This document shows positions 1-64,000 of a stretch of 64,000 nucleotides of DNA, in pieces. Below the pieces are notes generated by a model. It saw only the letters and a list, made by a program, of their open reading frames with translations, was not told the DNA's origin and did no database searches. This DNA comes from Nanobdellota archaeon (lineage in GTDB: Archaea; Nanobdellota; Nanobdellia; Pacearchaeales; GW2011-AR1). Both the position numbers and the translations under genes were made by a program. Each line of letters opens with the position of its first letter. Position 1 is the first letter of the stretch. The stretch spans positions 11,465-75,464 of the forward strand of contig JBBSXJ010000004.1 in the NCBI GenBank assembly GCA_038045825.1. Reading direction: 5' to 3'.

Positions 1-2
1 GC

Positions 3-479
3 ATGAATCGAAAAGGGCATACAGGTACTGTGTTATTAGTCATTGGGGCTTTCTTCCTTGTTGTTTTTGCACTTTATGTTATGCTTTCAAACAATACTGA
101 CTTGACTTTGATTAAAGCTGAGTTAAGGAAACCATCTGATTTTGCTAAAACGAGTCATGAATATCTATTGAATTCTACTGAAGATATTATTGTTAAGTCT
201 ATAACTGAATCTAAGAGTTCTGCTGATTTTGAGAAGTCATTTAACGAATCATTAAGAAGGTATGCTTCTGAAAGGAGAGAATCTGGTTTGAATAACAACC
301 TTTATGCTAAACTTTCTTTAGGACAGTATTCATTGCTTCTGAAAGATGGAAAATATGAGCTTGTTGTTTCAGGAATATCTGAAAATTATAATGTTAATAA
401 TGATGAAATAAATTATGTTTATTCTTTGAAGGTTATTTTTGATAAGGCTAAAGTACTCTCTATGAAGGAAAGTTTATAA
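3..479 (+). CDS. Membrane-anchored hypothetical protein with candidate class III (type IV pilin-like) signal peptide
   Basis: ORF track. The N-terminus MNRKG/HTGTVLLVIGAFFLVVFALYV has a short basic leader, KG, then about 20 hydrophobic residues. It is the first gene of a same-strand cluster of similar proteins. Confidence 0.55.
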   Translation: MNRKGHTGTVLLVIGAFFLVVFALYVMLSNNTDLTLIKAELRKPSDFAKTSHEYLLNSTEDIIVKSITESKSSADFEKSFNESLRRYASERRESGLNNNLYAKLSLGQYSLLLKDGKYELVVSGISENYNVNNDEINYVYSLKVIFDKAKVLSMKESL

Positions 480-501
480 AGAACTTTTATCATTATTTAA
501 T

Positions 502-948
502 ATGGTGATTGAAAAGAGAAAGGGAGATGTTACTATTTCTACAGTCATATTAATTGTACTGGGTCTTGTTGTTCTTGTCATGTTAATAATTGGTTTTACT
601 CAAGGATTTGATACAATATTTGGTATTTTTGACAGAGCTCCTAGCGAATTACAGACTCTTGCAAGTGCATGTGAGGTATATATTCAAGGGAATTTAGCTA
701 TTGACTTTTGTTCGTATAGAGTTACTGAAGTAGATGGTAAGGATGAAATTGTTAATTGTAACGATCCTAGAATTCAATCTATTTATGTTGCTAAGGGCTT
801 GAATAATATGTCTTGCACTAGTCAAAATAACTTGGTAGCTATTTGTGATCAGATTCCTGCTGATGATAGAGGAACTGTAAAAGTAAACAATGTTGCTAGC
901 GACAAGATTACAACTACTGCTAAGTGCACTGCGCCTCTTACCCCTTAA
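502..948 (+). CDS. Small Cys-rich secreted/anchored protein with prepilin-like leader
   Basis: MVIEKRKG/DVTISTVILIVLGLVVLVMLIIGF fits the archaeal prepilin pattern. The ectodomain has 6 Cys. It is a paralog of 949..1389 (shared ELQxLAxxC..Y..FCxY..VNCxDxRI). Confidence 0.6.
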   Translation: MVIEKRKGDVTISTVILIVLGLVVLVMLIIGFTQGFDTIFGIFDRAPSELQTLASACEVYIQGNLAIDFCSYRVTEVDGKDEIVNCNDPRIQSIYVAKGLNNMSCTSQNNLVAICDQIPADDRGTVKVNNVASDKITTTAKCTAPLTP

Positions 949-1389
949 TTGAATATGGTTAAAAACAAAAAAACAAACAAGGTTAAAAGTGAATTGAAGA
1001 ATAGTGGTAAAAAGAGTTTTGGTTCTAAGCCTCTTGTTTGGGTTGTTTTGGGTGTTTTACTTTTAGTAGTTATAGTCATGCTTGTAAGAAAGGATGGAAG
1101 CAATTCAGGCTATGTTTCTAATGAGCTTCAAGCATTGGCTGATAATTGTGTATTTTATGTGAAAAATGTATATAGGGCTGAGTTTTGCGGATATAATTTA
1201 ATAAATGGAGATCTTGTTAACTGCAGAGACTCTAGAATTATTGATATACTTACATCTCAGGGGATTGATACAAGTTTTAGTTCATTGAACTGCAGAAATA
1301 TAGATATATACACTTTCAGAAAGGATGCTTGTTTGGGTCTTCCTGTAGATACTAAGATAGCAGACAAGACATGCGCTGATTACCAGTAA
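949..1389 (+). CDS. Small Cys-rich membrane-anchored protein, paralog of 502..948
   Basis: The track start is TTG; the ATG at 955 is more likely. It has a Lys-rich leader, a TM helix, then a 6-Cys domain alignable with the preceding gene. Confidence 0.6.
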   Translation: MNMVKNKKTNKVKSELKNSGKKSFGSKPLVWVVLGVLLLVVIVMLVRKDGSNSGYVSNELQALADNCVFYVKNVYRAEFCGYNLINGDLVNCRDSRIIDILTSQGIDTSFSSLNCRNIDIYTFRKDACLGLPVDTKIADKTCADYQ

Positions 1390-1425
1390 CAATGTTTTTA
1401 ATTACTCATTGATTCTTTTTGTTTA

Positions 1426-1824
1426 ATGGTTTGGAATCAGAAGCTCGCATTTAGAATATTTTTGGCTGTTTTGATTATAATTTTTGTACTTATATTTTAT
1501 TTCGTTTTTATAGATAAGGATGGTTCTGGAGCAGAGCAATTTTTTGGAGCAATAGGTTTTGAGTCTACAGAAAGTGCTGATGATAATCCTGCAGTTCCTT
1601 TACCTTCTTCCAGGGGAAGTTCTGCGGGATCATCTATGGGTTCTAGTGGGGGATCTGGAGGTTCTGGAATCGAGGGTTCTAGTATATTGAGGTTTTGTAC
1701 TTTTGATGCTTATCATACTATAACGAGTGATGTTCCATGTAGGTGTGGTTTTAGCGGTGTTTGTTATCAACCCGAGGGTATTTGCGACGCTACCTTTAAT
1801 AATGGTGAGGGTCTTTGTTCTTAA
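1426..1824 (+). CDS. Membrane-anchored protein with Gly/Ser linker and C-terminal Cys-rich module
   Basis: N-terminal TM helix, linker SSRGSSAGSSMGSSGGSGGSG, then 6 Cys in the last 45 aa. Same strand and tight spacing with the neighbouring genes. Confidence 0.55.
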   Translation: MVWNQKLAFRIFLAVLIIIFVLIFYFVFIDKDGSGAEQFFGAIGFESTESADDNPAVPLPSSRGSSAGSSMGSSGGSGGSGIEGSSILRFCTFDAYHTITSDVPCRCGFSGVCYQPEGICDATFNNGEGLCS

Positions 1825-1830
1825 AGGAAC

Positions 1831-2145
1831 ATGAATAGCAAGGGTTTTGATATAGCAATAACTACAATTATATTGATAATAATAGGTGTTGCAGTTCTTA
1901 TAGGATTTGTATTTTTTGTTAAAAATGGTTTTAGTTTTTTCAAGTCTGGAACTGATCCAATTTTGAAAACTCAGAATTTGGAAGCTACAAGGCAGGCTTG
2001 TGAATTGGTTTGTAGAAGTGGAAATGAAATTGCTTTCTGTTGTCAGTCTATAAAAATGAATGATGAGGAAATATATTGTTATGATTCCAGTTTGAATGTA
2101 GATTGCAACTTGGGATGTGCAACAGTAACTTGTCCTGCTGAATGA
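1831..2145 (+). CDS. Small Cys-rich protein with prepilin-like leader
   Basis: MNSKG/FDIAITTIILIIIGVAVLIGFVFF is a prepilin-like leader. There are 8 Cys in about 65 aa. LEATRQACELV..AFCC..IYCYD echoes the 502/949 paralog pattern. Confidence 0.6.
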   Translation: MNSKGFDIAITTIILIIIGVAVLIGFVFFVKNGFSFFKSGTDPILKTQNLEATRQACELVCRSGNEIAFCCQSIKMNDEEIYCYDSSLNVDCNLGCATVTCPAE

Positions 2146-2180
2146 GTTAGTTTTTTATATACATCTTATTTTGTTTCTTT

Positions 2181-2300
2181 ATGTCAGAGGATTATGGTTT
2201 TGGGGGAAAGCGTAAAAGCAAGAATGATAAGAGAAAACAACGAGGATATAATAAATACAAGAAAGGTGGACAATTTAGAACACGTGAAGATAAAAAATAA
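2181..2300 (+). CDS. Possible 39-aa highly basic small ORF
   Basis: Hand translation: MSEDYGFGGKRKSKNDKRKQRGYNKYKKGGQFRTREDKK. It is below the track cutoff, and its coding status is unproven. Confidence 0.2.
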   Translation: MSEDYGFGGKRKSKNDKRKQRGYNKYKKGGQFRTREDKK

Positions 2301-2301
2301 A

Positions 2302-2979
2302 TTAACTTTTAGTCCAGAAATATGCGCTCATTAAGCCTAGTATAATTAAAATTGCTCCGATCATATTTGAGTTTCCTTGGGACATGTTGCTTATTGCGTT
2401 GCCTGTGATGTTTGGTGAGATAAAAAATAGTCCTCCGATGATTAGTATTAACGCTATCCAGGGGGGTACTGCTCTCCTTCTTTTTTCTTTTGAAACTCTT
2501 TCTTCCAAATTTCCATGATTTGGATGAGGTTCTTTATCTAATATCTTAAGGATGTTATAAGCGTGTCCTGCTGTTTCTTTGTCTCCTGCTCTTGTTGCTT
2601 GTTTTATTAATCTTTTTGCCCTATTTTCGATCCATGATTCATATTTTATGCTTGACTGGTAGTTTTCTGGGTCTTTTTCAGATTTTTCTCTTTGCTTTAA
2701 TCTTAGAGTTACGCCATATAATCTGTCTGTTGCTTTAGAGAGATCGCCTTCTTTTCTCTCAAAGTCACTTTTAACAATATCTTTTTCTATTCCGTAGTCA
2801 CTTCTCTGAATTGCGTTATAATGATCAGCGTCTTGTTGAGTTATTGGGGGTTTGGTAATTGAATCTCTCATTGCCTTTCTTGCAGTTATTCCTGATTCGT
2901 CTTCATAAAGTTCATGTTGTGCTCTTGCAACATCTCCTCTTTTAGAATGGTTATCTTTTTTATTGGGTTTATATTTCAT
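2302..2979 (-). CDS. Hypothetical protein with charged N-terminal region and two C-terminal TM helices
   Basis: ORF track; no family recognised. The C-terminus PPWIALILIIGGLFFISP...MIGAILIILGLMSAYFW is hydrophobic. Confidence 0.5.
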   Translation of the reverse strand: MKYKPNKKDNHSKRGDVARAQHELYEDESGITARKAMRDSITKPPITQQDADHYNAIQRSDYGIEKDIVKSDFERKEGDLSKATDRLYGVTLRLKQREKSEKDPENYQSSIKYESWIENRAKRLIKQATRAGDKETAGHAYNILKILDKEPHPNHGNLEERVSKEKRRRAVPPWIALILIIGGLFFISPNITGNAISNMSQGNSNMIGAILIILGLMSAYFWTKS

Positions 2980-3027
2980 ACGATGTTAAAGCTTTGAGGG
3001 TATATATCTTTTTCCAAGATGAAGAAT

Positions 3028-4002
3028 TTAATGCTGGCTTAGAATTTCTTCAAGTATTTCTAGAGTATAACTTAATAAGAGAGGACCAACTATTATTCCT
3101 GCTAGTCCTAATACCTGAGTTCCACCCATGACTCCTAGAAGCATTACTACTGGATGTATGCTTGAGTCTTTTCCGGCTACTTTTGTTCTTAATATTGTGT
3201 CTAGATATATTGATATGAATAATCCAAATGCTAGAATTATTCCCGATGATATATAGTCTTGCTGGATTATTTTTATTATGAGGGTTGGAACCCATATTAT
3301 TGCAGGTCCTCCAGGTATGAAAGCAAATATTCCTATTAATGTTGCAAGTATTAAGTAGAAGTTTATTCCTGCTAACCAGAATCCTATTGCTGCTACTAAT
3401 GCTTGAATGAATGCTAAGAATAATGTGCCTTTGACTATTTTCTTTGTCGTGTCTGCCATGTCTTTTATCACTTTGTCTTTATTGTCGAAAGGAACATAGT
3501 TTCTCATTCTTGTGCTAAGTTTTGGCCAACTTAGAAGAAGATAGTAGATTATGAAAATCATTACAAAAAGAGATACTATTGATGCTGCTACAGATAGAGT
3601 TATTCCTGAAAGAGTTTGCACTCCAAAACTAAAGAATTTATTTGTAAGATCAGACAGATTGAAATTATATTTTTGTATTATCTCTAAGGTTTCTACTTTA
3701 GATATTAATAATGCAAGAGCTCCTGACTGGATTGCTCTATATATTTGAGAGATTATTTCTTTAATTACAAAGAATAAAGGGATGAATATGATGAGAATTG
3801 TTGCTGCAAGGGTTATACTTGCTGCCAACCATGAAGGCATCTTTCTTTCCAATTTTTTATGGATTGGATAGACTAGATATGTTACTATGAATGCACCTAT
3901 TATTGCTACAACATAATCTTTTATTATTATGAAAGACACAGTTACAAGAGCAAGAAGTATTATTATTGGAAGATAACGGTGGATCCACTCTTTTCTCATC
4001 AA
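3028..4002 (-). CDS. AI-2E family (PerM/UPF0118-like) transporter
   Basis: 324-aa polytopic membrane protein whose length and helix pattern are typical of this family. The call is made by eye only. Confidence 0.6.
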   Translation of the reverse strand: MMRKEWIHRYLPIIILLALVTVSFIIIKDYVVAIIGAFIVTYLVYPIHKKLERKMPSWLAASITLAATILIIFIPLFFVIKEIISQIYRAIQSGALALLISKVETLEIIQKYNFNLSDLTNKFFSFGVQTLSGITLSVAASIVSLFVMIFIIYYLLLSWPKLSTRMRNYVPFDNKDKVIKDMADTTKKIVKGTLFLAFIQALVAAIGFWLAGINFYLILATLIGIFAFIPGGPAIIWVPTLIIKIIQQDYISSGIILAFGLFISIYLDTILRTKVAGKDSSIHPVVMLLGVMGGTQVLGLAGIIVGPLLLSYTLEILEEILSQH

Positions 4003-4049
4003 ACATAGCGGTAAATAATATTAATAAAGTATCTCTTTTGTTATATATA

Positions 4050-4874
4050 ATGGGTGAATACATATTCTTGTATATTATTGGATTTATTGCTATATTATTT
4101 GCAGTGATTCAGGACCTGAGGACTAGAGAAATTGCTAACTGGCTTACATTTTCATTGATTGCTTTTGTTCTTGCATATAGGGCAATTTATTCTATTTATT
4201 CTAATAACTTCATGTTTTTTGTATATGGGCTTTTTGGAATATTTTTATTTGTAGGGCTTGGGTATCTTTTTTATTATGCAAGAGTTTTTGCTGGTGGAGA
4301 TGCTAAACTTCTTTTTGGATTAGGTGGAATATTCCCTTACTCTTCTTTGTTTGATTACGCTTACTATGGGGTTGGTTTTATATTATTGTTATTTACATCT
4401 GGAGTAATTTACACTTTATTTTACAGCTTCTTTTTGGTAAGACAAAATTATAATGATTTTAAAAAATCTTTTGTTAATCAAATAAAAAGACTCAAATATT
4501 TCTTTATTGTGTCTATTATTTTAGCTATTTTGGTCTTTTTTACTAGAGATGTTTATGATTCTGTAATTATAATAAATATATTCGCGGTTTTTGTATTATT
4601 ATCTCCTTTTCTTTTTGCTTATGTAAGGGCAGTTGAGAAGTCTTGCATGATTCAACTTATTTCTCCAGATAAACTTACTGAAGGAGATTGGTTAGAAAGA
4701 GATGTTTATGTAAATGGCAAGGTTATAAAAAAGAACTTTGCAGGATTGAACTTTAATCAGATACTCATTTTGAGAAAGAGAGGCAAGAAAGTAATGATAA
4801 AGACAGGGGTTCCATTTGCGCCTGCTTTTTTATTAGCACTTTTATTTTTTTATGTTTATATTAAAGTCCTTTGA
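4050..4874 (+). CDS. A24-family prepilin/preflagellin peptidase (FlaK/PibD/EppA-like)
   Basis: Polytopic membrane protein. Asp motif 1 lies in AVIQDLRTREIANW and Asp motif 2 in FAGGDAKLL (GxGD type). ATG 4050 is preferred because the 3966 track start overlaps the divergent gene 3028..4002. Confidence 0.75.
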   Translation: MGEYIFLYIIGFIAILFAVIQDLRTREIANWLTFSLIAFVLAYRAIYSIYSNNFMFFVYGLFGIFLFVGLGYLFYYARVFAGGDAKLLFGLGGIFPYSSLFDYAYYGVGFILLLFTSGVIYTLFYSFFLVRQNYNDFKKSFVNQIKRLKYFFIVSIILAILVFFTRDVYDSVIIINIFAVFVLLSPFLFAYVRAVEKSCMIQLISPDKLTEGDWLERDVYVNGKVIKKNFAGLNFNQILILRKRGKKVMIKTGVPFAPAFLLALLFFYVYIKVL

Positions 4875-4946
4875 GTTTAGTAAAATTTAGATGGCTATAA
4901 ATTTAAATTTGAAAACATTTATATATATTTATTCATTGTTATTTTT

Positions 4947-5489
4947 ATGAAGAGTCAGGTCAAGGTATTTTTTGTTTTATTACTAATTGTTGGTGTCTTC
5001 ATTTATTTTAATCAGAAAGACTTTATGCTTGAACCAACTAAACCTGAACAATATGAATGTGGTGACGAATTCGAAAAGAATATTGTTTTAAAAAAAGGTG
5101 AAAAAATGGGACCAGTGCGGGGTCTTGGTTCAACTGAAGAATTAGCCTTACTAGATGCTAAAGCAGGCTGTATGGGGAATAGTGAGGGTGTAGGTGGCTT
5201 AGCTGGATTAAAAAAAGATGCTAAGGGTAATGTTAGATATCGATTCGTTCATTTTTATTGTGATAATGCTGAACGTCAATGCATAGGAGGCGGTGGCACT
5301 GGATGCGAAGAATATTTTTTCTCAGATATTTTTAATAGTGAGCCACATATTCTTTTCACTTGTCAGCAACCTTTTAAACTTTCAGATGGTAGCTTTCGGG
5401 GAGAGTGTAGTTGCGAAGTTATTCAAGATATATCATTATATGCTACTTGGGGATGTACTGAGTGTGAATATCCGGATAATAATGAATAA
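4947..5489 (+). CDS. Secreted/anchored Cys-rich hypothetical protein
   Basis: N-terminal hydrophobic anchor MKSQVKVFFVLLLIVGVFIYF, then a domain with 10 Cys. A TATA-like CATTTATATATAT lies about 25 nt upstream. Confidence 0.6.
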   Translation: MKSQVKVFFVLLLIVGVFIYFNQKDFMLEPTKPEQYECGDEFEKNIVLKKGEKMGPVRGLGSTEELALLDAKAGCMGNSEGVGGLAGLKKDAKGNVRYRFVHFYCDNAERQCIGGGGTGCEEYFFSDIFNSEPHILFTCQQPFKLSDGSFRGECSCEVIQDISLYATWGCTECEYPDNNE

Positions 5490-5513
5490 TCTGCCTCACG
5501 ATTTGTCTTGATT

Positions 5514-6110
5514 TTAAGGAATTCTTCTTGGTAACTTTTTTATGGGCTCTTTTTTCTCTTCTTGTTTAATTTCTTCTTTTTTATCTTCTCTTTTTAATTC
5601 TTCTGCTATTTTTTCTAATTGCTCTTCTGATGGATTTGTTCTTTCACTATTTAATGAGAGTTCTTTATCATAGATTGGAATAATATTTATTATAACTTCT
5701 CCAAATTTGGTTTCTGGAGCCACTTTTATATTTTTAGCTTTTAACTTATCAGATATATTTTTTGATATTTTATCTATGAGGATGGATATGTTCTCAGGTA
5801 TTATATCTATATTTTCGAGTTTTTCTTTAGGAATTATTATTGAATGGCCTTTTGAAATTGGTCTTATTTCTAAAACAGCTACCGCTGACGAGTTTTCGTC
5901 TATTTTTTTACTTGGTATTTTACCTGCTACTATTTCTCTAAATATGTTGACTTGAGATTCTTTTTGATTTTTTAGCATTTCTTCTATTGTTTCATCAGAT
6001 AAATTATCTATTTGCTTTTCTGCATCTTTTCTTTGATTTTCAGGTAGTTTCTTTATTTGGTCTAATAATTGTTTTTTTAGCTCTGAAATTTGTTCTTTTG
6101 TTAGGCTCAT
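5514..6110 (-). CDS. HIT-fold-like protein with degenerate histidine triad, coiled-coil N-terminus and K/E-rich tail
   Basis: IFREIVAGKIPSKKIDENSSAVAVLEIRPISKGHSIIIPKEK matches the HIT N-terminal half. The HxHxHxx position reads VIINIIP. Confidence 0.6.
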   Translation of the reverse strand: MSLTKEQISELKKQLLDQIKKLPENQRKDAEKQIDNLSDETIEEMLKNQKESQVNIFREIVAGKIPSKKIDENSSAVAVLEIRPISKGHSIIIPKEKLENIDIIPENISILIDKISKNISDKLKAKNIKVAPETKFGEVIINIIPIYDKELSLNSERTNPSEEQLEKIAEELKREDKKEEIKQEEKKEPIKKLPRRIP

Positions 6111-6111
6111 T

Positions 6112-6327
6112 TTATTCCAATGATTCTGGTTGTTTTAGAACTCTACTGTATTCTGATTTCATGTTTCTTATATGTTCTGCCATACTTATAGTATCTAGTT
6201 TTATTGTTTTTTTACCAATATATACTATTTCTATGCACCCAGGGAGACCCTTTAGCAATCTTAATGGCATATATACTTGACCTCTAGAATCTGTGAAATA
6301 TTCTCCATCAAACATGTTGTCAGCCAA
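6112..6327 (-). CDS. Hypothetical 71-aa protein co-transcribed with aEF-1beta
   Basis: ORF track. It overlaps the upstream aEF-1beta gene by 8 nt. No family recognised. Confidence 0.45.
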   Translation of the reverse strand: MADNMFDGEYFTDSRGQVYMPLRLLKGLPGCIEIVYIGKKTIKLDTISMAEHIRNMKSEYSRVLKQPESLE

Positions 6328-6595
6328 ATGCTCTTCTGTAATCTTCTATTGTAACTGAAGATACATGAGGTACTTTTGCTAGCTCTTGTTCTACAAAGTC
6401 TGTTCCTTTTTCTTCAGGGAATGCCATCTTTAACATTAGAGCCTTTAGACCAAAAGCTACTGGTTTTTCTTCAAATGTAACTGCTTTTGCGCCATTTGAT
6501 TCCATTTTATGCTTTACGGTCTCTTTCATTTTGTTTAGATCTACATCAGGAGATTCAGGCATTATTTTTATTATTATTACTGCTGTGTTTGCCAT
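6320..6595 (-). CDS. ef1b: Translation elongation factor aEF-1 beta
   Basis: 91 aa. IKIMPESPDVDL...PVAFGLKAL...VSSVTIEDYRR matches the conserved aEF-1beta pattern. Confidence 0.85.
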   Translation of the reverse strand: MANTAVIIIKIMPESPDVDLNKMKETVKHKMESNGAKAVTFEEKPVAFGLKALMLKMAFPEEKGTDFVEQELAKVPHVSSVTIEDYRRAFG

Positions 6596-6617
6596 GTTTT
6601 GATTGTGTTAGGAGCTT

Positions 6618-6690
6618 TTTTAAACATTCCTAATTGATATTAGCTGGTCTAAAATTATTCTTTATTCTAGTAATTTTAAACATTCCTAAT
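6618..6690. promoter_or_regulatory. Two copies of the 17-mer TTTTAAACATTCCTAAT (TATA-containing) in a divergent intergenic region
   Basis: Copies at 6618..6634 and 6674..6690, with a third TTTTAAAC at about 6713 roughly 25 nt before the RPA start. The first copy, read on the minus strand, gives a TATA about 25 nt before the ef1b ATG. Confidence 0.4.
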
Positions 6691-6742
6691 CTTTGTTTTG
6701 GATTAGCGGTATTCTTTTAAACCTGAAGTTTGTGGTGTTTGA

Positions 6743-7639
6743 ATGGATACGTACTCAAGTTTGGTTGATAAGATATCAAAGCATTCTAGATTATCTGTTG
6801 ATGAGGTTGAAAAGAAAGTTGATGCTAAGAAGTCAAAATTATCTGGATTGATTTCTAAGGAAGGTGCAGCTCAGATAGTGGCTGCTGAACTGGGTATTAG
6901 TTTTGAGAATGAAATTCTTAAGATTAATGAACTCTCTGAAGGACTTAGGCGTGCTAACGTTATTGGGAAAATAACTAGTGTAAATCCTGTAAAAGAATTT
7001 AACAAAAATGGGAGAAGTGGTAAATTTGCAAGCTTTACATTAGGTGATGATACTTCTAATGTAAGAGTAGTTTTATGGGATTCTAATCATGTTTCTTTGG
7101 TTGAATCTGGAAATCTAACTCAAGGAAGTGTTATTGAGATAAAAGGAGCAAGTGTCAAGAATGGAGAAATTCATGTTTCAGCTTTTTCAGACATAAAGCC
7201 TAGTGATATGAAGTTTGATTCTGTAAAAGAAACTACTGCTCCTTTATCAGGGAATTTTGGGGATGCTAAGGAAGGAGCTTTTGTTAGTGTTCGTGCTTTC
7301 ATTGTACAGACATTTGAACCAAGATTCTTTGATTCTAAAAAGAATGAGGGTGAAAAGGGTGTTTTGTTCAACTTAGTTCTTGATGATGGAAATGCTACTA
7401 TGAGATCTGTTTTATTTGGTAATAATATAAAGAAGTTGCTTGGAGTTGGAGACGAAAATCTTTTCTCTTTGGATGTATTGAATGCAAAACGTGCTGAGAT
7501 TATTGGAGAAGAAAGACTGTTTACTGGAAGCTTTAAAATGAATTCTTTTAGTAATAATTTAGAGTTTTCTGTAAGGGAAATTGAAGAATTCTCTATTGAT
7601 AAAGTAATAAAAGAACTTGAAACATCGGCAAAGGTTTAA
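6743..7639 (+). CDS. rpa: Replication protein A-like ssDNA-binding protein (OB folds)
   Basis: The N-terminal helix LSGLISKEGAAQIVAAELGI is typical of archaeal RPA/RFA. It is followed by OB-like segments (NVRVVLWDSNH..., MRSVLFG...). Confidence 0.7.
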   Translation: MDTYSSLVDKISKHSRLSVDEVEKKVDAKKSKLSGLISKEGAAQIVAAELGISFENEILKINELSEGLRRANVIGKITSVNPVKEFNKNGRSGKFASFTLGDDTSNVRVVLWDSNHVSLVESGNLTQGSVIEIKGASVKNGEIHVSAFSDIKPSDMKFDSVKETTAPLSGNFGDAKEGAFVSVRAFIVQTFEPRFFDSKKNEGEKGVLFNLVLDDGNATMRSVLFGNNIKKLLGVGDENLFSLDVLNAKRAEIIGEERLFTGSFKMNSFSNNLEFSVREIEEFSIDKVIKELETSAKV

Positions 7640-7662
7640 ATCTAATATCTCTCTGTTTTTTT

Positions 7663-8106
7663 ATGCTTAATAAAACTCATGTAGCTATAGGTTTATTCTT
7701 TATGCTTTTTTTTATAAATAAAGTAACTCATATGTGGACTTATGTTTTTATTTTTGCAATAGCAACATTACTTCCTAACCTTGACAGAGGAATTTCTTTC
7801 AAAAGAGCTCAGAATCAAGGTAAACCTCTTCCTCAAAGGAAAAGGAGTTTGCTTCATAGTTTTACATTTTGTTTAGGTGTGACTATTCTTTTTGCATGGT
7901 TTTTACCTACAATGGCTTTTCCTTTCTTTTTGGCTTATGGAACACACCTTATAGCTGATTCTTGGACTACTGAAGGGATTAAGCCTTTCTGGCCTCTTCG
8001 TTATGTTGCTAAGGGCAATGTAAGACAGGGAGGAAGTATAGAACATATGATTTTCTATAGCTTTATATTTGCAGATATAATTCTTGCTTGGATTTTGTTT
8101 TTCTGA
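7663..8106 (+). CDS. Membrane-bound metal-dependent hydrolase (DUF457/YdjM-like)
   Basis: 147-aa multi-TM protein with THVAIG at the N-terminus and GTHLIADSWTTEGIKPFWPL, typical of DUF457. Confidence 0.6.
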   Translation: MLNKTHVAIGLFFMLFFINKVTHMWTYVFIFAIATLLPNLDRGISFKRAQNQGKPLPQRKRSLLHSFTFCLGVTILFAWFLPTMAFPFFLAYGTHLIADSWTTEGIKPFWPLRYVAKGNVRQGGSIEHMIFYSFIFADIILAWILFF

Positions 8107-8150
8107 GTCTCGATTAAATTTATATATACTTTCTAGTTATTAATTTCATA

Positions 8151-8414
8151 ATGGTTTTATCTAGGACTGGCTATACAATTTCTCTTATTTTAATTTTAAT
8201 AATAATAGGAGTTGCATGTGCTGCTTTTTACTTTAAATACGATTCTTCTAGTGCTACTGTAAATCTTTCACCTGAAGAAACTGATGGGGTTCATCTTGAA
8301 TGCGTTGATATTTGTAAAGGTACAATTTACACTTGCTCTCCAAGATGTCAGTATGTAGCTGGTGAAGGGCCTGATTTGTGTGGCCCTATAGGCTCAATTT
8401 GTTCTTTGAATTAG
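8151..8414 (+). CDS. Small anchored Cys-rich protein (prepilin-like leader candidate)
   Basis: MVLSRTG/YTISLILILIIIGVACAAFYF, then 6 Cys in about 45 aa (ECVDICKG..YTCSPRCQY..LCGP..ICS). Confidence 0.55.
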   Translation: MVLSRTGYTISLILILIIIGVACAAFYFKYDSSSATVNLSPEETDGVHLECVDICKGTIYTCSPRCQYVAGEGPDLCGPIGSICSLN

Positions 8415-8469
8415 TATGTTTATTTTGTACTGATAAAATCTTTATATACTAATCAGAGTGATTTGTTTT

Positions 8470-10977
8470 ATGGCTAAAGAAAAAGAGGAAGTGGATGATA
8501 AAGAGCCAGGTTTGACAAGTATTCCTGGAATTGGCCCTGGTATTGCTTCTAAACTTGAGGCTGCCGGTGTTTATGATTTAATGGGTCTTGCTGTAATGTC
8601 TCCTCCAGCACTTTCTGAACTTGCTGGTGTCGGGGAAGCAGTTGCTCGAAAAGCTATTCAGGCTGCTAGGGGAATGATGAAACTTGGATTTATGGATGGG
8701 GCAGAATTTGATAAGAGAAGAGCTGATATCCATTACATTACAACTGGAAGTAAGAATCTCGATGGTTTATTTGGAGGTAAGGGAATTGAGTCTAGGGCGA
8801 TAACTGAGTGTTATGGAGCTTTTGGGAGTGGAAAGTGTGTGAGCAAAGATACGCCTGTTTGTTACTTCAATGATTCTAGAATGCATGTTGAACAAATTCA
8901 AGAAACTTATAAAAAATATCAAGATAAAAATGGTGAAATGATTGTTGAGGGAGGATGCGCTGTTCCTGTTTCAACAGTTAAGGTTCTTGCATGGGTTAAT
9001 GGAAATTTAAAAATTGTTAATGCGGATAATATTTACAAGGAAAAAGTAAAAAATTTATATGTTGTAAAAACTAAAAGAGGAAGAATCCTTAAAATTACTG
9101 GTAAGCATCAACTACTTAGTTTTGATAATGGTGTTAATTGGAAGAGAGCTGAAGAACTACAAAAATGGGATATTATAGCTTCTCCTAAAAAAATTGATTT
9201 AACTACAGAACATGAATATGACTTAGATGATGCTTACTTTTTAGGTATTTTCACTGCGGAAGGCACATCCAACCCTTTTTCTATAAGTATCACTGATCAA
9301 AAGATTAAAGATTGGATATGTAACTATATTAATAGAAAATTTGGTTATTTACCAACCGTAAGAACAAGAAAGATTGAAGGAAGACTTGATTGCTACACAA
9401 TATTATTTAGAAACAATACAAGACAATTTATGTACAAATTAGATAAGTGCCTTGCTGATAGTAAATTTATTCCTGAAGGGATTTTTCTTTCAAATATAGA
9501 GGTTATATCCTCATTTCTTGGAGGGTATTTTGATGGTGACGGAGAAGTATCTGAATCGGATATATCTGCAACTACAAAGAGTAAGATACTTGCGACTCAA
9601 TTAACTTATCTTTTACTAAGATTGGGGATTTCCTCCAGTCTTAAAGAAAGATTTGCCGGAACTAACAATGAAAAATTTTATGTAGTAAGAATAAGTGGAG
9701 AGGATAGAAAAGAACTAAGTAAGATTATGTTTAAATCAAAGACTTTTACTCCTAATGTCAAGAATAGTTCTTACTGTTATCCTAGAATTATAATAGATTA
9801 CATTAAAGATCTTTACATGGATAGTATTGGAGGAAACAGAGGAAATTTAAGAAAAGAGGTAGGCAAATATTTTATTAATCAAGGATATAGAAATTTAATA
9901 AGCAATACAAATTCGAAAGTTATAAATGAAAATACTCTCAATCAAATCAAGAATATTTTTACTGAACAAAGCAACACTTTTATGAATGTATTAAATATAC
10001 TTAAAAATAATAATCTTTCTCAGTCTATTCTTCATGAAATTTATCCAAAACTTCCTTTTGCTTTTAATAGTCTTAGTGAAAAAATGAATGTTAGTAAAAA
10101 ATCAATTGGTAATTATATCTCTAGATCTATCCCTGATGATAAAAATGACCTTCTAAGAAAATTAATTGTCGATGAATTAAATGCTAGGATAGATGTAGCT
10201 GTTTTAGCCTTGCAAATTATTAATGAAATTAAATTATTCAATTGGGACATTATTGAAAGTATTGAAATGATAGATTATAACGACTATGTATATGATTTTG
10301 TTGTTCCTGAAGGACATTCTTTTGTTGGTGGCAATCTTCCCACAATGATGCATAATACTCAGCTCGGATTGACATTGACTGTAAATGTACAATTGCCTAA
10401 AGAACAGGGAGGAAGTGAAGGTAAAGCTGTTTACATTGATACTGAAGGAACTTTTAGACCTGATAGGATAAAACAAATTGCCGAGGGTGTTGGTGCTAAT
10501 CCTGAAAAAGTTTTGAAGAATATTCTTGTTGCTAGGGCTTTTAATTCAGATCATCAAATTTTATTATTGGATAAAATAACTGAAATGATTAAGGAAAATA
10601 ATGAACCTATCAAGCTTGTTGTTATAGATTCATTAACCGCTCATTTTAGAGCTGAGTTTTCTGGTCGTGGTCAGCTTGCTGATAGGCAACAGAAACTGAA
10701 TAAATATTTGCATCATTTGATGAAACTGGCTGAACAACATAATATTGCAATTTATGTTACTAATCAAGTAATGGCTAATCCTGCAATGATGTTTGGAGAT
10801 CCTACAACTGCTATCGGTGGGAATATAGTGGGTCACGCAAGTACTTATCGAGTATATTTACGTCGTGGAAAACAGGGAACTAGAGTTGCTAAGATGATTG
10901 ATGCTCCTAATCTGCCTGAGAATGAAGCCGCATTCTATTTGACACTTCATGGTGTTAGAGATGAAAGTCCCGAGTGA
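8470..10977 (+). CDS. radA: DNA repair and recombination protein RadA, interrupted by an intein
   Basis: HhH domain (LTSIPGIGPGIASKLEAAG). Walker A is split as GAFGSGK / TQLGLTL. The C-extein has VYIDTEGTFRP, LVVIDSL and IAIYVTNQV. The track start at 8458 is GTG; the ATG at 8470 lies about 25 nt after the TATA CTTTATATAC. Confidence 0.95.
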   Translation: MAKEKEEVDDKEPGLTSIPGIGPGIASKLEAAGVYDLMGLAVMSPPALSELAGVGEAVARKAIQAARGMMKLGFMDGAEFDKRRADIHYITTGSKNLDGLFGGKGIESRAITECYGAFGSGKCVSKDTPVCYFNDSRMHVEQIQETYKKYQDKNGEMIVEGGCAVPVSTVKVLAWVNGNLKIVNADNIYKEKVKNLYVVKTKRGRILKITGKHQLLSFDNGVNWKRAEELQKWDIIASPKKIDLTTEHEYDLDDAYFLGIFTAEGTSNPFSISITDQKIKDWICNYINRKFGYLPTVRTRKIEGRLDCYTILFRNNTRQFMYKLDKCLADSKFIPEGIFLSNIEVISSFLGGYFDGDGEVSESDISATTKSKILATQLTYLLLRLGISSSLKERFAGTNNEKFYVVRISGEDRKELSKIMFKSKTFTPNVKNSSYCYPRIIIDYIKDLYMDSIGGNRGNLRKEVGKYFINQGYRNLISNTNSKVINENTLNQIKNIFTEQSNTFMNVLNILKNNNLSQSILHEIYPKLPFAFNSLSEKMNVSKKSIGNYISRSIPDDKNDLLRKLIVDELNARIDVAVLALQIINEIKLFNWDIIESIEMIDYNDYVYDFVVPEGHSFVGGNLPTMMHNTQLGLTLTVNVQLPKEQGGSEGKAVYIDTEGTFRPDRIKQIAEGVGANPEKVLKNILVARAFNSDHQILLLDKITEMIKENNEPIKLVVIDSLTAHFRAEFSGRGQLADRQQKLNKYLHHLMKLAEQHNIAIYVTNQVMANPAMMFGDPTTAIGGNIVGHASTYRVYLRRGKQGTRVAKMIDAPNLPENEAAFYLTLHGVRDESPE
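8836..10356 (+). mobile_element. 507-aa intein with LAGLIDADG homing endonuclease domain in the RadA P-loop
   Basis: It starts with Cys right after GSGK (CVSKDTPV), has block B TGKH, DOD motifs LDDAYFLGIFTAEGT and SSFLGGYFDGDGEV, and ends ...MMHN followed by +1 Thr. Excision restores GSGKTQ. Confidence 0.9.
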
Positions 10978-11010
10978 TAATATATAAATATCTTTTAAGT
11001 TTTCTTATTT

Positions 11011-11460
11011 ATGGACTTTCAGAAACTTTTTAGAGAAGTAAGAAATAATGGATTTCCTGAGATTGAGTCTAAATTTATTTCAACTGAAAAATTCCATTTT
11101 GCCCATGCTAGTGCTATAACTGGTAATATCCATTATAATCCAAAAAATATTCTTGCATTAGGATTTACACAAAATGCTGTAAAAGGAGTTATTGCTCATG
11201 AATTAGCTCATCAAGTAGATTTTAAGCGCATGGGGTTTTTTTCAAGAATTTGGCTAACTTACAAATGTTCAAGAAATGAAGTTTATAGAAAAGGAGTTGA
11301 AAGAAGAGCTGATACAATTACTGTAAAAAGAGGATTTGGTAAAGACTTAATAGAGGCAATGAGATTGACTAAAAAGAGATTTCCCAAAGATAGATGGAGG
11401 AGATATGAAGCAGCACATCTTTCTATAAAAGAAATGGAAGCTTTAATTAATACTACTTGA
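11011..11460 (+). CDS. Putative zinc metallopeptidase (HExxH)
   Basis: 149 aa with VIAHELAHQVDF. The family is not resolved by eye. Confidence 0.5.
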   Translation: MDFQKLFREVRNNGFPEIESKFISTEKFHFAHASAITGNIHYNPKNILALGFTQNAVKGVIAHELAHQVDFKRMGFFSRIWLTYKCSRNEVYRKGVERRADTITVKRGFGKDLIEAMRLTKKRFPKDRWRRYEAAHLSIKEMEALINTT

Positions 11461-11511
11461 AATCTCAAATCTTTAGATTTACTATAAAAAGATCTCTTTA
11501 GAAAATAAAAA

Positions 11512-11583
11512 CGCCCCCACGAGGAATTGAACCTCGGTCACAGCCTCCGCAAGGCCGTATTCTATCCGTTAAACTATGGGAGC
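11512..11583 (-). tRNA. tRNA-Arg (anticodon GCG)
   Basis: Hand-folded cloverleaf: acceptor GCTCCCA/TGGGGGC, anticodon arm CGGCC-TTGCGGA-GGCTG, T arm CGAGG-TTCAATT-CCTCG. 72 nt. Confidence 0.85.
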
Positions 11584-11633
11584 TATGTCTTTCCGAAGTT
11601 TAACTGCTTTTAAAGTATTTGGTTGTGAAAAAT

Positions 11634-12014
11634 TTAGATTAGAATTATCTTGTTTATCTCTTTGATTTGTTCAAAATCTTTATCTTTTGTTACCAAAACT
11701 CCATTATTTTCCATTACTTGCGATGCAATGAACAGGTCTGCAAGTGGCAGTTCGTACTTCTGCTTTAGTTCTACTAATTTGTCTGCAGTGTTTCTTGTTG
11801 TCTGTAAAACATTAAATCTTTCGATAAATTCTTTTGATTTTTCTTTATTTTTAACAGATTTATCCTTTAACCCCAATAAGAATTCAAAATATGCTATAAA
11901 ACCTATTGTTGCAGGTATTGGATACATCTTTTTTAGATTTTCTATTTTGCTTATTGTATCTATTCTTCCTCTATCTAGGTCTACTAAAATTGAAGTATCA
12001 AATATTAGTGTCAC
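11634..12014 (-). CDS. vapC: PIN-domain toxin (VapC-like)
   Basis: The N-terminus (GTG)TLIFDTSILVDL carries the PIN acidic residue. 126 aa. It overlaps the upstream antitoxin-like gene by 4 nt. Confidence 0.8.
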   Translation of the reverse strand: MTLIFDTSILVDLDRGRIDTISKIENLKKMYPIPATIGFIAYFEFLLGLKDKSVKNKEKSKEFIERFNVLQTTRNTADKLVELKQKYELPLADLFIASQVMENNGVLVTKDKDFEQIKEINKIILI

Positions 12015-12253
12015 TTTCTAAATCCCCATTCTTTTCTTGATTTGTTTGCTATTTTTTGCATTATTTCGGCTTCTTCTTCAGAGATTCTCTTTTCTCCACT
12101 TAAAATTTCATTCCAAAAATCATCATTTTGCTTTTCATAATTATCGATCATGTTTTCAACTAGTTTTCCCATTGCAACTTTATTTTTAGCTGCTAAGATT
12201 TTAAGCTTCATCCATTTATCGTCGCTTATTCCCTTTATTGTTTTTACTTCCAT
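12011..12253 (-). CDS. vapB: Antitoxin-like small protein paired with VapC
   Basis: 80-aa ORF immediately upstream of and overlapping the PIN gene. AGTATTAC direct repeats lie at its 5' end. Confidence 0.6.
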   Translation of the reverse strand: MEVKTIKGISDDKWMKLKILAAKNKVAMGKLVENMIDNYEKQNDDFWNEILSGEKRISEEEAEIMQKIANKSRKEWGFRK

Positions 12254-12377
12254 GAAGTATTACAGTATTACTAGTATTTAAGTCTTACCATTTATTGTAT
12301 TGTATAAATGTTCTTGATGGCGTTGCTCGGAATTGAGGTTCCAATAATTATATAACTTTCTAAATTTATGTTACTTT

Positions 12378-12941
12378 ATGGATTATGATATAATCATTGT
12401 TTTAGGGCACGAATCCAATAAAGGTTTTCTTTCGGAAATTGCAAAGAGTAGGCTTGATAGAGCAATAGAATTTTACTTTAAAACAAAAACTAAGCTTTTA
12501 TTCTCTGGTGGATATTCTCTAAAAGTTAGGAAAAATGAAGGACTTTCTGAAGCGGAATTAATGAAAAATTATGCTGTCCAAAAAATGGTTTCTAGCAAAG
12601 ATATTCTTTTAGAAAAAGAGTCAAGAGACACTCAAGGAAATGCTTATTTCACAAAACAAATAGTTCTTGCTAATAAGTGGAGAAAAATATTGGTGATAAC
12701 TACAGATTTACATATTGAAAAATCAAAATTCTTCTTTGAATTTATTTATGGAAAAGATTATTCTATTTATTTTGAAGGGGTTAAACTGGAAATTTCTAAA
12801 GAAAAGTTAGATGAACTATTAGAGAATGAGAAAAAATCAATCGAAAAAATGATTCAAATCTATAAGGAGAATAATATTAAAGTAGGGGAAGATAAGAAAA
12901 TAGGTAAAATTTTAGAAAAATTTTATTCTAAGTTTGATTAG
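12378..12941 (+). CDS. DUF218 (YdcF/SanA-like) protein
   Basis: IIIVLGHE...RLDRAIEFY...LLFSGGYS...ESRDTQGNAYF matches the DUF218 motif order. Confidence 0.6.
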   Translation: MDYDIIIVLGHESNKGFLSEIAKSRLDRAIEFYFKTKTKLLFSGGYSLKVRKNEGLSEAELMKNYAVQKMVSSKDILLEKESRDTQGNAYFTKQIVLANKWRKILVITTDLHIEKSKFFFEFIYGKDYSIYFEGVKLEISKEKLDELLENEKKSIEKMIQIYKENNIKVGEDKKIGKILEKFYSKFD

Positions 12942-12960
12942 TTGTAATTTCAATCTATTC

Positions 12961-13527
12961 TTAGAAATGTTTGTCTAGGTCTTTTTTGTATGAAAGAATT
13001 TCTTTTTGAGTGAACCATAAGGCAATTTCTCTATCTGCACTTTTTGTTGAATCGCTTGCGTGTATAAGATTTCTTAGAACTCTGTTTTTTACATCTGCAA
13101 TCGCATAGGATTCCATCATTGCATAGTCTCCTCTTATTGTTCCTGGAGGAGATGATTTAGGTTCTGTTGAGCCGACTATTTTTCTTACTATTTCTATTGC
13201 ATGTGGACCCTCAAGAACCATTGCAATTATAGGACCTTCTCTTAAGAAGTTTATATTCCATGATTGGATTTGTTTACCAAATTCCATGTGGTCTTTGTAA
13301 GGGAATATTTTTCCATCTTTTTCATAGCTTAATTTTGTTTTATCATATACTGCTTTGGCCCATTCTTCATCTAAGAAATAGTGATTTTGTGCTAGTTTTT
13401 CATCAGGAAGAATCATTTTTACTGCTGTTATTTTTAGACCTATATCTTCGAATCTTGTAATTATTCTGCCTACTAATCCGCGATACACTGCATCGTGCTT
13501 TAAGAGGATTAGTGTTTTTTCTATCAT
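12961..13527 (-). CDS. ndk: Nucleoside diphosphate kinase with an internal insertion
   Basis: EKTLILLKHDAV, GPIIAMVLEG, TIRGDYA and NLIHASDS (catalytic His). At 188 aa it has a ~35-aa insert after HY, versus about 150 aa for a typical NDK. Confidence 0.85.
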   Translation of the reverse strand: MIEKTLILLKHDAVYRGLVGRIITRFEDIGLKITAVKMILPDEKLAQNHYFLDEEWAKAVYDKTKLSYEKDGKIFPYKDHMEFGKQIQSWNINFLREGPIIAMVLEGPHAIEIVRKIVGSTEPKSSPPGTIRGDYAMMESYAIADVKNRVLRNLIHASDSTKSADREIALWFTQKEILSYKKDLDKHF

Positions 13528-13605
13528 ATCTTAGTTTTGAGGGGAGGGATTTTAAACTTTGTTGTTTTGATAAGATAAGTTTTAAATATTCTCAAGAAAT
13601 AGAAT

Positions 13606-13878
13606 TTGGTGGATAGATTAAAATTATTAAAGCGTTTAGATAACTTAAGGAATGATTTATGTCTTTGGGTTCAAGAACATGTTGAAGAACATGGTGGAGT
13701 ATGGGAACAATATGAAGATGCAGTTAATAAATATGAAAGAATTCTTTACTTATTTAGCAGAGTTTATTATAGTGTCAAGGGAATGCATCCAGATGATCCA
13801 TTAGTAAGAGAGCTAGATAGAAAAGATGTAGATGAAACTATTGCTCTAGGTGCTCCAACTTACAAGTGGGTTGAATAA
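13606..13878 (+). CDS. Hypothetical 90-aa protein
   Basis: ORF track with a TTG/GTG start about 20 nt after the TATA-like GTTTTAAATATT. No family recognised. Confidence 0.45.
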   Translation: MVDRLKLLKRLDNLRNDLCLWVQEHVEEHGGVWEQYEDAVNKYERILYLFSRVYYSVKGMHPDDPLVRELDRKDVDETIALGAPTYKWVE

Positions 13879-13887
13879 CTTTAGAAA

Positions 13888-14916
13888 ATGAAGACATTGC
13901 AGGAAGAGTTGATTAAAATGGGATTTGATTGTGCTATATTCATGACTAATGAGAAAACTAATCCTAACTTGTTTTATTTTACTAGATACAAAGGAGCAGG
14001 GTTTCTTGTTATTCCCTCTCAAGGAAAGGCTGTATTGCATGTGCCTAATCGTGATTTAAGCGAAGCTAAAACTGTTAATGGTGTTATTGTTTCTTCAGGG
14101 AAAAAATTATCTGAATCTCTTGCTGAACTTGGGATTAATACTAAAAAAGTAGGGGTTGATTTTGTAAATATTTCTGTTACTGATTTCAATATGTTAAAGG
14201 AAAGGTTTGATTGTGAATTTTTTGATATTAGTGTTTTTATGGATGAATTGAGAGCTGTTAAAGATAAAGATGAGATAAAGAAGATGAGGGAAGCTTGTAA
14301 AATAACAGATAAAATACTTAACCAATTTGTTGATAATTTCAGTAAATTTAAAACTGAAGAAGAAGTAGCTGCTTTTTTGGTTTATGAAACTAGAAAACTT
14401 GGTTGTGTCGAGTCTTTTGAGCCAATAGTTGCTTCAGGTAAAAATGCTGCTGTGCCACATCATACTCCTTCTGGTGGGTTGCAGAAGGGTTTTTTGGTTG
14501 TTGATTTTGGAGTTAAGTATTTGGGATACTGTTCTGATATTACTAGAACTTTTTACTTTGGAAAGCCTACTATTGAAGAAGAGATGAAATACCATGATTT
14601 ACTTAATGAGCAGGAAAGAGCTATTGGTCTTGTTAAACCCGGCAAGATTATTGGAGATTTGTGCATAGAGGCTGAGAAAAATTTAAAACAGAAACTGATT
14701 CATTCTTTGGGGCATGGACTTGGAATAGAAGTTCATGAGTTCCCTTTTGTCTCAACTAATAGTAAAACTAAACTTTCTGAAGGAATGACTATTACCATTG
14801 AGCCTGGAGAATATATTGAGGGAAAGTATGGTATTCGTATTGAAGATGATTTATTAGTTACTAAGAATGGATGCGAGGTATTGACTAAATTTAGCAAGAA
14901 ACTAATTTGTTTGTGA
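13888..14916 (+). CDS. M24-family Xaa-Pro peptidase
   Basis: VVDFG..YCSDITRT, HSLGHGLGIEVHE and TIEPG..Y....GIRIED are the pita-bread metal ligand motifs. Confidence 0.85.
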   Translation: MKTLQEELIKMGFDCAIFMTNEKTNPNLFYFTRYKGAGFLVIPSQGKAVLHVPNRDLSEAKTVNGVIVSSGKKLSESLAELGINTKKVGVDFVNISVTDFNMLKERFDCEFFDISVFMDELRAVKDKDEIKKMREACKITDKILNQFVDNFSKFKTEEEVAAFLVYETRKLGCVESFEPIVASGKNAAVPHHTPSGGLQKGFLVVDFGVKYLGYCSDITRTFYFGKPTIEEEMKYHDLLNEQERAIGLVKPGKIIGDLCIEAEKNLKQKLIHSLGHGLGIEVHEFPFVSTNSKTKLSEGMTITIEPGEYIEGKYGIRIEDDLLVTKNGCEVLTKFSKKLICL

Positions 14917-14932
14917 ATTTTTAGATTAACCT

Positions 14933-15157
14933 TTGATTTTGACAATTATTGTTTTGATTTTAGTTATTGTAGGTTTTGGAATTTATAATGGTAAATCTAA
15001 TGTAACTAAGATAATTAAGAATGATTGCCCCGAAACTACGGTTTTATGTCCTACTGATGCTATGTGTGAGATAGAAGCTAAAGATAATCAAGGACTGGGT
15101 GGTACTTTTAAGATACGTTATCCTTGTGAAATGAGATTGGGTTACGGCGGAGCATAG
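14933..15157 (+). CDS. Small anchored Cys-rich protein
   Basis: 74 aa with a TTG start. N-terminal TM helix ILTIIVLILVIVGFGIY, then 4 Cys. Confidence 0.45.
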   Translation: MILTIIVLILVIVGFGIYNGKSNVTKIIKNDCPETTVLCPTDAMCEIEAKDNQGLGGTFKIRYPCEMRLGYGGA

Positions 15158-15262
15158 TTATCTAATTATTATTTTGAAAGTTTATTTTTTACTAAAGATG
15201 GTTGGACTTCAGATGTATTCAAAACTAGTAATTATTAAATAGTCTTTTTTTGTTGTTTTTTT

Positions 15263-15868
15263 ATGAGTAATAAAGAATCTTCCGAGTTTAATTTTCCAGA
15301 GGCTACGCTTGTCAAGAGTACTGAGATATTTGGACTTTGTAAGAATATTGTTATTGGAAAAGGCAATGTTAATGCTCTGATAATGTTTATTGGAGAATCT
15401 CCAGGTCGCAACGAAGATGAACAGGGATTTCCTTTTGTTGGTGCCGCTGGGAAGAATTTAGATAAATTGCTTGAGAAAGTTGGCTTAAGCATGAATGATG
15501 TTTATATTGCAAACATATTGAAGTGCAGGCCTCCAGAGAATAGAGCTCCGTCAAATGATGAAATAAGAGCTCATACTCCTTGGTTGCTTAAACAGATTAA
15601 TGAAATAAGCCCTAAAGTGATATGTTCTCTTGGAAATTATGCTACTAAGTTCTTTTTAGCTGGGGCTGATGTTGATTCAATGAAAAATCAGCCAGGAATA
15701 ACTTCAGTTCATGGGAAAGTTAGAATTATTGAATTGCATGGTAAAAATGTTAAGTTAATTCCTTTGTTTCATCCGGCTGCTATAATATACAATCGTAGTT
15801 TACTTAGTGAATGGGAGAAAGACATAGAGATTGTTAAAAAGGAGATCACGCAGAAAAGTTTGTTTTAG
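15263..15868 (+). CDS. udg: Family 4-like uracil-DNA glycosylase
   Basis: IMFIGESPGRNEDEQGFPFVGAAG, ILKCRPPENRAP, WLLKQI and FHPAA are present. Three of the four Fe-S Cys positions of family 4 appear substituted. Confidence 0.8.
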   Translation: MSNKESSEFNFPEATLVKSTEIFGLCKNIVIGKGNVNALIMFIGESPGRNEDEQGFPFVGAAGKNLDKLLEKVGLSMNDVYIANILKCRPPENRAPSNDEIRAHTPWLLKQINEISPKVICSLGNYATKFFLAGADVDSMKNQPGITSVHGKVRIIELHGKNVKLIPLFHPAAIIYNRSLLSEWEKDIEIVKKEITQKSLF

Positions 15869-15871
15869 TTT

Positions 15872-16140
15872 TTATAACTTATAAAATGTTAAATCAATTT
15901 GTTGATCAGGGCCTGTTATACATGCTATGAACTCCTCATAAACTGCATTTGCTCTAAAATTCTCTGCTAACTTAGCAACTGCTCTTTCGTATCTTTTCTG
16001 AGGAGATGGAATTATGCCCAACAATATAAAACAAACCATCTTTTTTGAGGTAATCTAACAGATCCTTGTCCTGCTGGTTCTAATGTTAAGTTTAGTATAT
16101 CAAATCTTTCTTCTGTTAATTTTTCTAATTCAACAACCAT
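15872..16140 (-). pseudogene. Two overlapping short ORFs (42 and 55 aa) that may be one frameshifted gene
   Basis: Hand translation: ORF A (ATG 16140, one nt after the MazG stop) gives MVVELEKLTEERFDILNLTLEPAGQGSVRLPQKRWFVLYCWA. ORF B (ATG 16039) gives MVCFILLGIIPSPQKRYERAVAKLAENFRANAVYEEFIACITGPDQQIDLTFYKL. The frames switch at the run CAAAAAAGA. Confidence 0.3.
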
Positions 16141-16141
16141 T

Positions 16142-16501
16142 TTATTTGTATTTATCGTCAAAGCCACCTGCTTTTAGGTTTGCGTGACTGTTTTTTACTT
16201 TATCTATTGGGAATCTTTGTTCGTACTCTGTTAGAACATCATTAATTGCTTTTTTTGAGTTTACATCGCACAAATATGATATTTTTAGAACGAGATAGAG
16301 CATGTCGCCTATGAAATCTTCACAAGTTAATTTATTGTTTTTTATTAGTTCTATTTGTTTTTCTACATCTACCCATTTTATTAAGTTCCAGAATTCACCT
16401 ATTTCTTCATTCATATTTAGAAGAAGATCTTTTATCGAGCTCGGTCTAGACCAACCCCTTATATCATTGAATTCTTTTATTTTATTTTGAGATTCTTCCA
16501 T
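16142..16501 (-). CDS. MazG-like nucleotide pyrophosphohydrolase
   Basis: 119 aa. LLLNMNEEIGEFWNLIKW and FIGDMLYLVLKISYLCDV resemble the EExxE/D helices of the MazG family. Confidence 0.7.
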   Translation of the reverse strand: MEESQNKIKEFNDIRGWSRPSSIKDLLLNMNEEIGEFWNLIKWVDVEKQIELIKNNKLTCEDFIGDMLYLVLKISYLCDVNSKKAINDVLTEYEQRFPIDKVKNSHANLKAGGFDDKYK

Positions 16502-16525
16502 TAAAGAATATAATTTGATTGTTAT

Positions 16526-16660
16526 TTAATGATTGCTGTGATGGGTATCTCCAGCATCTCTGAATTTTATAAATTTGTAATGAGCATCTTTTGTTTCATT
16601 GCTTTCTTTTAAAGTGTAAACTTTATTTCCTTTTTCATCTATGTAATATTTGATATTCAT
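16526..16660 (-). CDS. nop10: H/ACA RNP protein Nop10, eukaryote-like form without zinc-ribbon cysteines
   Basis: Hand-translated 44 aa: MNIKYYIDEKGNKVYTLKESNETKDAHYKFIKFRDAGDTHHSNH. Its start overlaps the aIF2-alpha stop in ATGA. It sits in the conserved archaeal S27e-aIF2alpha-Nop10 gene order. Confidence 0.7.
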   Translation of the reverse strand: MNIKYYIDEKGNKVYTLKESNETKDAHYKFIKFRDAGDTHHSNH

Positions 16661-17364
16661 TTTATTTCTAGCTGAGCGTGATTTTTCTTTGCCCTTTCTT
16701 TTATTGAATCTATTACTCTATCTAGTTGAGAATTTGCTGATTTGTATTCCTTACCTTTAACCTTTATTAAGAAATTAGATGAGCCAAGATAAGATATTTC
16801 TGCTTCTTTTGTTTCAATAACTTCTTTTATTATATATATCCCATTTTCTTTATCTGATTTTAGACTTATTTTCTTTTGAACTTCTTTATCTGATTCTTTC
16901 TTTTGAGCTAGTATTTCTTTTAATTTGTCAAGTTCTTTCTGAGATAAATATTTCTTTAATAATTCTGGATTTGATCTTATATTCTCTATTATTTGAGAAA
17001 TATCTTCCTTTGATTTTATTTTATCTATTAATTCTTGAGTCTTATCCCCAACAACTGATTTTAATATGCTTGCAAATATTCTTTCTTTTTTATAGTGTTC
17101 TAGTATTGTATCTCTTTCTTTAGCAGATACTCTTCTCAAACTCATTACAGGATTATTATCTTTATTTCTAAGAACTTTGCAGACTATCTTCTTTCCTACG
17201 CTAACAAATTCTCTTATGTTTCTTATTCTTCCAGGAGATATTTCTGCTAAGATTATGTGACCTTCAATATTGTATTCTTCTATTCTTACAAAAACTCCAC
17301 TTGAGTCTATTTTTATTACAGTGCAAAGAACTACTTCATCTTCTTTCAAATTAACGGAAGACAT
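16657..17364 (-). CDS. eif2a: Translation initiation factor aIF2 alpha subunit
   Basis: N-terminal S1 domain (EDEVVLCTVIKIDSSGVFVRIEEY..EGHIILAEIS), then SLRRV and a helical domain. Flanked by S27e and Nop10. Confidence 0.85.
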   Translation of the reverse strand: MSSVNLKEDEVVLCTVIKIDSSGVFVRIEEYNIEGHIILAEISPGRIRNIREFVSVGKKIVCKVLRNKDNNPVMSLRRVSAKERDTILEHYKKERIFASILKSVVGDKTQELIDKIKSKEDISQIIENIRSNPELLKKYLSQKELDKLKEILAQKKESDKEVQKKISLKSDKENGIYIIKEVIETKEAEISYLGSSNFLIKVKGKEYKSANSQLDRVIDSIKERAKKNHAQLEIK

Positions 17365-17521
17365 ATTTGATTATGGCTTTTATCTTAGCCTTTCCTCCTT
17401 GGGGTTTGAGAAGAAGTTTGTTACATCTTATGCATTTTACGAGAGTTGTAGCCCTACCATAAGTAATTTGATAATTTCCACACCTAGGACACTTTATTTT
17501 TATTAGTTTTCCTTTATTCAT
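17351..17521 (-). CDS. rps27e: Ribosomal protein S27e
   Basis: Hand-translated 56 aa: MNKGKLIKIKCPRCGNYQITYGRATTLVKCIRCNKLLLKPQGGKAKIKAIIKYVFR. It has a C4 zinc ribbon, and its 3' end overlaps the aIF2-alpha start. Confidence 0.85.
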   Translation of the reverse strand: MNKGKLIKIKCPRCGNYQITYGRATTLVKCIRCNKLLLKPQGGKAKIKAIIKYVFR

Positions 17522-17541
17522 TTTTATTTTGATTAGACTTA

Positions 17542-17874
17542 TTAACGATTTGCTATCTTTGCTCTTCTATTTATTGTAGCAGAATACATAACTGCTTTTC
17601 TCATTGCTGTGTAATCATGTTTGTTTTTTTCAGAGTGTTTCTTTAGACCATCAATTTTAAGAGATATGTTTTTATTTTCAGAGTTTATATCTAATTTATT
17701 CTTAGCTAGTATCTTTCCCACTCTTATTCCTAACAATTTAGCTTTAGGAACTCCATGCTGGTCTCTTAAGATTAGACCTATCTTTTCAGGACCAATACCT
17801 TGCCTTGCTAGATCAACTATGATTTTTTCAACTTCTGCTGGTTTTATTTTAGTCCAGTCTGCTTTTTCTGCCAT
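17542..17874 (-). CDS. rps15: Ribosomal protein S15 (uS15, S13e type), N-terminally short
   Basis: IKPAEVEKIIVDLARQGIGPEKIGLILRDQHGVP and the C-terminal helices match S15P/S13e. An in-frame stop 5 codons upstream excludes a longer N-terminus. Confidence 0.85.
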   Translation of the reverse strand: MAEKADWTKIKPAEVEKIIVDLARQGIGPEKIGLILRDQHGVPKAKLLGIRVGKILAKNKLDINSENKNISLKIDGLKKHSEKNKHDYTAMRKAVMYSATINRRAKIANR

Positions 17875-17932
17875 GAATGTTTTTTGTTAGTAGGGTTTTT
17901 AAAGCTGGTGGTTTGAAATTATAATAGATATT

Positions 17933-18006
17933 AGCCCTGTAGAATAGCTGGCCAAGTTCGCAGGCCTTTGGCGCCTGAGACCCCGGTTCGAATCCGGGCG
18001 GGGCTA
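17933..18006 (+). tRNA. tRNA-Gln (anticodon TTG)
   Basis: Acceptor AGCCCTG/CGGGGCT, anticodon arm CAGGC-CTTTGGC-GCCTG, T arm CCCGG-TTCGAAT-CCGGG. 74 nt. Confidence 0.85.
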
Positions 18007-18037
18007 TTTATTTAAATGTGCATTTTATTGTATAATT

Positions 18038-18793
18038 ATGGCTAAACCTTTCAAGAAGAATGAATTTTTTGATATAAACAAGTTGCCTGCTGAAAAAGGA
18101 CTTTTGCTTTTTGGCTTGAGTATGAATAAACTCGCTAATAGGCAGAGTGCTGAGAAATGCTTGGAAGATATTCGTAACTTTTCTCCATCTAAAGTGAGTA
18201 AACCTTTGATTGGTTTAAATTTTATTTATACTGACTTTCTTTATATGTACAGTGATGAGCCTGCACCTGAATTGAAAAACTCTTTTATGAATGAAATAAT
18301 TAATCATAGGAATAGTATGCAAAAGATACTTGAAAAAAATCACTTAGATTTTCAGATACAACATGCATTTAATTATTTGGTTTGGAATCAACTATATGTG
18401 GGCACTAAAGATTTCAAAGATTTATTTGCAAAGTTAAAGAAGATTTATGAAAAAGATACTAAATTTAAAGAATATCTTGAAGAGGATTGTACTGTTTTTG
18501 GTCGCGAAATGAAAGAAAATCAAGTTAATTTCTTTTTAGAGGAAGCACTAATGGTTTATTTACTTTCTAAAAATCAAGTGAAGCTTCCAAATGAATTCAT
18601 TGAAAATAATCAGAAGTGGGTTTTGATGTGTTATCCTGGTAGACCTATTAAAACCATAGTTTATCTTTTTCAATTAAATCCTTTCAAATTTAATTGGGCT
18701 GAAAGTCCATATCAGAATTCATTTTATGATCTTGAAGAAAAGAAACTCATTGAAATGGATAGAGTTGATCTTGAAACTTATGAGGTTAGGTAG
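18038..18793 (+). CDS. Hypothetical protein with cyclodipeptide-synthase-like motif pattern (tentative)
   Basis: 251 aa. FGLSMN parallels GISxxN. W..L....FKDLFAKLKKIYEKDTKFKEYLEED parallels the AlbC/YvmC central helices. NFFLEE parallels YxxxE, and VLMCYPG parallels LxYH. Compared only with sequences recalled from memory. Confidence 0.35.
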   Translation: MAKPFKKNEFFDINKLPAEKGLLLFGLSMNKLANRQSAEKCLEDIRNFSPSKVSKPLIGLNFIYTDFLYMYSDEPAPELKNSFMNEIINHRNSMQKILEKNHLDFQIQHAFNYLVWNQLYVGTKDFKDLFAKLKKIYEKDTKFKEYLEEDCTVFGREMKENQVNFFLEEALMVYLLSKNQVKLPNEFIENNQKWVLMCYPGRPIKTIVYLFQLNPFKFNWAESPYQNSFYDLEEKKLIEMDRVDLETYEVR

Positions 18794-18833
18794 ACTACAA
18801 TAATACTTATAACTCAATTATATATTTAATTTT

Positions 18834-19142
18834 GTGGATAATTGTAAGACTTGTAATAGCATTATACAAGAAATAACTATTTTTAATGGAGAAACTAAAA
18901 ACTTTTGTTCTTTTGAGTGTGTTAATACTTACGATTTAATTGACTCTTTTACAAATTATGTTCAAAATCTTATTGATAAATATCAATACATTCGTAAAGA
19001 TGAACTTCGTGAACTTTTAAGACCTATGAAAAAGAAGATAATTGATGGTTTAATATTTGAAGTTGTTTCAAGAAAACATTTTATTTCTAAAGAAGGTATT
19101 TTGTATCCGTTAAACAAAAAAGTTATCTTTCCCAGAAAATAA
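18834..19142 (+). CDS. Small zinc-binding (FCS/TRASH-like CxxC...FCSxxC) protein
   Basis: GTG start. MDNCKTCNS...NFCSFECV is followed by a helical tail. Confidence 0.45.
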   Translation: MDNCKTCNSIIQEITIFNGETKNFCSFECVNTYDLIDSFTNYVQNLIDKYQYIRKDELRELLRPMKKKIIDGLIFEVVSRKHFISKEGILYPLNKKVIFPRK

Positions 19143-19751
19143 TTAATATTGGGCTTTATATCTTCCGCGTTTTTCTACTTTTTCTAATTGCTCAAGAGTT
19201 CTTTTTGCATGCTTTGATTGTTTTGTGTAGCCCTTGACTAATGCATTAAAGCATTCTTCATTTATTGTTGGATGTTTTGCTTCCAGGGCTTGCTTGATTA
19301 AATGAAGATCAACTGCTTTGTCTTCTATCCTACTTGAATGGAATCCTAAACCGAAGTCTATAAAATAAATGTCTTCGTCTTTTAATAAGAGATTTGATGT
19401 TGTAAGATCTCCATGTATGATATTGTTGTCGTGTAATTTTGCTAACTCTTTTCCTATTTTCTCTGATACTTTTTGATAATCTGTTCTTTCAAGATGGTCT
19501 GCTAGTTTCTTTCCATCTATATATTCCATTTCAATCTTTGATTTTACTTCATCGCTACTTATTATTTTTGGCACGTTAACTATTTTTTGTGCTTTTTCCA
19601 TGATTTTTGATTCAGATCTTGTTCTTAGCTTTCTTATTTTTTTGTCTAAGTCTGGATACCTATATGATTTTTCTATTCTATCTTTTATTACTGTTTTATT
19701 TTGTTTTGTAATTATTGCTTCTGCTCCTCTTCCTATTACTATTGATTTCAT
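19143..19751 (-). CDS. bud32: KEOPS kinase Bud32 (Kae1-associated)
   Basis: 202 aa. IGRGAEA, LRTRSESKIMEKA, IIHGDLTTSNLLL, YFIDFGL and the C-terminal RGRY are typical of archaeal Bud32. Confidence 0.85.
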   Translation of the reverse strand: MKSIVIGRGAEAIITKQNKTVIKDRIEKSYRYPDLDKKIRKLRTRSESKIMEKAQKIVNVPKIISSDEVKSKIEMEYIDGKKLADHLERTDYQKVSEKIGKELAKLHDNNIIHGDLTTSNLLLKDEDIYFIDFGLGFHSSRIEDKAVDLHLIKQALEAKHPTINEECFNALVKGYTKQSKHAKRTLEQLEKVEKRGRYKAQY

Positions 19752-20164
19752 AATTCTTTTGAAAAATCTATCCTTTTAATTTCTTTGATTTTATCAAAAT
19801 CTGGATCAGAACTTATAACTGTTTTAATCCTATTTATCTGCATGGTTGCTAAATGAATTGAATCTCGTGGATCTAATTTATTGTCTTTATACAATTTTAG
19901 CATATTTGTTAAAACTTCTGAATTTATTTCTAATATTCTAACATTTTCCATGTTTATTATTCTTTTAGCTGATTCTACTGCTGTTTCTCTACCTAATACT
20001 TTCTGCACTTTCCAAATGAATTCATCAATAGTTAAAGCAGATATATTAGCATTATATTTCCCAATTTCTACTTCTTTGATAAATTTTCTAGCTAAATCTC
20101 CTATTCGATCTTCATTTAATATACCATAAATAAGAAGATTAGAGTCTAAATAAACTTCTTCCAT
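19748..20164 (-). CDS. vapC: PIN-domain toxin (VapC-like)
   Basis: MEEVYLDSNLLIY..., DSIHLATM and SSDPDF motifs. Downstream of an AbrB-type antitoxin, and overlaps bud32 by 4 nt. Confidence 0.8.
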   Translation of the reverse strand: MEEVYLDSNLLIYGILNEDRIGDLARKFIKEVEIGKYNANISALTIDEFIWKVQKVLGRETAVESAKRIINMENVRILEINSEVLTNMLKLYKDNKLDPRDSIHLATMQINRIKTVISSDPDFDKIKEIKRIDFSKEL

Positions 20165-20165
20165 T

Positions 20166-20426
20166 TTACAGTCCTGCTCTTTTTAGACGTTTTTCATACT
20201 GTTCATAGAACTCTTTTTTATTGTAATGGGATCCTTTTTTAGAGACTTTGCTTGCTTGCTCCTTAAAATATTCTGAAACATTACTTTGTGGCTTTTTGAC
20301 TGTTAACCCAAATTCATTTTCCGTTATTATTACCTCTTGATTTGGAAACATTTTATAGTGGTCTCTAAATATTTTAGGGATTACTACCTGTCCTTTTAGT
20401 CCTAGTTTTACTCTTAGTTCTACCAT
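20166..20426 (-). CDS. vapB: AbrB/SpoVT-type antitoxin (VapB-like)
   Basis: VKLGLKGQVVIPKIFRDHYKMFPNQEVIITENEFGLTVKK is a swapped-hairpin AbrB motif. It lies 1 nt upstream of the PIN gene. Confidence 0.75.
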   Translation of the reverse strand: MVELRVKLGLKGQVVIPKIFRDHYKMFPNQEVIITENEFGLTVKKPQSNVSEYFKEQASKVSKKGSHYNKKEFYEQYEKRLKRAGL

Positions 20427-20465
20427 GTTATACTGGAAGTTATACTTATATTTAAAACTTTGGTT

Positions 20466-21833
20466 TTATAATTTCATTCCTCTTTTTGCTAGTTTTTTTG
20501 CCATTTTCATTAGACTCTTTTGATCTATCCCTTCTTCTCCGCCCTTGCCTGATTGAATCATTTCTTTAAGAACTTTGTATTGTTTTATTAGATTTCTAAT
20601 GTCTGTTGTACTTACTCCAGAACCTTTTGATATTCTTTGAAGTCTGCTAGTTTCTTTTTCCATGATTTCAGGGTTTTCTATTTCTTCTTGAGTCATTGAA
20701 TTGATAGCATGTTTGTATCCTTTCAGTTTTGCTTGTTGTTGTTCTAGTTTTTCACTTGATACTTTTTCTTTTACTTTTCCAAAGCCTGGAATCATAGACA
20801 TTATTTTATCCATTCCCCCTATTGACTCCATGGATTCTAATTGAGATTGGACATCTCTTAGTGTTAGTTTTCCTTGCTCTATGTTTTTTTGAGCTTTCTT
20901 TAATGCCTCTTCATCTGTGACCGTTCTAATTTTTTCCATTAATGCTTCTAAGTCTCCCATGCCAAGCATTCTTGAAAGGAATGCTTCTGGATTGAATGGC
21001 TCAAGATCTGCAGGTTTCTCACCAGTTCCTATGAAAACTACTGGAACCTTTGCTTCATAACATGAAGTTAGTGCTCCTCCTGCTTTAGCTGTTGAGTCCA
21101 TTCTTGTTATTATGACTCCTGTGATGTCTACAGCTTCTTTGAAAGTTATTGCTTGTTTTCTTGCTGTTTGACCTATATCTGCTGGTATTATTAGAAGAGT
21201 TTCCGTTGGTTTTGCTATTTTGTTTATAGATTTTATTTCTTTAATTAGGTCTTCTTCTAAAGAATCTCTTCCTGCCGTATCTATTAGTATTAAGTCATAT
21301 TTGTTTAGTTCTTTTTCAAATTGTTTCCATATTTTACTTGGATTCTTCTCATCTGGATTAATGAAACAAGCTATGTTTAGTTTTTCGCATAATTGTTTTA
21401 ATTGGGTTGAAGCTGCTGGTCTGTGAATGTCAAGACCTATTGCACATACTTTGCTTCCTCTCTTTGAATAATATAGTGCTAGTTTTGATATTGTAGTAGT
21501 TTTACCTGCACCATAAAGACCAAGCATCATAAATCTACTTTGTTCTTTATTGTTTATTTTGAGTTCTTTTTTCTCTCCAAGAATTGCTCTCAATTCATCG
21601 TGAAGAAGCTTGATTATATGTTCTTTCTTTTCTACTCCTTTTAGTCTTTCATCTAGAGCTGATTTTTTTATTTTATTTGTTATTTCTAGAACTAATTGGA
21701 TATTGACATCTGCTTCTATTAGTGAACGTTGCAACTCTTTTATTATCTGGTCAACTAGATTTTTATCAAGAAACATAGCGTTTGCTATCTTGTCTGTTGC
21801 TTTTTTTATTGCGTTTGATAGTTTATCCAGCAT
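20466..21833 (-). CDS. srp54: Signal recognition particle protein SRP54
   Basis: N, G and M domains: GLYGAGKTTT, DTAGR, TRMDSTAKAGGAL, and a Met-rich M domain (MGDLEALMEK..GGMDKIMSMIPG). Confidence 0.95.
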   Translation of the reverse strand: MLDKLSNAIKKATDKIANAMFLDKNLVDQIIKELQRSLIEADVNIQLVLEITNKIKKSALDERLKGVEKKEHIIKLLHDELRAILGEKKELKINNKEQSRFMMLGLYGAGKTTTISKLALYYSKRGSKVCAIGLDIHRPAASTQLKQLCEKLNIACFINPDEKNPSKIWKQFEKELNKYDLILIDTAGRDSLEEDLIKEIKSINKIAKPTETLLIIPADIGQTARKQAITFKEAVDITGVIITRMDSTAKAGGALTSCYEAKVPVVFIGTGEKPADLEPFNPEAFLSRMLGMGDLEALMEKIRTVTDEEALKKAQKNIEQGKLTLRDVQSQLESMESIGGMDKIMSMIPGFGKVKEKVSSEKLEQQQAKLKGYKHAINSMTQEEIENPEIMEKETSRLQRISKGSGVSTTDIRNLIKQYKVLKEMIQSGKGGEEGIDQKSLMKMAKKLAKRGMKL

Positions 21834-21910
21834 GTGAATGCGAGCTTATATTAGGTTAATAAATCTGTGTTTTTAAGAACTCTTATAAACTAAATTAACT
21901 TTTATAAATT

Positions 21911-22585
21911 ATGAAAAAAAGTGTGTTGATTGGTGTTGTTGTTTTTTCTATTTTTGCATTATCTTTTACTCTTTTTTTACATGATAAAATCTTTCTTCAG
22001 ATAACTGGAAAACAGATATTTTCAGATACTCAATTTGAGCAGCCTGCAGAGTCATTTAAATCTTCTAAATCTTCGACTGGTATCTCTTTGAGCCCTGATT
22101 CCATCGGCTGTCAAATAATAGATATTTCTTCAAGTCATACTGTTGCTAGAATTGGAAAGACTGTTTCTATATATATTGATGGAGAGGGATGCGATGGAGA
22201 GGATATAGATTTTGAGGTCTATGAAGATGATTTATTTTTTAATGATCATGCTACGATTTTATCCGGAGAATTTTTAAGAGATAGGGTTACTATTGATTGG
22301 ACAATAGGAGAGGATCTTTCTTATTTATTTGATGAAGCTTTTGAAGGAGATGATATAGAACTTTATTTTGAGACTAATTTGGTAAATAATAAGCTGGCTT
22401 CAAATTTGCTTTATGTTTATTTATCTGAAGAAGAGAGTCCACTTTTGCAACCTTTAAATGAAGAGAAAGAGTCTGAGATAAAGATTATCTTTTGGATGGT
22501 TTTTGTAATTCTTGTTTCAGGAATTGCTGCTGCATTTATTTCAATTTTAAGCTCTTTTAAAAGAATGGCAATTTTAAAGACTTAG
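21911..22585 (+). CDS. Acidic surface protein with N-terminal signal anchor and C-terminal TM helix
   Basis: ORF track: MKKSVLIGVVVFSIFALSFTLFL..., an acidic middle region, then C-terminal IIFWMVFVILVSGIAAAFISIL. Confidence 0.5.
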   Translation: MKKSVLIGVVVFSIFALSFTLFLHDKIFLQITGKQIFSDTQFEQPAESFKSSKSSTGISLSPDSIGCQIIDISSSHTVARIGKTVSIYIDGEGCDGEDIDFEVYEDDLFFNDHATILSGEFLRDRVTIDWTIGEDLSYLFDEAFEGDDIELYFETNLVNNKLASNLLYVYLSEEESPLLQPLNEEKESEIKIIFWMVFVILVSGIAAAFISILSSFKRMAILKT

Positions 22586-22689
22586 AAAATAAATTTTATT
22601 AATCTATATAATTCATACAAACTACATTCTTTTATTAGAGGATACGATATCTTTATTAATTGACCTTGTTTTATTTTACTAGGTGTTTG

Positions 22690-23280
22690 ATGGAACTAAA
22701 AATTCAGATAAAAAAAAGATATTTATTTGCTGTTATAGGAGTGATTGTTTTGGTGGGAATTGTTATTGCTTATGGAGGAAATAATCCTCAGAACATGGGT
22801 CATTCTGATGGAGAGATACAACTTACTAACGTTGGTCAGAGTTTAACTGATTGGAGCGATGGCGTGAATAGCTTAATTACTAATCTGGAATTGGATAAAT
22901 CAGATAGAGGATGGACTGCAGTTAGTCAACCTCTTCCTGCTCTTTCTTTCCCCGATGTATCTGGAGTTCATAATCCTCAAACTGTTGCCCATTCTTATGG
23001 GACTTCTATTGTTCCATCTGGTGCTAAAGAAATTCTTGTTTATGTGTGGGCTTCAAGAGGATCTCGAGGAAGTAGTACTGGAATTATTCATTATGCAATA
23101 ACTACCCCTGAAGGTCATTATCAAAAGTTTTTAGTTGTTAATAACGACAACGCCGCAGCAGTTTCTAATTCAGAGAATATGTGGTTTCCAATTACTAATG
23201 ATAGACGTTTAATTGTTAATCTACCTACTAGGATAGATGGATATTATGACGCTGGCGCTGAAATAATAGGATATAGATAG
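22690..23280 (+). CDS. Anchored hypothetical protein
   Basis: The ATG at 22690 (MELKIQIKKRYLFAVIGVIVLVGIVIAYGG) lies about 30 nt after the TATA-like TCTTTATTAATT. The track TTG start at 22660 is less likely. Confidence 0.5.
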   Translation: MELKIQIKKRYLFAVIGVIVLVGIVIAYGGNNPQNMGHSDGEIQLTNVGQSLTDWSDGVNSLITNLELDKSDRGWTAVSQPLPALSFPDVSGVHNPQTVAHSYGTSIVPSGAKEILVYVWASRGSRGSSTGIIHYAITTPEGHYQKFLVVNNDNAAAVSNSENMWFPITNDRRLIVNLPTRIDGYYDAGAEIIGYR

Positions 23281-23293
23281 TGTTTTATCTTTT

Positions 23294-24406
23294 TTAATTG
23301 AAGCCTAAACTTTTGATTATGTCTTCTTTTTTGAACTCTTTTAGATCGTCGTATTTTTGACCTATGCCTAGGAAATAAATTGGTTTGTTAGTAATGTAAG
23401 AAACAGATAATGCTGTTCCACCTTTTTCATCTATATCTGCTTTGCTTAAAATTATTCCATCTATTCCCAAAGCTTCGTTAAAAGTCTTTATCTGATCAAT
23501 GATATCGTTTCCTGCTGTTGATTCTCCTACAAATATTTTTTTATCTGGTCTTATTACTCTAATTAGTTTTTCCATTTGTTTTATTAGATTTTCTTTTGTA
23601 TACATTCTTCCAGCAGTATCTATCAATAGACATTTGATTTTGTGTTTTTCTGCATAGGCTTTTGCATCGAATGCTACTGATGTTGGATCTGCATTGTATT
23701 GGCTTTTTATTATTGGAACTCCTACTTTATTTGAGTGAATTTCTAGCTGTTCTATTGCTGCTGCTCTAAATGTGTCTGCCGCTGCTAGAACGCAAGATAT
23801 ATTATTTTTTTTCAGAAGATTTGCTAGTTTCGCTATGCTTGTTGTTTTTCCTGTTCCGTTAATCCCAAAGAAGAGGATAGTGTAGGTTCCTTGATGATTT
23901 TTTATTTCATTTATGAGATCTGGAGAATCAATTAAAACATTGCTTATTGCTTCTTTAATTGAATTTATTACTTTTTCTTTTATTTCTTTGCTTTTAGATT
24001 CCTGGCCAACTAGACTTGATACGAGACTTTCCTTTATTTTATCAACCACTTCTAGTGCTACATTGTTTTCTACAAGTATTATTTCTAGCTCTTCAAATAT
24101 TTGTTCTACTTGTTCTTTAGTTATTTTTGATGTTGTAAATTTACCTAATATATTTGAAAAGAATCCACCTTTCTTTTCTTCTTTGATTTCTGCTTCTATT
24201 TCGTTTTCAGCTACTTCTTTTTCTAATTTTTCTATGGGTACTTCTTCTATTTTTTGTTCAACTTTTCTAGTTTTATCTGATTTTTTAGATTTTGAGACAT
24301 TTTTTACAACTTTTACTTTCTTTTCTTTAGCTTTTTTCGGTTTATCTTCCGTTTTTTCAGACTTTCCGAAAAATGACTTTAGTTTGTCTTTTAGTAACTT
24401 AAACAT
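23294..24406 (-). CDS. ftsY: SRP receptor FtsY
   Basis: K/E-rich A region, then the NG domain: GINGTGKTTSIAKLA, DTAGR, ILSKADIDEKGG. Confidence 0.95.
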   Translation of the reverse strand: MFKLLKDKLKSFFGKSEKTEDKPKKAKEKKVKVVKNVSKSKKSDKTRKVEQKIEEVPIEKLEKEVAENEIEAEIKEEKKGGFFSNILGKFTTSKITKEQVEQIFEELEIILVENNVALEVVDKIKESLVSSLVGQESKSKEIKEKVINSIKEAISNVLIDSPDLINEIKNHQGTYTILFFGINGTGKTTSIAKLANLLKKNNISCVLAAADTFRAAAIEQLEIHSNKVGVPIIKSQYNADPTSVAFDAKAYAEKHKIKCLLIDTAGRMYTKENLIKQMEKLIRVIRPDKKIFVGESTAGNDIIDQIKTFNEALGIDGIILSKADIDEKGGTALSVSYITNKPIYFLGIGQKYDDLKEFKKEDIIKSLGFN

Positions 24407-24456
24407 AATAATTTAGTGCGGAGAAGGTTTATAAGTTTTTTACATATGCTAATTAT

Positions 24457-25701
24457 ATGAAAGGTATTTTTGTTGTGATTGATGGTGTTGCTGATGAACC
24501 TCTAATAAAACTTAATAATAAGACTCCCCTGGAATATGCCAAGACTCCAAATCTTGACTTTTTTGCTTCGAATGGAGAGCTTTACAATTGTTTTCCTATA
24601 GCAGAGGGAATTGCTCCTCAATCATCTAGTGGACTTATTTCTCTTTTTGGAGCTGATTTTAGGGATTATTCTAGGGGCATTCTAGAAGCTGTTGGGGCTG
24701 GTATTCACTTGAATGATGGGGATTTAGCATTAAGAGTGAACTTTTCTACTATTGATAATTTGAACAGTATGAAATTAATGGACAGAAGGGCAGGAAGAAC
24801 TTTAACCGATGGGGAAGCTGTTGAACTTTCTAATGAGGTTAATTCCAAGCTTAAGCTACCTTTCAAATTTGAACTTATTAATACTATAGGGCATAGAGGA
24901 GTTTTAATATTTAGAGGAGCTTTTTCTGATAAAATTACTAATGTAGATCCATCTTATGAAGGAGGGTTATCTGTTGAATCTGCTCAAAATACCGTTTCTT
25001 TTTCTGAATCTACTGATGATTCGAGAAAGAGTATTGTAACTGCTGATTTGATTAATACTTTTGTTCGTAAGAGTTATGTTATACTTGAAAATAGTGTCGT
25101 AAATGCTAACAGAAGGAAAAAAGGTTTTTTACCAGCTAACTTTCTCCTTTGTAGAGATCCCGGGATTGGACCTGTTAAGAGTCGTAAACTTCCAGGTTTA
25201 TGGATGGGTTTTGGATATATGCCTTTAGAGATAGGTGTTTCAAAAGTGTTGGGGATGAGGGTTTCTTCTTTTGGAAAGATGATTATGTCTGATGAGGATT
25301 TTTACAGTCATGCTGAGCAAGTTTTAAGCAATGCTATAAAATCTTCTATTAAAATGATTGAATCTCAAAGAGATATTGTAGATTATTTTTACATTCATTT
25401 TAAGGAGACAGATTTACCAGGACATGATAATAAACCATTACAGAAAGTCAAATTTATTGAGATGATTGATCGAGAGTTTTTTGGTAATATTAGAAAAGGT
25501 GATTTAGACTTTAAAATGGTAGTTACTGCAGATCATACTACATCATGCAGGAAAATGGCTCATACTTCAGACCCTGTTCCAGCTTTATTTTTTGACTTTA
25601 ATTCTATAAAAGAGAGTAAGAACCGGTTTGCAGAGAAATACTCTATTAAACAAAGAGCAATTAATGGAAGACAATTACTTTCAAAGACTTTGTTAAGATA
25701 A
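24457..25701 (+). CDS. apgM: Archaeal-type cofactor-independent phosphoglycerate mutase (ApgM)
   Basis: VIDGVADEP...TPLEYAKTPNLD, HFKETDLPGHD and VTADHTT are metalloenzyme-superfamily motifs. Confidence 0.8.
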   Translation: MKGIFVVIDGVADEPLIKLNNKTPLEYAKTPNLDFFASNGELYNCFPIAEGIAPQSSSGLISLFGADFRDYSRGILEAVGAGIHLNDGDLALRVNFSTIDNLNSMKLMDRRAGRTLTDGEAVELSNEVNSKLKLPFKFELINTIGHRGVLIFRGAFSDKITNVDPSYEGGLSVESAQNTVSFSESTDDSRKSIVTADLINTFVRKSYVILENSVVNANRRKKGFLPANFLLCRDPGIGPVKSRKLPGLWMGFGYMPLEIGVSKVLGMRVSSFGKMIMSDEDFYSHAEQVLSNAIKSSIKMIESQRDIVDYFYIHFKETDLPGHDNKPLQKVKFIEMIDREFFGNIRKGDLDFKMVVTADHTTSCRKMAHTSDPVPALFFDFNSIKESKNRFAEKYSIKQRAINGRQLLSKTLLR

Positions 25702-25791
25702 CTTACTAATTATAAAAAGAATTAGCTATAGCGCTAATCTGAAGATTATCTAATATCTAATTCTTACTAATTATAAAAAGAATTAGCTATA
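25702..25791. repeat. Perfect 29-bp direct repeat (2 copies) separated by a 32-bp unique segment
   Basis: CTTACTAATTATAAAAAGAATTAGCTATA occurs at 25702..25730 and 25763..25791. Each copy contains the inverted repeat CTAATT-8 nt-AATTAG. Copy 1 abuts the apgM stop and copy 2 abuts the GINS TATA box. Confidence 0.8.
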
Positions 25792-25825
25792 TCTTTATAA
25801 AATACTAATGATGGTTTTTCTTATG

Positions 25826-26368
25826 ATGAAATATGAAGATTTGTATGAGATTCTGCGCCGTGAGAAAACTAACGAAGGTTTACAGAAGTTGCCTAACGAT
25901 TTCATGAGAGACTTTTCAGAGTTTATTCACAATAATAAGAAGGCGATAACTAACAGCGGAGACTTTTTTGCTGACGAGATAATAAGGGATAAGAAGCAAT
26001 ATGAGAATTCAATGGTTATATTCAAAGAGCTTATGCTTCGCAGAAAGAGGAAGCTTCTCAATCTTGTTTTTGTTGCAAATGAGACTATAATAATGAAGAA
26101 GGATTTTGAGAATATGCTTTCTTTTGAAAAGGATTTATTTGATATTTTAATAAGGTCTGTTGAACAGACTGATAAATTGATTTCTATGCTTCTACTTAAT
26201 GGGCATGTAGAGAAAGATATTATTAACTTATTAATTACTGAAGATGTTGAGTCTTTTGTAAGCATGAATGGAGATTTTGTCGGGCCATTTGTTAAGGGGC
26301 AAAATACTTCTCTTGATAAAAAGATAGCTGATATTTTAATAGGGAACTCTAAAGCAGTAAAAGTATAG
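25826..26368 (+). CDS. GINS complex subunit (Gins51/Sld5-like)
   Basis: YEDLYEILRREKTNEGLQKLPNDFMRDFSEFI is the typical archaeal GINS N-terminus. The start is placed at the Met about 30 nt after the TATA CTTTATAAAAT. Confidence 0.6.
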   Translation: MKYEDLYEILRREKTNEGLQKLPNDFMRDFSEFIHNNKKAITNSGDFFADEIIRDKKQYENSMVIFKELMLRRKRKLLNLVFVANETIIMKKDFENMLSFEKDLFDILIRSVEQTDKLISMLLLNGHVEKDIINLLITEDVESFVSMNGDFVGPFVKGQNTSLDKKIADILIGNSKAVKV

Positions 26369-26514
26369 CTTTTTATATTTCTTTGTGCTGTATTTAACTT
26401 AATTTCAAAAGACAAAAATCATAAATATTTGTTTACACGTACCCAAATCTAATTAATACTCTTTGAAATCTACAACCTTTAGAGTGGAGTAAAACTCACC
26501 AGAGTTTTGCGATA

Positions 26515-26808
26515 TTATTGCTCCAGGATAAATCTTTTGTTGAATTTACCCCTTAATTTTGCTTTCTTATTTTTTATTTCTAATATCTCTTTTTTGTTAA
26601 ATTTCTTGAACTTGCCTATTGCATCTATTACTTCTAATATATCTGCAAATTCTTCTTTTGATTCTGACTTAATGAATTCATTTGTTTCTTCTTTTAGTTT
26701 GTCTTTTAGAGATGACCAATATTCTTTATTATCTGCAATATAAAATTTGGGATTTTCTTCTTTGCTTTTTATTATTTGAGGTATATTATCTCTTACTAGC
26801 TTCTTCAT
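26515..26808 (-). CDS. MazG-superfamily house-cleaning NTP pyrophosphatase-like protein
   Basis: MKKLVRDNIPQII...LKEETNEFIKS...EEFADILEVIDAI is a pattern seen in PRA-PH/MazG-like proteins. Confidence 0.55.
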   Translation of the reverse strand: MKKLVRDNIPQIIKSKEENPKFYIADNKEYWSSLKDKLKEETNEFIKSESKEEFADILEVIDAIGKFKKFNKKEILEIKNKKAKLRGKFNKRFILEQ

Positions 26809-27158
26809 TTTGTTTTAAGTATCTTAGACACATCTAAACCTAACTGATGAAAATAAGCTCCTGTCTCACCCCATAGTATGAATAGCCATGTAGGGATTCC
26901 TTGGAAATTACTATTTGTATAATTCCAAGCTCCAAATTTTATTGCTATTATTTCTAGAGTTGCCCCAAATAATCCTGAAAAGATAAATATTATTAGTGTA
27001 GTTTTTGATTTCCAGAAAACTAATGCTATCGTGGACCATACAGCTAGTAATATTGAAGTTAGGCCTATATTGTGATAAAATAAACTTACAATAATTAGAG
27101 AGACTATTGGGAAAATAAGATGAAATATTATTCTTTGATATAATTTCATATGAATCAA
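26805..27158 (-). CDS. Small multi-TM membrane protein
   Basis: ORF track. Four hydrophobic helices; overlaps the downstream gene by 4 nt. Confidence 0.5.
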   Translation of the reverse strand: MIHMKLYQRIIFHLIFPIVSLIIVSLFYHNIGLTSILLAVWSTIALVFWKSKTTLIIFIFSGLFGATLEIIAIKFGAWNYTNSNFQGIPTWLFILWGETGAYFHQLGLDVSKILKTK

Positions 27159-27187
27159 ATATTTATTTTACTTTTAATCTTTTGCAA

Positions 27188-27274
27188 AGCCTCTGGAGGG
27201 AATTGAACCCCCAACCCTTAGTTCATTTGGGTCTTCCGTACAAAACTAATGCTCTACCATTGAGCTACAGAGGC
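27188..27274 (-). tRNA. tRNA-Thr (anticodon TGT) with a ~15-nt intron at the canonical 37/38 position
   Basis: Acceptor GCCTCTG/CAGAGGC and T arm GGGGG-TTCAATT-CCCTC. The anticodon stem TTAGT/ACTAA is interrupted after TTTGTA by CGGAAGACCCAAATG. The intron CAAA can pair with loop TTTG. Confidence 0.75.
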
Positions 27275-27313
27275 GTAAAACTTGAAGAAAATGGGTGGTT
27301 AAAAACTTTTGTT

Positions 27314-27919
27314 TTATTGAACATCTTCTTTTGATGAAGATTCTACTGTTTCTGCTGATTGGAATCTCTTTGCAGGACCAACTATCTCTATCCAGCGTAT
27401 TTCACAGAATGCTAAGGGGTAAACTTTTTTTACTTTAAGAGAAACAGCTTTCTGAAGCTTATTAATCATTACTTCTGAAAATAATTCTCTTGAACTCTTT
27501 ATTCTTGCATGACTTTCTATGAATTTTCTTGCAGTGTTTCTTATTTCTCTTCTAACTGCTCTTGAAACGTGATTTCTTGTAATCATAAATGGCTTTATCA
27601 AAAGTTCTGAATCTTTACATGATGTTTTGAATGAGTCTTCAACGTAATCTATTCCACGCCTCATTGTTCTTCTAATATAACTAGGAATTAGAACCATGCT
27701 AATTAATTCAGATTCAATTTTTCCTTCTTTACTTGATACTTTTGCTTTTAATTCTAAGTTCTTTCCCTTTAGAGTTTTTGTCATATCTAAAGTTACTATT
27801 TTGTTATCTATTTCTTCAGGACTTATTGCATACAACTTTACCTTTGTCGATGTAAGTGGAACTGGTACTTCAAAGAATTTCTTCTTTACTATTTTTTTTG
27901 CTTGTACTGCTTCTGCCAT
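27314..27919 (-). CDS. rps3ae: Ribosomal protein S3Ae (eS1)
   Basis: 201 aa. KKKFFEVPVPLTSTKVKLYA...LKGKNLELK...FCEIRWIE resembles the S3Ae pattern. It lies directly downstream of L44e. Confidence 0.8.
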   Translation of the reverse strand: MAEAVQAKKIVKKKFFEVPVPLTSTKVKLYAISPEEIDNKIVTLDMTKTLKGKNLELKAKVSSKEGKIESELISMVLIPSYIRRTMRRGIDYVEDSFKTSCKDSELLIKPFMITRNHVSRAVRREIRNTARKFIESHARIKSSRELFSEVMINKLQKAVSLKVKKVYPLAFCEIRWIEIVGPAKRFQSAETVESSSKEDVQ

Positions 27920-27920
27920 T

Positions 27921-28250
27921 TTATTTAGCTATTTTCTCCCCTATTTGAATACGTGATACTCTTAAGGCTTTCTTTGTGCCTTTAGATTTGTTACATACTG
28001 TGCATGTGTATAGAACTGGTAATCTTTTTGTTTGTTTTGTCTTTCTCTTCCATGATTTGATTGCTGGTTTTGAGTATCTTCCTTGGTTACCTGGTCCTAC
28101 TTTTAACCCTCTTGCTTGTATTCTTGCTGTTGAACCTCTCGATAATGGGTGAGCAGATGAACGTGATTTTTGCTTCGCTACGCTAACTTTTTGAGATGTT
28201 TGCTTCTTGCAATACGGACAAAATCTATTTGTTTTTTCTGGTAACTTCAT
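27921..28250 (-). CDS. rpl44e: Ribosomal protein L44e (eL42)
   Basis: CPYCKKQT...YTCTVCNK zinc ribbon plus the basic core GQGRYSKP...KRKTKQTKR. Confidence 0.85.
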   Translation of the reverse strand: MKLPEKTNRFCPYCKKQTSQKVSVAKQKSRSSAHPLSRGSTARIQARGLKVGPGNQGRYSKPAIKSWKRKTKQTKRLPVLYTCTVCNKSKGTKKALRVSRIQIGEKIAK

Positions 28251-28255
28251 GTTAA

Positions 28256-28342
28256 AGTGAGCAGATTATTTAGCTAACCTCTTATCGGCTCACTGGACTT
28301 GAGGGTTAATGCTTTTAATCTTCAGAAATAGTGCTTTTTAAA
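28256..28342 (-). promoter_or_regulatory. Unusually long L44e leader with a 7-bp hairpin, downstream of a TATA box
   Basis: On the minus strand the TATA CGTTTAAAAAG (28334..28342) lies about 85 nt before the ATG. The hairpin AGTGAGC-25 nt-GCTCACT (28256..28294) ends 6 nt before the ATG. Confidence 0.3.
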
Positions 28343-28366
28343 CGTTGCTAATTGAAAAAGAATTAA

Positions 28367-28633
28367 TTATATTGGTAAAATAGTTCTTAATGCGTCCGCA
28401 AAAGAGTTAGGTAAAAGAGTTTGTCCATTTGCATATCTTAATCCAAAGTAAGCTATTATTATGAGGATTAACACTATCATAATATTTCTTTTTCTTTTTT
28501 TCTTTGTTTTTTCAGCTCTTACTGCAAATGAATACCCGCATTTTACACAAAATGTATCTGTGAGGTGAAGTCTTGTACCACATACAGGGCAGAATTTATG
28601 ATCTTTTTCACCAGGCTTTTTCTTCCCAAACAT
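28367..28633 (-). CDS. Zinc-ribbon protein with C-terminal TM helix
   Basis: CPVCGTRL...FCVKCGY, then a KKKRKR stop-transfer and IMIVLILIIIAYFGL. Confidence 0.55.
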   Translation of the reverse strand: MFGKKKPGEKDHKFCPVCGTRLHLTDTFCVKCGYSFAVRAEKTKKKRKRNIMIVLILIIIAYFGLRYANGQTLLPNSFADALRTILPI

Positions 28634-28670
28634 ACATTTACTAATGTTTTTTTGTTTAAAAGGTTTTGTT

Positions 28671-29249
28671 TTATTCTTTTCTAAATTTTCCGACCATGAT
28701 GATATCTTTTAGAGGTTTTCTTTCACTTGGAGATTCCATTTTTTGAAGGTTTTCTGGTAAATCTTCTATTTTTCCTTTTTTTCCTACTGCAATCATTGCT
28801 TCTACTTCGTAATCATTTGGGATATCTAAGTCTTTTCTTGCTTTATCATAGTCAAAACCTTGCATACCATGAGCAACTAGATTTCTAGAACTTGCTTCGA
28901 GAGCTAAGTTTTGCCAAGCTGAACCTGCGGTAAAACTATGGGTTCTTGATGGTTTTTCGTTGTGCTCAAAGTTTTTTCTTGATATTACAACCATTAAAAC
29001 AGCTGCATTTTTAGCCCAAGATTTGTTGAAATCATCCATTAAATTGAATAAATTATCCCAGTCTTCAGTATTTCTTTTTGCATAAATAAATCTCCATGGT
29101 TGTGAGTTGTATGACGAAGGTGCCCATCTTGCTGCTTCAAAGAGAGACATCAGTTCGCTATCTGATATTTCTTCTCCACTCATTGATCTAGGAGACCATC
29201 TGTTTAGAATTAAGGGATTTATTTTGTGTTCTGATTTTCTTTGAGTCAT
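28671..29249 (-). CDS. Nitroreductase-family oxidoreductase
   Basis: INPLILNRWSPRSM, ARWAPSSYNSQPWRF and SAWQNLALEAS motifs. The start is moved to MTQRK (29249) because the 54-aa track extension looks non-coding. Confidence 0.8.
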   Translation of the reverse strand: MTQRKSEHKINPLILNRWSPRSMSGEEISDSELMSLFEAARWAPSSYNSQPWRFIYAKRNTEDWDNLFNLMDDFNKSWAKNAAVLMVVISRKNFEHNEKPSRTHSFTAGSAWQNLALEASSRNLVAHGMQGFDYDKARKDLDIPNDYEVEAMIAVGKKGKIEDLPENLQKMESPSERKPLKDIIMVGKFRKE

Positions 29250-29489
29250 TGTTTCTTCATATGTTTTTTGTTTAAAATGCTTTGTATTCTTTTCTGAAAG
29301 GGATAAGTGTATTGGAACTAATAAATCAGATAAAATAAAAGAATACTTTAATAAAATTGGCAGTTCTAATTTAAGACATATTGTTAGATATATTGAACGT
29401 TTTAATAACAATAATACTCTTTATCGAAACGATGTTGTAGATTATTATCAAAAACCTTTTTATAGGGATATTCTCTTCCCATTTAAAAC

Positions 29490-29560
29490 GGCCTCGTAAG
29501 CTAATGGTAGACTGTATCTTTGACGTGGATGATGCCCAAGTTCGATTCTTGGCGAGGCCA
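29490..29560 (+). tRNA. tRNA-Val (anticodon GAC)
   Basis: Acceptor GGCCTCG/CGAGGCC, T arm CCAAG-TTCGATT-CTTGG, anticodon arm TATCT-TTGACGT-GGATG (two G-U pairs). The D stem has one mismatch. Confidence 0.65.
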
Positions 29561-29582
29561 TTTGCTCAGGCAATTTAATTTT

Positions 29583-29597
29583 ACTTACTAAGTAAGT
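29583..29597. promoter_or_regulatory. Perfect 7-1-7 palindrome ACTTACT-A-AGTAAGT upstream of the RHH/giant-protein operon
   Basis: Read directly from the sequence. It is followed by the weaker inverted repeat TTAGT-9 nt-ACTAA (29597..29615) and the TATA-like ATATTTATATATA. The same hexamer recurs at 43145..43201. Confidence 0.5.
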
Positions 29598-29658
29598 TAG
29601 TCATTAAGTTACTAATATTTATATATATCATTTATTTGATTTATTTAGGTGATTTAGT

Positions 29659-29790
29659 TTGAAAAAGTATCTTTTATTAATTGAGGATGAGAAATTGTGG
29701 GAGAAGTTTAAGGAAAGTATAGATAAGGATATTAATAGTGCTTTGATGGAACTTGTTAAAGATAAAGTCAATAGGGGAGATAAAAAATGA
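29659..29790 (+). CDS. 43-aa ribbon-helix-helix-like small protein (putative regulator)
   Basis: Hand translation: (TTG)KKYLLLIEDEKLWEKFKESIDKDINSALMELVKDKVNRGDKK. AGGTGA lies 7 nt upstream. The stop overlaps the next start in ATGA. It is a paralog of 43207..43344. Confidence 0.55.
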   Translation: MKKYLLLIEDEKLWEKFKESIDKDINSALMELVKDKVNRGDKK

Positions 29791-31640
29791 CAAATAGAAT
29801 AGGACAAGTTACAGGATTTGTGATTGTTGCCTTGATTGTTGTTGCAGTTATTGGTTTATTTATTGCATTCAGAGGAAGTTTATTTGAGGATAATATCCCT
29901 GCTTCTCTTCAACCTGTTTATTCTCGTTATACTGAATGTGTTTCACAGGAAGTTTCTAATGGTGTTAAATTAATGCAATCTCAAGGCGGAAGAATTGACA
30001 TAGGAGAATTATCTTATGCTAGTGATTTCAATCCTTTTTCAAGCCACTTGAACTTTTTAGGATTCAAGATTCCTTATTGGCATGGTCTTTCTGGAAATAA
30101 TTTGGTTATAGAGAATGTACCTAGCATGAATGATATGGAAAATGAACTTGAAAATTTTATTGGTGATAGGGTTAATGATTGTGATTTTTCTGACTTTTAC
30201 TCTCAAGGCTTCTTGATAGATAAATCTGAAGCTTCAGCTTCTGTCGATATTCAAGATAGTTTTGTTTCTGTTGCTCTTGATTCTCCTTTGACTGTTTCAT
30301 TTGGAGAAACTACTGCGAGAAAATCCACTCATGAAATATCTATTGATACCAAACTTGGTACTTTGTATGCTAATGCTCTTTCTATATATAATAGTGAAAG
30401 AGAGAATTTGTTCTTTGGGAATTATGCTTTGGATGTTTTGCAATCATACGCTCCTGTTGATGGTGTTGAGATACAATGCTCTCCTAAAATATGGAAGACA
30501 GACGATATAGTTTCTGAGATTCAGAATGGATTGAGTACAAACATGGGAACAATATCATTCTCAGGAGATTCTTCAAGAGACGCTTATTTCAGTCAGAATT
30601 TAGGAATAGATGAACCTGTTAATATATTATATATGCCTCAGAATTTTCCCAGCAAAATAGAAGTTACTCCAGCTTCTCAGACTTTAATGGTTGCTGAACC
30701 TGTCGGAACGCAGGAAGGAATGGGAATAATGGGATTCTGTTATGTTCCTTATCACTTTATTTATGATTTGAGATTCCCTGTTCTTGTACAAATAGGAGAC
30801 GGAATAGACAATTTCCAGTTCCCTATGGTTGTAGATATTAATAACAATCTAGTTTCAGATTCTAATACTGGGGCGTTTGTTGAAGAGACTCAGGAAGTTG
30901 ATATTTGTTCATTTGCAGAAAATGATGTTACAGTTAATACTTATGACTCTTACTTGAATCCTGTTGCTGCAAATATTTCATATAAATGTTTTGACAATAC
31001 TTGTGGTCTTGGAGAAACTTCTTTTGCTCCTAGTGGTGCTGTATTTGAAGGAAGAATACCTGCATGTGTTAATGGAGAATTAATTGCTACAAGTGATGGA
31101 TATGTTGATTCGAAGATTACTTTCTCTTCAAACTCTGAAAGCTTTGCTGAAATAATATTAGAGAAGAAATATTCTGTTGATGTTGAGATTAAACTTGGAG
31201 GACAGACAATAAGAAATGCTACTGCTGTTGTTCATTTTGTGTCTGAAGACTTTTCAAGTAGTGCTGTTATTCCAGATTCATCAACTGTTGAATTAAAGGA
31301 AGGTCTTTACAAAATAGAAGCATTTGTTTATGGAAGCTCAAATGTGGTTATTCCATCAACAAGAAAGACAGAATGCTTTACAGTTAGCAGAGGGGGAATT
31401 GCAGGAATATTTGGAAGTACAAAAGAAGAATGTATTAATGTTGAAATCCCTGAAACTAGAATAGATTATGCGCTTAGGGGAGGCGGGAAAATTGAAGATT
31501 ATTACTTGCTTGCTGAGGAAATTGCAACTGGAAAGATTGTTATCGATGTAAGTGAACTTGCAACACCTAACTCTCTTGAGCAATTACAGTATAATTATGA
31601 AGTATTTGATACTCTTGGATTGGAGGTTGATTTTGAATGA
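29787..31640 (+). CDS. 617-aa N-terminally anchored extracellular protein, unknown family
   Basis: MTNRIG/QVTGFVIVALIVVAVIGLFIAF is an anchor or possible prepilin-like leader. It is ATGA-coupled to both flanking genes. No domain recognised. Confidence 0.7.
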   Translation: MTNRIGQVTGFVIVALIVVAVIGLFIAFRGSLFEDNIPASLQPVYSRYTECVSQEVSNGVKLMQSQGGRIDIGELSYASDFNPFSSHLNFLGFKIPYWHGLSGNNLVIENVPSMNDMENELENFIGDRVNDCDFSDFYSQGFLIDKSEASASVDIQDSFVSVALDSPLTVSFGETTARKSTHEISIDTKLGTLYANALSIYNSERENLFFGNYALDVLQSYAPVDGVEIQCSPKIWKTDDIVSEIQNGLSTNMGTISFSGDSSRDAYFSQNLGIDEPVNILYMPQNFPSKIEVTPASQTLMVAEPVGTQEGMGIMGFCYVPYHFIYDLRFPVLVQIGDGIDNFQFPMVVDINNNLVSDSNTGAFVEETQEVDICSFAENDVTVNTYDSYLNPVAANISYKCFDNTCGLGETSFAPSGAVFEGRIPACVNGELIATSDGYVDSKITFSSNSESFAEIILEKKYSVDVEIKLGGQTIRNATAVVHFVSEDFSSSAVIPDSSTVELKEGLYKIEAFVYGSSNVVIPSTRKTECFTVSRGGIAGIFGSTKEECINVEIPETRIDYALRGGGKIEDYYLLAEEIATGKIVIDVSELATPNSLEQLQYNYEVFDTLGLEVDFE

Positions 31641-34600
31641 GAAAATTATTTTTAATTTTTAGTATTGCATTGTTTTTACTTTCATTTGTTGGGGCGCAAG
31701 TAGTAGGTTCTGATGGAAACAATAATTTCTTTGGGAGTAGAACTGGAACTGCCAGCTTTGTAAATTATGGAAGCAGTTTTAGTAGCTATTATGGCTCTAA
31801 TGCTAATACTTATTGGCCTATTCTTTCTAACAGAGACTCTTCTTGTATGGGCAGTCAGGATATATTGATACAGGTTTCTCCTATAGGTTGTCAGCCTGCT
31901 GTCGTAAGGAGTGATTTATTGGCTGAACAGAATGTTCCAGTATTTTGTCAACTTGATTTATTACAGGTTAATCCTGCTATAAATATAAAACAGATTAGGA
32001 ATATAAGATTTGGAGGCAGATATCCTGAATATGTGGCTGGTGTTGGTTTCCATCCTGCGAATGCTGCTTTACGTACTACTAATTCTCTTTTAGGCACTCC
32101 TTTAGAGAGCAACATAGGATATGTTGTAGTTGTGTTGAAGAGAAATCCTAATGAAGATGAAATTCCAGAATTCTTCAACTTTACATTAAGTGCAAGTATT
32201 GATTATTATTCGGGAAATGCTGTTGGAATTGGAGCTACAGAAATGCTTCTTAAAGAAACTAATAATGAAGAGTGGGAGGTTGCAAAGAATAGACAGACAT
32301 TATTTGGAGGGAAGATGTCTGTGCGTGTTAAAGATACAGATTCAAACAATTCTATTGTCTTGCAGTTATATTCTGGAGATATAGAGTATTCACAAGTTAC
32401 ATTGCAAAAGAATTCTCCTCAGTCAAATGCAGTATATTTACCTGGAAGCTATTGTCAGACAGCATTGCAATTTACATACAATGATTTTGTTTCACCCTCT
32501 GCTATTGCAAGAGTTCAGGTTGATGAGGATGTTCTTGATTTGTATGAGGGTTCAAGATTTTTAAATAATAAATGTCTTGTTAGAAGAATTACAGATAATT
32601 CTGTTGATATAAATTGTGGAAGAGAAATAATTAATCTTACAACTGTTGCAAGATCTTTTGATGTTGGAGAAAGAGTTTATCTCGTAAATGCTAAATTCGA
32701 GGTTGTTAGGGATAAAGAATATACTATTTCTAAGATAAATAACGAGCCTTCTGGTACAACTTACACTCTTGAGGGTGTAGAGAAACCTGTTTCATCTACT
32801 TATTTAAGACCTGTTTCACAAGAAGTTTTATACGAGGCAACATATGGAGAATATGAAGATTACATTGTTAATGCTACAAGTTATTATGAAACAATTGCTA
32901 ATGAGTATGGTAATTTAAGAAAGCAACAGGAACTTGGGGAAGAGTATGGGGAAGTTGCATTAAGTGCTGCTATAGATCTTGCTATAGATTATAGTAAGAA
33001 AGTTACTGCTGATAGATTGATAAATAAATATATTGAATCATACCCTAACGGAAAGAACAAAGATAGATACTTAAGGGCTTTGAATGATCTTTATATAAAA
33101 GATAATTCTTTAGGAACAAAGAGTGTCCAGAGTGATGATGGTTATCATTTGTTTAAACTTATTGATATAACTCCTATTGCGAAGAAATCAAATGCTAAGA
33201 TATCTTGGGGATCAGGTCCTGAAAAATTAGTTAATTATGGAGAGACAGTTGGTTTTGATGTTGGAAGAATTACATTAGTAAAAGTAAGGGATAGACAGAC
33301 CGTTGATATATCTGCTGTTTGTAATAATAGAAATCTTCAGGATTTCAATAATAGTGTTAGATTGGGTTCTCCTACTGTGGTTACAGCATGTGGAGTTTCA
33401 TTAAGAGTTAATTCAATAGAATTTGAAGATTATGTTAAGCTTAGAGTTTCTCCGGTTACAAGAAGTGGGACTACTGGAAACTTTACTGTAGGGATAGGAA
33501 TAGAAAAAAGAGTTATTGAATTGACCCCCGATAAGGCTAGAAAGAAGATTGAGAATTTGAATAAGAGTATACAGAAGTGGGAGGCTATATCTGAGAAACT
33601 TGGAGAGGTTGTTACTGGATTAAAGACTGCTTGTTTTGCTACTGCAGGAGTATTGACTGTTAAGAACTTCTTTACTGGACTAAGTGGAGAGGCACTTGCT
33701 AGAAGAAGTGTCATGTCCGGAGATGATGGGTGGACTAGATTTTGTCAGAGTGAAGTTAATGCTGGAAGGCAAAGTTCATTGACTGCTTGTTATAATGCAA
33801 ATTCTGCAGATATAAGGAAAGATGTAAATGCAAGAGTTGACGCTATAGAAGAAACAAACGCTGTTACAAAACAGGTAGAAGATGGTGCTAAATATGTCAA
33901 TAGGGAAGGAGTATTTTCTGGAACTAACTTTGACGATAATAAGGCTAAGGAAGCTTTGATTGTTAAAATAAAACAAGAATGTTCTTCTCAACAATTAGGG
34001 CCTAAGAGTGCTGGAGCAAGTACACCTTACAATACTGTTCCAGATTTATTCCCTGCTGGATATAATGTTGATTCATACTCTTACACTCAGCTTAGAGATA
34101 TTTACTTCAATTGCAAGACTATTAATGGAGATGGAAGCTCAAGAGGAGATTTAGCAGCTAGATCTCAGCTTGACTCAATAGGTTATTCTATTAGTGAGAG
34201 ACTAAAGTATGATTCAGATATAAAGAGTTTACAGACTGCATCTAGTGGAACAGGTTTAGCAAATGCTCCTACTTACGTTGCTGGAAATGATAAAGCCATT
34301 ATTGGAGAATATTATGGTGGTAAAGTAAATGCTTTAGACTTTGGTCTTCCTTCGAGTGAAGTAGGTAAACCTGCTCAAGTTGTTTATTATAATTCTCAGC
34401 CATATTTATTTGTATTAAAAGAAGAGGCTGGAGGTAAACTAGTAACTGATAAAGTTTATTCTTTGAGTAAGGAAGGACAGGGTTATGTTGTTCCTTCTAG
34501 TTTTGCTGAAGCTACAACTGTAAAAGAGAAATTCTCGAGATTTGAAACTAGAGATTCTAAATCATACAATAATAAGTTTGCTCCGGGAGAGAGTACTGTT

Positions 34601-37276
34601 AGATACTTTGAGACAGAACCATACAAAGGATTGCCTGCTGTTGTTCCATTTGATTTGAATAGAGGATTTTATGCAGCAACTACTCAAGCTCTTCCTATAT
34701 TTGGAGGAACAAAGTCTTATGAAGATAATGGAAGACCTTCATCATTCTTTGTATGTAATGTTATGAAAGATAGCAACATAGGATTTTATTCTCCTAATTA
34801 TGGAGATGATGAATGTGTTCAGTTTAATATTTACACTGGGCAGTCATTTAGTAGCTTCCCTGGATTGACAGAACAAGAAACTAAGACAATTGTAAATAAT
34901 GCGATAAAAGCACTAAATGAGGCTTCTCAACAATATGGAAAGAGTAGCGTTAGAATTTTAGGTAATCAGATGAATGTTGGAAGAGCAGCGTCTCTTTTAC
35001 CTGGCTCGCAATGTCAAGATTATATGAGTCCTGAAGATTGTAAAATACTTTTCAATGTTTGTGATCCTGTAATTTGTCCTGCTTCTAGATGCAACTTTGG
35101 AGGAGAATATTATGTGTCTGATGTAATACAATCTGGTATTGTGGGAAGCGCTTTACTTTGTTTGCCTAATTACAAAGAAGGAATTGTAGCTCCTGTTTGT
35201 TTGACTGGAATAAAAGCTGGAATTGATGGTTATTTGAGTATCTTGAAGAGTCATCAACAATGTTTGCAGGAAGCTGTTGATACTGGAAGATATGTTGGAA
35301 TTTGTGATCAAATAAGTTCTGTATACTTGTGCGAGTTCTTCTGGAGACAGGCTGCTCCTCTTGCAAAGACATTACTTCCAAAATTAGTTGAAAGTGTTTA
35401 CTCTGGAGGACAAGGTTCAGTTAGGGGTGGAGGAGAATATATGACTGTTGCTTCTTCATGGCAAAATGCCCAAGATTCAGTTAGTTACTTTACACAGAGT
35501 TATGCTGTTAATTCATTTGAGGCATTTAGAGTAAGAAGTGTTGAAGAGGCAGGTACTGAAATTTGTAGAGCATTTATATCTGCTAAAGTTCCTAGTAGTT
35601 TCGATACATTAGTTGAACCTGACTCCCCTTCCCAGTTTCACGCATGGTATAGCTCAATAGATTATACTGATGCAACTGTTCCTGCGACATCACAGTATAA
35701 AGTATTTTATCATATATTTGCAGGAAAGGATAGAGGAGTTTCTTACTCTGTTTATTTGAGAGATCCTCCTTCTAGTTCTCAATATGCTTCCGCTCCTATA
35801 ATAACAGTTGCTACGGGATTTGTTGCTAGGGGACAATATGCAACTGAAAGTAAAGATTTTACTGCGCCTAAAGGATATCAGCAGTTGTGTGTAAGAATAA
35901 ACGATAAAGAAGAATGTGGATTCAAACAAGTTTCATCTAGTTTTGCAATAAATTATGTTAGAGATAAAGTAGTATCTGACGAATTGACTAGAAATAATAT
36001 TGTTAGTGAAACTGAATGTATATCTGGAAGCGTTAATCCTTCTGCTCTTCTTAATCCTAATTTACAAAGTGCTGCTGAAGAGGCATTTAATCCAGCAATA
36101 TATAATAGAGGAATTGTAAGAGTTTGTGCTACATCTAATCCTGGAAGCAAGACAGAGCCTAGCAGATATGTTGATGTTGGATATTGTGGAGAAGAAAGAC
36201 TCAGATGCTGGCTTGATAAGAATAGTCTTGATGAAGCAATAAGTGATATAAATGTTGGATTGAAGAACCAAACATTAAGTGAAGTTGAGACTATTCAGAA
36301 AGGATATTTGAATGAAGGAAAGAGATATGAATCGTCTGCTGATTTAGATTCTGGTCTTAATGATATTAAATCTGATGTTGATAAAGTGGATAAAATTACT
36401 ATTGGCGGTGTTATTACAGAGTTAGATGGGTTATTTGCAAAGGCTGCATTTGATCATTACAAGGCAGAGATACTGCTTTACAAAGCAAATGCATACAGAA
36501 ATGCTTTCATTAATTCTCTTGACAAAATAGAGATTTCAAATGCTCCTCAAAGTACATCTGAGAGTGCAGTTATCAACCAAAATGATTATACTTCTGTAGA
36601 TAGTTATGGTGATTTTGACTTGGATGCAGTTTATTTACATACAGCTTCTGGAAAGTACTATCAGGTTGTCTCTATTGATTCAGAAGTAGTAGTTTTGAGT
36701 AGATTGTTGAGATGGGGAGTTTATGATACATCTGATTCTATTGAAATCTTTAGAAATAGTGGTGCTGAAGTTTTTAGTTCGTTGGTAAGGTATAATGGAA
36801 ATGGTAACCTATTTGGTTCTGTAAACTCTGGGTCTACTATGTCTTCTAGTGGAAAAAGAATTTTGAGCTTTAAGGATACTTACAACCGAAGAAGTAGATC
36901 TTATATTTTACTAGATGAATCTTACACAGGAATTTATTTGCTTGGAAGTGGAATTTACTTGGATGAAAATTCTCAAGATATAGGGAGTGTAAGTGCGCAA
37001 GGAAAAATTAGATTTTTAGAAGCTGGCAGAAATATTGTTGAAACAACTTTTGGAGATGGAATGTATGAATTTTTAAACAATAGATTATGGGTTACAAATA
37101 TAGAAGGTAGATGCGATTTAGACATTTTAGCTGTTACTAGTGGCGTTGTTATCACTTCTTGTGTGAAAGTTCCTAATTGTACTAATCCTCAAGAGTGCGC
37201 AAACGTTCAGGGAGGAAATGAAGAAGATTATTATTGTCAAGAACAAATGTGTTACCCAGAAGATATGGGAAATTGA
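31637..37276 (+). CDS. 1879-aa secreted cysteine-rich giant protein, unknown family
   Basis: Uninterrupted 5.6-kb ORF with signal peptide MRKLFLIFSIALFLLSFVGA/QVV. A 10-Cys hydrophobic core lies at aa 1126-1232 and a hydrophobic segment at aa 657-684. No recognisable catalytic or adhesin motif. Confidence 0.85.
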   Translation: MRKLFLIFSIALFLLSFVGAQVVGSDGNNNFFGSRTGTASFVNYGSSFSSYYGSNANTYWPILSNRDSSCMGSQDILIQVSPIGCQPAVVRSDLLAEQNVPVFCQLDLLQVNPAINIKQIRNIRFGGRYPEYVAGVGFHPANAALRTTNSLLGTPLESNIGYVVVVLKRNPNEDEIPEFFNFTLSASIDYYSGNAVGIGATEMLLKETNNEEWEVAKNRQTLFGGKMSVRVKDTDSNNSIVLQLYSGDIEYSQVTLQKNSPQSNAVYLPGSYCQTALQFTYNDFVSPSAIARVQVDEDVLDLYEGSRFLNNKCLVRRITDNSVDINCGREIINLTTVARSFDVGERVYLVNAKFEVVRDKEYTISKINNEPSGTTYTLEGVEKPVSSTYLRPVSQEVLYEATYGEYEDYIVNATSYYETIANEYGNLRKQQELGEEYGEVALSAAIDLAIDYSKKVTADRLINKYIESYPNGKNKDRYLRALNDLYIKDNSLGTKSVQSDDGYHLFKLIDITPIAKKSNAKISWGSGPEKLVNYGETVGFDVGRITLVKVRDRQTVDISAVCNNRNLQDFNNSVRLGSPTVVTACGVSLRVNSIEFEDYVKLRVSPVTRSGTTGNFTVGIGIEKRVIELTPDKARKKIENLNKSIQKWEAISEKLGEVVTGLKTACFATAGVLTVKNFFTGLSGEALARRSVMSGDDGWTRFCQSEVNAGRQSSLTACYNANSADIRKDVNARVDAIEETNAVTKQVEDGAKYVNREGVFSGTNFDDNKAKEALIVKIKQECSSQQLGPKSAGASTPYNTVPDLFPAGYNVDSYSYTQLRDIYFNCKTINGDGSSRGDLAARSQLDSIGYSISERLKYDSDIKSLQTASSGTGLANAPTYVAGNDKAIIGEYYGGKVNALDFGLPSSEVGKPAQVVYYNSQPYLFVLKEEAGGKLVTDKVYSLSKEGQGYVVPSSFAEATTVKEKFSRFETRDSKSYNNKFAPGESTVRYFETEPYKGLPAVVPFDLNRGFYAATTQALPIFGGTKSYEDNGRPSSFFVCNVMKDSNIGFYSPNYGDDECVQFNIYTGQSFSSFPGLTEQETKTIVNNAIKALNEASQQYGKSSVRILGNQMNVGRAASLLPGSQCQDYMSPEDCKILFNVCDPVICPASRCNFGGEYYVSDVIQSGIVGSALLCLPNYKEGIVAPVCLTGIKAGIDGYLSILKSHQQCLQEAVDTGRYVGICDQISSVYLCEFFWRQAAPLAKTLLPKLVESVYSGGQGSVRGGGEYMTVASSWQNAQDSVSYFTQSYAVNSFEAFRVRSVEEAGTEICRAFISAKVPSSFDTLVEPDSPSQFHAWYSSIDYTDATVPATSQYKVFYHIFAGKDRGVSYSVYLRDPPSSSQYASAPIITVATGFVARGQYATESKDFTAPKGYQQLCVRINDKEECGFKQVSSSFAINYVRDKVVSDELTRNNIVSETECISGSVNPSALLNPNLQSAAEEAFNPAIYNRGIVRVCATSNPGSKTEPSRYVDVGYCGEERLRCWLDKNSLDEAISDINVGLKNQTLSEVETIQKGYLNEGKRYESSADLDSGLNDIKSDVDKVDKITIGGVITELDGLFAKAAFDHYKAEILLYKANAYRNAFINSLDKIEISNAPQSTSESAVINQNDYTSVDSYGDFDLDAVYLHTASGKYYQVVSIDSEVVVLSRLLRWGVYDTSDSIEIFRNSGAEVFSSLVRYNGNGNLFGSVNSGSTMSSSGKRILSFKDTYNRRSRSYILLDESYTGIYLLGSGIYLDENSQDIGSVSAQGKIRFLEAGRNIVETTFGDGMYEFLNNRLWVTNIEGRCDLDILAVTSGVVITSCVKVPNCTNPQECANVQGGNEEDYYCQEQMCYPEDMGN

Positions 37277-37292
37277 ACTAAATATCTTTAAT

Positions 37293-38126
37293 TTACTTTA
37301 GAGGATCTTGTTTAGGAGACTCAGGCTGCAGTTGAGGTTTTTGATCAGGAACTATTACACTAGGTATGATTAATCCTTTATTTCTTAATTCTTCTAACTT
37401 TCTTAAATCCTCTGTAGCTTGTATTGAGGCAGCTTCTGCAGCTCTTTGCTGCTCTAAGTATTCATTTCTTTCTTTATCATAGACTTCCCTCTTTATTTCA
37501 GTCCATAAGTATATTTGACGTGGATTTCTTAAACTTATTTCACCAGTAGCTAGATCTGTTAGTACTACTGCGTCTTTTGCTGGAGAGATTAATGTTCCTA
37601 ATCTATCTCCCTTTTCATTTCTTAAAATTATTGTGTAAATTTGATGTTCTTCTCCGAAGAAAGGTGTTGGAACAAAGGATTTTACATTTTTAGGTTTAAG
37701 AGTAGCTACTCCTGCAAGACCTTTTAACTCTGGAAGATTTACTTCTGCTTTATTTCCGTATGCTCCTGTTATTGCGAATGTAACCTCATCTTCTGGTTTA
37801 CCGTCTCCATCTCTATCCCATTTAATAGGAACGAATAAAGAATTTGTTTTTGATTCTAAATCTATTGTTCCAGCACTTCTAGATTCTCTTAGTCTTGAAT
37901 TTGCTACTGCATCTCCTGTGTAAATCCATTCATTTGGTTTTACAACATCTGCTTTTTTTATTCCATACCAACTTCCAGCAACATTAGCTAAATATAAATC
38001 AAAGCCTATTTGGTTTTGATTGCGACTACCCATACTGTTTTTAACATATGGTGAATTAAGATGTTGAATTGTTGAGCAAGCTCCTAATGATAATAATGCA
38101 CCTAATGTTGCTAAATTTTTTCTCAT
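37293..38126 (-). CDS. Putative lipoprotein (lipobox-like SLGAC), unknown function
   Basis: MRKNLATLGALLSLGAC/STIQ. C-terminal coiled region and a Pro/Gln-rich tail. Convergent with the giant gene. Confidence 0.6.
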   Translation of the reverse strand: MRKNLATLGALLSLGACSTIQHLNSPYVKNSMGSRNQNQIGFDLYLANVAGSWYGIKKADVVKPNEWIYTGDAVANSRLRESRSAGTIDLESKTNSLFVPIKWDRDGDGKPEDEVTFAITGAYGNKAEVNLPELKGLAGVATLKPKNVKSFVPTPFFGEEHQIYTIILRNEKGDRLGTLISPAKDAVVLTDLATGEISLRNPRQIYLWTEIKREVYDKERNEYLEQQRAAEAASIQATEDLRKLEELRNKGLIIPSVIVPDQKPQLQPESPKQDPLK

Positions 38127-38209
38127 GTATATTTTAGAAAATTGCCGTTTTTAAATTTTTTTGCTATTTTGTTACTTAATTTAGTAGTAATTAATCAGAG
38201 GATATTTTA

Positions 38210-39154
38210 TTATTTAATTTGTGCTGTTTGTTTAGCCGCTTTATTTTCCACTTCTTTGAGTTTTAATTTGTCTTCAATTCCTAATCTGTCTATTAGTTCT
38301 TTGTATCTGTTTCTTATTGTAACTTCTGTTATTCCTGCTACATCTGCTACTTCTCTCTGTGTCTTCTTTTCATCATTAATTAAAGCTGAAACATATAATG
38401 CAGCTGCAGCAATTCCTGCTGGGCCTCTTCCTGAAGTTAATTCTGAAATATCTGCTTTTTTTAGTATTTTGATTGCTTCATTTTGAGCATGTGGGCTTAA
38501 GTGAAGGATTGATGAAAATCTTGAGATATAATCTTTAGGTGAACTTGGCTTGACTTTGATTCCTAATTTTCTTATGATAAATCTATATGTTCTACCTATT
38601 TCTTTTCTTGCTACGTCTGAAGCGTTTGCAATTTCATCTAGTGTTCTAGGAATATTGTAAGAACGGCATGCTGCGTATATACAAGCCGCAATAACTGATT
38701 CCATGCTTCTTCCTCTAACAAGACCTCTTTGAAGAACGAATTGGTATACTCTTGATGCTTCATCTCTAACTACTGATGGTAATGTTAAGAAAGAAGAAAC
38801 TCTCCTTAATTCTGCCATTGCAAGTCTTAAGTTTCTCTCAATAGATGTTGAAACTCTTTCCTGCCATTTCTTTAATCTAAGGAATTTTCTTGTTTGACCT
38901 GCTTCTAGTTTGTAAATATCTGAGATTTCTCCAATGTTAGTTGTTAGACCTTGATCGAACTTTTGTCTTGAGATAGGAGCTCCACCTCTTCCTTTCTTTT
39001 CTGATTTATCAAACTGACCTCCTACATCTTGGCCAGTATCAACCATTTTATCTTCTACAATAAGACCACAATCACCACAGATAATCTCTCCTTTTTGATC
39101 GTCGTGCGTAAGATTTATGCTGTTACACTCCGGACATCTTTTGACAAAACTCAT
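38210..39154 (-). CDS. tfb: Transcription initiation factor B (TFB)
   Basis: N-terminal zinc ribbon CPECNS...CGDCGLIV, a B-reader region, and two cyclin-fold repeats (ACIYAACR.., AAAALYVS..). Confidence 0.95.
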   Translation of the reverse strand: MSFVKRCPECNSINLTHDDQKGEIICGDCGLIVEDKMVDTGQDVGGQFDKSEKKGRGGAPISRQKFDQGLTTNIGEISDIYKLEAGQTRKFLRLKKWQERVSTSIERNLRLAMAELRRVSSFLTLPSVVRDEASRVYQFVLQRGLVRGRSMESVIAACIYAACRSYNIPRTLDEIANASDVARKEIGRTYRFIIRKLGIKVKPSSPKDYISRFSSILHLSPHAQNEAIKILKKADISELTSGRGPAGIAAAALYVSALINDEKKTQREVADVAGITEVTIRNRYKELIDRLGIEDKLKLKEVENKAAKQTAQIK

Positions 39155-39209
39155 GATTGGAAAACTTTATATAGTGTTGCGAAGAAATGACTTTATAAAC
39201 CTTTCTAGT

Positions 39210-39569
39210 TTATTCGACTAGAACTGCGTTTATTATGCCTTCTCTTGAAGGTCTGTTTGTTATCTTTGCCTTTCCTTTGGAGGTTTCTATGATTGCACCC
39301 CTGATTAGTCTGTTTTGACGTGCTAAGAATACATCTTGAGGTGTTTGAATAACGTTTTTTATATCAACCTGCTCTGTTTTCTTTCCAATTGTTAAGTTAG
39401 CTTTGTTTGATTTTAATAGAACAGACTTTTTTGATCCACCCATTGTTCTTATTGTTTTTCTCTTAGTCTCGCCTAGAGTTGTCTTATTTTCTTGTGACTG
39501 GCTCTCATACCATCTTTTCTTTCTATTTCTATGGTATTTTCCACCAGTTGTTTTTCTTCCAATATTCAT
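39210..39569 (-). CDS. rps8e: Ribosomal protein S8e
   Basis: GRKTTGGKYHRNRKKR...KTIRTMGGSKK...LIRGAIIETSKGKAKITNRPSREG matches S8e. The TATA CGTTTAAAAAC lies about 25 nt upstream. Confidence 0.9.
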   Translation of the reverse strand: MNIGRKTTGGKYHRNRKKRWYESQSQENKTTLGETKRKTIRTMGGSKKSVLLKSNKANLTIGKKTEQVDIKNVIQTPQDVFLARQNRLIRGAIIETSKGKAKITNRPSREGIINAVLVE

Positions 39570-39676
39570 GTAATCATCTTCTAATTATTGTTTTTAAACG
39601 TTTCTAAATGCCGGGCTTTGCACATAAAGTCTAAGATGCACAAAAAGTAAGAACTTAATATAATTTATAATTAAGA

Positions 39677-40306
39677 TTATCTTTTCTGCTTTTGTGTTTC
39701 TGGCTTTCTACTATTATAGTTTCTAATGATATTATCTGCATATCTTGCTACTCTAGGATCATCTTCCTTTTGAGTTATAATTTTTAGATCTGCTACAATT
39801 GCTTCATTTACTTTATCAGGGTGTACTAAAAGATCTGCTAAAGCATCCATTCTATCATACCATATATCTAACGCCTTATATCCAAAATCTGTTGATGTTT
39901 TTATAGTTAATCTTTCTTTTTCAGCTTGAAATTCTTGATAAGCTCTAGTATTGGAAAAGTTTCCAATGGACTTATAACTTCTAACCATAGAATTTGCAGT
40001 AGTTCTAATTATTTTATGATCATCGCTTCTAGCAATTACTTCTAAATCTTTGATTGTTTCTGGATTAATTGACCTAGGATCATTAGCTCTTGCTAAACTT
40101 TCTATGCTGTCTAATCTTTGATACCATATATCATTTGCAACATAATTAAAATTGTTTTCTACTTCTATTACTTTAGAAGGAACGTATGGTTCTATTGTAG
40201 AAATTACTGGGATTTGAGTTTGAGGTGATTTATTTAAATTATATGCTCCAAAAGCTACTGCTCCTGCTAATAATGTTCCTAACGCGATTTTTGATGTTCT
40301 TTTCAT
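39677..40306 (-). CDS. Secreted/anchored protein with two internal ~75-aa repeats
   Basis: Signal MKRTSKIALGTLLAGAVAFGA. Repeats: ANDIWYQRLDSIESLA...IIRTTANSMVRSYKS and ALDIWYDRMDALADLL...RVARYADNIIRNYNS. Confidence 0.6.
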   Translation of the reverse strand: MKRTSKIALGTLLAGAVAFGAYNLNKSPQTQIPVISTIEPYVPSKVIEVENNFNYVANDIWYQRLDSIESLARANDPRSINPETIKDLEVIARSDDHKIIRTTANSMVRSYKSIGNFSNTRAYQEFQAEKERLTIKTSTDFGYKALDIWYDRMDALADLLVHPDKVNEAIVADLKIITQKEDDPRVARYADNIIRNYNSRKPETQKQKR

Positions 40307-40396
40307 TTTATCTATTTTTGATTAAAATAAAGATTATTTAAATCTTTGTATTGTTATTACTTATAAGTTAAATAATTTTATTAAAAATTTATTTAG

Positions 40397-40444
40397 TTTA
40401 GAGACACTTTAGAGACGTTTGGAAGTTTAGAGACAGACTCTAAA
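40397..40444. promoter_or_regulatory. Array of TTTAGAGAC repeats (3 direct copies plus 1 inverted copy) upstream of the 40485 gene
   Basis: Direct copies at 40397, 40408 and 40426. The inverted GACTCTAAA at 40436..40444 forms TTTAGAG-5 nt-CTCTAAA with copy 3. The TATA AAGCTTATATAAT follows at about 40452. Confidence 0.5.
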
Positions 40445-40484
40445 TGCCGATAAAGCTTATATAATGAATTTTCTTTTTTCTTAG

Positions 40485-41123
40485 ATGTCAAAAAAGGGTG
40501 GTTTGTTTGTTATTTTTATATTATTCTTCCTTTTAATTACTTCAATTATATCTGCAGGATTTTTCTATTTTTCTGCTAAAGAGCTTTTTTCAAGCATTTC
40601 CGGATATGCTACTAGTGTTGGGGAAGTTAATTTGACTGTAGAGTCAGACGCTTCAATTACATTTAACGTTTCTCAAATTAATTGGGGTTCAGGAAGGGTT
40701 AACGATGGATCTTCTTATGCTGGACTTAATACATTTGAGACAAATAATGTTACTAATGGAAATTGGACTTTGCAAAATTCAGGTGGTTTAAGACTTGAGA
40801 ATTCAGGAACTGTTAACTTAACTTTAAACTTGAGCGGTACAAAGACAGCTGCTCAGCTTATAGGCGGAACAAACCCAAGCTATAGATGGAATATTACTAA
40901 TCTTGATGCTGGAAGCTGTAGAAACTCTTCTGGAGGTACTGGAGCTTTGGCTTTGAACTTCTTTTACAATGTTAATACCACTAGTGCATTGTTCTGTAAT
41001 TATTTTCTTTTTGGAAATACTGAAGATAGTATAAGAATTGATTTCAATTTGACGGTTCCTTCAGACTCACTTACAGGTTCTTTAGGAGATACAATAACTG
41101 CAATAGCTTTTCCTACTTCTTGA
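40485..41123 (+). CDS. Secreted beta-rich protein with prepilin-like leader and dense N-glycosylation sequons
   Basis: MSKKG/GLFVIFILFFLLITSIISAGFF. At least 10 NxS/T sequons (NLT, NVS, NVT, NWT, NLS, NIT, NSS, NTT). Confidence 0.65.
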   Translation: MSKKGGLFVIFILFFLLITSIISAGFFYFSAKELFSSISGYATSVGEVNLTVESDASITFNVSQINWGSGRVNDGSSYAGLNTFETNNVTNGNWTLQNSGGLRLENSGTVNLTLNLSGTKTAAQLIGGTNPSYRWNITNLDAGSCRNSSGGTGALALNFFYNVNTTSALFCNYFLFGNTEDSIRIDFNLTVPSDSLTGSLGDTITAIAFPTS

Positions 41124-41246
41124 TTTTATTATGTTCTCTTAAACTTTATATTTTTTTAGAACAAATTTTATACAAATTTAATTGATATTAACAAGCATAA
41201 AACTTAGCACAATAAGTTTTATATACTCTCATTGTAAAAATCGATT

Positions 41247-41477
41247 ATGGCAAACGTCATTGAGAGACCTCTTGACCTTTTGAACAATTCAAAGGGAAAG
41301 GAAGTTATTGTGCAGTTAAAGAACGACAGACAGTTTTCTGGGGTGCTGAAGGCATTTGATATACATATCAATATTGTCCTTGATCACGCCAAGGAAATGG
41401 TTAATGGCGAACTAAAGAGAAATTATGGCCCAACTTTCTTGCGCGGGGACACAATTATCTTTATTTCTCCTGCTTAA
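41247..41477 (+). CDS. Sm-like archaeal protein (SmAP/LSm)
   Basis: 76 aa. Sm1 VIVQLKNDRQFSGVLKAFDIHINIVL and Sm2 FLRGDTIIFI. Confidence 0.85.
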   Translation: MANVIERPLDLLNNSKGKEVIVQLKNDRQFSGVLKAFDIHINIVLDHAKEMVNGELKRNYGPTFLRGDTIIFISPA

Positions 41478-41568
41478 TTCTTAATTGCTTTTAATTGATC
41501 TAGAAATTATTTTTATTTTATTACTTTGGAGTCTAAAGATTTAATAATTTGTTTTTATTAATATATGA

Positions 41569-42189
41569 ATGGATAGCTTTGATAGTATTTATTCAAAACC
41601 AGGGATTGCTCCTTGGACTTATAAAAAAATTCCTTCCGAACTTGTTAAAATTGTAAAAGATAAATTGATTCAAAAAGACAGCAATATATTAGAGATTGGA
41701 TGTGGTGAAGGTCATGGTGCTATTTTCTTTGCAAAAAAAGGATATTTCGTTACCGCTATTGATAGTTCTGAAAAAGCTATTATGATTGCTGAAAATAATG
41801 CTCTTAAAGAAAATCTTCATATCGATTTTAAAGTAATGAAATGGAGTGATATTTCAAGTTTTAAACAAAAATTTGATTTTATATTTGATTGGAGATTTTT
41901 ACATGAAATTATAGATGGAAATGAAAGAAACTCTTACTTGGAAAACATATATTCATTGCTAAAATCTAATGGTAAATATTTATCTGTCCATTTTAGCGGG
42001 GATTCTAGTTTCATGGGTAGCGGTAAAATAAGAAAATCTCCTGTTGGAATAAACATTTACTTTTCTACTTTGAAAGAATCTAAAGCATTAATTGGGAGCA
42101 TCTTTAAGATTTTAGAAAGTAAACATATTATTGTTCCTCAAAAACCAAATCTTAAAATTTTAGCTAATTATGTTCTTGCTGAAAAATAA
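41569..42189 (+). CDS. Class I SAM-dependent methyltransferase
   Basis: Motif I ILEIGCGEGHGAIFFA, motif II VTAIDSSEKAI, then FDFIFDW. Confidence 0.75.
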   Translation: MDSFDSIYSKPGIAPWTYKKIPSELVKIVKDKLIQKDSNILEIGCGEGHGAIFFAKKGYFVTAIDSSEKAIMIAENNALKENLHIDFKVMKWSDISSFKQKFDFIFDWRFLHEIIDGNERNSYLENIYSLLKSNGKYLSVHFSGDSSFMGSGKIRKSPVGINIYFSTLKESKALIGSIFKILESKHIIVPQKPNLKILANYVLAEK

Positions 42190-43086
42190 TTAAACTTTCA
42201 GAATATCTAAGTCTTCTGGGACTACAGTATTCTTGAAGACTTTTCTCGCTTCTTTTAGCATTTGTGGGATTCTATGAATGTGTTTTTCCGAGATATGAAC
42301 TAAGGCTAACTTCTTTGATTTTGATTTCTTTGCAATTGTTGCTGCTTGCTCTGTTGTAAGATGCTTGTATTCTTTTGCCTGTTCTTCTTCATTTGCAGCA
42401 TATGTTGATTCGCATATAAGTAGATCGCTGTCTTTTGCGAAGTTTACTGCGTTATTGTTCATAGCCGTATCTAGAATTATGGTTAATATTTTTCCTTCTT
42501 GCATATATGTAACATCTTTTGACTTTACTTTTTTACCATTATAGGTTATGTCTTTTCCTCTTTGTAAATCTCCAATTAAGGGAGAGTTTGGGAGCTTTAG
42601 TTTCTTTAATTTTGCTTTATCCAATCTTCTTACTTCTTTTATTATTATTTTGTATGCAAGAGTAGGCATTCCATGATCCATGTGCTGTGATTCTATTCTA
42701 ATGTCTTTATCTTCATAGACTAGACCGGTGTCTATTTCTTTTATTTCTATATTTATTTTAAATGGGAGATAAATTCTTTGAAACAACTCTATTTTTTCTT
42801 TTGTGTGCTTAGGCCCATAGATTTTTAGAATTTGGGAATAGCTATTCATCCCCATTGACTTTAGAAGAGGCACTAAACCTATTGTGTGGTCTTCATGCCA
42901 ATGAGTCAATAGAACATGTGTTAGTCTTTGAGGAATCTCTTCCGCCAATTTGAATTGCCTTTGTATTCCTTCTCCGCAGTCGAGCAAGATTTTGTGCCTG
43001 TCTGTTTTAATTAAGTAACCGCTATGGTTCTTTCTTTTAGAAGGAACTGTACTTCCCGTACCTAAACACACTACTTCTATGTTCAT
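42190..43086 (-). CDS. rnz: Ribonuclease Z (metallo-beta-lactamase tRNA 3' endonuclease)
   Basis: CLGTGS..P...RNHSGYLI, LLDCGEG, the HxHxDH equivalent LTHWHEDH, and C-terminal LVHIS. Confidence 0.8.
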   Translation of the reverse strand: MNIEVVCLGTGSTVPSKRKNHSGYLIKTDRHKILLDCGEGIQRQFKLAEEIPQRLTHVLLTHWHEDHTIGLVPLLKSMGMNSYSQILKIYGPKHTKEKIELFQRIYLPFKINIEIKEIDTGLVYEDKDIRIESQHMDHGMPTLAYKIIIKEVRRLDKAKLKKLKLPNSPLIGDLQRGKDITYNGKKVKSKDVTYMQEGKILTIILDTAMNNNAVNFAKDSDLLICESTYAANEEEQAKEYKHLTTEQAATIAKKSKSKKLALVHISEKHIHRIPQMLKEARKVFKNTVVPEDLDILKV

Positions 43087-43144
43087 AATCTCTACAACTG
43101 TTTTGTGTTTAAATACATTGTCTATGTATGAAATGTTTAAATAC

Positions 43145-43201
43145 TAAGTAAAACTTACTTAAATTAATCTTTAGTAAGTTATAATAATGCTTACTTAGTA
43201 A
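43145..43201. promoter_or_regulatory. Cluster of AGTAAG/CTTACT inverted repeats upstream of the second RHH-like gene
   Basis: TAAGTAA-AAC-TTACTTA (43145..43161), AGTAAG-11 nt-CTTACT (43173..43195) and TTACT-T-AGTAA (43191..43201). The half-site matches 29583..29597. Confidence 0.5.
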
Positions 43202-43206
43202 ATGAA

Positions 43207-43344
43207 ATGAAGAACAAAAGTGTTAAGAAGTTTTTGCTTGAAATTCCAGCAGAGATATGGGAAAAATGGAAGGATAGGATTCCTAGATCTATATCAATAA
43301 ATAAGGCTTTGATCGAACTTTTACACAAGGAGAGTGTAAAATGA
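43207..43344 (+). CDS. 45-aa ribbon-helix-helix-like small protein, paralog of 29659..29790
   Basis: Hand translation: MKNKSVKKFLLEIPAEIWEKWKDRIPRSISINKALIELLHKESVK. The strand-helix-helix pattern resembles CopG/Arc. The stop overlaps the next start in ATGA. Confidence 0.6.
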   Translation: MKNKSVKKFLLEIPAEIWEKWKDRIPRSISINKALIELLHKESVK

Positions 43345-45263
43345 ATAAGCTTTATTCTATCAGCGTCTTATTTGTGTTATCTGTAACTTTAACTTCAGCA
43401 TTTCTTATGTCTGACCAAGGTAATAACGTTAGGTTGGCTAATGGTACATTGTTAGATTATGGAAATCTGACTATTTCTATACATGACTCTTCGTCTGGAG
43501 GGAATATGATATTCAATTCTACTGTTCAAGGTGCTATAATAAATGGATCATGGAACTTAATGATTAATCCTGATGTGCAATATGGTCAGTTTTATTGGAA
43601 AGATTATGAGATAAATGGGGAAGATTTAGACTTTGACGGAAATGAGAGACTGCAGTTTCAATCTTCATCTGGTTTGATAAATAATGTTTCTTTCCTCAAC
43701 TTTTCAATGATTGGCTCTTGCAGTAGTGGAAGTGCTATCAAACTTGTCTATTCAAATGGTAGTGTTGAATGCGAGAGTGTTTCTGGCGGCTCTAACTCTA
43801 CTGTTGACCTAACTAATTATGCTTTGAAGAACCAATCTGAAACTTTTACTGGAAATATTACTACAACTCAAACTGGATTTTTTGGTTGGATTGGAGGTTT
43901 GACCTCAAGAATAACAGGTTTATTTGTAAGAGATATTGATGCTTCTGGTAATGTAAATGCTTTAGGAAATGTAAGTGCTACATACATATTAGGGGATGGA
44001 AGTTTACTCACTAATTTGCCTGCTGCTGGGGCTGAATCAGATCCTATCTTTGTTGCTGAGAACTCTACATTATGGGGTGCTATTAATTCTAAATTATCTT
44101 CTTCAGATCAGAGATATAATGATACTGTTTTGGTTAACTCGGTTAACACTAATGCTAATATTAGATCCTTGGGTTTCTACAATATAAGTGAGGTTAATGG
44201 CTTGATTGCCGGTATAAATGGGGGTAACTCTAGTTTTAATCAATCATTAACTGATGTTTTGTATTATTCTACTAATAATCCACTTAATTTTATTAATAGT
44301 ACTTTTGTTTCTGCTTATAATGATAGCATTCTTGTTTTGAATGTGAACTCTTCTTTATGGAGTTATATAAACTCTAATCAAGCAAACTGGAATTCTACTT
44401 TTAACTTGACATATAACTCTATTTTGGGACAACAATGTCCTGTTGGAAGAATTGTTAATGGAACCTTGTTAAATGGCACGTTAAGTTGTATTATTGATTC
44501 TAGCGGATCTGGGAATGTTTTCAATCAAATATTAAATACTACTTCTAATGTTACTTTTGGAAATATTACTGTTAGTTCTAACTCTATATTCTCTGGAAAT
44601 GTAAGTGTTTCTACTGGATTTTTTGCTTATTTGGGGGGTGTTCTAAACAGGATTACAAAGATATTTGTTGTTGATTTGGATGTTTCAAATAATTTGAGTG
44701 TTGGTGGCAACATTTCTTCTCAATTTTATTTGGGCAGTTTGAATAGATCGACTTTTCCTAGTTCTTCTTGTTCTGGAACTGATAAGGTTACTGGATTAAA
44801 TGCTAATGGTAGCATTAATTGTGAAGCTGATGAGAGTGGATCAAGTAGTCAAACAATTCCTGTGAAATTTATGAATGTTTTGGCTGGCGCTGTAACTGAT
44901 ACTAATGCTCCTGATACAGAGAGGATTATTGGAAATAGTTATTATTTGGTTTGTACAAATACTACTGGATATAATAGATTTAGATATGGATATTCTCGTG
45001 CTTCTACAAATGGTGGAGCAAACGCAATAATATACATGAAATATATAGTTGCCCCTTCCACTACAATCACTGCAAGTTCGTATACTAATTTATCTAATTC
45101 TGACTCTCAAATATTGAGTTATACAAATCAGAACACTGCTGACTTGTCTGATTATTATACTATGGATGATGATCTAGAAGATATATGCATAGGAGCATTT
45201 CAAAGTGGGGGAAATGGAAATCTCGATCCACAATGGAGAAATATTTGGATTGAACTAAGTTAG
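43341..45263 (+). CDS. 640-aa secreted glycoprotein-like surface protein with internal repeats
   Basis: Signal MNKLYSISVLFVLSVTLTSA and very many NxS/T sequons. The module GFFGWIGGLTSRITGLFVRDIDASGNV is repeated as GFFAYLGGVLNRITKIFVVDLDVSNNL. There are three Cys-loop modules (C..G...NGS..C...SG). Confidence 0.8.
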   Translation: MNKLYSISVLFVLSVTLTSAFLMSDQGNNVRLANGTLLDYGNLTISIHDSSSGGNMIFNSTVQGAIINGSWNLMINPDVQYGQFYWKDYEINGEDLDFDGNERLQFQSSSGLINNVSFLNFSMIGSCSSGSAIKLVYSNGSVECESVSGGSNSTVDLTNYALKNQSETFTGNITTTQTGFFGWIGGLTSRITGLFVRDIDASGNVNALGNVSATYILGDGSLLTNLPAAGAESDPIFVAENSTLWGAINSKLSSSDQRYNDTVLVNSVNTNANIRSLGFYNISEVNGLIAGINGGNSSFNQSLTDVLYYSTNNPLNFINSTFVSAYNDSILVLNVNSSLWSYINSNQANWNSTFNLTYNSILGQQCPVGRIVNGTLLNGTLSCIIDSSGSGNVFNQILNTTSNVTFGNITVSSNSIFSGNVSVSTGFFAYLGGVLNRITKIFVVDLDVSNNLSVGGNISSQFYLGSLNRSTFPSSSCSGTDKVTGLNANGSINCEADESGSSSQTIPVKFMNVLAGAVTDTNAPDTERIIGNSYYLVCTNTTGYNRFRYGYSRASTNGGANAIIYMKYIVAPSTTITASSYTNLSNSDSQILSYTNQNTADLSDYYTMDDDLEDICIGAFQSGGNGNLDPQWRNIWIELS

Positions 45264-45275
45264 TTAGGAGATTAA

Positions 45276-46700
45276 ATGATAAATAAAAATCTTTTTATTC
45301 AGGCAGTTTTTTTTGTCATCTTGACAAATGGAGCTTTCGCTTTGACTGGTGTTTCTAACAATTATTCTGTTTCAATGTTTGGAAATTCAATATCTACTGG
45401 AAATGCTAATTCTAATAGCTATATTGCTACTTTTCTTTCAGAAAATTTAGGAACAACTAGCAATGCCCAAAGTAATAGTTTTGTTGGAAATATAGGTTTT
45501 TTTGAAACAGGTTATTTTACAACTGTTAGTATAACTTCATATTCTATATCTCCTATAACTGCTGTTATTGGTTCTACAATTGAATTATCTATTACTGCCT
45601 CTAATGTTGAGTCGGTTTGGGTTGAAATTACCTCTCCAGACTCTCAAGTCCAGACTTTGAATTTAGTTAATGGACAGACTTTAAACTATCTACCAGTTCC
45701 ATCTATTGTTGGAAGATATCAGGTTATATTTTATGCTAGAGGTTCAACTGGTGCTATTGCTAGCATATCTGATTATTTTGATTTGATTGAGCAATCCTCT
45801 GGGAGTTCAAGTTCTTCAAGTGGATCTAGTGGATCTAGTGGAGGTGGAACAATACAGAGTTGCAATTACAACTGGGATTGTACTCCTTGGAGTCTTTGTT
45901 CTAATGGTTTGCAAACTAGAACTTGTGCAAATATAGGCACTTGCATTGGTCAGGAAAGCAGACCAATAGAATCTATGTCATGCTCTCAAGCACTTTTTGA
46001 TATAACTTTAAATTTGGAAGGTATTTCTTTAACTGATGGGAATGTTAGGTTTGATGTTAGTCTTATTGAACAGTTTGGTGTTGAAGAATTAGATGTACAC
46101 TTAAAATATTCTATAATTGATGAGGAGAATTATGAACTATTTAGTCAGATAGAAACTAAATCAATCAAAGGAAGTCTTTCTTTTGAAAAGATAATAGATT
46201 TTGATTTGGAAAATGGAAATTACATTTTAAGAGTTGATGTTTTATATGGCAACTTACAAAGAGCATTTGCTGAACAAAGTTTTGTTGTTTCTAATGGAAA
46301 TATTGATGAATTTGAAGGCAATGGTATTACAGGATTTACTTTAATTGATTATATAGACTCTAGAAGAATAACATTTTCAATACTTTCATTATTAATTTCT
46401 TTAACTTTGTTAATTACTTACTTTTATGTTTTAAGAGATAATAAAATTGTTAAGGTTTCTAATTCATTGAATAACACAATTGGTCTTGATGTTTATACTG
46501 GTGGTGGTATGAAATTAGGAAAAGTTTATGATATAATTCTTAAGGATAATATTATTTATGGAATAGCTGTTTTAATTGAAAAAGGTGTACCTGTCCATCA
46601 TGATAGAGTCTTGATAAGATATGAATATATAGATGATATTAACGATGTCGTACTGGTAAATTCAAGTGTTTTGGAAAACAATTCTCACGAATCTGCATAG
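45276..46700 (+). CDS. 474-aa surface protein: signal peptide, Ser/Gly linker, TSP1-like Cys module, TM helix, cytoplasmic PRC-barrel-like tail
   Basis: CNYNWDCTPWSLCSNGLQTRTC resembles a thrombospondin type-1 repeat. The TM helix is ITFSILSLLISLTLLITYFYVL. The tail GLDVYTGGGMKLGKVYDIIL...VLV resembles a PRC barrel. Confidence 0.75.
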   Translation: MINKNLFIQAVFFVILTNGAFALTGVSNNYSVSMFGNSISTGNANSNSYIATFLSENLGTTSNAQSNSFVGNIGFFETGYFTTVSITSYSISPITAVIGSTIELSITASNVESVWVEITSPDSQVQTLNLVNGQTLNYLPVPSIVGRYQVIFYARGSTGAIASISDYFDLIEQSSGSSSSSSGSSGSSGGGTIQSCNYNWDCTPWSLCSNGLQTRTCANIGTCIGQESRPIESMSCSQALFDITLNLEGISLTDGNVRFDVSLIEQFGVEELDVHLKYSIIDEENYELFSQIETKSIKGSLSFEKIIDFDLENGNYILRVDVLYGNLQRAFAEQSFVVSNGNIDEFEGNGITGFTLIDYIDSRRITFSILSLLISLTLLITYFYVLRDNKIVKVSNSLNNTIGLDVYTGGGMKLGKVYDIILKDNIIYGIAVLIEKGVPVHHDRVLIRYEYIDDINDVVLVNSSVLENNSHESA

Positions 46701-46732
46701 ATTTAAAAGGGATTTTTTATTACAAAATGTAT

Positions 46733-46807
46733 GCTCCCGTAGCTCAGCCTGGATAGAGCATCGGACTTCTAATCCGAGGGTCGTAGGTTCAAATCCTATC
46801 GGGAGCG
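46733..46807 (+). tRNA. tRNA-Arg (anticodon TCT)
   Basis: GCTCCCG acceptor, D arm GCTC-AGCCTGGATA-GAGC, anticodon arm TCGGA-CTTCTAA-TCCGA, T arm TAGG-TTCAAATCC-TA. 75 nt. Confidence 0.9.
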
Positions 46808-46827
46808 TTTTTCTTTACAAGACTTTA

Positions 46828-47118
46828 TTAGAATACATCACTAAAAGTTCTGCAGAATTGCATCTTAGCTTTATCTAGATCCTTTTTTCCTTCTTGAGTT
46901 AGGGAATATACAATTGTTTTACCTTCTTTCTTTTCTTTAATTAATTTATTTTCTTTTAGTTGTTTTAATGCTGGATAGATTGTTCCTGGAGAAGGTTTGC
47001 AACCCTTTCTTTTTTCTAGCTCTAAGGCTATTTCCTGACCATGCATATCTTTTTTAGATAATATGAATAAGATTAGAAATGAAAGAAATCCCCTCATGTC
47101 GCAATATGATTTATCCAT
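46828..47118 (-). CDS. PadR-family transcriptional regulator
   Basis: GFLSFLILFILSKKDMHGQEIALELE...SPGTIYPALKQLKENKLI matches the PadR winged helix. Confidence 0.85.
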   Translation of the reverse strand: MDKSYCDMRGFLSFLILFILSKKDMHGQEIALELEKRKGCKPSPGTIYPALKQLKENKLIKEKKEGKTIVYSLTQEGKKDLDKAKMQFCRTFSDVF

Positions 47119-47156
47119 AAATCTTATTATCTTTAATTGTATTTAATCCTTTGTAA

Positions 47157-47206
47157 ATATCGTATGACCGATATATTTATATATGATATATATCGTATAT
47201 ACGATA
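47157..47206. promoter_or_regulatory. Two ATATCGTAT-containing palindromes in the PadR divergent promoter
   Basis: ATATCG-6 nt-CGATAT (47157..47174) and the perfect 16-bp palindrome TATCGTATATACGATA (47191..47206). Confidence 0.55.
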
Positions 47207-47230
47207 CATGTTGAAAGGAGGTAAATTAAA

Positions 47231-47395
47231 ATGAGTGGGCAGTGTTACGGACAATCTTGCGAGTCTTCTAGTCGAGGGTTTCTAACTAAAAAAGAGAAAA
47301 TTGAAATGCTAGAAGAATACAAGAAAAACCTTGAGCTTGAAACTAAAGGTGTAAGCGAGAAGATAAAAGATTTGTCTAATGATCAAGAAGACTAA
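47231..47395 (+). CDS. 54-aa small protein, DUF5320-like (tentative), divergent from PadR
   Basis: Hand translation: MSGQCYGQSCESSSRGFLTKKEKIEMLEEYKKNLELETKGVSEKIKDLSNDQED. AGGAGG lies 9 nt upstream. RGFLTK-EKIEMLEEY recalls DUF5320. Confidence 0.5.
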   Translation: MSGQCYGQSCESSSRGFLTKKEKIEMLEEYKKNLELETKGVSEKIKDLSNDQED

Positions 47396-47437
47396 TAGTT
47401 GAGCTATTTTTTATTTTTCTTTTTTTATTATATTAAA

Positions 47438-47510
47438 AGCGCGGAACAGGATTCGAACCTGCGAATAGTTGGGCTGCAGCCAACCGCGTTAACCACTTCG
47501 CCATCCGCGC
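47438..47510 (-). tRNA. tRNA-Cys (anticodon GCA)
   Basis: Acceptor GCGCGGA/TCCGCGC, anticodon arm GTTGG-CTGCAGC-CCAAC, T loop TTCGAAT. 73 nt. Confidence 0.85.
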
Positions 47511-47584
47511 ATAATAATTTGACTGGAGGTTGTTATTTAAAGCTTTATAGAAACATTTAAAGTAATAGTTTTTGTAAGAGATAT

Positions 47585-49039
47585 ATGGCTGAAAAGAAAG
47601 AAGTTCCTAAAATAAGCGTAGAGGATTTGGCTATATTTTGTAAAAGGCGTGGTTTTGTTTACCCCTCTGCTGAAATCTATGGCGGTATGGCAGGTATATG
47701 GGACTTTGGGCCTGTCGGAGTTGAATTAAAGAATAATATTAAGAAAGAATGGTGGGACTATTATGTAAAAAAAAGGGAAGATGTCGTAGGAATTGATGGA
47801 GCTATAATAACTCCTAGAAAACTTTGGGAAGCCTCCGGCCATTTATCTAGTTTTTATGATTTTGCAGTAAAGTGTAAGAAATGTAAGAATGCTACAAAAA
47901 TAGATTCTAACGAAGCTGGAAAAGTAAAATGTGATAAATGTGGTGGAGAATATGAAGTCTTGGGTAAATTTAACCAGTTATTTCCTTTACAAGTAGGAGC
48001 ATTGAATCCTACTGAAGCTTATCTTAGGGGTGAAACTGCTCAATTAATTTTTGCTAACTTTAAATTAGTACAAGAGAACGCAAGAATGAGTTTACCTTTT
48101 GGAATTGCTCAAATAGGCAAGGTTTTTAGAAATGAAATTTCGCCCCGCGAATTTATTTTTAGAGATAGAGAATTAGAGCAAATGGAAATAGAATATTTTA
48201 TCGCTCCAAAACAGGAATGTCCTTATGAACTTATTGATCAAGAAATATTAATTTATTCTCAACAGATGCAGGTTAACAAGAAAGAAGCAATAAAGATGAA
48301 AATCTCTAAAGCTTTGAAAGATAAAATAATCTTGAGAGATTGGCATGCTTATTGGATAAGTCAACAACTTAATTGGTTTAACTCTTTAGGCCTTGACTTA
48401 GATAATTTTAGATTAAGACAACATTTAACTGATGAAAAAAGTCATTATTCTACAGATACTTGGGATCTAGAATACAAATTCCCTATGGGTTGGAAAGAAT
48501 TACAGGGGTTTGCAGACCGCTCTAATTATGATTTAACCCAGCATCAAAAGTTCTCTGGAAAAAGTTTAGAAATGCAAGATCCTCGATTTGGAAAGGTTTT
48601 ACCTGAGGTTGTTTGTGAACCTTCGCTGGGAGTTGAAAGGGCTTTTATGATTATACTGTTAGATGCTTATAATTATGATAAAGAAAGAGATAATATTGTT
48701 TTGAAACTACATCCTAAGCTTGCTCCTGTCAAAGTTGGAGTTTTCCCTATTGTAAAGAAAGATGAAGACGTTGTAAAGCTTTCTAGAAAAGTTTTTGAGG
48801 AGTTGAAGGAGGAATTTGAAACTGCTTATGATGATAGTGGTAGTATTGGTCGCAGATATGCTCGAAATGATGAAATTGGAACTCCTTATTGTATAACTAT
48901 TGATGGAGATTCAATTAAAGGTAAAGATGTTACAATTAGAGATAGAGATACTACAAAACAGGTTCGCGTTAAAGTTAAGGACTTGATTGAAACAATTAGA
49001 AAGCTTATTTCTGGAAAAATATCTTTTAAAGAGCTTTGA
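47585..49039 (+). CDS. glyS: Glycyl-tRNA synthetase (archaeal/eukaryotic alpha2 type)
   Basis: RRGFVYPSAEIYGG..G.WDFGP.G..LKNNI, class II motifs (FRNEISPR, GVERAF), and an anticodon-binding domain (VGVFPI..., GRRYARNDEIGTPY). Confidence 0.9.
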   Translation: MAEKKEVPKISVEDLAIFCKRRGFVYPSAEIYGGMAGIWDFGPVGVELKNNIKKEWWDYYVKKREDVVGIDGAIITPRKLWEASGHLSSFYDFAVKCKKCKNATKIDSNEAGKVKCDKCGGEYEVLGKFNQLFPLQVGALNPTEAYLRGETAQLIFANFKLVQENARMSLPFGIAQIGKVFRNEISPREFIFRDRELEQMEIEYFIAPKQECPYELIDQEILIYSQQMQVNKKEAIKMKISKALKDKIILRDWHAYWISQQLNWFNSLGLDLDNFRLRQHLTDEKSHYSTDTWDLEYKFPMGWKELQGFADRSNYDLTQHQKFSGKSLEMQDPRFGKVLPEVVCEPSLGVERAFMIILLDAYNYDKERDNIVLKLHPKLAPVKVGVFPIVKKDEDVVKLSRKVFEELKEEFETAYDDSGSIGRRYARNDEIGTPYCITIDGDSIKGKDVTIRDRDTTKQVRVKVKDLIETIRKLISGKISFKEL

Positions 49040-49078
49040 ACTGCTTAGGTTTATAAATAAGGTATTCTAAAATAGATT

Positions 49079-49324
49079 ATGGGGTTGATGGATTTAATAA
49101 CTTGGCAGTATGCTTTTCTCTTTGGAGGGGCTATGTTTATATTCGGTTTGATTGCTCTTGCTTTTTGGATATGGATGCTTATTGATTGTGCTAAAAGACG
49201 CTTTAGAAATAATGTTGAGAAAGTAATCTGGATAATTGCTTTTGTTTTCTTGGGTCTTCTTGGGGCGCTAGTTTATTTAATAGCCGTCAGGATGTACAAC
49301 CCTTCTGGTTTATTTAAGAGGTAA
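49079..49324 (+). CDS. Small membrane protein with PLD-nuclease N-terminal (PLDc_N)-like motif
   Basis: Two TM helices. WIWMLIDCAKR......KVIWIIAFVFLGLLGALVYL. Confidence 0.55.
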   Translation: MGLMDLITWQYAFLFGGAMFIFGLIALAFWIWMLIDCAKRRFRNNVEKVIWIIAFVFLGLLGALVYLIAVRMYNPSGLFKR

Positions 49325-49404
49325 AAAATGATAAAAAATGATATTTTTAGCAGTTCGAAACTAAACTGGCATGCCTGCGCATACAATATTTCTAAGTTTT
49401 GAAC

Positions 49405-50205
49405 ATGACTAAAACTCTTGGTTTTATTTCTTTGAAAGGCGGAGTGGGTAAAACTACAATGTCTGCTGCTGTTGCTACTCATCTTGCTAACGCTTATCAC
49501 AAGAGGGTTTTGCTTGTAGATGCTAATTTCTCTGCTCCTAATTTGGGATTACATATGGATATTGTTTCTCCACAAAAAACAATTCATGATGTATTGGCCG
49601 GAGATCCTATTTCTTCTGCAATTCATTTACAATATGGTGTTGATGTTATTCCAGGTAACTTTTTAGATAATAAAGATTTGAATCCTATGCTTCTAAAAGA
49701 TAGAATTGGACATATAAAGAAAGATTACGATTTTGTTATACTTGATTCTTCTCCTTCTTTAAATGACGAGATGCTTGCCACAATAATTGCTTCTGACCAT
49801 ATATTCGCTGTTTCTACCCCTGATTATCCTACATTAAGTTGTACCATTCGTGCTGCTCAACTTGCTAAGTCCAGACATAGACCAATAGCTGGAATAATTG
49901 TTAATCAGTCCCATGGACATTATGATATTAATTCTGAAGAGATTCAGGAATCTACTGGTATTCCTGTTGTTGCTAAGATTAAATATGATGAGATTCAGCA
50001 TATGGCTTTAGCTGAAAGAGTTCCAGCTCCTTTGTTTGCTGGAAGAACAGCTTTTACAAGTGAAATAGATAAGTTTTGTCGTGCACTTCTTGGATTACCT
50101 GAGAAGTCTTCTTGGTTTGCTTCTCTTTTCTCTAAAGATGCAAAGCTTGAGAAAGTTAATAGGGCTTTGATGGCGCAGAGTTTCTATAAAGGTGTTTTCA
50201 AGTAG
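49405..50205 (+). CDS. MinD/ParA-family P-loop ATPase
   Basis: Deviant Walker A SLKGGVGKTT, LLVDAN and VILDSSP. The ATG at 49405 is preferred over the track TTG at 49399. Confidence 0.8.
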   Translation: MTKTLGFISLKGGVGKTTMSAAVATHLANAYHKRVLLVDANFSAPNLGLHMDIVSPQKTIHDVLAGDPISSAIHLQYGVDVIPGNFLDNKDLNPMLLKDRIGHIKKDYDFVILDSSPSLNDEMLATIIASDHIFAVSTPDYPTLSCTIRAAQLAKSRHRPIAGIIVNQSHGHYDINSEEIQESTGIPVVAKIKYDEIQHMALAERVPAPLFAGRTAFTSEIDKFCRALLGLPEKSSWFASLFSKDAKLEKVNRALMAQSFYKGVFK

Positions 50206-50241
50206 GATTAAGTATAAAAGTTAATTTTATTTGTTGGTTTT

Positions 50242-50886
50242 GTGAATAAAGATTTTATTATTGAAGAAACTAAAGATTTTGTTAAGTCTAAACTAGAAGG
50301 TGAAGGTTCTGGTCATGATTGGTGGCATATCTACAAGGTATGGAATAATGCTAAACATATTAATGAACATGAAAATGCAGATGGTTTTATTGTTGAATTG
50401 GGAGCTTTATTGCATGATATTGCTGACTGGAAATTTCATTCTTCTGATGTTGGACCTAGAATTGCTACTGAACATTTAGAATCTCTTGGAGTTGATAAAA
50501 AAACTATAGATCAAGTTTGTGAAATAATCAATACTATTTCTTTTAAGGGTGCTGGTAGTGAGAAACCAATGAAAACAGTTGAAGGAAAGATTGTTAGGGA
50601 TGCTGATAGATTAGAAGCTTTAGGAGCTATTGGAATTGCGAGATGCTTTGCTTATGGTGGTCATAAGGGAAATCCCATTTATGTTCCTAATTTTAAAGCA
50701 AGAGATAATATGAATTTTGAAGAATATAAAAAGGAAAGTTCTCAAATAAATCATTTTTATGAAAAACTTTTATTGTTAAAGGATTTGATGCTTACTGAAA
50801 CTGGTAAGAAAATTGCGATGAGAAGACATGAGTTTTTAGAGGAATATTTAAAGCAATTCTTTTTAGAATGGGATGGTAAGGCATAA
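50242..50886 (+). CDS. HD-domain phosphohydrolase
   Basis: GHDWWHIYKVW...GALLHDIADWKF...RDADRLEALGAIG. GTG start. Confidence 0.75.
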   Translation: MNKDFIIEETKDFVKSKLEGEGSGHDWWHIYKVWNNAKHINEHENADGFIVELGALLHDIADWKFHSSDVGPRIATEHLESLGVDKKTIDQVCEIINTISFKGAGSEKPMKTVEGKIVRDADRLEALGAIGIARCFAYGGHKGNPIYVPNFKARDNMNFEEYKKESSQINHFYEKLLLLKDLMLTETGKKIAMRRHEFLEEYLKQFFLEWDGKA

Positions 50887-51248
50887 TGGTTAAATCGGAT
50901 AATTGTGTTTTTTGCAGGATTGCTAAAGGTGATATTAAACAAGAGAAAATAATGGAAAGCGATAATTTCTTTGCTATTAGAGATATTCATCCTGATGCTC
51001 CAGGGCATTCTCTTGTTATACCTAAGAAGCATTTCGTTACTTTGCTTGATGTTCCTAATAAACTGGGAAATGAGATGCTTGAATTTACCAAGAAAGTTGC
51101 TTCAAGTTTAATGGATGATAAATATGGGGATGGATTTAATTTAGTTATGAATAATTTGCAAGTTGCTGGTCAAGTTGTTATGCATGCACATATTCATGTT
51201 ATTCCTAGAAAAGAAGGCGATGGACTAAGATTTTTGACTAGAGTTTGA
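50886..51248 (+). CDS. HIT-family nucleotide hydrolase/transferase (intact triad)
   Basis: CVFCRI, GHSLVIPKKH and the histidine triad HAHIHVIP. Confidence 0.9.
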   Translation: MVKSDNCVFCRIAKGDIKQEKIMESDNFFAIRDIHPDAPGHSLVIPKKHFVTLLDVPNKLGNEMLEFTKKVASSLMDDKYGDGFNLVMNNLQVAGQVVMHAHIHVIPRKEGDGLRFLTRV

Positions 51249-51342
51249 TGTGTGACCGCACTATATCATGTCCATTTTGATGGGGATTTTCACAAAGTCT
51301 TTAGAAAATCAGTAATGAACTCGTAATCTTCTTCCTATAAAA

Positions 51343-52812
51343 TCAATTTTTATAAGTACCCATTCTAATATGTGCCTTAAACGCTCTAAGTTGCCCCTTA
51401 CTAAATGAAGTTGGATAACTATCAAAGATTTCATCAACAGGAATTCCATTTGAAAGAAAATCAATTGCTTCTTCTTTAGTTATTTTCTCTGCGGTTATAT
51501 CTTCAGGATCTTCAACAACTACATCTTCTCCAGCATGTTTAGAATCATAAGTACCCATTGTTACATGAGCTTTCCAAGCAGCTAAAGGTTTTCCATTTAC
51601 ACCCCTATATTTAGCTCTAACTTCATCAACAGTAGCACCACCTCTGAATTCTTCAATAGCTCTTTGCTTAGTGAGAACAGGTTTAGCAGATGAACCAAGA
51701 AAGACTCTCTGAGCAAGAGAACCGCCAGTAGCCCTTGATTTAAGCTTAGCAAATCTATCAATTCTTTTTTCCAATCTAGGCCGTTCAGATTTTGAGATAT
51801 TATTTATATTGTCTAGATAGGGTTTACCATCTTTCAAAGAAATTTTTGGCATTCCTGAAAAATCAAAATGTTCAAATAAGTTAACATCTACCAACATAGG
51901 AGAACCATTGTCTCCAATGTAGGACATGCGCAATTGGTCCGCAGCAAAATATGCTCCAATATTTTGATAAAATAAAATATTTGCACATAAATTTAGAGCA
52001 CTTACTACTTGAGGGCTAATTCTTTCTGAAGAACTACTATCAGAGGATCCAGAAAGAACATTTCTAATAATTGATTCAAGAGATTTCGTAGGATTTCTTT
52101 GTTTATCGACAAAGTCAACCAAAGTTTGCTTCAAAACTTGATGGACTAATAGGGGATTCCAAGAATCATCACCTTGGCTTAATCTAGAATAATTTGGATC
52201 AAAAGCTTGCTTAAAATATGAAATTTTTAGTAATGGATGTGGTTCACCTGTAGTAGTACCATCCATGAAAATAGCAGCAATCATACGAGAGATGAGATCA
52301 CTACGATTATCTTCCCAAGAGCTTCCATCTTCAAAGGTAAGCTTTTGATGTTCATGTTGAAACCAATTACGAGTATAACCTCCTTCGCGCTTACCTAAGA
52401 ACCATGTCGCAACAACACCTGAATCACCTAATATTTGATTAATAGCAATAGCTCTAAGAGCATCTCTTTCATCTAAACCGAATTGACCTTGATAATCTAA
52501 ATTAATAACATCAAATTTTCCAGGATTGCTGAGAAAATATTCAAGAACTCCATTAGGAGAATATACTAAATTCACACCTAATTTTTTACCATCCACTAAA
52601 TCTACTACATCTTTATCACGTTCAACAGCTACAATATTTTCTCTTCTAACTCCCAATGGATCCCATACTTGCTTTAATTCGGAATCTTCATGGCCTAAAA
52701 GTGTTACAACTTTTAGATTTTCTCTTTTCTTAGAAGAATATTTTGATTGAACGAATCCTCTAAGTCTGTTGCGAGCAGCATCCTTCGTTTTAAATGAATA
52801 TGTTTCTTTCAT
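51343..52812 (-). CDS. 489-aa hypothetical: methyltransferase-fold-like N-terminal region plus two C-terminal ~44-aa repeats
   Basis: VVTLLGHEDSE / VAVERDKD / FDVINLDYQG are spaced like MTase motifs I/II/IV. Tandem repeats end in WKAHVTMGTY and FKAHIRMGTY. The amino-acid usage is atypical for this window. Confidence 0.7.
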   Translation of the reverse strand: MKETYSFKTKDAARNRLRGFVQSKYSSKKRENLKVVTLLGHEDSELKQVWDPLGVRRENIVAVERDKDVVDLVDGKKLGVNLVYSPNGVLEYFLSNPGKFDVINLDYQGQFGLDERDALRAIAINQILGDSGVVATWFLGKREGGYTRNWFQHEHQKLTFEDGSSWEDNRSDLISRMIAAIFMDGTTTGEPHPLLKISYFKQAFDPNYSRLSQGDDSWNPLLVHQVLKQTLVDFVDKQRNPTKSLESIIRNVLSGSSDSSSSERISPQVVSALNLCANILFYQNIGAYFAADQLRMSYIGDNGSPMLVDVNLFEHFDFSGMPKISLKDGKPYLDNINNISKSERPRLEKRIDRFAKLKSRATGGSLAQRVFLGSSAKPVLTKQRAIEEFRGGATVDEVRAKYRGVNGKPLAAWKAHVTMGTYDSKHAGEDVVVEDPEDITAEKITKEEAIDFLSNGIPVDEIFDSYPTSFSKGQLRAFKAHIRMGTYKN

Positions 52813-52923
52813 TATAGGTTCCTAGTTTTATCTTAAAAATCTCACAAAACTACCTTATTTAAATATAACTAATAAGTAGTTACAAAAGAATAGCTTTAAA
52901 TAGATATTTTAGTCGCCCCTTCT

Positions 52924-53397
52924 ATGAAAAGTCGCAAATTGGAAGGAATTTTAGCAAGTGCCATTCCTTTAGTTGAAGCTATTTTTTACAGAAATTCAGC
53001 ACCTCACACTCCTACAGAAAGAATAATTGGTTCTGCTGAACCATTAATTAATAGTCCAAATATTACTCCTTATGTAGGCAATTTTCCGGAAAGTTTTGCT
53101 ATTCCTGCAATTGCAGGCTTTGTAGGAGATTATATTGAAGCTCAAGGTCATAGAACCGGAATAAAACTTTTACAAAAAATCGGGCAACACTTTCCAGAAG
53201 TTTCAGCAACCGCTGTAAGCACATATTTTGCTTTGGGAGAAACTATCTTGCCACAGATTTTGCCAGGTACAGCAGATATAAGGGATGTGCCTGTAGTTAT
53301 AATCAGTGCACTTGCTGGATATATGCTTGCGAAAGTTGGTAGAAAATCAGGATTCAACAATAGACTGTATTCTATTTCAAAAAATGCAACTCAATAA
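52924..53397 (+). CDS. Hypothetical membrane protein (Ala/Gly/Pro-rich)
   Basis: ORF track. Several hydrophobic segments; composition unlike the neighbouring genes. Confidence 0.5.
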   Translation: MKSRKLEGILASAIPLVEAIFYRNSAPHTPTERIIGSAEPLINSPNITPYVGNFPESFAIPAIAGFVGDYIEAQGHRTGIKLLQKIGQHFPEVSATAVSTYFALGETILPQILPGTADIRDVPVVIISALAGYMLAKVGRKSGFNNRLYSISKNATQ

Positions 53398-53666
53398 ATA
53401 AAGGATTATCGATACATTCCATTGCATCTTTTCCTTCTCGACAAACTTTAAAACCTCGCGCGATCCCACATCTTGTCGATGGCTGACAAGATCAATCCTT
53501 ACAAAATTAAGGAGAAATAAAATTCATGAAAAAGCCTTTAGAAAAACAAAAACCTATTATATAATCTCGTCAAATGGATCTAAGAATTCTGAAAAATTTA
53601 GAGAGTTTATAGGTTTTATTAATCCTAAACATGAATTTAGATATCAAAATTATCTAAAAAATAAAA

Positions 53667-53738
53667 TGGCGCTGGAGAGGATCAAACTCTCGACCCCGGC
53701 CTCATGAGAGCCGTGCTCTATCACTGAGCTACAGCGCC
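53667..53738 (-). tRNA. tRNA with anticodon CAT (elongator Met or Ile2)
   Basis: Acceptor GGCGCTG/CAGCGCC, anticodon arm CGGCT-CTCATGA-GGCCG, T arm GAGAG-TTTGATC-CTCTC. It lacks the initiator A1:U72. The TATA GTGTTTAAAAAAGC lies about 25 nt upstream. Confidence 0.85.
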
Positions 53739-53844
53739 AAAAATAGATGCTCTGGAGCTTTTTTAAACACTGCGAATTGATGTTCGCAAGCTTAAAAATC
53801 GCTTTTATAGTGCAATTTTTAAAGATATTGTGCTATGATATTTT

Positions 53845-54042
53845 ATGGCTACGCTTGAAGAAATTGTTGTTTCTCTGGGACAAGTAGGATTGTGGATACA
53901 GGCTGTTGGATTAATAGTAGTTTTGTGGATTATTGTTCAGTGTATTACTATGTATTTTAATCGCAAAAGAAGATTATTGCTTCAAGAAATTAATAAGAGG
54001 CTTAAGAGGGTTGAGGCTAAAATTAACAAACTAACTAATTAA
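53845..54042 (+). CDS. Small single-TM protein
   Basis: 65 aa. LWIQAVGLIVVLWIIVQCITMYF, then a basic coiled tail. It overlaps the S17e 3' end by 4 nt (convergent). Confidence 0.4.
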   Translation: MATLEEIVVSLGQVGLWIQAVGLIVVLWIIVQCITMYFNRKRRLLLQEINKRLKRVEAKINKLTN

Positions 54043-54287
54043 GAATATGATGTTTCTTGAGCAACGTCTTCTGTTTTTCTTATCTTAACTTGAGGGTTTT
54101 CTCTTGTAATTCTTTCTGCTTTCTTTAGTCTTGCAATGTAACCAGCTATCTTATTTCTTACTTTTTTAGAAGGCATTGTTGAGCCTAGAATCTTTTTGTT
54201 TGGGTTAAAATCTTCAACAAATGAGTCTTCTTTTAACATGAGCTCCTTGCTAGCTCTTTTGACCATTAATTGTTTTATTCTACCCAT
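54039..54287 (-). CDS. rps17e: Ribosomal protein S17e
   Basis: MGRIKQLMVKRASKEL...DFNPNKK....KKVRNKIAGYIARL matches S17e. Confidence 0.85.
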   Translation of the reverse strand: MGRIKQLMVKRASKELMLKEDSFVEDFNPNKKILGSTMPSKKVRNKIAGYIARLKKAERITRENPQVKIRKTEDVAQETSYS

Positions 54288-54347
54288 ATAGTTGGGTTTG
54301 GTTTGATGGGTTTTTAAAGTCTTTGAATGAGGTTTTGAGGAGTTTTA

Positions 54348-55229
54348 TTAAATTATTTTTTGATGCTTGATTAAATTAGACCATTCTTTATAGTAATCCA
54401 GGGCTTTTTTGTCTATTTCTCCTGGTGAAATGATTAGAGCTGGCATTTTTTCTGCTTGTGCTTTCTGCAATGTATTTACAATGTCCTCTAAAGTTATTTT
54501 CTTTTTGTCTTTTGCAACTAAATATAGTTCTTGATGTCCAAAATTTGTGTTAACTTTTATTCTTGCTATGAACTCTTTCTTCTTTGCTAGAATCTCTTTT
54601 GTAATTGCATAGTCTTTATCTCCAAGTGTTTTTCTTATTTTGTCTAGAAATGCGGATGATATTTCTTTTTTCACTTCTTTCATTATTACTGGATCTTCTG
54701 TTTTTATTTGTTCTAATATCTTTTCTTGTTTTATTTCTTCTTTTACTACTTGTTTTACTTCAACTTTTGGATTGACTATTTTTTCTATTATTTCTTTTGC
54801 CTTTTCATTTGATAAGGTATGTATTTTCCAAAATATCTTTTCTTGATTGTTGTCTATTATTTTTATTGGAACTGCAAAATCTTTTATGCTTCTTAGAGCT
54901 ACTCTTATTGCTGGTTCCTGTTCACTGTCTTGAAGAATTTCTTTTTCTTTTAGAAGTTTGAAAGCTTCTCTTTCTTTATGATTTAGGTATTCTGTGTATT
55001 TTTGGAGTTGTTCTTCTTGACCTTGAATATAATACAGTGGAGAGCCACCTACTCTCATGTTGCTTAATTTTAGTTTTTGTTCTCCTACTAACTCAGACAT
55101 AAATGCAGCTGTAAAAATGTTATTTTGACCTATTGTACTTGCAACCCTTACAGGAAACTCTGGACCTCTTTGTTGAATAACCTCTAATATCTTGCTTTTA
55201 GTCTGCAGGACTTTTTGCATATCTGGCAT
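54348..55229 (-). CDS. Hypothetical protein with N-terminal winged-helix-like domain
   Basis: ILEVIQQRGPEFPVRVASTIG...FMSELVGEQKLKLSNMRVGGSPLYYI, a K/E-rich middle, and a compact C-terminal domain. Family not identified. Confidence 0.55.
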   Translation of the reverse strand: MPDMQKVLQTKSKILEVIQQRGPEFPVRVASTIGQNNIFTAAFMSELVGEQKLKLSNMRVGGSPLYYIQGQEEQLQKYTEYLNHKEREAFKLLKEKEILQDSEQEPAIRVALRSIKDFAVPIKIIDNNQEKIFWKIHTLSNEKAKEIIEKIVNPKVEVKQVVKEEIKQEKILEQIKTEDPVIMKEVKKEISSAFLDKIRKTLGDKDYAITKEILAKKKEFIARIKVNTNFGHQELYLVAKDKKKITLEDIVNTLQKAQAEKMPALIISPGEIDKKALDYYKEWSNLIKHQKII

Positions 55230-55302
55230 AAGGAGGTAGTGAAATCACTCTATAAATAGTTTTATGGCTTAGATTTAAAAATATGGCTTTGAGCTTCAAT
55301 AT

Positions 55303-56958
55303 ATGGTATTTTCAAAGTTACGCAGAGGATTACTAGCAACTTTAGGGGGACTTGCTTTAGCTGGCTGTAGCTCTGAAGAAGACATAATCGAAAAAGTTCC
55401 TATTCAATATAGATCATCTGTTCAAAAGGCAATATTTTCAGCAGGAAATAATTCTAGTGAATTAATTAAGGCATTAGAAACTTTTAGAAACGATTCTGAA
55501 AAACTTGAGGCTACTAGTTTCTTGGTATCTGAAACTCCAAGGCGCATGCATAGAAAACATCCAGTTGATTGGACTTGGGATTTGGCTCATAAAGATTATA
55601 CTGAGATAAGCGATGTAGCTGTTATAAAATCTAATGATTTGGTAGATAATGTTAATTGGGCATTTGTTGCAAGAGATAGATTTCCTTGGGCTAAGGAATT
55701 ATATGATGGAAACAAACCATTATTCTTTAGCGGTGTTTTACCTTATAGATTAGGGACTTCTTCTATTCAACAACTTCCTGAAGATGTAGGACATTGGAGA
55801 GCTATTTTCTTAGATGAGAAAGTTTTTAGTGCTGTTAAGGAAAAATATGGATTAAAAACTGAATTTAAGGAAATAGAAGCAAAACTTGAAGACTTAGTAA
55901 ACTCATACAAACAAGCTACTACTCCAGATAAAAAGGATGCTGTTTTAAAAGATTTTACTAGATTTGTAGAATTTGATTTTATGCCTACTAATGGTCTAAA
56001 ATATTTTCCAAGAGGACCTGAAGAAAAAACCCTAGATGTTTTTCTTACTTCGGAAGTTAAAGATGGAGTTGTAAGAAGAGGCGGAAGATGTACAGATGGT
56101 GACAATAACTCTAGATATTTACATATGAGTGCAGGAATTCCTACATCTTCTATTCGTTTCATAGCCTGGCCTGCTGGAGATGATAATCATGAAGTTATGC
56201 GCGTTTTACTTCCTGGAAAACCTTTTGATATGTCTACTTGTATTCACGCAGATAACAATTCTGAACAATTAGAATATGTGGTTGGTAAGGTTGGTAAAGT
56301 ATATGAAGAAACTTGGGGAACTCGCGATGCTTCTTCTGAAGTAGTTTGGAATTTGAAAGATGGAGAAGAATTGCCTTGGTATATTAATTTTTATTTAAGA
56401 ACAAGATCTACAACAGATGTAACTGATAGATACGGGCCTACTAGAAATGTTAAGATACAAACTCAAAGACCTGGGCAACTTATATATTTAGGTGTAATGA
56501 ATAATAACTCAGATACTCCTCTTGGAACAGCTACTGTTGCTATAGATAGGGCAGATGAGAGAGGTATAGCAGAATTTGATAAAGTTGGAAGTGATAGTAT
56601 ATTTTACATACCTTATACTTATGATGAATTGAATGGTGAACCTATGGCTCGTGCTGTAAGTTTTCCATTCGTTTTAAGGAAAGATGGAACTGAAAGGATA
56701 TTTGGATCTGGATTTGATGCGACAAAATATTCCCCATCTACTTTGACTGGATTGGAACCCGGGAGAATTTACGAATTATCAGGTTTTTTTGTACAAAGTG
56801 GTTGGAGTTTAAGATCTACTATAACTTCAAGAAATAATGGAACTGCTGATGTAAGTCTTGCTGATAGCGCTGTTTACGTTTTAAGAAGTAAATCTAATAA
56901 TGAACTGATGTATTCTAGACCATTTGCTTTAACTGATGGTAAAATAGAGAAGTTCTAA
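55303..56958 (+). CDS. Transglutaminase-like cysteine protease-fold lipoprotein
   Basis: Classical lipobox MVFSKLRRGLLATLGGLALAGC/SSEE. The core is GGRCTDGDNNSRYLHMSAGIPTSSIRF...DDNHEVMRV (Cys/His of the transglutaminase-like fold). Confidence 0.7.
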   Translation: MVFSKLRRGLLATLGGLALAGCSSEEDIIEKVPIQYRSSVQKAIFSAGNNSSELIKALETFRNDSEKLEATSFLVSETPRRMHRKHPVDWTWDLAHKDYTEISDVAVIKSNDLVDNVNWAFVARDRFPWAKELYDGNKPLFFSGVLPYRLGTSSIQQLPEDVGHWRAIFLDEKVFSAVKEKYGLKTEFKEIEAKLEDLVNSYKQATTPDKKDAVLKDFTRFVEFDFMPTNGLKYFPRGPEEKTLDVFLTSEVKDGVVRRGGRCTDGDNNSRYLHMSAGIPTSSIRFIAWPAGDDNHEVMRVLLPGKPFDMSTCIHADNNSEQLEYVVGKVGKVYEETWGTRDASSEVVWNLKDGEELPWYINFYLRTRSTTDVTDRYGPTRNVKIQTQRPGQLIYLGVMNNNSDTPLGTATVAIDRADERGIAEFDKVGSDSIFYIPYTYDELNGEPMARAVSFPFVLRKDGTERIFGSGFDATKYSPSTLTGLEPGRIYELSGFFVQSGWSLRSTITSRNNGTADVSLADSAVYVLRSKSNNELMYSRPFALTDGKIEKF

Positions 56959-57467
56959 GGTTTCAACCAAGAGATTTCGTAATACAGGACATCGTTTTCA
57001 TCGTCAACTATGCCTATAAGGAGTTTCTTTTTTGTTGAATGTGCAACTCTGTTTTTTGCTGCAAAATCATGCCATGTGTGGGGTTCTGATTCTCTAACTG
57101 CATATGCAAGCCATAATGCATGGTCTTGACCTGGCATTGATCCTTTTTTGTAAATTCTAAAGTCTGCTCCGAATTTTAAGGCTGTTTTTACAATATATCC
57201 TTTTTCTCTTAAGTTTTCAAATAGAGTTAGTTTTGTTTCAATTCTTTTGTCATGTTTTTTTGCTATGTTTATTGCTTTGTCAAAACTGATTTCTTTGTTT
57301 TTATAGTTTAAAATTAATTTCTTTTTACTTGCTAGGAACAGAGCTTCTACCCATGAATATTCTATTCTGTCTCTTAACTTTTCTCCAAATCTTGACTTTT
57401 CATACCATGAAAAAGCATCACTTGATGTTGAATGTATTTTTTCACTTGTAACATGTGCTATTATCAT
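56955..57467 (-). CDS. endA: tRNA-splicing endonuclease (EndA, short homotetramer-type length)
   Basis: 170 aa. EALFLASKKKL, YIVKTALKFGADFRIYKKG and HALWLAY...AHSTKKKLLIG. Confidence 0.85.
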   Translation of the reverse strand: MIIAHVTSEKIHSTSSDAFSWYEKSRFGEKLRDRIEYSWVEALFLASKKKLILNYKNKEISFDKAINIAKKHDKRIETKLTLFENLREKGYIVKTALKFGADFRIYKKGSMPGQDHALWLAYAVRESEPHTWHDFAAKNRVAHSTKKKLLIGIVDDENDVLYYEISWLKP

Positions 57468-57519
57468 GTTCGAATAAGAAGACGAGAATATTTAAATATG
57501 AAGACCTTGAGGAAGTTAT

Positions 57520-57750
57520 ATGGAAGAAGAATTGTCTATGAGTGTTACATTGCATGAAGAAGAATTAGAAGACGGAAAGGTTTTTGTAGCGGACTGCGTA
57601 GAACTTGGGGTAAGCGATTTTGGAGATACTATTGATGAGGCTATTAATAATTTGAAAAACGGAATTAATCTTCTTTTACTGGAGGCTCCTGAAAAGAGAA
57701 AGCTTTTGCAGAGGAAAGAGCCAGTGCTTGTTACGAGAGTAAGTCTCTGA
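57520..57750 (+). CDS. hicB: HicB-like antitoxin (UPF0150 fold)
   Basis: VFVADCVELGVSDFGDTIDEAINNLKNGINLLL is the typical HicB N-domain. Confidence 0.65.
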   Translation: MEEELSMSVTLHEEELEDGKVFVADCVELGVSDFGDTIDEAINNLKNGINLLLLEAPEKRKLLQRKEPVLVTRVSL

Positions 57751-57940
57751 AATTCAAACCTGCTTGTTTTTCTATACTCTTTAAGGTTCCTATTGGAATT
57801 ATAGGTTTATGAAGTGGAATTACAACTGTTTTTTCTTCTTTTCTCATTATTAAATGTGTTCCACTTTGCCTGACTATTTTGAAGCCATTATTTTCTAATA
57901 TTTTTACAACTTCTCTTGTTTTTGTATTTTTCAACTTCAT
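57731..57940 (-). CDS. hicA: HicA-like mRNA interferase toxin
   Basis: TREVVKILENNGFKIVRQSGTHLIMRK....VIPLH..IPIGTLKSIEKQAGL. The start is moved to MKLKN (57940) to avoid overlapping mgtE. Confidence 0.75.
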   Translation of the reverse strand: MKLKNTKTREVVKILENNGFKIVRQSGTHLIMRKEEKTVVIPLHKPIIPIGTLKSIEKQAGLNFRDLLS

Positions 57941-57941
57941 T

Positions 57942-58931
57942 TTAAAGGAAGTAATTTGCAACTAATAGGTAAACTATTATAGATAAGGAGTCTGAAATAA
58001 CTGTTCCGAACGGTCCTCCCCCTAATGCAGGATCTCCCCCTAGTTTCTTTATAGTTAGAATTACTGTAAATGATGTTATTGTTGTTAAAGTCAATGATAG
58101 GAATGCGGCTAGGCTGATTATTGATGCTATTCCTCTATCCTGCCAGAATGAAGCTATTGTCAAGAAGAGCAGTGCACTAATCATAAGAGCTATTATGATA
58201 CTTATTATTCCTTGCTTTATCATATATTTGTGTATTTTCAGGTCTTTGCCCATTACTGCTAAATCCCTTACTAAAAGCGTTTCTATTTGAGTACATAACG
58301 CTCCGCATACATAAACTATTACTGGTATGAAGAATGCTAATATGAGATTTTGTTTAAGGGTATTTTCAAATACTCCTATAAATGCTGCAATTGCAAGCAT
58401 TCCCATCAAACCACTTATCAACCATGGAACTCTATGAACTACGCTTTCCATTATAGGAACATGCATTGTGCTTTCGTAATCTAAATGAGATTTATGAATG
58501 CCTGCAAAATGGAAGCTGTCTTTAGTTGAAGAGTGGTTAAGAATCTTTAAGATATTTTTACTTGACACTACACCTATTATTTTCTCATTTTCTACTATCG
58601 GGATTGCTTTTATTCCGTGTTTTAATGCTATGTGAGCTACTCTTTCAGTTTCTGTTTTGGCGGATGCAGTTATTACTCTTTTTTGCATAAACGCTTCTAC
58701 TGGTGTTTTTGAATGAAATCTAAATAAATCTTTAATTGAAAATACTCCTATTAGTTTTCTGTCTGATTCTACAACATAAATATAATCCATAACATCATAG
58801 AGATTGGATTTTTTTCTAAGCAAGTCATAAATCTCTGAAACTCTTTGATTTTTTTTTACCATTAAGAAATTTTTATCCATTACATCCCTTATAGGGATTG
58901 ATATCAAAGAAATGCTCTTTTTCATATCCAT
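57942..58931 (-). CDS. mgtE: MgtE-type magnesium transporter (CBS pair plus MgtE TM domain)
   Basis: Two CBS motifs, then TM helices ending in GGDPALGGGPFGTVISDSLSIIVYL. Confidence 0.8.
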   Translation of the reverse strand: MDMKKSISLISIPIRDVMDKNFLMVKKNQRVSEIYDLLRKKSNLYDVMDYIYVVESDRKLIGVFSIKDLFRFHSKTPVEAFMQKRVITASAKTETERVAHIALKHGIKAIPIVENEKIIGVVSSKNILKILNHSSTKDSFHFAGIHKSHLDYESTMHVPIMESVVHRVPWLISGLMGMLAIAAFIGVFENTLKQNLILAFFIPVIVYVCGALCTQIETLLVRDLAVMGKDLKIHKYMIKQGIISIIIALMISALLFLTIASFWQDRGIASIISLAAFLSLTLTTITSFTVILTIKKLGGDPALGGGPFGTVISDSLSIIVYLLVANYFL

Positions 58932-58978
58932 AATCAGTATTAGAAACTTTTAAACGTTATTAACTGAGGTTAATAGGC

Positions 58979-59007
58979 TTAAAACTTGTCTTATGCACAA
59001 GTTTTAA
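58979..59007. promoter_or_regulatory. 11-bp perfect inverted repeat TTAAAACTTGT-7 nt-ACAAGTTTTAA between divergent mgtE and leuS
   Basis: Read directly. The right arm overlaps the TATA-like GTTTTAAAT about 25-30 nt before the leuS ATG. Confidence 0.4.
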
Positions 59008-59031
59008 ATCCATGCTTTTTTAGTTTACATT

Positions 59032-61932
59032 ATGAAGCAGATTAACTTTTCTACGATTGACAAGAAATGGCAGAAGGAGTGGGAAAAGTCTAAAGTATTT
59101 GAGGCTAAAGAGGATGATAAGAAAGAGAAGTACTATGCTTTAGCTATGTATCCTTATCCATCTGCAAATGGGTTGCATATGGGTCATGCTTTCAATTATA
59201 CTATTGGAGATATTCTTGCTCGTTTCATGAGGATGAATGGTAAATCAGTTTTACATCCAATGGGTTTTGATAGTTTTGGATTGCCTGCCGAAAATGCTGC
59301 AATTAAAGATGGAACTCATCCTGGGAAATATACTGATACTGCTATAAAGAGATTTATTGAACAACAGAAGGCTTTGGGATTAAGTTATGATTGGTCTAGA
59401 AAATTACAGAGTCACGATCCTGAATATTACAAATGGAATCAGTATTTCTTTTTGCAGTTTTTGAAAAAAGGACTTGCTTATAGAAAAGACTCTTCTGTAA
59501 ATTGGTGTTCTAAATGCGACACTGTTTTGGCTAACGAACAAGTAAATGATGGAAAATGTTGGAGACATAAAGATACTGAAGTAAATATTAAAAAATTAGA
59601 GCAGTGGTTTTTCAAGACTACTCAGTATGCTGATGAGTTACTTAAAGGGTTAGATAAGTTGGATTGGCCTGAAAGAATAAAATCAATGCAGAGGAATTGG
59701 ATTGGAAAAAGCGAAGGTACTGAGGTTTTATTTGAAATAAATGGAGAAAGATGGCCTGTTTTTACAACAAGAGCAGATACTTTATTTGGAGTTACCTTTT
59801 TAGTTATTAGTGCCCAACATTCTCGTTTGAATGAATTAGTTACTAAAGAACAAAAGAAACATGTTGATGTATTTTTGAAGAAAATTAAATCTACTAAACA
59901 AGAGGATTCTGATAAAATGGAAAAGGAAGGAGTGTTTACGGGAAGTTATGCTTTACATCCTTTAACTAGAAAGAAAATTCCTATTTGGGTTGGTAATTTT
60001 GTTGTTGCAGATTATGGTTCTGGGGTTGTAATGGCTGTACCTGCTCACGATTCTCGTGATTTTGCATTTGCTAAGAAATATAATATTCCTTTGATTGAAG
60101 TTGTTGTTCCAAATAGAATTGATAAGAAAAATCCTCCTGTTAAAGGTAAAGCTTCTAAAGAAAGAAAAAATGTTCAAGCAATTGTTAGAAACCCTAAGAC
60201 TGGAAAAATATTATTCTTGAAGTCACATGAACACAAATGGATAACTCTGCCAATGGGAGGAGTTGAAGGAGATGAAAGTGTTGTTGATGCTGCTAAGAGA
60301 GAGGTTAAGGAAGAGACAGGTTATGCTAATTTAAAATATGTTAAAACTCTTGGAGGAATGATAAAGGCAGAATATTTTGCTAATCATAAGGATGAAAACA
60401 GGGTTTCTTACACAAATGCAGTTATGTTTGATTTAGTTGATGAAAAGAAGGTTAAACTTGATAAGGGTGAAGAAGGTAAACACGAAGTAATGTGGATTGA
60501 TAAAAAAGATGTTGTTTACCCTTATATTGTTCATGCCGAATTAAATGATTGGCTTCATAGGTGGGATAAAGATGATTATGCTTATACAGATTACGGAGTT
60601 TTGGTTAACTCTGGAGACTTTAACGGATTGTCTAGTGAAGAGGCTATTAAACATATACAAATAGTCTTGGAAGAAAAGAAACTTGGTAAGGCTGTTGTGA
60701 ATTACAAATTACGTGATTGGTTAATATCTAGACAGAGATATTGGGGCACACCTATCCCTATAATATATTGTGATGATTGTGGGGCTGTTCCAGTTCCTGA
60801 AAGGGAATTACCTGTTTTATTGCCTGAGAAAGTTACATTTGGAAAAGGGAATCCTTTATTTAGTAATGAAAAATTTGTGAAAGCTAAGTGTCCTAATTGT
60901 GGTAAAAATGGAAGGCGTGAAACAGACACAATGGATACATTTATTGATTCCAGTTGGTATTACTTAAGATTCACTGATCCTGGAAATAAGAAGTTGCCTT
61001 TAAGCGTTGATAATTTGAGTTATTGGATGCCTGTTGATTTTTACATTGGCGGGTCAGAACATGCTTGCGGGCATTTAATTTATTCTAGATTTATTACAAA
61101 AACACTTCGTGATTTAGGATATTTGAAAGTTGATGAACCCTTCCAAAGATTGTTTAATCAAGGTATGGTTCATGGAGAAGACGGCGTTGTGATGTCAAAA
61201 TCTAGGGGAAATGTTGTTGATCCTCTTGATATGACTAGTAAGTATGGGGCAGACACACTTAGATTATTCTTGGTAAGTGTTGCAGCTCCAGATAAAGATT
61301 CTTCTTGGAGTTCTACAGGTGTTGAATCTATGTATAAATTTGTTAATAAAGTTTGGAATTATGCAAATAGTGTTAATTTTAGTAAATCTTCTGCTAAAGT
61401 TCAACACAAGGTGAATAAAGCAATAGTTGAAGTTACTGAAGATATAAAGAATTTGAATTATAATATGGCCGTTATTAAATTACGCGCTTTATTTGATTCA
61501 TTTGAAGATGAAATTGATAAATCTGATTTTGCAACTTATTTGCAATTAATTGCTTCTTTTGCACCCCATATTGCGGAAGAGTTGTGGCACAATGTTCTTG
61601 GATATAACACATTTGTAAGTTTGAGCGAATGGCCTACCGCAGATACTAAGAGGATAAATGATAATATTGATAAAATTGAAGAAAGCTTTGAAAAAACTGT
61701 TTCTGATATACAGAATGTACTTCGAATTGTTAAAGATAAGGAAAGAAAAGATACTAAACATATCTATCTTTATGCTATTCCTCCTGAGGTAAAGAATTTT
61801 GATAAAGAAGTATTAGCTAAAAGACTTGGAATTGACGTTTCTATTTTTGCTGTTAATGATAATAAGAAGTATGACCCGTCTGGCAAAGCTTCTAAGGCTA
61901 AGCCTGGAAAGCCAGCTATTTATGTTGAATAG
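59032..61932 (+). CDS. leuS: Leucyl-tRNA synthetase, bacterial-type, with an inserted Nudix domain
   Basis: YALAMYPYPSANGLHMGH, NWCSKCDTVLANEQV, RNWIGKSEG, TTRADTLFG, VPAHDSRDFAFA, LRDWLISRQRYWGTPIP, and VMSKSRGN (the KMSKS motif). It is 966 aa. Confidence 0.95.
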   Translation: MKQINFSTIDKKWQKEWEKSKVFEAKEDDKKEKYYALAMYPYPSANGLHMGHAFNYTIGDILARFMRMNGKSVLHPMGFDSFGLPAENAAIKDGTHPGKYTDTAIKRFIEQQKALGLSYDWSRKLQSHDPEYYKWNQYFFLQFLKKGLAYRKDSSVNWCSKCDTVLANEQVNDGKCWRHKDTEVNIKKLEQWFFKTTQYADELLKGLDKLDWPERIKSMQRNWIGKSEGTEVLFEINGERWPVFTTRADTLFGVTFLVISAQHSRLNELVTKEQKKHVDVFLKKIKSTKQEDSDKMEKEGVFTGSYALHPLTRKKIPIWVGNFVVADYGSGVVMAVPAHDSRDFAFAKKYNIPLIEVVVPNRIDKKNPPVKGKASKERKNVQAIVRNPKTGKILFLKSHEHKWITLPMGGVEGDESVVDAAKREVKEETGYANLKYVKTLGGMIKAEYFANHKDENRVSYTNAVMFDLVDEKKVKLDKGEEGKHEVMWIDKKDVVYPYIVHAELNDWLHRWDKDDYAYTDYGVLVNSGDFNGLSSEEAIKHIQIVLEEKKLGKAVVNYKLRDWLISRQRYWGTPIPIIYCDDCGAVPVPERELPVLLPEKVTFGKGNPLFSNEKFVKAKCPNCGKNGRRETDTMDTFIDSSWYYLRFTDPGNKKLPLSVDNLSYWMPVDFYIGGSEHACGHLIYSRFITKTLRDLGYLKVDEPFQRLFNQGMVHGEDGVVMSKSRGNVVDPLDMTSKYGADTLRLFLVSVAAPDKDSSWSSTGVESMYKFVNKVWNYANSVNFSKSSAKVQHKVNKAIVEVTEDIKNLNYNMAVIKLRALFDSFEDEIDKSDFATYLQLIASFAPHIAEELWHNVLGYNTFVSLSEWPTADTKRINDNIDKIEESFEKTVSDIQNVLRIVKDKERKDTKHIYLYAIPPEVKNFDKEVLAKRLGIDVSIFAVNDNKKYDPSGKASKAKPGKPAIYVE
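60112..60582 (+). other. Nudix hydrolase domain inserted within LeuRS (aa ~361-517)
   Basis: Perfect Nudix box GGVEGDESVVDAAKREVKEETGY (aa 409-431, nt 60256..60324), matching Gx5Ex7REUxEExGU. It lies between the conserved IPLIEVV and YGVLVNSGDFNGL segments. Confidence 0.8.
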
Positions 61933-61972
61933 TTAGTTAACTTTAAAAAATATAATTTATTGTTCTGTTTTC

Positions 61973-62476
61973 ATGAAGATTTATCTTATACAACCAGGTC
62001 AGAATGAGGAAGGTAGCCTTACCGAAAAGGGAAGATTGGAGCTTAATACACTTACTAGACGGTTAATTAATGATAAGATAAACGTGAATAGGATTTATGT
62101 TAATGGACATAGCATTTCTAGGCAAACAGGTGATATGTTGAGCAAGGCTCTTGAAGTTCCAATTATAAGTGATGAAAGGTTCTCGGAAATAGGAAAAGAT
62201 GTTATTTTAGGCAATTTTAATGAACTTGACTTTGAAAATTTGCACTGTGTTAATTTATTTGTAGATGAAATTGTTTGTAGAAAGAATGATGCTATAGTAA
62301 CTATTGGGGGAGGAGTTCATAGAGTTATAATTAGTAGACTAACTGGAATGTCGTTGGAAGAAACGAGACATTTTTCCCTTACACCTGCTGGAATTTCCAC
62401 TTTATATTATGATAATAGCACTGGAAGATGGAGAATCAACTCTCTTAACGATGTGAACCATTTAAGACTTCCTTAG
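61973..62476 (+). CDS. Histidine-phosphatase-fold protein with degenerate catalytic motif
   Basis: IYLIQPGQ stands where the family has IYLIRHGE, and LTEKGRLE follows. The later VSHGG-type motif reads TIGGGVHRV. Confidence 0.55.
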   Translation: MKIYLIQPGQNEEGSLTEKGRLELNTLTRRLINDKINVNRIYVNGHSISRQTGDMLSKALEVPIISDERFSEIGKDVILGNFNELDFENLHCVNLFVDEIVCRKNDAIVTIGGGVHRVIISRLTGMSLEETRHFSLTPAGISTLYYDNSTGRWRINSLNDVNHLRLP

Positions 62477-62638
62477 TTACATGTTTTTGTCTTTTTTTGG
62501 TGAAACTGTTTATAAATAACTTAATTGTCACTGAAAAGTTATCTGCTATTTAATAATCAATATTCTTTGAATTATATGTTGAAGTTTATTGTTTGTATAT
62601 AAAGTTCTTTGGTGTCTGAATGTCATGGAGGTGATGAG

Positions 62639-62794
62639 ATGGCTAATGTGAATGGGCTTCGTGATAGAAGAGTTGTAGCTCTTGTTGAAAAGTTAGAGGT
62701 AGTAGACTCTTTCTATGGAATAACACCCGAAGAACGCAATGTTTTAGATGTTATCCATGGAGTTTCTGATTTTGCTGAGGAATCAGAAGAATAG
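62639..62794 (+). CDS. Small acidic hypothetical protein (51 aa)
   Basis: The ATG at 62639 is preceded by GGAGGTGA. The track TTG start at 62609 is less likely. Confidence 0.4.
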   Translation: MANVNGLRDRRVVALVEKLEVVDSFYGITPEERNVLDVIHGVSDFAEESEE

Positions 62795-62809
62795 GTATTT
62801 TTATTAATG

Positions 62810-62838
62810 TCAAAGTGTATCTTGATAGAACACTTTGA
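62810..62838 (+). terminator. 9-bp perfect hairpin TCAAAGTGT-11 nt-ACACTTTGA after the small ORF
   Basis: Read directly; followed by an A/T-rich tract. A terminator role is not established for archaea. Confidence 0.25.
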
Positions 62839-62892
62839 TCATTCAAAAAACCAAATGCAAGGTTTTTTTAACTTTATTTTTTTTGAGCTTTT

Positions 62893-63660
62893 ATGGACGT
62901 TTCGATTCTTGTTTTAGCTTTGGTTCAGGGAATACTGGAGTGGTTTCCTGTTTCTAGCTCAGGACATCTTTACATTTTTGAATTGCTTCTTGGATTTAAA
63001 AGTGGTTTAGATCTTGAGGTTGCTTTACATTTTGGTACATTAATGGCTGTTTTTGTGTATTTTAGAAAAGATATTGTAAATATAGTAAGAGATTTAATTC
63101 ACTCTAAGTGGAAAACTAACAATTCTAGGCTAGGTTTTTTAATTATAATTGCAAGCATTCCTGTAGCTATATTTGGATTCTTATTTAGAAGTTACTTTGA
63201 AATATCTTCTAGTTTTATTGTTTTGGGTTTTGGATGGATTGTTACAAGTACAGCTTTGTTTATTGGTGCTTTTTCAAATACTAAACTGAATAATGCTTCG
63301 TCTCTTAGTTTTTCTAAAGCCTTACTTGTCGGATTTGCTCAAGTTATATCTTTAGTTCCTGGAGTTTCTAGAAGCGGAATGACTATATCTTCAGGATTGT
63401 TATTTGGATTGAATGAAAAAGATGCTTTGAAATTTTCTTATTTACTTTCTATTCCAGCGATAATCGGAGCTAATATAGTGACTTTTGGGAATAGGACAAT
63501 TCATTCTGACTTTTTGATTCCTTCTTTGGTGTGTTTTTTGGTTGGGTTGATTTTTATTAATATATCTTTTAATTATGTTCTTAATAATAAAAGAAACTTG
63601 ATTTGGTTTGGAATTTATACTTTGATACTGGGAATTATTTGTATTATTTTTAGCTTTTGA
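62893..63660 (+). CDS. uppP: Undecaprenyl-diphosphate phosphatase (UppP/BacA)
   Basis: QGILEWFPVSSSGHL, PGVSRSGMTISSGL, and 8 TM helices. Confidence 0.9.
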   Translation: MDVSILVLALVQGILEWFPVSSSGHLYIFELLLGFKSGLDLEVALHFGTLMAVFVYFRKDIVNIVRDLIHSKWKTNNSRLGFLIIIASIPVAIFGFLFRSYFEISSSFIVLGFGWIVTSTALFIGAFSNTKLNNASSLSFSKALLVGFAQVISLVPGVSRSGMTISSGLLFGLNEKDALKFSYLLSIPAIIGANIVTFGNRTIHSDFLIPSLVCFLVGLIFINISFNYVLNNKRNLIWFGIYTLILGIICIIFSF

Positions 63661-63664
63661 TAGA

Positions 63665-64000
63665 TTATCTTTTCTTGTAACCAAATTTATTATCATATTC
63701 TGGGTGACTTATTAAGTCTAGAATAAAACAAATAATTTCTATTTGATCTCCCTTTACTGTGTAAATCATGCGCCAGAAATTTGAAAGTTCTGTTCTGAAC
63801 AAATTAGACACATTGTGTTTTATTATATATTCTTTAGGAATTAGGTGTTTTTGTATGTTTTCTCCATAAAAGGGATTTAATTTTATGAACTCGATTTTTC
63901 GTTTTATAGATTTCAATAATTGCATTTCTTCAGTACTATCTTTTCCATGTGAAACTTGAAGCCCTACAATTTCATTTAACTTTTTGAATTCTTCCAGTGC
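63665..64000 (-). CDS. RelE/ParE-superfamily toxin-like protein (5' end outside window)
   Basis: NPFYGENI...LFRTELSNFWRMIYTVKGDQIEIICFILDLISH. The frame stays open upstream of the track Met to the window edge. Confidence 0.55.
   Translation of the reverse strand, partial: ALEEFKKLNEIVGLQVSHGKDSTEEMQLLKSIKRKIEFIKLNPFYGENIQKHLIPKEYIIKHNVSNLFRTELSNFWRMIYTVKGDQIEIICFILDLISHPEYDNKFGYKKR

Follow-up and report, generated by a model that had tools for sequence, protein, structure and literature searches.

Comparison across relatives supports three overlapping genes in the analysed window, a 64 kb stretch of archaeal DNA, as a conserved, translationally coupled unit, and we read their products as a surface complex that is held by an anchor of pilin type and offers interchangeable heads to the envelopes of neighbouring cells. 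For this reading, taken together with the view that Pacearchaeota-type DPANN archaea inherit the operon vertically, as part of their core equipment, we put the probability at roughly one half.

According to the ORF list and translations, the forward strand encodes a conserved small protein (43 aa, (M)KKYLLLIEDEKLWEKFKESIDKDINSALMELVKDKV..., TTG start, 29659..29790), a partner protein of 617 aa (ATG start, 29787..31640) and a giant secreted protein of 1879 aa (ATG start, 31637..37276), chained by ATGA overlaps at 29787-29790 and 31637-31640 and with a palindrome 5' of them. All three ORFs and both junctions described in the initial annotation were confirmed, and its estimate of the operon's extent, 7.6 kb or 12% of the window, holds. 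The Shine-Dalgarno-like AGGTGA of the small ORF is also present (29647..29652, forward strand), at a spacing of 6 nt from the TTG rather than the 7 nt given there, and relatives have GAGG-type motifs at the equivalent position. A GGAGG ribosome-binding site of the giant can be read within the 3' end of the partner gene (31622..31626, forward strand). On the upstream side a tRNA-Val(GAC) gene (29490..29560, forward strand; ARAGORN and Rfam) marks a conserved boundary; an upstream tRNA-like sequence was seen also in relatives L001-L003, and the place of the operon, with tRNA-Val/S3Ae on one side and TFB/S8e on the other, is constant across loci.

To judge from sequence matches, the operon is no orphan but is shared by hundreds of DPANN (Pacearchaeota-type) genomes. 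The giant is carried by at least 556 species-level genomes (Pacearchaeota/Woesearchaeota/Nanoarchaeota); a word-indexed search returned at least 437 homologues of it, and the profile of its core matches 1087 clusters at 50% identity. The partner has at least 1278 homologues, and no relative turned up on viral contigs. The trio is kept in relatives, with the partner gene immediately 5' of the giant in every informative locus (79/79) and the small ORF in 60 of the 79. Translational coupling, previously proposed from the ATGA junctions, is upheld by overlaps of 4 nt between partner and giant in 53 of 78 loci and of 4, 8 or 11 nt between small ORF and partner in 48 of 60.

The small ORF has the substitution pattern of a real coding gene, as its third codon position is far more variable (1.27 bits of entropy) than the first (0.63) or second (0.35). 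Its product is 55-91% identical among the loci that have it (60/79), begins with ATG in 48 of these and GTG in 12, and belongs to a family of at least 832 protein clusters, all without a name; a paralog at 43207..43344 of the window is 49% identical (E = 4e-7). The protein had been described as RHH-like, and a strand-helix-helix (beta-alpha-alpha) pattern is discernible by eye only. Membership of that family was not borne out, the RHH profile search giving no significant match and Arc-type hits of E = 0.2-0.7 at best (PDB pArc at 0.71; Pfam Arc at 0.2 in one of 35 members). Small RHH regulators (Arc, MetJ, CopG and the archaeal CdrS) are nevertheless the nearest comparison for a protein of this kind, in size (about 45 aa), in the by-eye pattern and in being co-transcribed with genes possibly under its control, but they differ in that the 43-aa protein lacks a significant profile match and has an unusually hydrophobic putative strand. 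The operators of MetJ are tandem 8-bp boxes, comparable to the repeated short units beside the promoter of the operon. We consider the small protein a candidate DNA-binding autoregulator.

These repeated units include the perfect palindrome noted upstream, ACTTACT-A-AGTAAGT, which is exact at 29583-29597 and proved to be a piece of a longer periodic array. Where 0.29 matches to the palindrome with up to two mismatches would be expected in the window, 3 are present, the sole one away from this site lying at 43189-43203. The array, (TTAN)n with a 4-nt period, spans about 40 bp (29580..29617) and abuts the BRE/TATA; it matches itself at 0.63, 0.60 and 0.60 when shifted by 4, 8 and 12 nt, versus 0.11-0.30 at the remaining lags. 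Its consensus, ..TTA.TTA.TTA.TAA.TTA.TTA.TTAATAAGAAAGA-TTTATATA, is found at 53 of the 58 loci that possess the small ORF and is missing from all loci without it (16/16), which makes the array a candidate operator for the small protein, although it could simply be a promoter element of the small-protein gene. The TATA box TTTATATA (29618..29625, forward strand), by its appearance an archaeal promoter element, lies 41 nt 5' of the start codon, and its position is kept across loci, typically at 38-46 nt. Just two (TTAN)n arrays occur in the window. The second forms part of a module with the small-protein paralog and an ATGA junction (43136-43344) that heads a surface-glycoprotein operon and is kept in L088-L090. 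The surface glycoprotein at 43341..45263 is a secreted protein of 640 aa with 33 sequons (5.2 per 100 aa).

The 617-aa partner had been called anchored, and it does have an N-terminal anchor, which can now be specified as a prepilin-type class III signal: a leader of residues 1-6, a predicted cleavage site at G6|Q7 and a hydrophobic helix at residues 7-28. Among 119 homologues the family signal reads [KR][KR]G|Q, with Gly or Ala at -1 in 117, Gln at +1 in 116 and mostly Lys or Arg at -2 and -3, on leaders of 4 to 40 aa; the window's own protein has Ile at -2 in place of Lys/Arg. A prepilin peptidase gene (Peptidase_A24) was found at 3966..4874 with 44 bits (cut-off 26.5), and 3..2145 contains five small ORFs of pilin-like character; the scanned ORFs of the window included no gene for a pilus ATPase or platform. 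The EppA-dependent pilins EpdA-E of Methanococcus maripaludis, with other archaeal proteins bearing class III signal peptides, offer the closest likeness, sharing the short charged leader, the [KR]G|Q site and the hydrophobic stretch of about 22 residues behind it. The processing sites of the EppA substrates, KGQV, KGQL and KGQI with a conserved +1 Gln (PMC4371748), agree with that of the partner family, and a Peptidase_A24 gene is at hand in the operon's window. The partner differs from these pilins (about 100-200 aa) in its 617-aa length and multidomain ectodomain, in having Phe rather than Glu at +5, and in that its gene is not beside pilus assembly genes; its incorporation into a fibre is putative. 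A pilus link is not required in any case, because class III signals are present on non-pilus proteins too, such as substrate-binding proteins of Sulfolobus (PMC4371748).

In the AlphaFold2 model of the partner (pLDDT 83, pTM 0.59), the ectodomain consists of an alpha/beta domain (about residues 39-360) followed by three tandem beta-sandwich 'stalk' domains (about 377-617). The protein has ten invariant Cys, and the alpha/beta domain carries the invariant polar residues D216, E292, H323 and N354. No family was found for it in Pfam, NCBIfam or PHROGs, and no PDB sequence matched by phmmer or family profiles. Its Foldseek matches, drawn from pilus adhesins, ancillary pilins and SlaB, are strings of CnaB/Ig-like domains (TIE protein, 2e-6; SpaC, 3e-5; SlaB, 7e-5).

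After a Sec signal peptide (residues 1-20), the giant has a conserved core rich in disulfides (about 41-1560), and it ends in a hypervariable tail (about 1600-1879). Its N-terminus, MRKLFLIFSIALFLLSFVGA|QVV, reads by eye as the cleavable signal peptide described before, and no other hydrophobic stretch of transmembrane strength was found in the protein. The description 'Cys-rich' is moderate as regards content (2.0% Cys versus 0.98% in the rest of the window), and the real signal is the invariance of 30 of the 38 Cys across 115 homologues; six at the extreme C-terminus are not conserved. We expect from this pattern an extracellular, disulfide-bonded fold with about 15 conserved disulfides. Residues 1126-1232 (35012..35332, forward strand) are the most conserved block, with 77-80% identity to the query residue across the 115 homologues, ten invariant Cys and the Gly/Ala-rich, moderately hydrophobic segments SGIVGSALLCLP and VCLTGIKAGIDGYLSIL, which are near the top of the mature protein in hydrophobicity but stay below transmembrane strength. 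AlphaFold2 modelled residues 560-1640 with mediocre confidence (pLDDT 66.8, pTM 0.40) from a shallow, low-diversity alignment of 43 sequences, and the low confidence in the conserved block (pLDDT below 50, the worst of the modelled region) may reflect that alignment only. The giant was initially said to have no recognisable domain, and this held throughout: searches of Pfam, NCBIfam and PHROGs gave no family, phmmer and family profiles gave no match among PDB sequences, and Foldseek returned no identifying match or confident structural relative for the 1,600-aa core. The HMMER (Pfam, PDB) and AlphaFold/Foldseek checks leave the giant core without a match, and the partner with generic CnaB/Ig-like strings.

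Variation is concentrated in the tail (residues 1600-1879; 36434..37273, forward strand), for which no recognisable domain was detected in this genome. Compared with the sister strain (P0001), the core of the giant is 99.75% identical and the tail just 92.8%, and 35 of 44 codon differences fall within codons 1632-1870 of the giant; P0002, with 87% identity in the core, has another tail in its place, and outright replacement is found in relatives closer than 90%. Sister-strain differences extend to the next gene, which encodes a convergent, predicted 277-aa lipoprotein with the lipobox LGA|C (37293..38126, reverse strand) that is 90.6% identical, while the 8 kb upstream are nearly identical. 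The lipoprotein is present only with a related tail (L092, L007 and, weakly, L005): L007 has 76% identity in the core, 65% in the tail and 52% in the lipoprotein, and L011, with 94% in the core and 32% in the tail, lacks it. The tail appears to be exchanged together with this adjacent gene, whose product may be its cognate partner. A minority of relatives have recognisable tail domains, all C-terminal, namely SLT, lysozyme (Phage_lysozyme2), GH3 N-domain, LRR, ankyrin, TSP_3 or DUF4347. The surface or host-contact role proposed at first is still one that we infer, but it is better grounded because these variable tails carry murein hydrolases and binding repeats. A related observation comes from fam00969, published in 2021 (PMC8204110), whose members are predicted to be extracellular, reach about 3,000 aa and contain SLT domains. 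Lineage, size and predicted location agree with the giant family, as does the SLT domain, which 4 of 20 long giants carry in their C-terminal tail. The two families are probably the same or overlapping, although the window's giant, like most of its family, lacks SLT; neither the conserved core of 1,600 aa nor the pilin-type partner, the small candidate regulator or tail exchange is mentioned where that paper is drawn on here.

The apparent exchange of tails raises the alternative of a polymorphic effector-immunity system for antagonism or predation, in which the core would only deliver or present a C-terminus that harms neighbouring cells by toxic or lytic action, and the lipoprotein would confer immunity or neutralise its cognate tail. 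As in CdiA, Rhs and MafB, a conserved N-terminal bulk is joined to swappable, cassette-like C-terminal modules, some relatives' tails have lytic enzyme domains, and a variable neighbouring gene co-varies with the tail, the two diverging jointly and co-occurring out of step with the core phylogeny (L007, L011). We think this unlikely, since the lipoprotein gene is convergent, lies outside the transcription unit of the operon and is absent or unrelated in most loci; no domain is shared with the known toxin systems, and no toxin-trafficking or pre-toxin domain was detected in Pfam or NCBIfam. Many tails, moreover, consist not of enzymes but of binding repeats (LRR, Ank, TSP3), immunity to SLT, lysozyme or GH3 is superfluous for an archaeon that has no murein, and near-universal, syntenic conservation at a single locus is unusual among polymorphic toxin loci. 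The alternative overlaps with our preferred reading, in that both involve contact-dependent action on another cell.

A two-component S-layer or outer canopy, with the giant as lattice and the partner as membrane stalk, would likewise explain a large secreted protein co-transcribed with a smaller anchored one and universal in the lineage, as in SlaA/SlaB of Sulfolobales. The beta-sandwich string of the partner does match SlaB (chain 8qox_B, E = 7e-5), but generically, at TM-scores of 0.12-0.16 (below 0.2) common to many unrelated Ig/CnaB strings, and its anchor is N-terminal and pilin-type instead of a C-terminal transmembrane helix. No S-layer protein matches the giant, whose core conservation (75-80% over residues 1121-1440 across the order-level clade) is far above that usual for such proteins, and whose 30 invariant Cys and just 9 N-glycosylation sequons (0.48 per 100 aa) are also unlike them; with hydrolase and ankyrin tails not expected on lattice proteins, and a much better candidate in the 640-aa glycoprotein with its 33 sequons (5.2 per 100 aa; 43341..45263), we find this explanation improbable. 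About as improbable is an extracellular enzyme or envelope-biogenesis complex serving the cell itself rather than contact with other cells, through wall or pseudo-wall remodelling, degradation of nutrient polymers or as an accessory of pilus assembly. Such a role would suit a universal, syntenic and strongly conserved pair amid housekeeping genes, the four invariant polar residues of the partner and the enzymatic nature of GH3 and SLT tails, but no catalytic family was detected in the 2,200 conserved residues (Pfam, NCBIfam, PDB profiles), a hypervariable, cassette-like tail is better suited to recognition or conflict than to housekeeping, and to our knowledge archaeal envelopes offer murein hydrolases no substrate. 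Least probable is a membrane-active device, in which the invariant, Cys-framed Gly/Ala-rich block would enter the membrane of the partner cell, acting as a fusogen or pore former, and open the cytoplasmic bridge characteristic of DPANN-host pairs: conservation peaks in segments that are rich in Gly, Ala and Ser and also high in hydrophobicity for the mature protein, AlphaFold2 left them unplaced (pLDDT <50) as could happen in a conformationally switching region, and wall-degrading tails would clear a path to the membrane, but no resemblance to known fusogens or pore formers was seen, the block's hydrophobicity is below transmembrane level, the low pLDDT may stem merely from the 43-sequence alignment, and the idea is purely inferential.

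Under the preferred reading of an anchored surface complex, the partner would be made with its class III signal and cut after Gly6 by the prepilin peptidase, its hydrophobic N-terminal helix then either keeping it in the membrane or building it into a fibre like a type IV pilus, or onto the tip of one, with the three beta-sandwich domains as a stalk. The giant would be exported by Sec and fold with its conserved disulfides; the stop/start overlap, by which it is made along with the partner, would tend to balance the two in amount, as suits a fixed complex in which the partner holds the giant at the cell surface. Its 1,600-aa core would be the scaffold or machine, a label and not a finding, because nothing of known function matches the core by homology or by fold. 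The tail would be an exchangeable head acting on the envelope of a neighbouring cell, host or competitor: a peptidoglycan hydrolase or protein-binding repeat in relatives, and here an unfamiliar domain co-varying with the lipoprotein gene. The 43-aa protein would bind the (TTAN)n array beside the TATA box and regulate the operon, and its paralog may regulate the second, surface-glycoprotein operon likewise.

Such an arrangement recalls the minor-pilin/PilY1 (PilC) modules of bacterial type IV pili, in which a pilin-like protein is the presumed holder of a large non-pilin protein that is exported by Sec and encoded beside it. The comparison is an analogy only, as sequence and fold are dissimilar, Pfam gives no PilY1 or vWA/beta-propeller signal for the giant, and the giant is larger and disulfide-rich. 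The SPEARE proteins of Ca. Nanohaloarchaeum antarcticus are likewise giant secreted DPANN proteins with a proposed role in host interaction, but they are unrelated in sequence, and their protease, adhesion and endonuclease domains were not detected in the giant (Pfam, NCBIfam). The prepilin-type signal of the partner, the module of array and small ORF and the hypervariable tail of the giant are new findings beyond the first reading of this locus, and on the sequence evidence the cell probably uses the products of this operon to engage neighbouring (host) cells.

The three open reading frames proposed in the initial annotation were recovered with exactly matching coordinates on the forward strand: a 43-aa small ORF with a TTG start (29659..29790), a 617-aa ORF that we refer to as the partner (29787..31640) and a 1879-aa ORF that we refer to as the giant (31637..37276), with an ATGA overlap at each of the two junctions. 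Shine-Dalgarno-like motifs precede the small ORF (AGGTGA, 29647-29652) and the giant (GGAGG, 31622-31626) on the same strand, and a forward-strand tRNA-Val gene (29490-29560) lies shortly upstream of the operon. The window is archaeal, with a GC content of about 32%, and the locus is surrounded by genes for TFB, S3Ae, S8e, SRP54, RadA and aminoacyl-tRNA synthetases, with the operon retaining its slot between S3Ae/tRNA-Val and TFB/S8e in distant relatives (contigs of 575-885 kb). When relatives were searched for co-occurrence of the three genes, we found that the giant is directly preceded by the partner in all 79 loci with sufficient 5' sequence (84 were fetched), and that 60 of these 79 also carry the small ORF upstream of the partner. 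The partner and giant genes overlap by 4 nt in 53 of 78 loci, and the small ORF and partner by 4, 8 or 11 nt in 48 of 60. The recurrence of these overlaps across loci indicates that translational coupling, suspected from the single sequence, is a conserved trait.

A viral or mobile origin was considered and rejected because no relative was found on IMG/VR viral contigs and the synteny with housekeeping genes is fixed. Contigs bearing the operon in two cases (locus L053, DAOTCN010000002.1, and the source of homologue P0036) are labelled 'Candidatus Paceibacterota bacterium' or 'Candidatus Levybacteria bacterium', probably representing mis-binned or mislabelled archaeal sequence. In one distant relative that has neither the small ORF nor the periodic upstream array described below (locus L001), genes for two additional exported proteins of small size (167 and 195 aa) separate the partner gene from the tRNA (positions 7086-8148 of that locus). 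Elsewhere in the window, an intein carrying a LAGLIDADG homing endonuclease splits the RadA/Rad51 recombinase gene (8458-10977), the leucyl-tRNA synthetase (59032-61932) has a NUDIX domain inserted after its editing domain (residues 378-494), and two tRNA-Gln(UUG) genes are present (17932-18007 and 27188-27274), the second of which is 87 nt long and may have an intron or an extended arm.

We interpret the trio operon, with a probability of about 0.5, as encoding a surface complex. The partner would be a stalk protein, processed as a prepilin, that bears or holds the giant; the giant would combine a conserved disulfide-rich core with an exchangeable head directed at another cell's envelope, and the small protein would act as an autoregulator.

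At least 1278 homologues of the partner exist, and in a set of 119 of them the N-terminus is highly patterned. Position -1 is Gly or Ala in 117, position -2 is Lys or Arg in 95 and position -3 is Lys or Arg in 103 (the window partner itself has Ile at -2 and Arg at -3), while +1 is Gln in 116 and +5 is Phe in 111, followed by approximately 22 hydrophobic residues. The leader is 4-40 aa long across these homologues, and residues 7-28 are hydrophobic in the window protein. The EppA-dependent pilins of Methanococcus maripaludis have the processing sites KGQV, KGQL and KGQI, with a conserved +1 Gln (PMC4371748). The partner thus has the features of a class III (prepilin-type) signal, namely the leader, Gly/Ala at -1, the hydrophobic stretch and the EppA-type +1 Gln. 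A prepilin peptidase gene (Peptidase_A24, PF01478; 44.2 bits against a Pfam cut-off of 26.5) is located at 3966..4874, and the subset of window ORFs that was scanned showed no PilB/PilC-type gene for an assembly ATPase or platform protein. The window also contains a cluster of five small Cys-rich ORFs (104-158 aa; 3..2145), 2 kb from the peptidase gene, all of which carry a hydrophobic segment at the N-terminus; a pilin-like leader with the [KR]G motif is clear in three of the five (RKG↓HTG, RKG↓DVT and SKG↓FDI, for instance), and none has the +1 Gln of the partner.

AlphaFold2 models the partner well (pLDDT 83), with an N-terminal helix (residues 4-32), a second helix (39-65), an alpha/beta domain ending near residue 360 and, at 377-617, three beta-sandwiches. 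Foldseek matched it to strings of CnaB/Ig-like stalk domains, including the Bacillus anthracis TIE protein (2e-6) and the SpaC pilus adhesin (3e-5), to ancillary pilins, and to SlaB (8qox_B, E = 7e-5; TM-scores 0.12 and 0.16; rmsd 21 A), the last through a generic beta-sandwich string common to pilus adhesins too. Given the low TM-scores, these matches show architecture and not ancestry.

Homologues of the giant number at least 437 in a word-indexed search, all unnamed or 'hypothetical' and originating from Pacearchaeota, Nanoarchaeota and Woesearchaeota MAGs, and a scan of GTDB species representatives found the giant in at least 556 genomes. A profile of its conserved core (residues ~41-1560) matched 1087 clusters at 50% identity in a search space of 1.84 billion representative proteins, 959 of them at E <= 1e-30. 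All 150 listed matches, some of which are fragments, span essentially the entire profile, and none of those listed bridges the core to a known family. An apparent second copy in one MAG (P0137 and P0140) is probably a strain variant and not a paralog, as the locus architecture is identical. The absence of a recognisable domain, remarked on at the outset for the giant, holds for both the giant and the partner in Pfam, NCBIfam and PHROGs (0 matches), and nothing was found for either among PDB sequences, whether by single sequence or by family profiles built from 52 and 47 homologues.

Across 115 homologues, 30 cysteines of the giant are invariant. Cysteine content is 2.0% compared with a window background of 0.98%, and other exported proteins of the window are also Cys-rich, so this organism seems as a rule to use extracellular disulfides. 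The best-conserved stretches are residues 81-200, 601-720 and, most strongly, 1121-1560, where the residue of the window giant is common to ~65-80% of these homologues; residues 1560-1879 are essentially unalignable. An AlphaFold2 model of residues 560-1640 (pLDDT 66.8, pTM 0.40) contains helical bundles and beta-rich domains. Searching this model against PDB and BFVD with Foldseek, a check suggested in the initial annotation, gave no structural relative at E <= 1e-3, the similarities below threshold being to generic beta-sandwiches such as ApaG and GH3 FnIII-like domains. The region at 35012-35650 (giant residues ~1137-1330), predicted to be helical, has both the top conservation and the worst AlphaFold2 confidence (pLDDT below 50, at 25-40), which could be due to shallow alignment diversity, a partner requirement or a switchable conformation. 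The family presents 1,600 strongly conserved residues without a known fold relative.

The C-terminal tail (residues ~1600-1879) is hypervariable. Between the window giant and that of a sister strain (P0001, locus L092), residues 1-1600 are 99.75% identical and the tail 92.8%; another homologue (P0002) has an 87% identical core and a different tail. At the DNA level the two strains are identical over 28637-32636 and have 11 differences over 32637-36136, with 91 differences over the 2 kb of the tail and next gene. Among the differing giant codons, 35 of 44 fall within residues 1632-1870 (20 non-synonymous and 15 synonymous). Positive selection by point mutation is not indicated, since both kinds of substitution are clustered together, a pattern that looks like recombination or imported tail sequence. 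The next gene, on the reverse strand and convergent to the giant (37293-38126), encodes a predicted lipoprotein of 277 aa with the lipobox LGA↓C (MRKNLATLGALLSLGA↓C), which is 90.6% identical in the sister strain, where the 8 kb upstream are nearly identical. This gene was found only in loci with a related giant tail, and three loci display the co-variation. Locus L007 is 76% identical to the window in the core, 65% in the tail and 52% in the lipoprotein, and locus L011 is 94% identical in the core and 32% in the tail, with the lipoprotein absent. This suggests that the tail and lipoprotein form one cassette.

Long tails of relatives contain a variety of domains, C-terminal in every case. Of 20 long family members, 4 have an SLT lytic transglycosylase domain in the tail that scores above the Pfam cut-off. 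The tails also yielded phage-tail lysozyme, DUF1615, LRR, TSP_3, DUF4347 and ankyrin repeats, and a GH3 N-domain at residues 2131-2426 of one 2435-residue relative. The window giant's own tail has no recognisable Pfam domain, SLT included. A conserved N-terminal region joined to cassette-like variable C-terminal domains, together with the co-variation of tail and lipoprotein, is also what a polymorphic effector-immunity system would offer. However, the neighbouring gene is convergent and variable or absent across loci, not a same-orientation immunity gene, Pfam and NCBIfam found no domains of the TPS, Rhs/YD, LXG or PT-VENN type, and the universality of the locus weakens this reading, making it unlikely in our judgement.

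The small ORF is a genuine gene, as initially annotated, based on its coding-type evolution (third-position entropy of 1.27 bits versus 0.63 and 0.35). Its start codon is ATG in 48 loci and GTG in 12; it belongs to a group of at least 832 clusters, none named, and has the strongly conserved consensus MKKYLLLIEDEKLWEKFKxxIxKDINSEIIELIKEKV. Its earlier description as RHH-like found no support as a family assignment, with no significant match from a profile against PDB, from Pfam searches of individual members or by way of a paralog, which also has no RHH match. The best scores were to pArc in PDB (E = 0.71), Arc in Pfam (E = 0.2, in 1 of 35 members) and DUF7754 (E = 0.0018-0.025). 'RHH-like' thus refers to a beta-alpha-alpha pattern discerned by eye, KKYLLLI followed by EDEKLWEKFKESI and then DINSALMELVKDKV.

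Upstream of the small ORF, the palindrome noted previously (29583-29597) is indeed perfect, with three window matches at two or fewer mismatches against 0.29 expected, and forms one part of a 40-bp element with a 4-nt period, TTA.TTA.TTA.TAA.TTA.TTA.TTAATAAGAAAGA, abutting TTTATATA. Of the 58 loci that have the small ORF, 53 carry this array beside the TATA box; it is absent from all 16 loci lacking the ORF. Only two arrays of this type occur in the 64 kb window (29580-29617 and 43144-43200), and the other, with a TATA-like box, heads a second operon (43136-46700). There a 45-aa paralog of the small protein (43207..43344; 49% identical, E = 4e-7) shares an ATGA overlap with a 640-aa secreted protein containing 33 N-x-S/T sequons (43341..45263), followed by a 474-aa anchored protein (45276..46700) with a signal peptide, a Ser-rich linker, a TM helix and a PRC barrel. 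This design is kept in relatives (loci L088-L090), and the operon is plausibly one for an S-layer or surface glycoprotein. Repeated candidate operator sub-sites are thus present at the small protein's own promoter as well as at the operon of its paralog. Because array and small protein are paired at both operons, the small proteins look like dedicated regulators of surface-protein operons, which, judging from sequence, they would control through the array.

The trio itself could instead be read as a two-component S-layer of the SlaA/SlaB type, but the giant has no match to a known S-layer protein by Pfam, PDB sequence or Foldseek, and carries 0.48 sequons per 100 aa compared with 5.2 in the 640-aa neighbour. 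Its 30 invariant cysteines and 75-80% conserved core also depart from typical S-layer composition, and the 640-aa protein at 43341 is the better candidate, leaving this reading very unlikely for the trio. We likewise attach little probability to a housekeeping extracellular enzyme.

The invariant block at residues 1126-1232 of the giant includes ten cysteines and the segments that score highest for hydrophobicity within the mature conserved core (Kyte-Doolittle 1.2-1.3), which are Gly/Ala-rich and below transmembrane strength. It is a long shot that the partner and giant constitute a contact machine of Pacearchaeota-type DPANN archaea, in which a stalk with a pilin-type anchor would carry the giant, the exchangeable head would recognise or digest the host wall and the invariant hydrophobic core, framed by disulfides, would then insert in the membrane of the host, producing a pore or fusion bridge; if true, this would be a class of fusogen or pore-former without a relative among known ones. 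A membrane-active fusogen or pore as such is the reading to which we give least credence.

We found no characterisation of the giant family in the literature searched. The published family fam00969, large extracellular SLT-domain proteins of Pacearchaeota and Woesearchaeota (PMC8204110), is likely one earlier mention of it, judging from the accessible portion of that work; SLT is absent from the window giant and was found in 4 of the 20 long members. As far as it can be searched, earlier literature mentions no more than the members that bear SLT, which it treats as a family specific to the lineage. Within the same searchable literature, the trio operon, the partner's pilin-type signal, the invariant cysteine framework and the tail-lipoprotein exchange are undescribed, as is the module of periodic array and small protein common to two operons. 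For neither the giant core nor the partner N-terminal domain could a relative of known function be detected. Functionally, the trio operon resembles pilin-associated adhesins and polymorphic C-terminal effectors, and there is a small chance that it is categorically new.

In groundwater and lakes, Pacearchaeota and related lineages rank among the most abundant archaea still uncultured. The operon is near-universal in the group and core-genomic; it occupies some 7.6 kb in a genome of very small size and encodes only extracellular parts. Its pilin-type anchor, exchangeable heads of wall-degrading or binding type and dedicated small regulator provide concrete, testable candidates for the apparatus with which such archaea would attach to host cells and draw resources from them, and the tail type is a marker that could potentially be matched to host identity in metagenomes.

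What the first reader, a model, noticed from the sequence alone, without database searches (positions are those of the whole stretch)
60112..60582. Complete Nudix hydrolase domain inserted into a bacterial-type leucyl-tRNA synthetase
The LeuRS carries all bacterial-type landmarks (PYPSxxLHMGH, NWCxxCxTVLANEQV, VPAHDxRDFxFA, LRDWxISRQRYWG, MSKS). Between IPLIEVV and YGVLVNSGDFNGL, where E. coli LeuRS as I recall it has only about 20-25 residues, there are about 155 extra residues. These contain a perfect Nudix box, GGVEGDESVVDAAKREVKEETGY. I do not know of a described aaRS-Nudix fusion at this site. A Nudix module next to the editing domain could hydrolyse adenylates, Ap4A or other nucleotide by-products, but that is speculation. 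A bacterial-type LeuRS in an archaeon also implies horizontal transfer.
Basis: partly seen in the sequence, partly recalled or inferred. Interest (0 to 1): 0.8.

Follow-up and report, generated by a model that had tools for sequence, protein, structure and literature searches.

The report
Nudix hydrolase nested inside leucyl-tRNA synthetase
An archaeal leucyl-tRNA synthetase carries a complete Nudix (nucleotide-pyrophosphate-cleaving) enzyme inside its proofreading domain; the same undescribed pairing recurs in well over a hundred sequence clusters from ultrasmall archaea and bacteria, which suggests the two enzymes work together.

Summary
ORF 59032-61932 (+, 966 aa) is a leucyl-tRNA synthetase (LeuRS) with a bacterial-type body (TIGR00396, 900 bits) and an archaeal-type C-terminal domain. 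About 157 residues (aa 359-517) replace a 12-16-residue hairpin loop inside the CP1 editing domain. They form a confidently modelled Nudix fold (Pfam E 9e-14, pLDDT about 89) with a canonical Nudix box.

It is not an assembly artefact. 35 of 120 close DPANN LeuRS carry it, as do Patescibacteria LeuRS. A profile of the insert finds 160 cluster representatives at E<=1e-30, and 111 of the best 150 are LeuRS.

The same Nudix clade sits at three LeuRS regions, in one to three copies, and also inside a ProRS. Free-standing members lie directly next to aaRS genes in 4 of 9 cases. Insert presence is patchy and does not track the LeuRS core.

The same loops hold other domains in relatives: a serine hydrolase, an NTase-like domain and two unknowns.

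I infer an RppH/ApnA-hydrolase-like activity on nucleotide by-products of aminoacylation. The substrate is untested. I found no paper describing this. Verdict: a new variant of a known kind, interest 0.72.

The parts
59032..61932 (+). leuS gene: 966-aa LeuRS with a bacterial-type body, host of the insert
   Evidence: ORF. TIGR00396 leuS_bact scores 900.7 bits against a cut-off of 548.4. PDB LeuRS 1h3n matches at E 3e-220. The AF2 model has pLDDT 88.9 and pTM 0.78. Foldseek TMt is 0.72-0.81 to bacterial LeuRS.
59152..59187 (+). HIGH-type signature PYPSANGLHMGH (aa 41-52) of the synthetic site
   Evidence: Read directly from the sequence. H49, G51 and H52 are invariant in 55 relatives.
59692..60105 (+). 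N-terminal part of the CP1 editing domain (aa 221-358). It includes the T-rich motif FTTRADT (aa 244-250) and the editing Asp in VPAHDSRD (D340).
   Evidence: Pfam PF13603 at aa 221-367, E 5e-60. T245, T246, R247, D249, T250, H339 and D340 are invariant whether or not the insert is present.
60106..60582 (+). The inserted module (aa 359-517). It replaces a 12-16-residue hairpin loop of CP1.
   Evidence: Alignment to 1h3n and to insert-free P0004. pLDDT is 84-93 in the full model and 89.1 for the module modelled alone.
60106..60171 (+). Basic N-terminal arm of the module: VPNRIDKKNPPVKGKASKERKN (aa 359-380; pI about 10.7, calculated on aa 361-384)
   Evidence: A comparable arm precedes the Nudix core in other subtypes and in free-standing members.
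60163..60513 (+). Nudix fold core (aa 378-494)
   Evidence: Pfam PF00293, E 9e-14. Strand and helix order is typical of Nudix. Foldseek finds 2azw, RppH, NudI and Ap4A hydrolases.
60256..60324 (+). Nudix box GGVEGDESVVDAAKREVKEETGY (aa 409-431), with catalytic-type residues E415, R423, E424, E427 and E428
   Evidence: The box is strict in 34 of 35 DPANN LeuRS inserts. G, G, E, EE and G are invariant in alignment A2.
60373..60375 (+). Tyr448, 17 residues after the box: the aromatic marker associated with ApnA-hydrolase/RppH-type Nudix enzymes
   Evidence: Position +17 is aromatic in 144 of 155 boxes (F 82, Y 62), an aromatic lies within +16..+18 in 153 of 155, and Tyr lies within +16..+18 in 108 of 155. 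The subfamily rule itself is recalled from the literature, not tested here.
60577..60708 (+). C-terminal part of CP1, resuming at YAYTDYGVLVNSGDFNGL (aa 516-559)
   Evidence: Alignment to 1h3n residues 375 onward.
61189..61203 (+). KMSKS-type loop VMSKS (aa 720-724)
   Evidence: K723, S724 and G726 are invariant.
61678..61929 (+). Archaeal-type C-terminal tRNA-binding domain (aa 883-966)
   Evidence: The last 110 aa match P. horikoshii LeuRS 812-865 and 929-967, E 6e-4. They do not align to the T. thermophilus C-terminal domain.

Best explanation
The window encodes a working LeuRS. Its synthetic and editing sites are intact, its body is bacterial-type and its C-terminal domain is archaeal-type.

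The CP1 editing domain carries, in a surface beta-hairpin, a complete and catalytically competent Nudix pyrophosphohydrolase. So the protein is a two-enzyme polypeptide, and the Nudix module is kept by selection because its activity is tied to aminoacylation.

The most likely chemistry is RppH/ApnA-hydrolase-like. The Nudix module would cleave the pyrophosphate bridge of dinucleoside polyphosphates (Ap4A, Ap3A and relatives). Synthetases make these when an enzyme-bound aminoacyl-adenylate reacts with ATP or ADP. Cleavage returns them to usable mononucleotides in organisms that depend on nucleotide salvage.

What is shown:
- the domain, its fold, its box and its exact position;
- recurrence in DPANN and Patescibacteria;
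- repeated independent placement in LeuRS and in ProRS;
- operon-like placement of free-standing homologues beside aaRS genes.

What is inferred: that the module is active, that it is functionally coupled to the synthetase, and above all what its substrate is.
For: 1. The domain is real. Pfam NUDIX E 9e-14. AF2 pLDDT about 89 both in context and alone. Foldseek and profile hits go only to Nudix enzymes.

2. The host is intact. The HIGH, KMSKS, T-rich and editing-Asp motifs are invariant across 55 relatives with and without the insert.

3. Selection acts on the module. The box is strict in 34 of 35 DPANN inserts. In the nearest pair, P0002 and P0003, the Nudix part is 92% identical while the LeuRS core is 85% identical.

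4. The clade is linked to aaRS.
- The insert profile finds 160 cluster representatives at E<=1e-30. Of the best 150, 111 have LeuRS flanks.
- Nudix modules sit at three different LeuRS regions: 101 at the CP1 hairpin, 17 at the core/CP1 junction and 4 in the ZN-2 region. 14 of the 150 proteins carry more than one module (up to three); 12 of these have LeuRS flanks.
- The same clade is inserted in a ProRS (L091, E 6e-53).
- Free-standing members lie 2-3 nt upstream of leuS, directly upstream of thrS, and directly after argS next to an ileS-like gene. That is 4 of 9 directly adjacent, binomial p about 3e-4 against a 4% background that I estimated.

5. Subfamily hints.
- The best NCBIfam hits are the RNA pyrophosphohydrolases YtkD and RppH.
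- The highest Foldseek TM-scores include RppH (0.68-0.69) and Ap4A hydrolases.
- The PDB profile search lists Ap4A hydrolases, AvrM14, Dcp2 and RppH.
- There is a conserved aromatic residue 17 residues after the box, Tyr448 here.
Against: No substrate was tested, and every subfamily match is weak. NCBIfam scores are 28-33 bits against cut-offs of 116-154. Identity to any solved Nudix is 14-25%. The top structural hit, 2azw, is uncharacterised.

Ap4A is freely diffusible, so tethering is not obviously needed.

One adjacent synthetase is ArgRS. As I recall, ArgRS does not make Ap4A.

Several neighbourhoods also hold nucleotide-salvage or repair genes: dUTPase, thymidylate kinase, an HD nucleotidase, Fpg and PRPP synthetase. 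These would fit plain nucleotide house-cleaning.

46 of 200 modules in the wider clade depart from the strict box. A few are mistranslations, but one subclade has E7->Q and has lost the Arg, so not all members need be hydrolases of the same kind.

I had no access to model coordinates. I could not check where the Nudix active site points relative to the editing and synthetic sites.
Confidence: 0.4

Rival explanations
1. The Nudix module acts in cis on RNA. It would be an RppH/Dcp2-like pyrophosphohydrolase that trims 5'-triphosphate or nucleotide-cap (NAD, Np4N) ends of tRNA-Leu, or of other tRNAs, while they are bound to the synthetase.
For: The best sequence-level family hits are the RNA pyrophosphohydrolases YtkD/BsRppH and RppH. 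PDB profile hits include the decapping enzymes AvrM14, Dcp2 and RppH. RppH gives the highest TM-scores. The module has a strongly basic N-terminal arm, pI about 10.7. It sits on CP1, the domain that handles the tRNA acceptor end (established knowledge of LeuRS). Tethering and multiple copies make more sense for a macromolecular substrate than for a diffusible one.
Against: All these matches are below the family cut-offs. No reason is known why tRNA-Leu in particular would need 5'-end trimming. As far as I know, Patescibacteria generally have RNase P, which leaves a 5' monophosphate. The ProRS insertion lies in a quite different part of that enzyme. I could not test the geometry.
Confidence: 0.2
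2. The module is an ordinary house-cleaning or salvage Nudix (MutT-like NTP or NDP-X hydrolase) with no mechanistic link to LeuRS. In streamlined CPR/DPANN genomes it has been parked in permissive loops of highly expressed essential genes, which gives it co-expression.
For: JGI names a free-standing member 'MutT'. Neighbourhoods include dUTPase, thymidylate kinase, an HD 5'-nucleotidase, TatD, PRPP synthetase and Fpg. Three of nine free-standing members have no aaRS nearby. Foldseek hits also include MutT1, NudI and NUDT15.
Against: This does not explain three things: 111 of the best 150 clade representatives are LeuRS, the module entered LeuRS at three different regions and in up to three copies, and it also entered ProRS. 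Internal domain insertion is much rarer than end-to-end fusion. Repeated occurrence in one enzyme family argues for selection.
Confidence: 0.2
3. The module is one of several interchangeable protective cassettes on the synthetase: Nudix, serine hydrolase, NTase-like and unknown domains. These would inactivate adenylate-mimic inhibitors of LeuRS, or reverse toxin-made modifications of the tRNA acceptor end.
For: In close relatives the same CP1 hairpin holds at least four unrelated inserts, and a second CP1 hairpin holds an alpha/beta serine hydrolase. Insert presence is patchy on the LeuRS tree. Nudix identity does not follow core identity: Spearman 0.09; P0002 vs P0009 is 76% in the core but 33% in the Nudix part. 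This kind of turnover is typical of conflict systems. From established knowledge, LeuRS is a known target of natural Trojan-horse inhibitors such as agrocin 84/TM84. An IleRS with a GNAT domain exists as an NCBIfam model (NF040702).
Against: None of the insert types gives a significant PADLOC match. No inhibitor with a Nudix-cleavable pyrophosphate is known for LeuRS. The insert has the same composition as the gene, and there are no repeats at its borders.
Confidence: 0.1
4. The module is a non-catalytic passenger: a structural, tRNA-binding or ligand-sensing domain that has merely kept Nudix-like sequence.
For: Regulatory Nudix-like domains such as AraR appear among the structural hits. In the wider clade 46 of 200 modules lack the strict box, including a subclade with E7->Q and the Arg lost. 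The module has a basic arm.
Against: The window's box is canonical. 34 of 35 DPANN inserts keep every box residue despite only about 30% overall identity between subtypes. That pattern is what is expected if catalysis is under selection.
Confidence: 0.07
5. The insert is an assembly or annotation artefact: a chimeric contig, a frameshift or a read-through.
For: None found.
Against: The ORF is continuous and its composition is even. An 86%-identical protein with the same architecture comes from another assembly, and dozens more come from NCBI, ENA, JGI and Logan. The GTDB genomes L003, L004, L006 and L007 have it too.
Confidence: 0.01

Closest known systems
Bacterial-type LeuRS (TIGR00396; T. 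thermophilus 1h3n, E. coli 4aq7/4arc), and the chimeric bacterial-body/archaeal-CTD LeuRS of haloarchaea (Fang et al. 2014, PMC4005665)
   Same: Same catalytic core, ZN-1 and ZN-2 modules, bacterial-style CP1 editing-domain position, T-rich and Asp editing motifs, and HIGH/KMSKS motifs. Like the haloarchaeal enzymes, it has an archaeal-type C-terminal domain.
   Different: It carries a 157-residue enzyme domain in a CP1 hairpin that has 12-16 residues in other LeuRS. The stretch corresponding to the leucine-specific domain (T. thermophilus about 580-625) is absent. No solved LeuRS has such an insert.
Nudix hydrolases of the RppH / ApnA-hydrolase group (E. coli RppH, B. subtilis YtkD, NUDT2-type Ap4A hydrolases)
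   Same: Canonical Nudix box, the same fold, an aromatic residue 17 residues after the box, and the best (weak) sequence and structure matches.
   Different: Identity is only 14-25% and scores are far below the equivalog cut-offs. The clade has its own N-terminal arm and conserved Lys/Arg after the box. It is mostly found nested in aaRS rather than free-standing. Substrate unknown.
Functional pairs of a synthetase with a nucleotide hydrolase: LysRS-Ap4A-NUDT2 signalling and HINT hydrolysis of lysyl-AMP (recalled from the literature, not tested here)
   Same: A synthetase that makes adenylate-derived nucleotides is paired with an enzyme that destroys them.
   Different: In those systems the proteins are separate and belong to eukaryotic signalling. 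Here the hydrolase lies inside the synthetase polypeptide or in the same operon, in prokaryotes with reduced genomes.
Synthetases with extra catalytic domains, e.g. IleRS with an N-acetyltransferase domain (NCBIfam NF040702), and free-standing trans-editing factors (AlaX, YbaK, ProX)
   Same: An additional enzymatic function is attached to, or encoded beside, an aaRS.
   Different: The fold and chemistry differ, and those factors are homologues of editing domains. The Nudix module is unrelated to any known editing fold.
Inteins (one is present in this window's radA, 8458-10977)
   Same: A large in-frame insertion in an essential gene, with patchy distribution among close relatives.
   Different: No splice-junction residues, no homing endonuclease and no Hint fold. 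The insert is a conserved enzyme that stays in the mature protein.

Membership tests
Bacterial-type leucyl-tRNA synthetase (TIGR00396 leuS_bact) | Equivalog HMM score above the curated cut-off | tested here: met
   900.7 bits against a cut-off of 548.4. The match is split in two by the insert.
Bacterial-type leucyl-tRNA synthetase (TIGR00396 leuS_bact) | Class I signatures HIGH and KMSKS | tested here: met
   LHMGH at aa 48-52 and VMSKS at aa 720-724. Both are invariant in relatives.
Bacterial-type leucyl-tRNA synthetase (TIGR00396 leuS_bact) | CP1 editing domain with the T-rich motif and the conserved Asp | tested here: met
   PF13603, E 5e-60. FTTRADT at aa 244-250 and D340.
Bacterial-type leucyl-tRNA synthetase (TIGR00396 leuS_bact) | Bacterial C-terminal tRNA-binding domain | tested here: not met
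   The C-terminal 110 aa match the archaeal P. horikoshii LeuRS C-terminal domain (E 6e-4) and do not align to the T. thermophilus one. The protein is a chimera of the kind described for haloarchaea.
Bacterial-type leucyl-tRNA synthetase (TIGR00396 leuS_bact) | Leucylation and editing activity | not testable with these tools
   Inferred from intact motifs. In the 80 best-matching GTDB loci no genome appears with two complete leuS genes.
Nudix hydrolase superfamily (PF00293) | Nudix box GX5EX7REUXEEXGU | tested here: met
   GGVEGDESVVDAAKREVKEETGY, aa 409-431.
Nudix hydrolase superfamily (PF00293) | Pfam score above the gathering threshold | tested here: met
   52.1 bits (whole protein) and 56.6 bits (insert alone) against 21.1.
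Nudix hydrolase superfamily (PF00293) | Alpha/beta/alpha Nudix fold | tested here: met
   AF2 pLDDT 89.1 and pTM 0.84. Foldseek finds 501 PDB matches at E<=0.001, and the 50 best listed are all Nudix-fold proteins, with TMt up to 0.79.
Nudix hydrolase superfamily (PF00293) | Metal-dependent hydrolysis of a nucleoside-diphosphate-X substrate | not testable with these tools
   Needs biochemistry.
ApnA hydrolase / RppH subfamily of Nudix | Tyr or other aromatic residue 16-18 residues after the box (rule recalled from Dunn et al. 1999) | tested here: met
   Tyr448 lies at +17. An aromatic lies within +16..+18 in 153 of 155 boxes.
ApnA hydrolase / RppH subfamily of Nudix | Score above the curated cut-off of an RppH or YtkD equivalog model | tested here: not met
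   YtkD scores 32.6 bits against 154.4, and the RppH models score 20-28 bits against 116-259. I therefore do not file it as a member. The resemblance is a lead only.
Intein / mobile insertion | Splice-junction residues, Hint fold, or flanking repeats | tested here: not met
   The insert has no Pfam hit other than NUDIX. The borders read VV|VPNR and DDYA|YTDYG. Repeats at the borders are at chance level only.

The most novel reading that the evidence does not exclude
In ultrasmall episymbiotic prokaryotes (DPANN archaea and Patescibacteria), synthetases, above all LeuRS, may serve as scaffolds for swappable catalytic cassettes placed in loops around CP1: Nudix in one to three copies, serine hydrolase, NTase-like, histidine-phosphatase-like and unknown folds. 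These cassettes would act in cis on the adenylate or on the tRNA acceptor end. That would add a previously unknown layer of proofreading, repair or toxin resistance to aminoacylation. In this window the layer would be a Nudix-catalysed step that destroys misactivated or mimic adenylates, or unblocks tRNA ends.
Probability: 0.15. Interest if true: 0.9.

Novelty: new variant of a known kind. Interest (0 to 1): 0.72.

Why it matters
aaRS architecture is among the best-mapped areas of protein science. A second, unrelated hydrolase nested inside the LeuRS editing domain has apparently gone unremarked, although it is widespread: 160 cluster representatives (50% identity) at E<=1e-30.

Four lines of evidence together make a classic Rosetta-stone argument that a Nudix activity is functionally tied to aminoacylation in organisms with minimal genomes:
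- recurrence at several sites and in several copies;
- extension to ProRS;
- operon partners beside leuS, thrS and argS/ileS;
- swapping with other enzyme folds at the same loops.

Identifying the substrate would show either how these cells dispose of adenylate-derived by-products such as Ap4A, or a new quality-control or repair step on tRNA.

There is also a practical point. NCBI demotes these proteins to 'class I tRNA ligase family protein', perhaps because the insert splits the HMM match. LeuRS may therefore be miscounted as missing in DPANN/CPR genome-completeness and metabolic surveys.

Tried and rejected
- The word-indexed homologue search with the insert alone found only one fragment (P0001). 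The whole-protein search and the exhaustive profile search were needed.
- Six literature searches on LeuRS/aaRS with Nudix, DPANN or Patescibacteria found nothing relevant. A paper on domain-insertion architectures does not mention Nudix.
- Chimeric assembly or frameshift: rejected.
- Intein or mobile element: rejected. No junction residues, and only chance-level repeats at the borders.
- Defence-system membership: no significant PADLOC hit for any insert type or for the downstream gene.
- Pfam and NCBIfam gave no significant hit for the roughly 115-aa and 100-aa alternative inserts or for the P0082 insert. The NTase-like insert gets only a sub-threshold hit to PF10706.
- I expected Fang et al. 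2014 to mention Nanoarchaeum. It does not, so I cite it only for haloarchaea.
- I could not obtain model coordinates. Distances between the Nudix site, the editing pocket and the tRNA ends were not computed.
- A second, archaeal-type LeuRS in the same genome could not be excluded.


Full report
**1. The observation.**
The window holds one uninterrupted ORF, 59032..61932 on the + strand, 966 aa.
- It scores 900.7 bits on the bacterial LeuRS equivalog TIGR00396 (cut-off 548.4).
- It aligns to T. thermophilus LeuRS 1h3n at E 3e-220.

Pfam finds a NUDIX domain at aa 378-494. It scores 52.1 bits (E 9e-14) in the whole protein and 56.6 bits on the insert alone, against a gathering score of 21.1. The box GGVEGDESVVDAAKREVKEETGY (aa 409-431, nt 60256-60324) fits GX5EX7REUXEEXGU exactly.

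Against 1h3n the alignment breaks at query 358 / Tth 362 and resumes at query 516 / Tth 375. About 157 residues therefore replace a 12-residue loop. The nearest insert-free relative, P0004 (82% identical), has 16 residues there.

Base composition is even across the borders, and no meaningful repeats flank the insert. The only correction is that the insert lies inside CP1, in a beta-hairpin just after the helix that carries the editing Asp340, rather than beside it.

**2. It is a folded Nudix domain in an intact synthetase.**
AlphaFold2 with a 55-sequence alignment gives mean pLDDT 88.9 and pTM 0.78 for the whole protein. The insert region scores 84-93 and has the strand/helix order of a Nudix fold.
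- The whole model matches bacterial LeuRS structures with TMt 0.72-0.81. None of these has an insert.
- The module modelled alone (pLDDT 89.1) matches Nudix-fold structures throughout the listed hits.
- In 55 relatives with or without the insert, the HIGH, KMSKS, T-rich (T245, T246, R247, D249, T250) and H339/D340 residues are invariant. The Nudix domain adds to editing rather than replacing it.

The last 110 residues match the archaeal P. horikoshii LeuRS C-terminal domain (E 6e-4). The enzyme is therefore a bacterial-body/archaeal-CTD chimera, as described for haloarchaea (PMC4005665).

The genomic context is archaeal. It includes a tRNA-splicing endonuclease at 56955-57467, RadA with an intein at 8458-10977, and an intron-containing tRNA. 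The closest relatives are labelled Nanoarchaeota, Woesearchaeota or Pacearchaeota.

**3. It is not an artefact, and it is not rare.**
Among the 120 closest LeuRS clusters, 35 carry a Nudix module at this loop. 34 of the 35 keep every box residue, although the modules fall into at least six sequence subtypes that are only about 30% identical. These sequences come from NCBI, ENA, JGI and Logan assemblies.

Three Patescibacteria genomes (L003, L004, L007) and a Pacearchaeota genome (L006) have it too. Two hits have Trp where Gly is expected (GG->WW). I read this as UGA=Gly organisms (Gracilibacteria/SR1) translated with the wrong code.

A profile of 32 inserts was searched against 1.84 billion cluster representatives. 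It finds 160 at E<=1e-30 and 644 at E<=1e-10.

**4. The clade is tied to synthetases.**
Of the best 150 representatives, 111 have LeuRS flanks.
- By position, 101 modules sit at the CP1 hairpin. 17 sit at the core/CP1 junction (P0004 positions about 208-246) and 4 in the ZN-2 region (about 437-480).
- Fourteen of the 150 proteins have more than one module, and 12 of those have LeuRS flanks. Examples: P0122 and P0123 have two in tandem plus one at the hairpin, and P0131 has two in tandem at the hairpin.

Free-standing members are genuine genes on long contigs. Their neighbourhoods:

| Member | Neighbourhood |
|---|---|
| P0144 | 2 nt upstream of a LeuRS that itself carries a Nudix |
| P0154 | 3 nt upstream of a LeuRS without insert |
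| P0272 | directly upstream of ThrRS and MiaA |
| P0239 | directly after ArgRS, next to an IleRS-like gene |
| P0179 | in a cluster with MetRS and LeuRS |
| P0185 | two genes from a ProRS carrying the same clade at aa 387-534 (E 6e-53) |
| P0210, P0200, P0269 | no aaRS nearby |

Four of nine are directly adjacent to an aaRS gene. That corresponds to p about 3e-4 under a 4% background. The background is my own estimate for a genome of about 1,000 genes.

**5. Turnover.**
On a neighbour-joining tree of 802 core columns, insert-bearing and insert-free LeuRS are interleaved. P0004 (no insert) is sister to the window's protein.

Identity of the Nudix modules hardly follows identity of the cores (Spearman 0.09):

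| Pair | Core identity | Nudix identity |
|---|---|---|
| P0002 vs P0009 | 76% | 33% |
| P0002 vs P0094 | 58% | 50% |
| P0002 vs P0003 (nearest pair) | 85% | 92% |

In relatives the same hairpin holds other inserts:
- a roughly 165-aa NTase-like domain (GGFGLR...NNKDIDV; weak PF10706 hit);
- two unrelated inserts of about 115 and 100 aa.

A second CP1 hairpin, just before the T-rich motif, holds an alpha/beta serine hydrolase with GHSLGG (PF06821/PF00561), with or without Nudix in the same protein.

**6. What it most likely does.**
The catalytic residues are under selection, the host enzyme is intact, and the link to aaRS is statistical and repeated. So I take the module to be an active pyrophosphohydrolase whose substrate is connected with aminoacylation.

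The weak family signals point one way:
- The best NCBIfam hits are YtkD and RppH.
- The highest TM-scores are to RppH, and Ap4A hydrolases are also listed.
- PDB profile hits include Ap4A hydrolases, AvrM14, Dcp2 and RppH.
- There is an aromatic residue 17 residues after the box, Tyr448 here. One lies within +16..+18 in 153 of 155 boxes. I recall this as the ApnA-hydrolase marker.

Dinucleoside polyphosphates are the one class of Nudix substrate that synthetases themselves produce (established knowledge). The partners LeuRS, ProRS, ThrRS, IleRS and MetRS can all form adenylates without tRNA. I therefore put ApnA clearance first, at about 0.4.

Alternatives:
- Action on tRNA 5' ends or caps, about 0.2.
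- Uncoupled house-cleaning, about 0.2. This is supported by salvage and repair genes in several neighbourhoods.
- A protective-cassette role, about 0.1. The domain swapping suggests it, but PADLOC gives no support.
- A non-catalytic role, about 0.07. In the wider clade 46 of 200 modules depart from the strict box.

**7. Novelty.**
The proteins are in public databases, usually named 'class I tRNA ligase family protein' or 'leucyl-tRNA synthetase'. I found no paper that describes a Nudix domain in LeuRS or any aaRS. No solved LeuRS structure has it.

It is a new variant of known kinds (LeuRS and Nudix), not a new kind of system. The breadth, the repeated insertion and the cassette-like behaviour are what make it interesting.

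Noticed in passing
relatives P0015, P0018, P0019, P0043, P0054, P0064, P0075, P0086, P0094, P0111, P0115 (equivalent to window aa about 236-238, nt about 59737-59745): A roughly 180-aa alpha/beta serine hydrolase (GHSLGG; PF06821/PF00561) is inserted in the CP1 hairpin 'LFEI-NGE-WPVFTTR', immediately before the T-rich editing motif. It occurs with or without the Nudix insert in the same protein.
   Followed up: partly
relatives P0015, P0021, P0066; P0018, P0019; P0020, P0084, P0111, P0121 (same loop as window 60106-60582): The loop that holds Nudix in the window holds other inserts in relatives. One is a roughly 165-aa NTase-like domain (GGFGLR..NNKDIDV; PF10706 at E 0.002, below threshold). 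Two others, of about 115 and 100 aa, have no family match.
   Followed up: partly
L091:2762-4693: A class II ProRS (bacterial contig, Logan SRR28285656) carries the same Nudix clade at aa 387-534 (E 6e-53), between the anticodon-binding domain and the ProRS C-terminal domain. A free-standing member lies two genes upstream.
   Followed up: partly
window 61973-62476 (+); L088:5094-8498: A 167-aa histidine-phosphatase-superfamily protein lies 40 nt downstream of leuS. Its N-terminal RHG motif reads QPG, so it may be inactive. It is conserved in that position in 8 related loci, with or without the Nudix insert (53-80% identity). Separately, an IleRS-like gene in L088 has a His_Phos_1 domain inserted.
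   Followed up: partly
window 8458-10977 (+): radA (Rad51/RecA family, 839 aa) is interrupted by an intein with a LAGLIDADG homing endonuclease (PF14890, PF14528, PF05204).
   Followed up: no
window 61189-61203 and flanks (aa about 715-720): The stretch corresponding to the leucine-specific domain of T. thermophilus LeuRS (residues about 580-625) is absent from this LeuRS. Query 715 aligns to Tth 579 and query 709 to Tth 626.
   Followed up: no
window 27188-27274 (-) and 17932-18007 (+): There are two tRNA-Gln(UUG) genes. The 87-nt one appears to carry a short intron next to the anticodon loop. This fits the tRNA-splicing endonuclease gene at 56955-57467.
   Followed up: no
P0082 (equivalent to window aa about 583, after YCDDCG, nt about 60783): A 130-aa insert sits inside the ZN-2 knuckle of a related LeuRS. 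It contains GSKKIETR, which looks like an ASCH-type motif, but it has no Pfam hit.
   Followed up: no
P0262, P0271, P0140, P0240, P0196: Trp appears where invariant Gly is expected (GG->WW, ETG->ETW). This probably means UGA=Gly (code 25) organisms translated with a UGA=Trp table. If so, LeuRS-Nudix also occurs in Gracilibacteria/Absconditabacteria.
   Followed up: no
P0086, P0122-P0125, P0151, P0157, P0169, P0179 and others: A subclade of the Nudix modules (YIGLKWKK..TFITGG) has E7 of the box replaced by Gln and has lost the box Arg, while keeping EE. This may mean a changed or lost activity.
   Followed up: no
one search hit table: NCBI names insert-bearing LeuRS 'class I tRNA ligase family protein', while insert-free relatives are named 'leucine--tRNA ligase'. 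The insert may be degrading automatic annotation.
   Followed up: no
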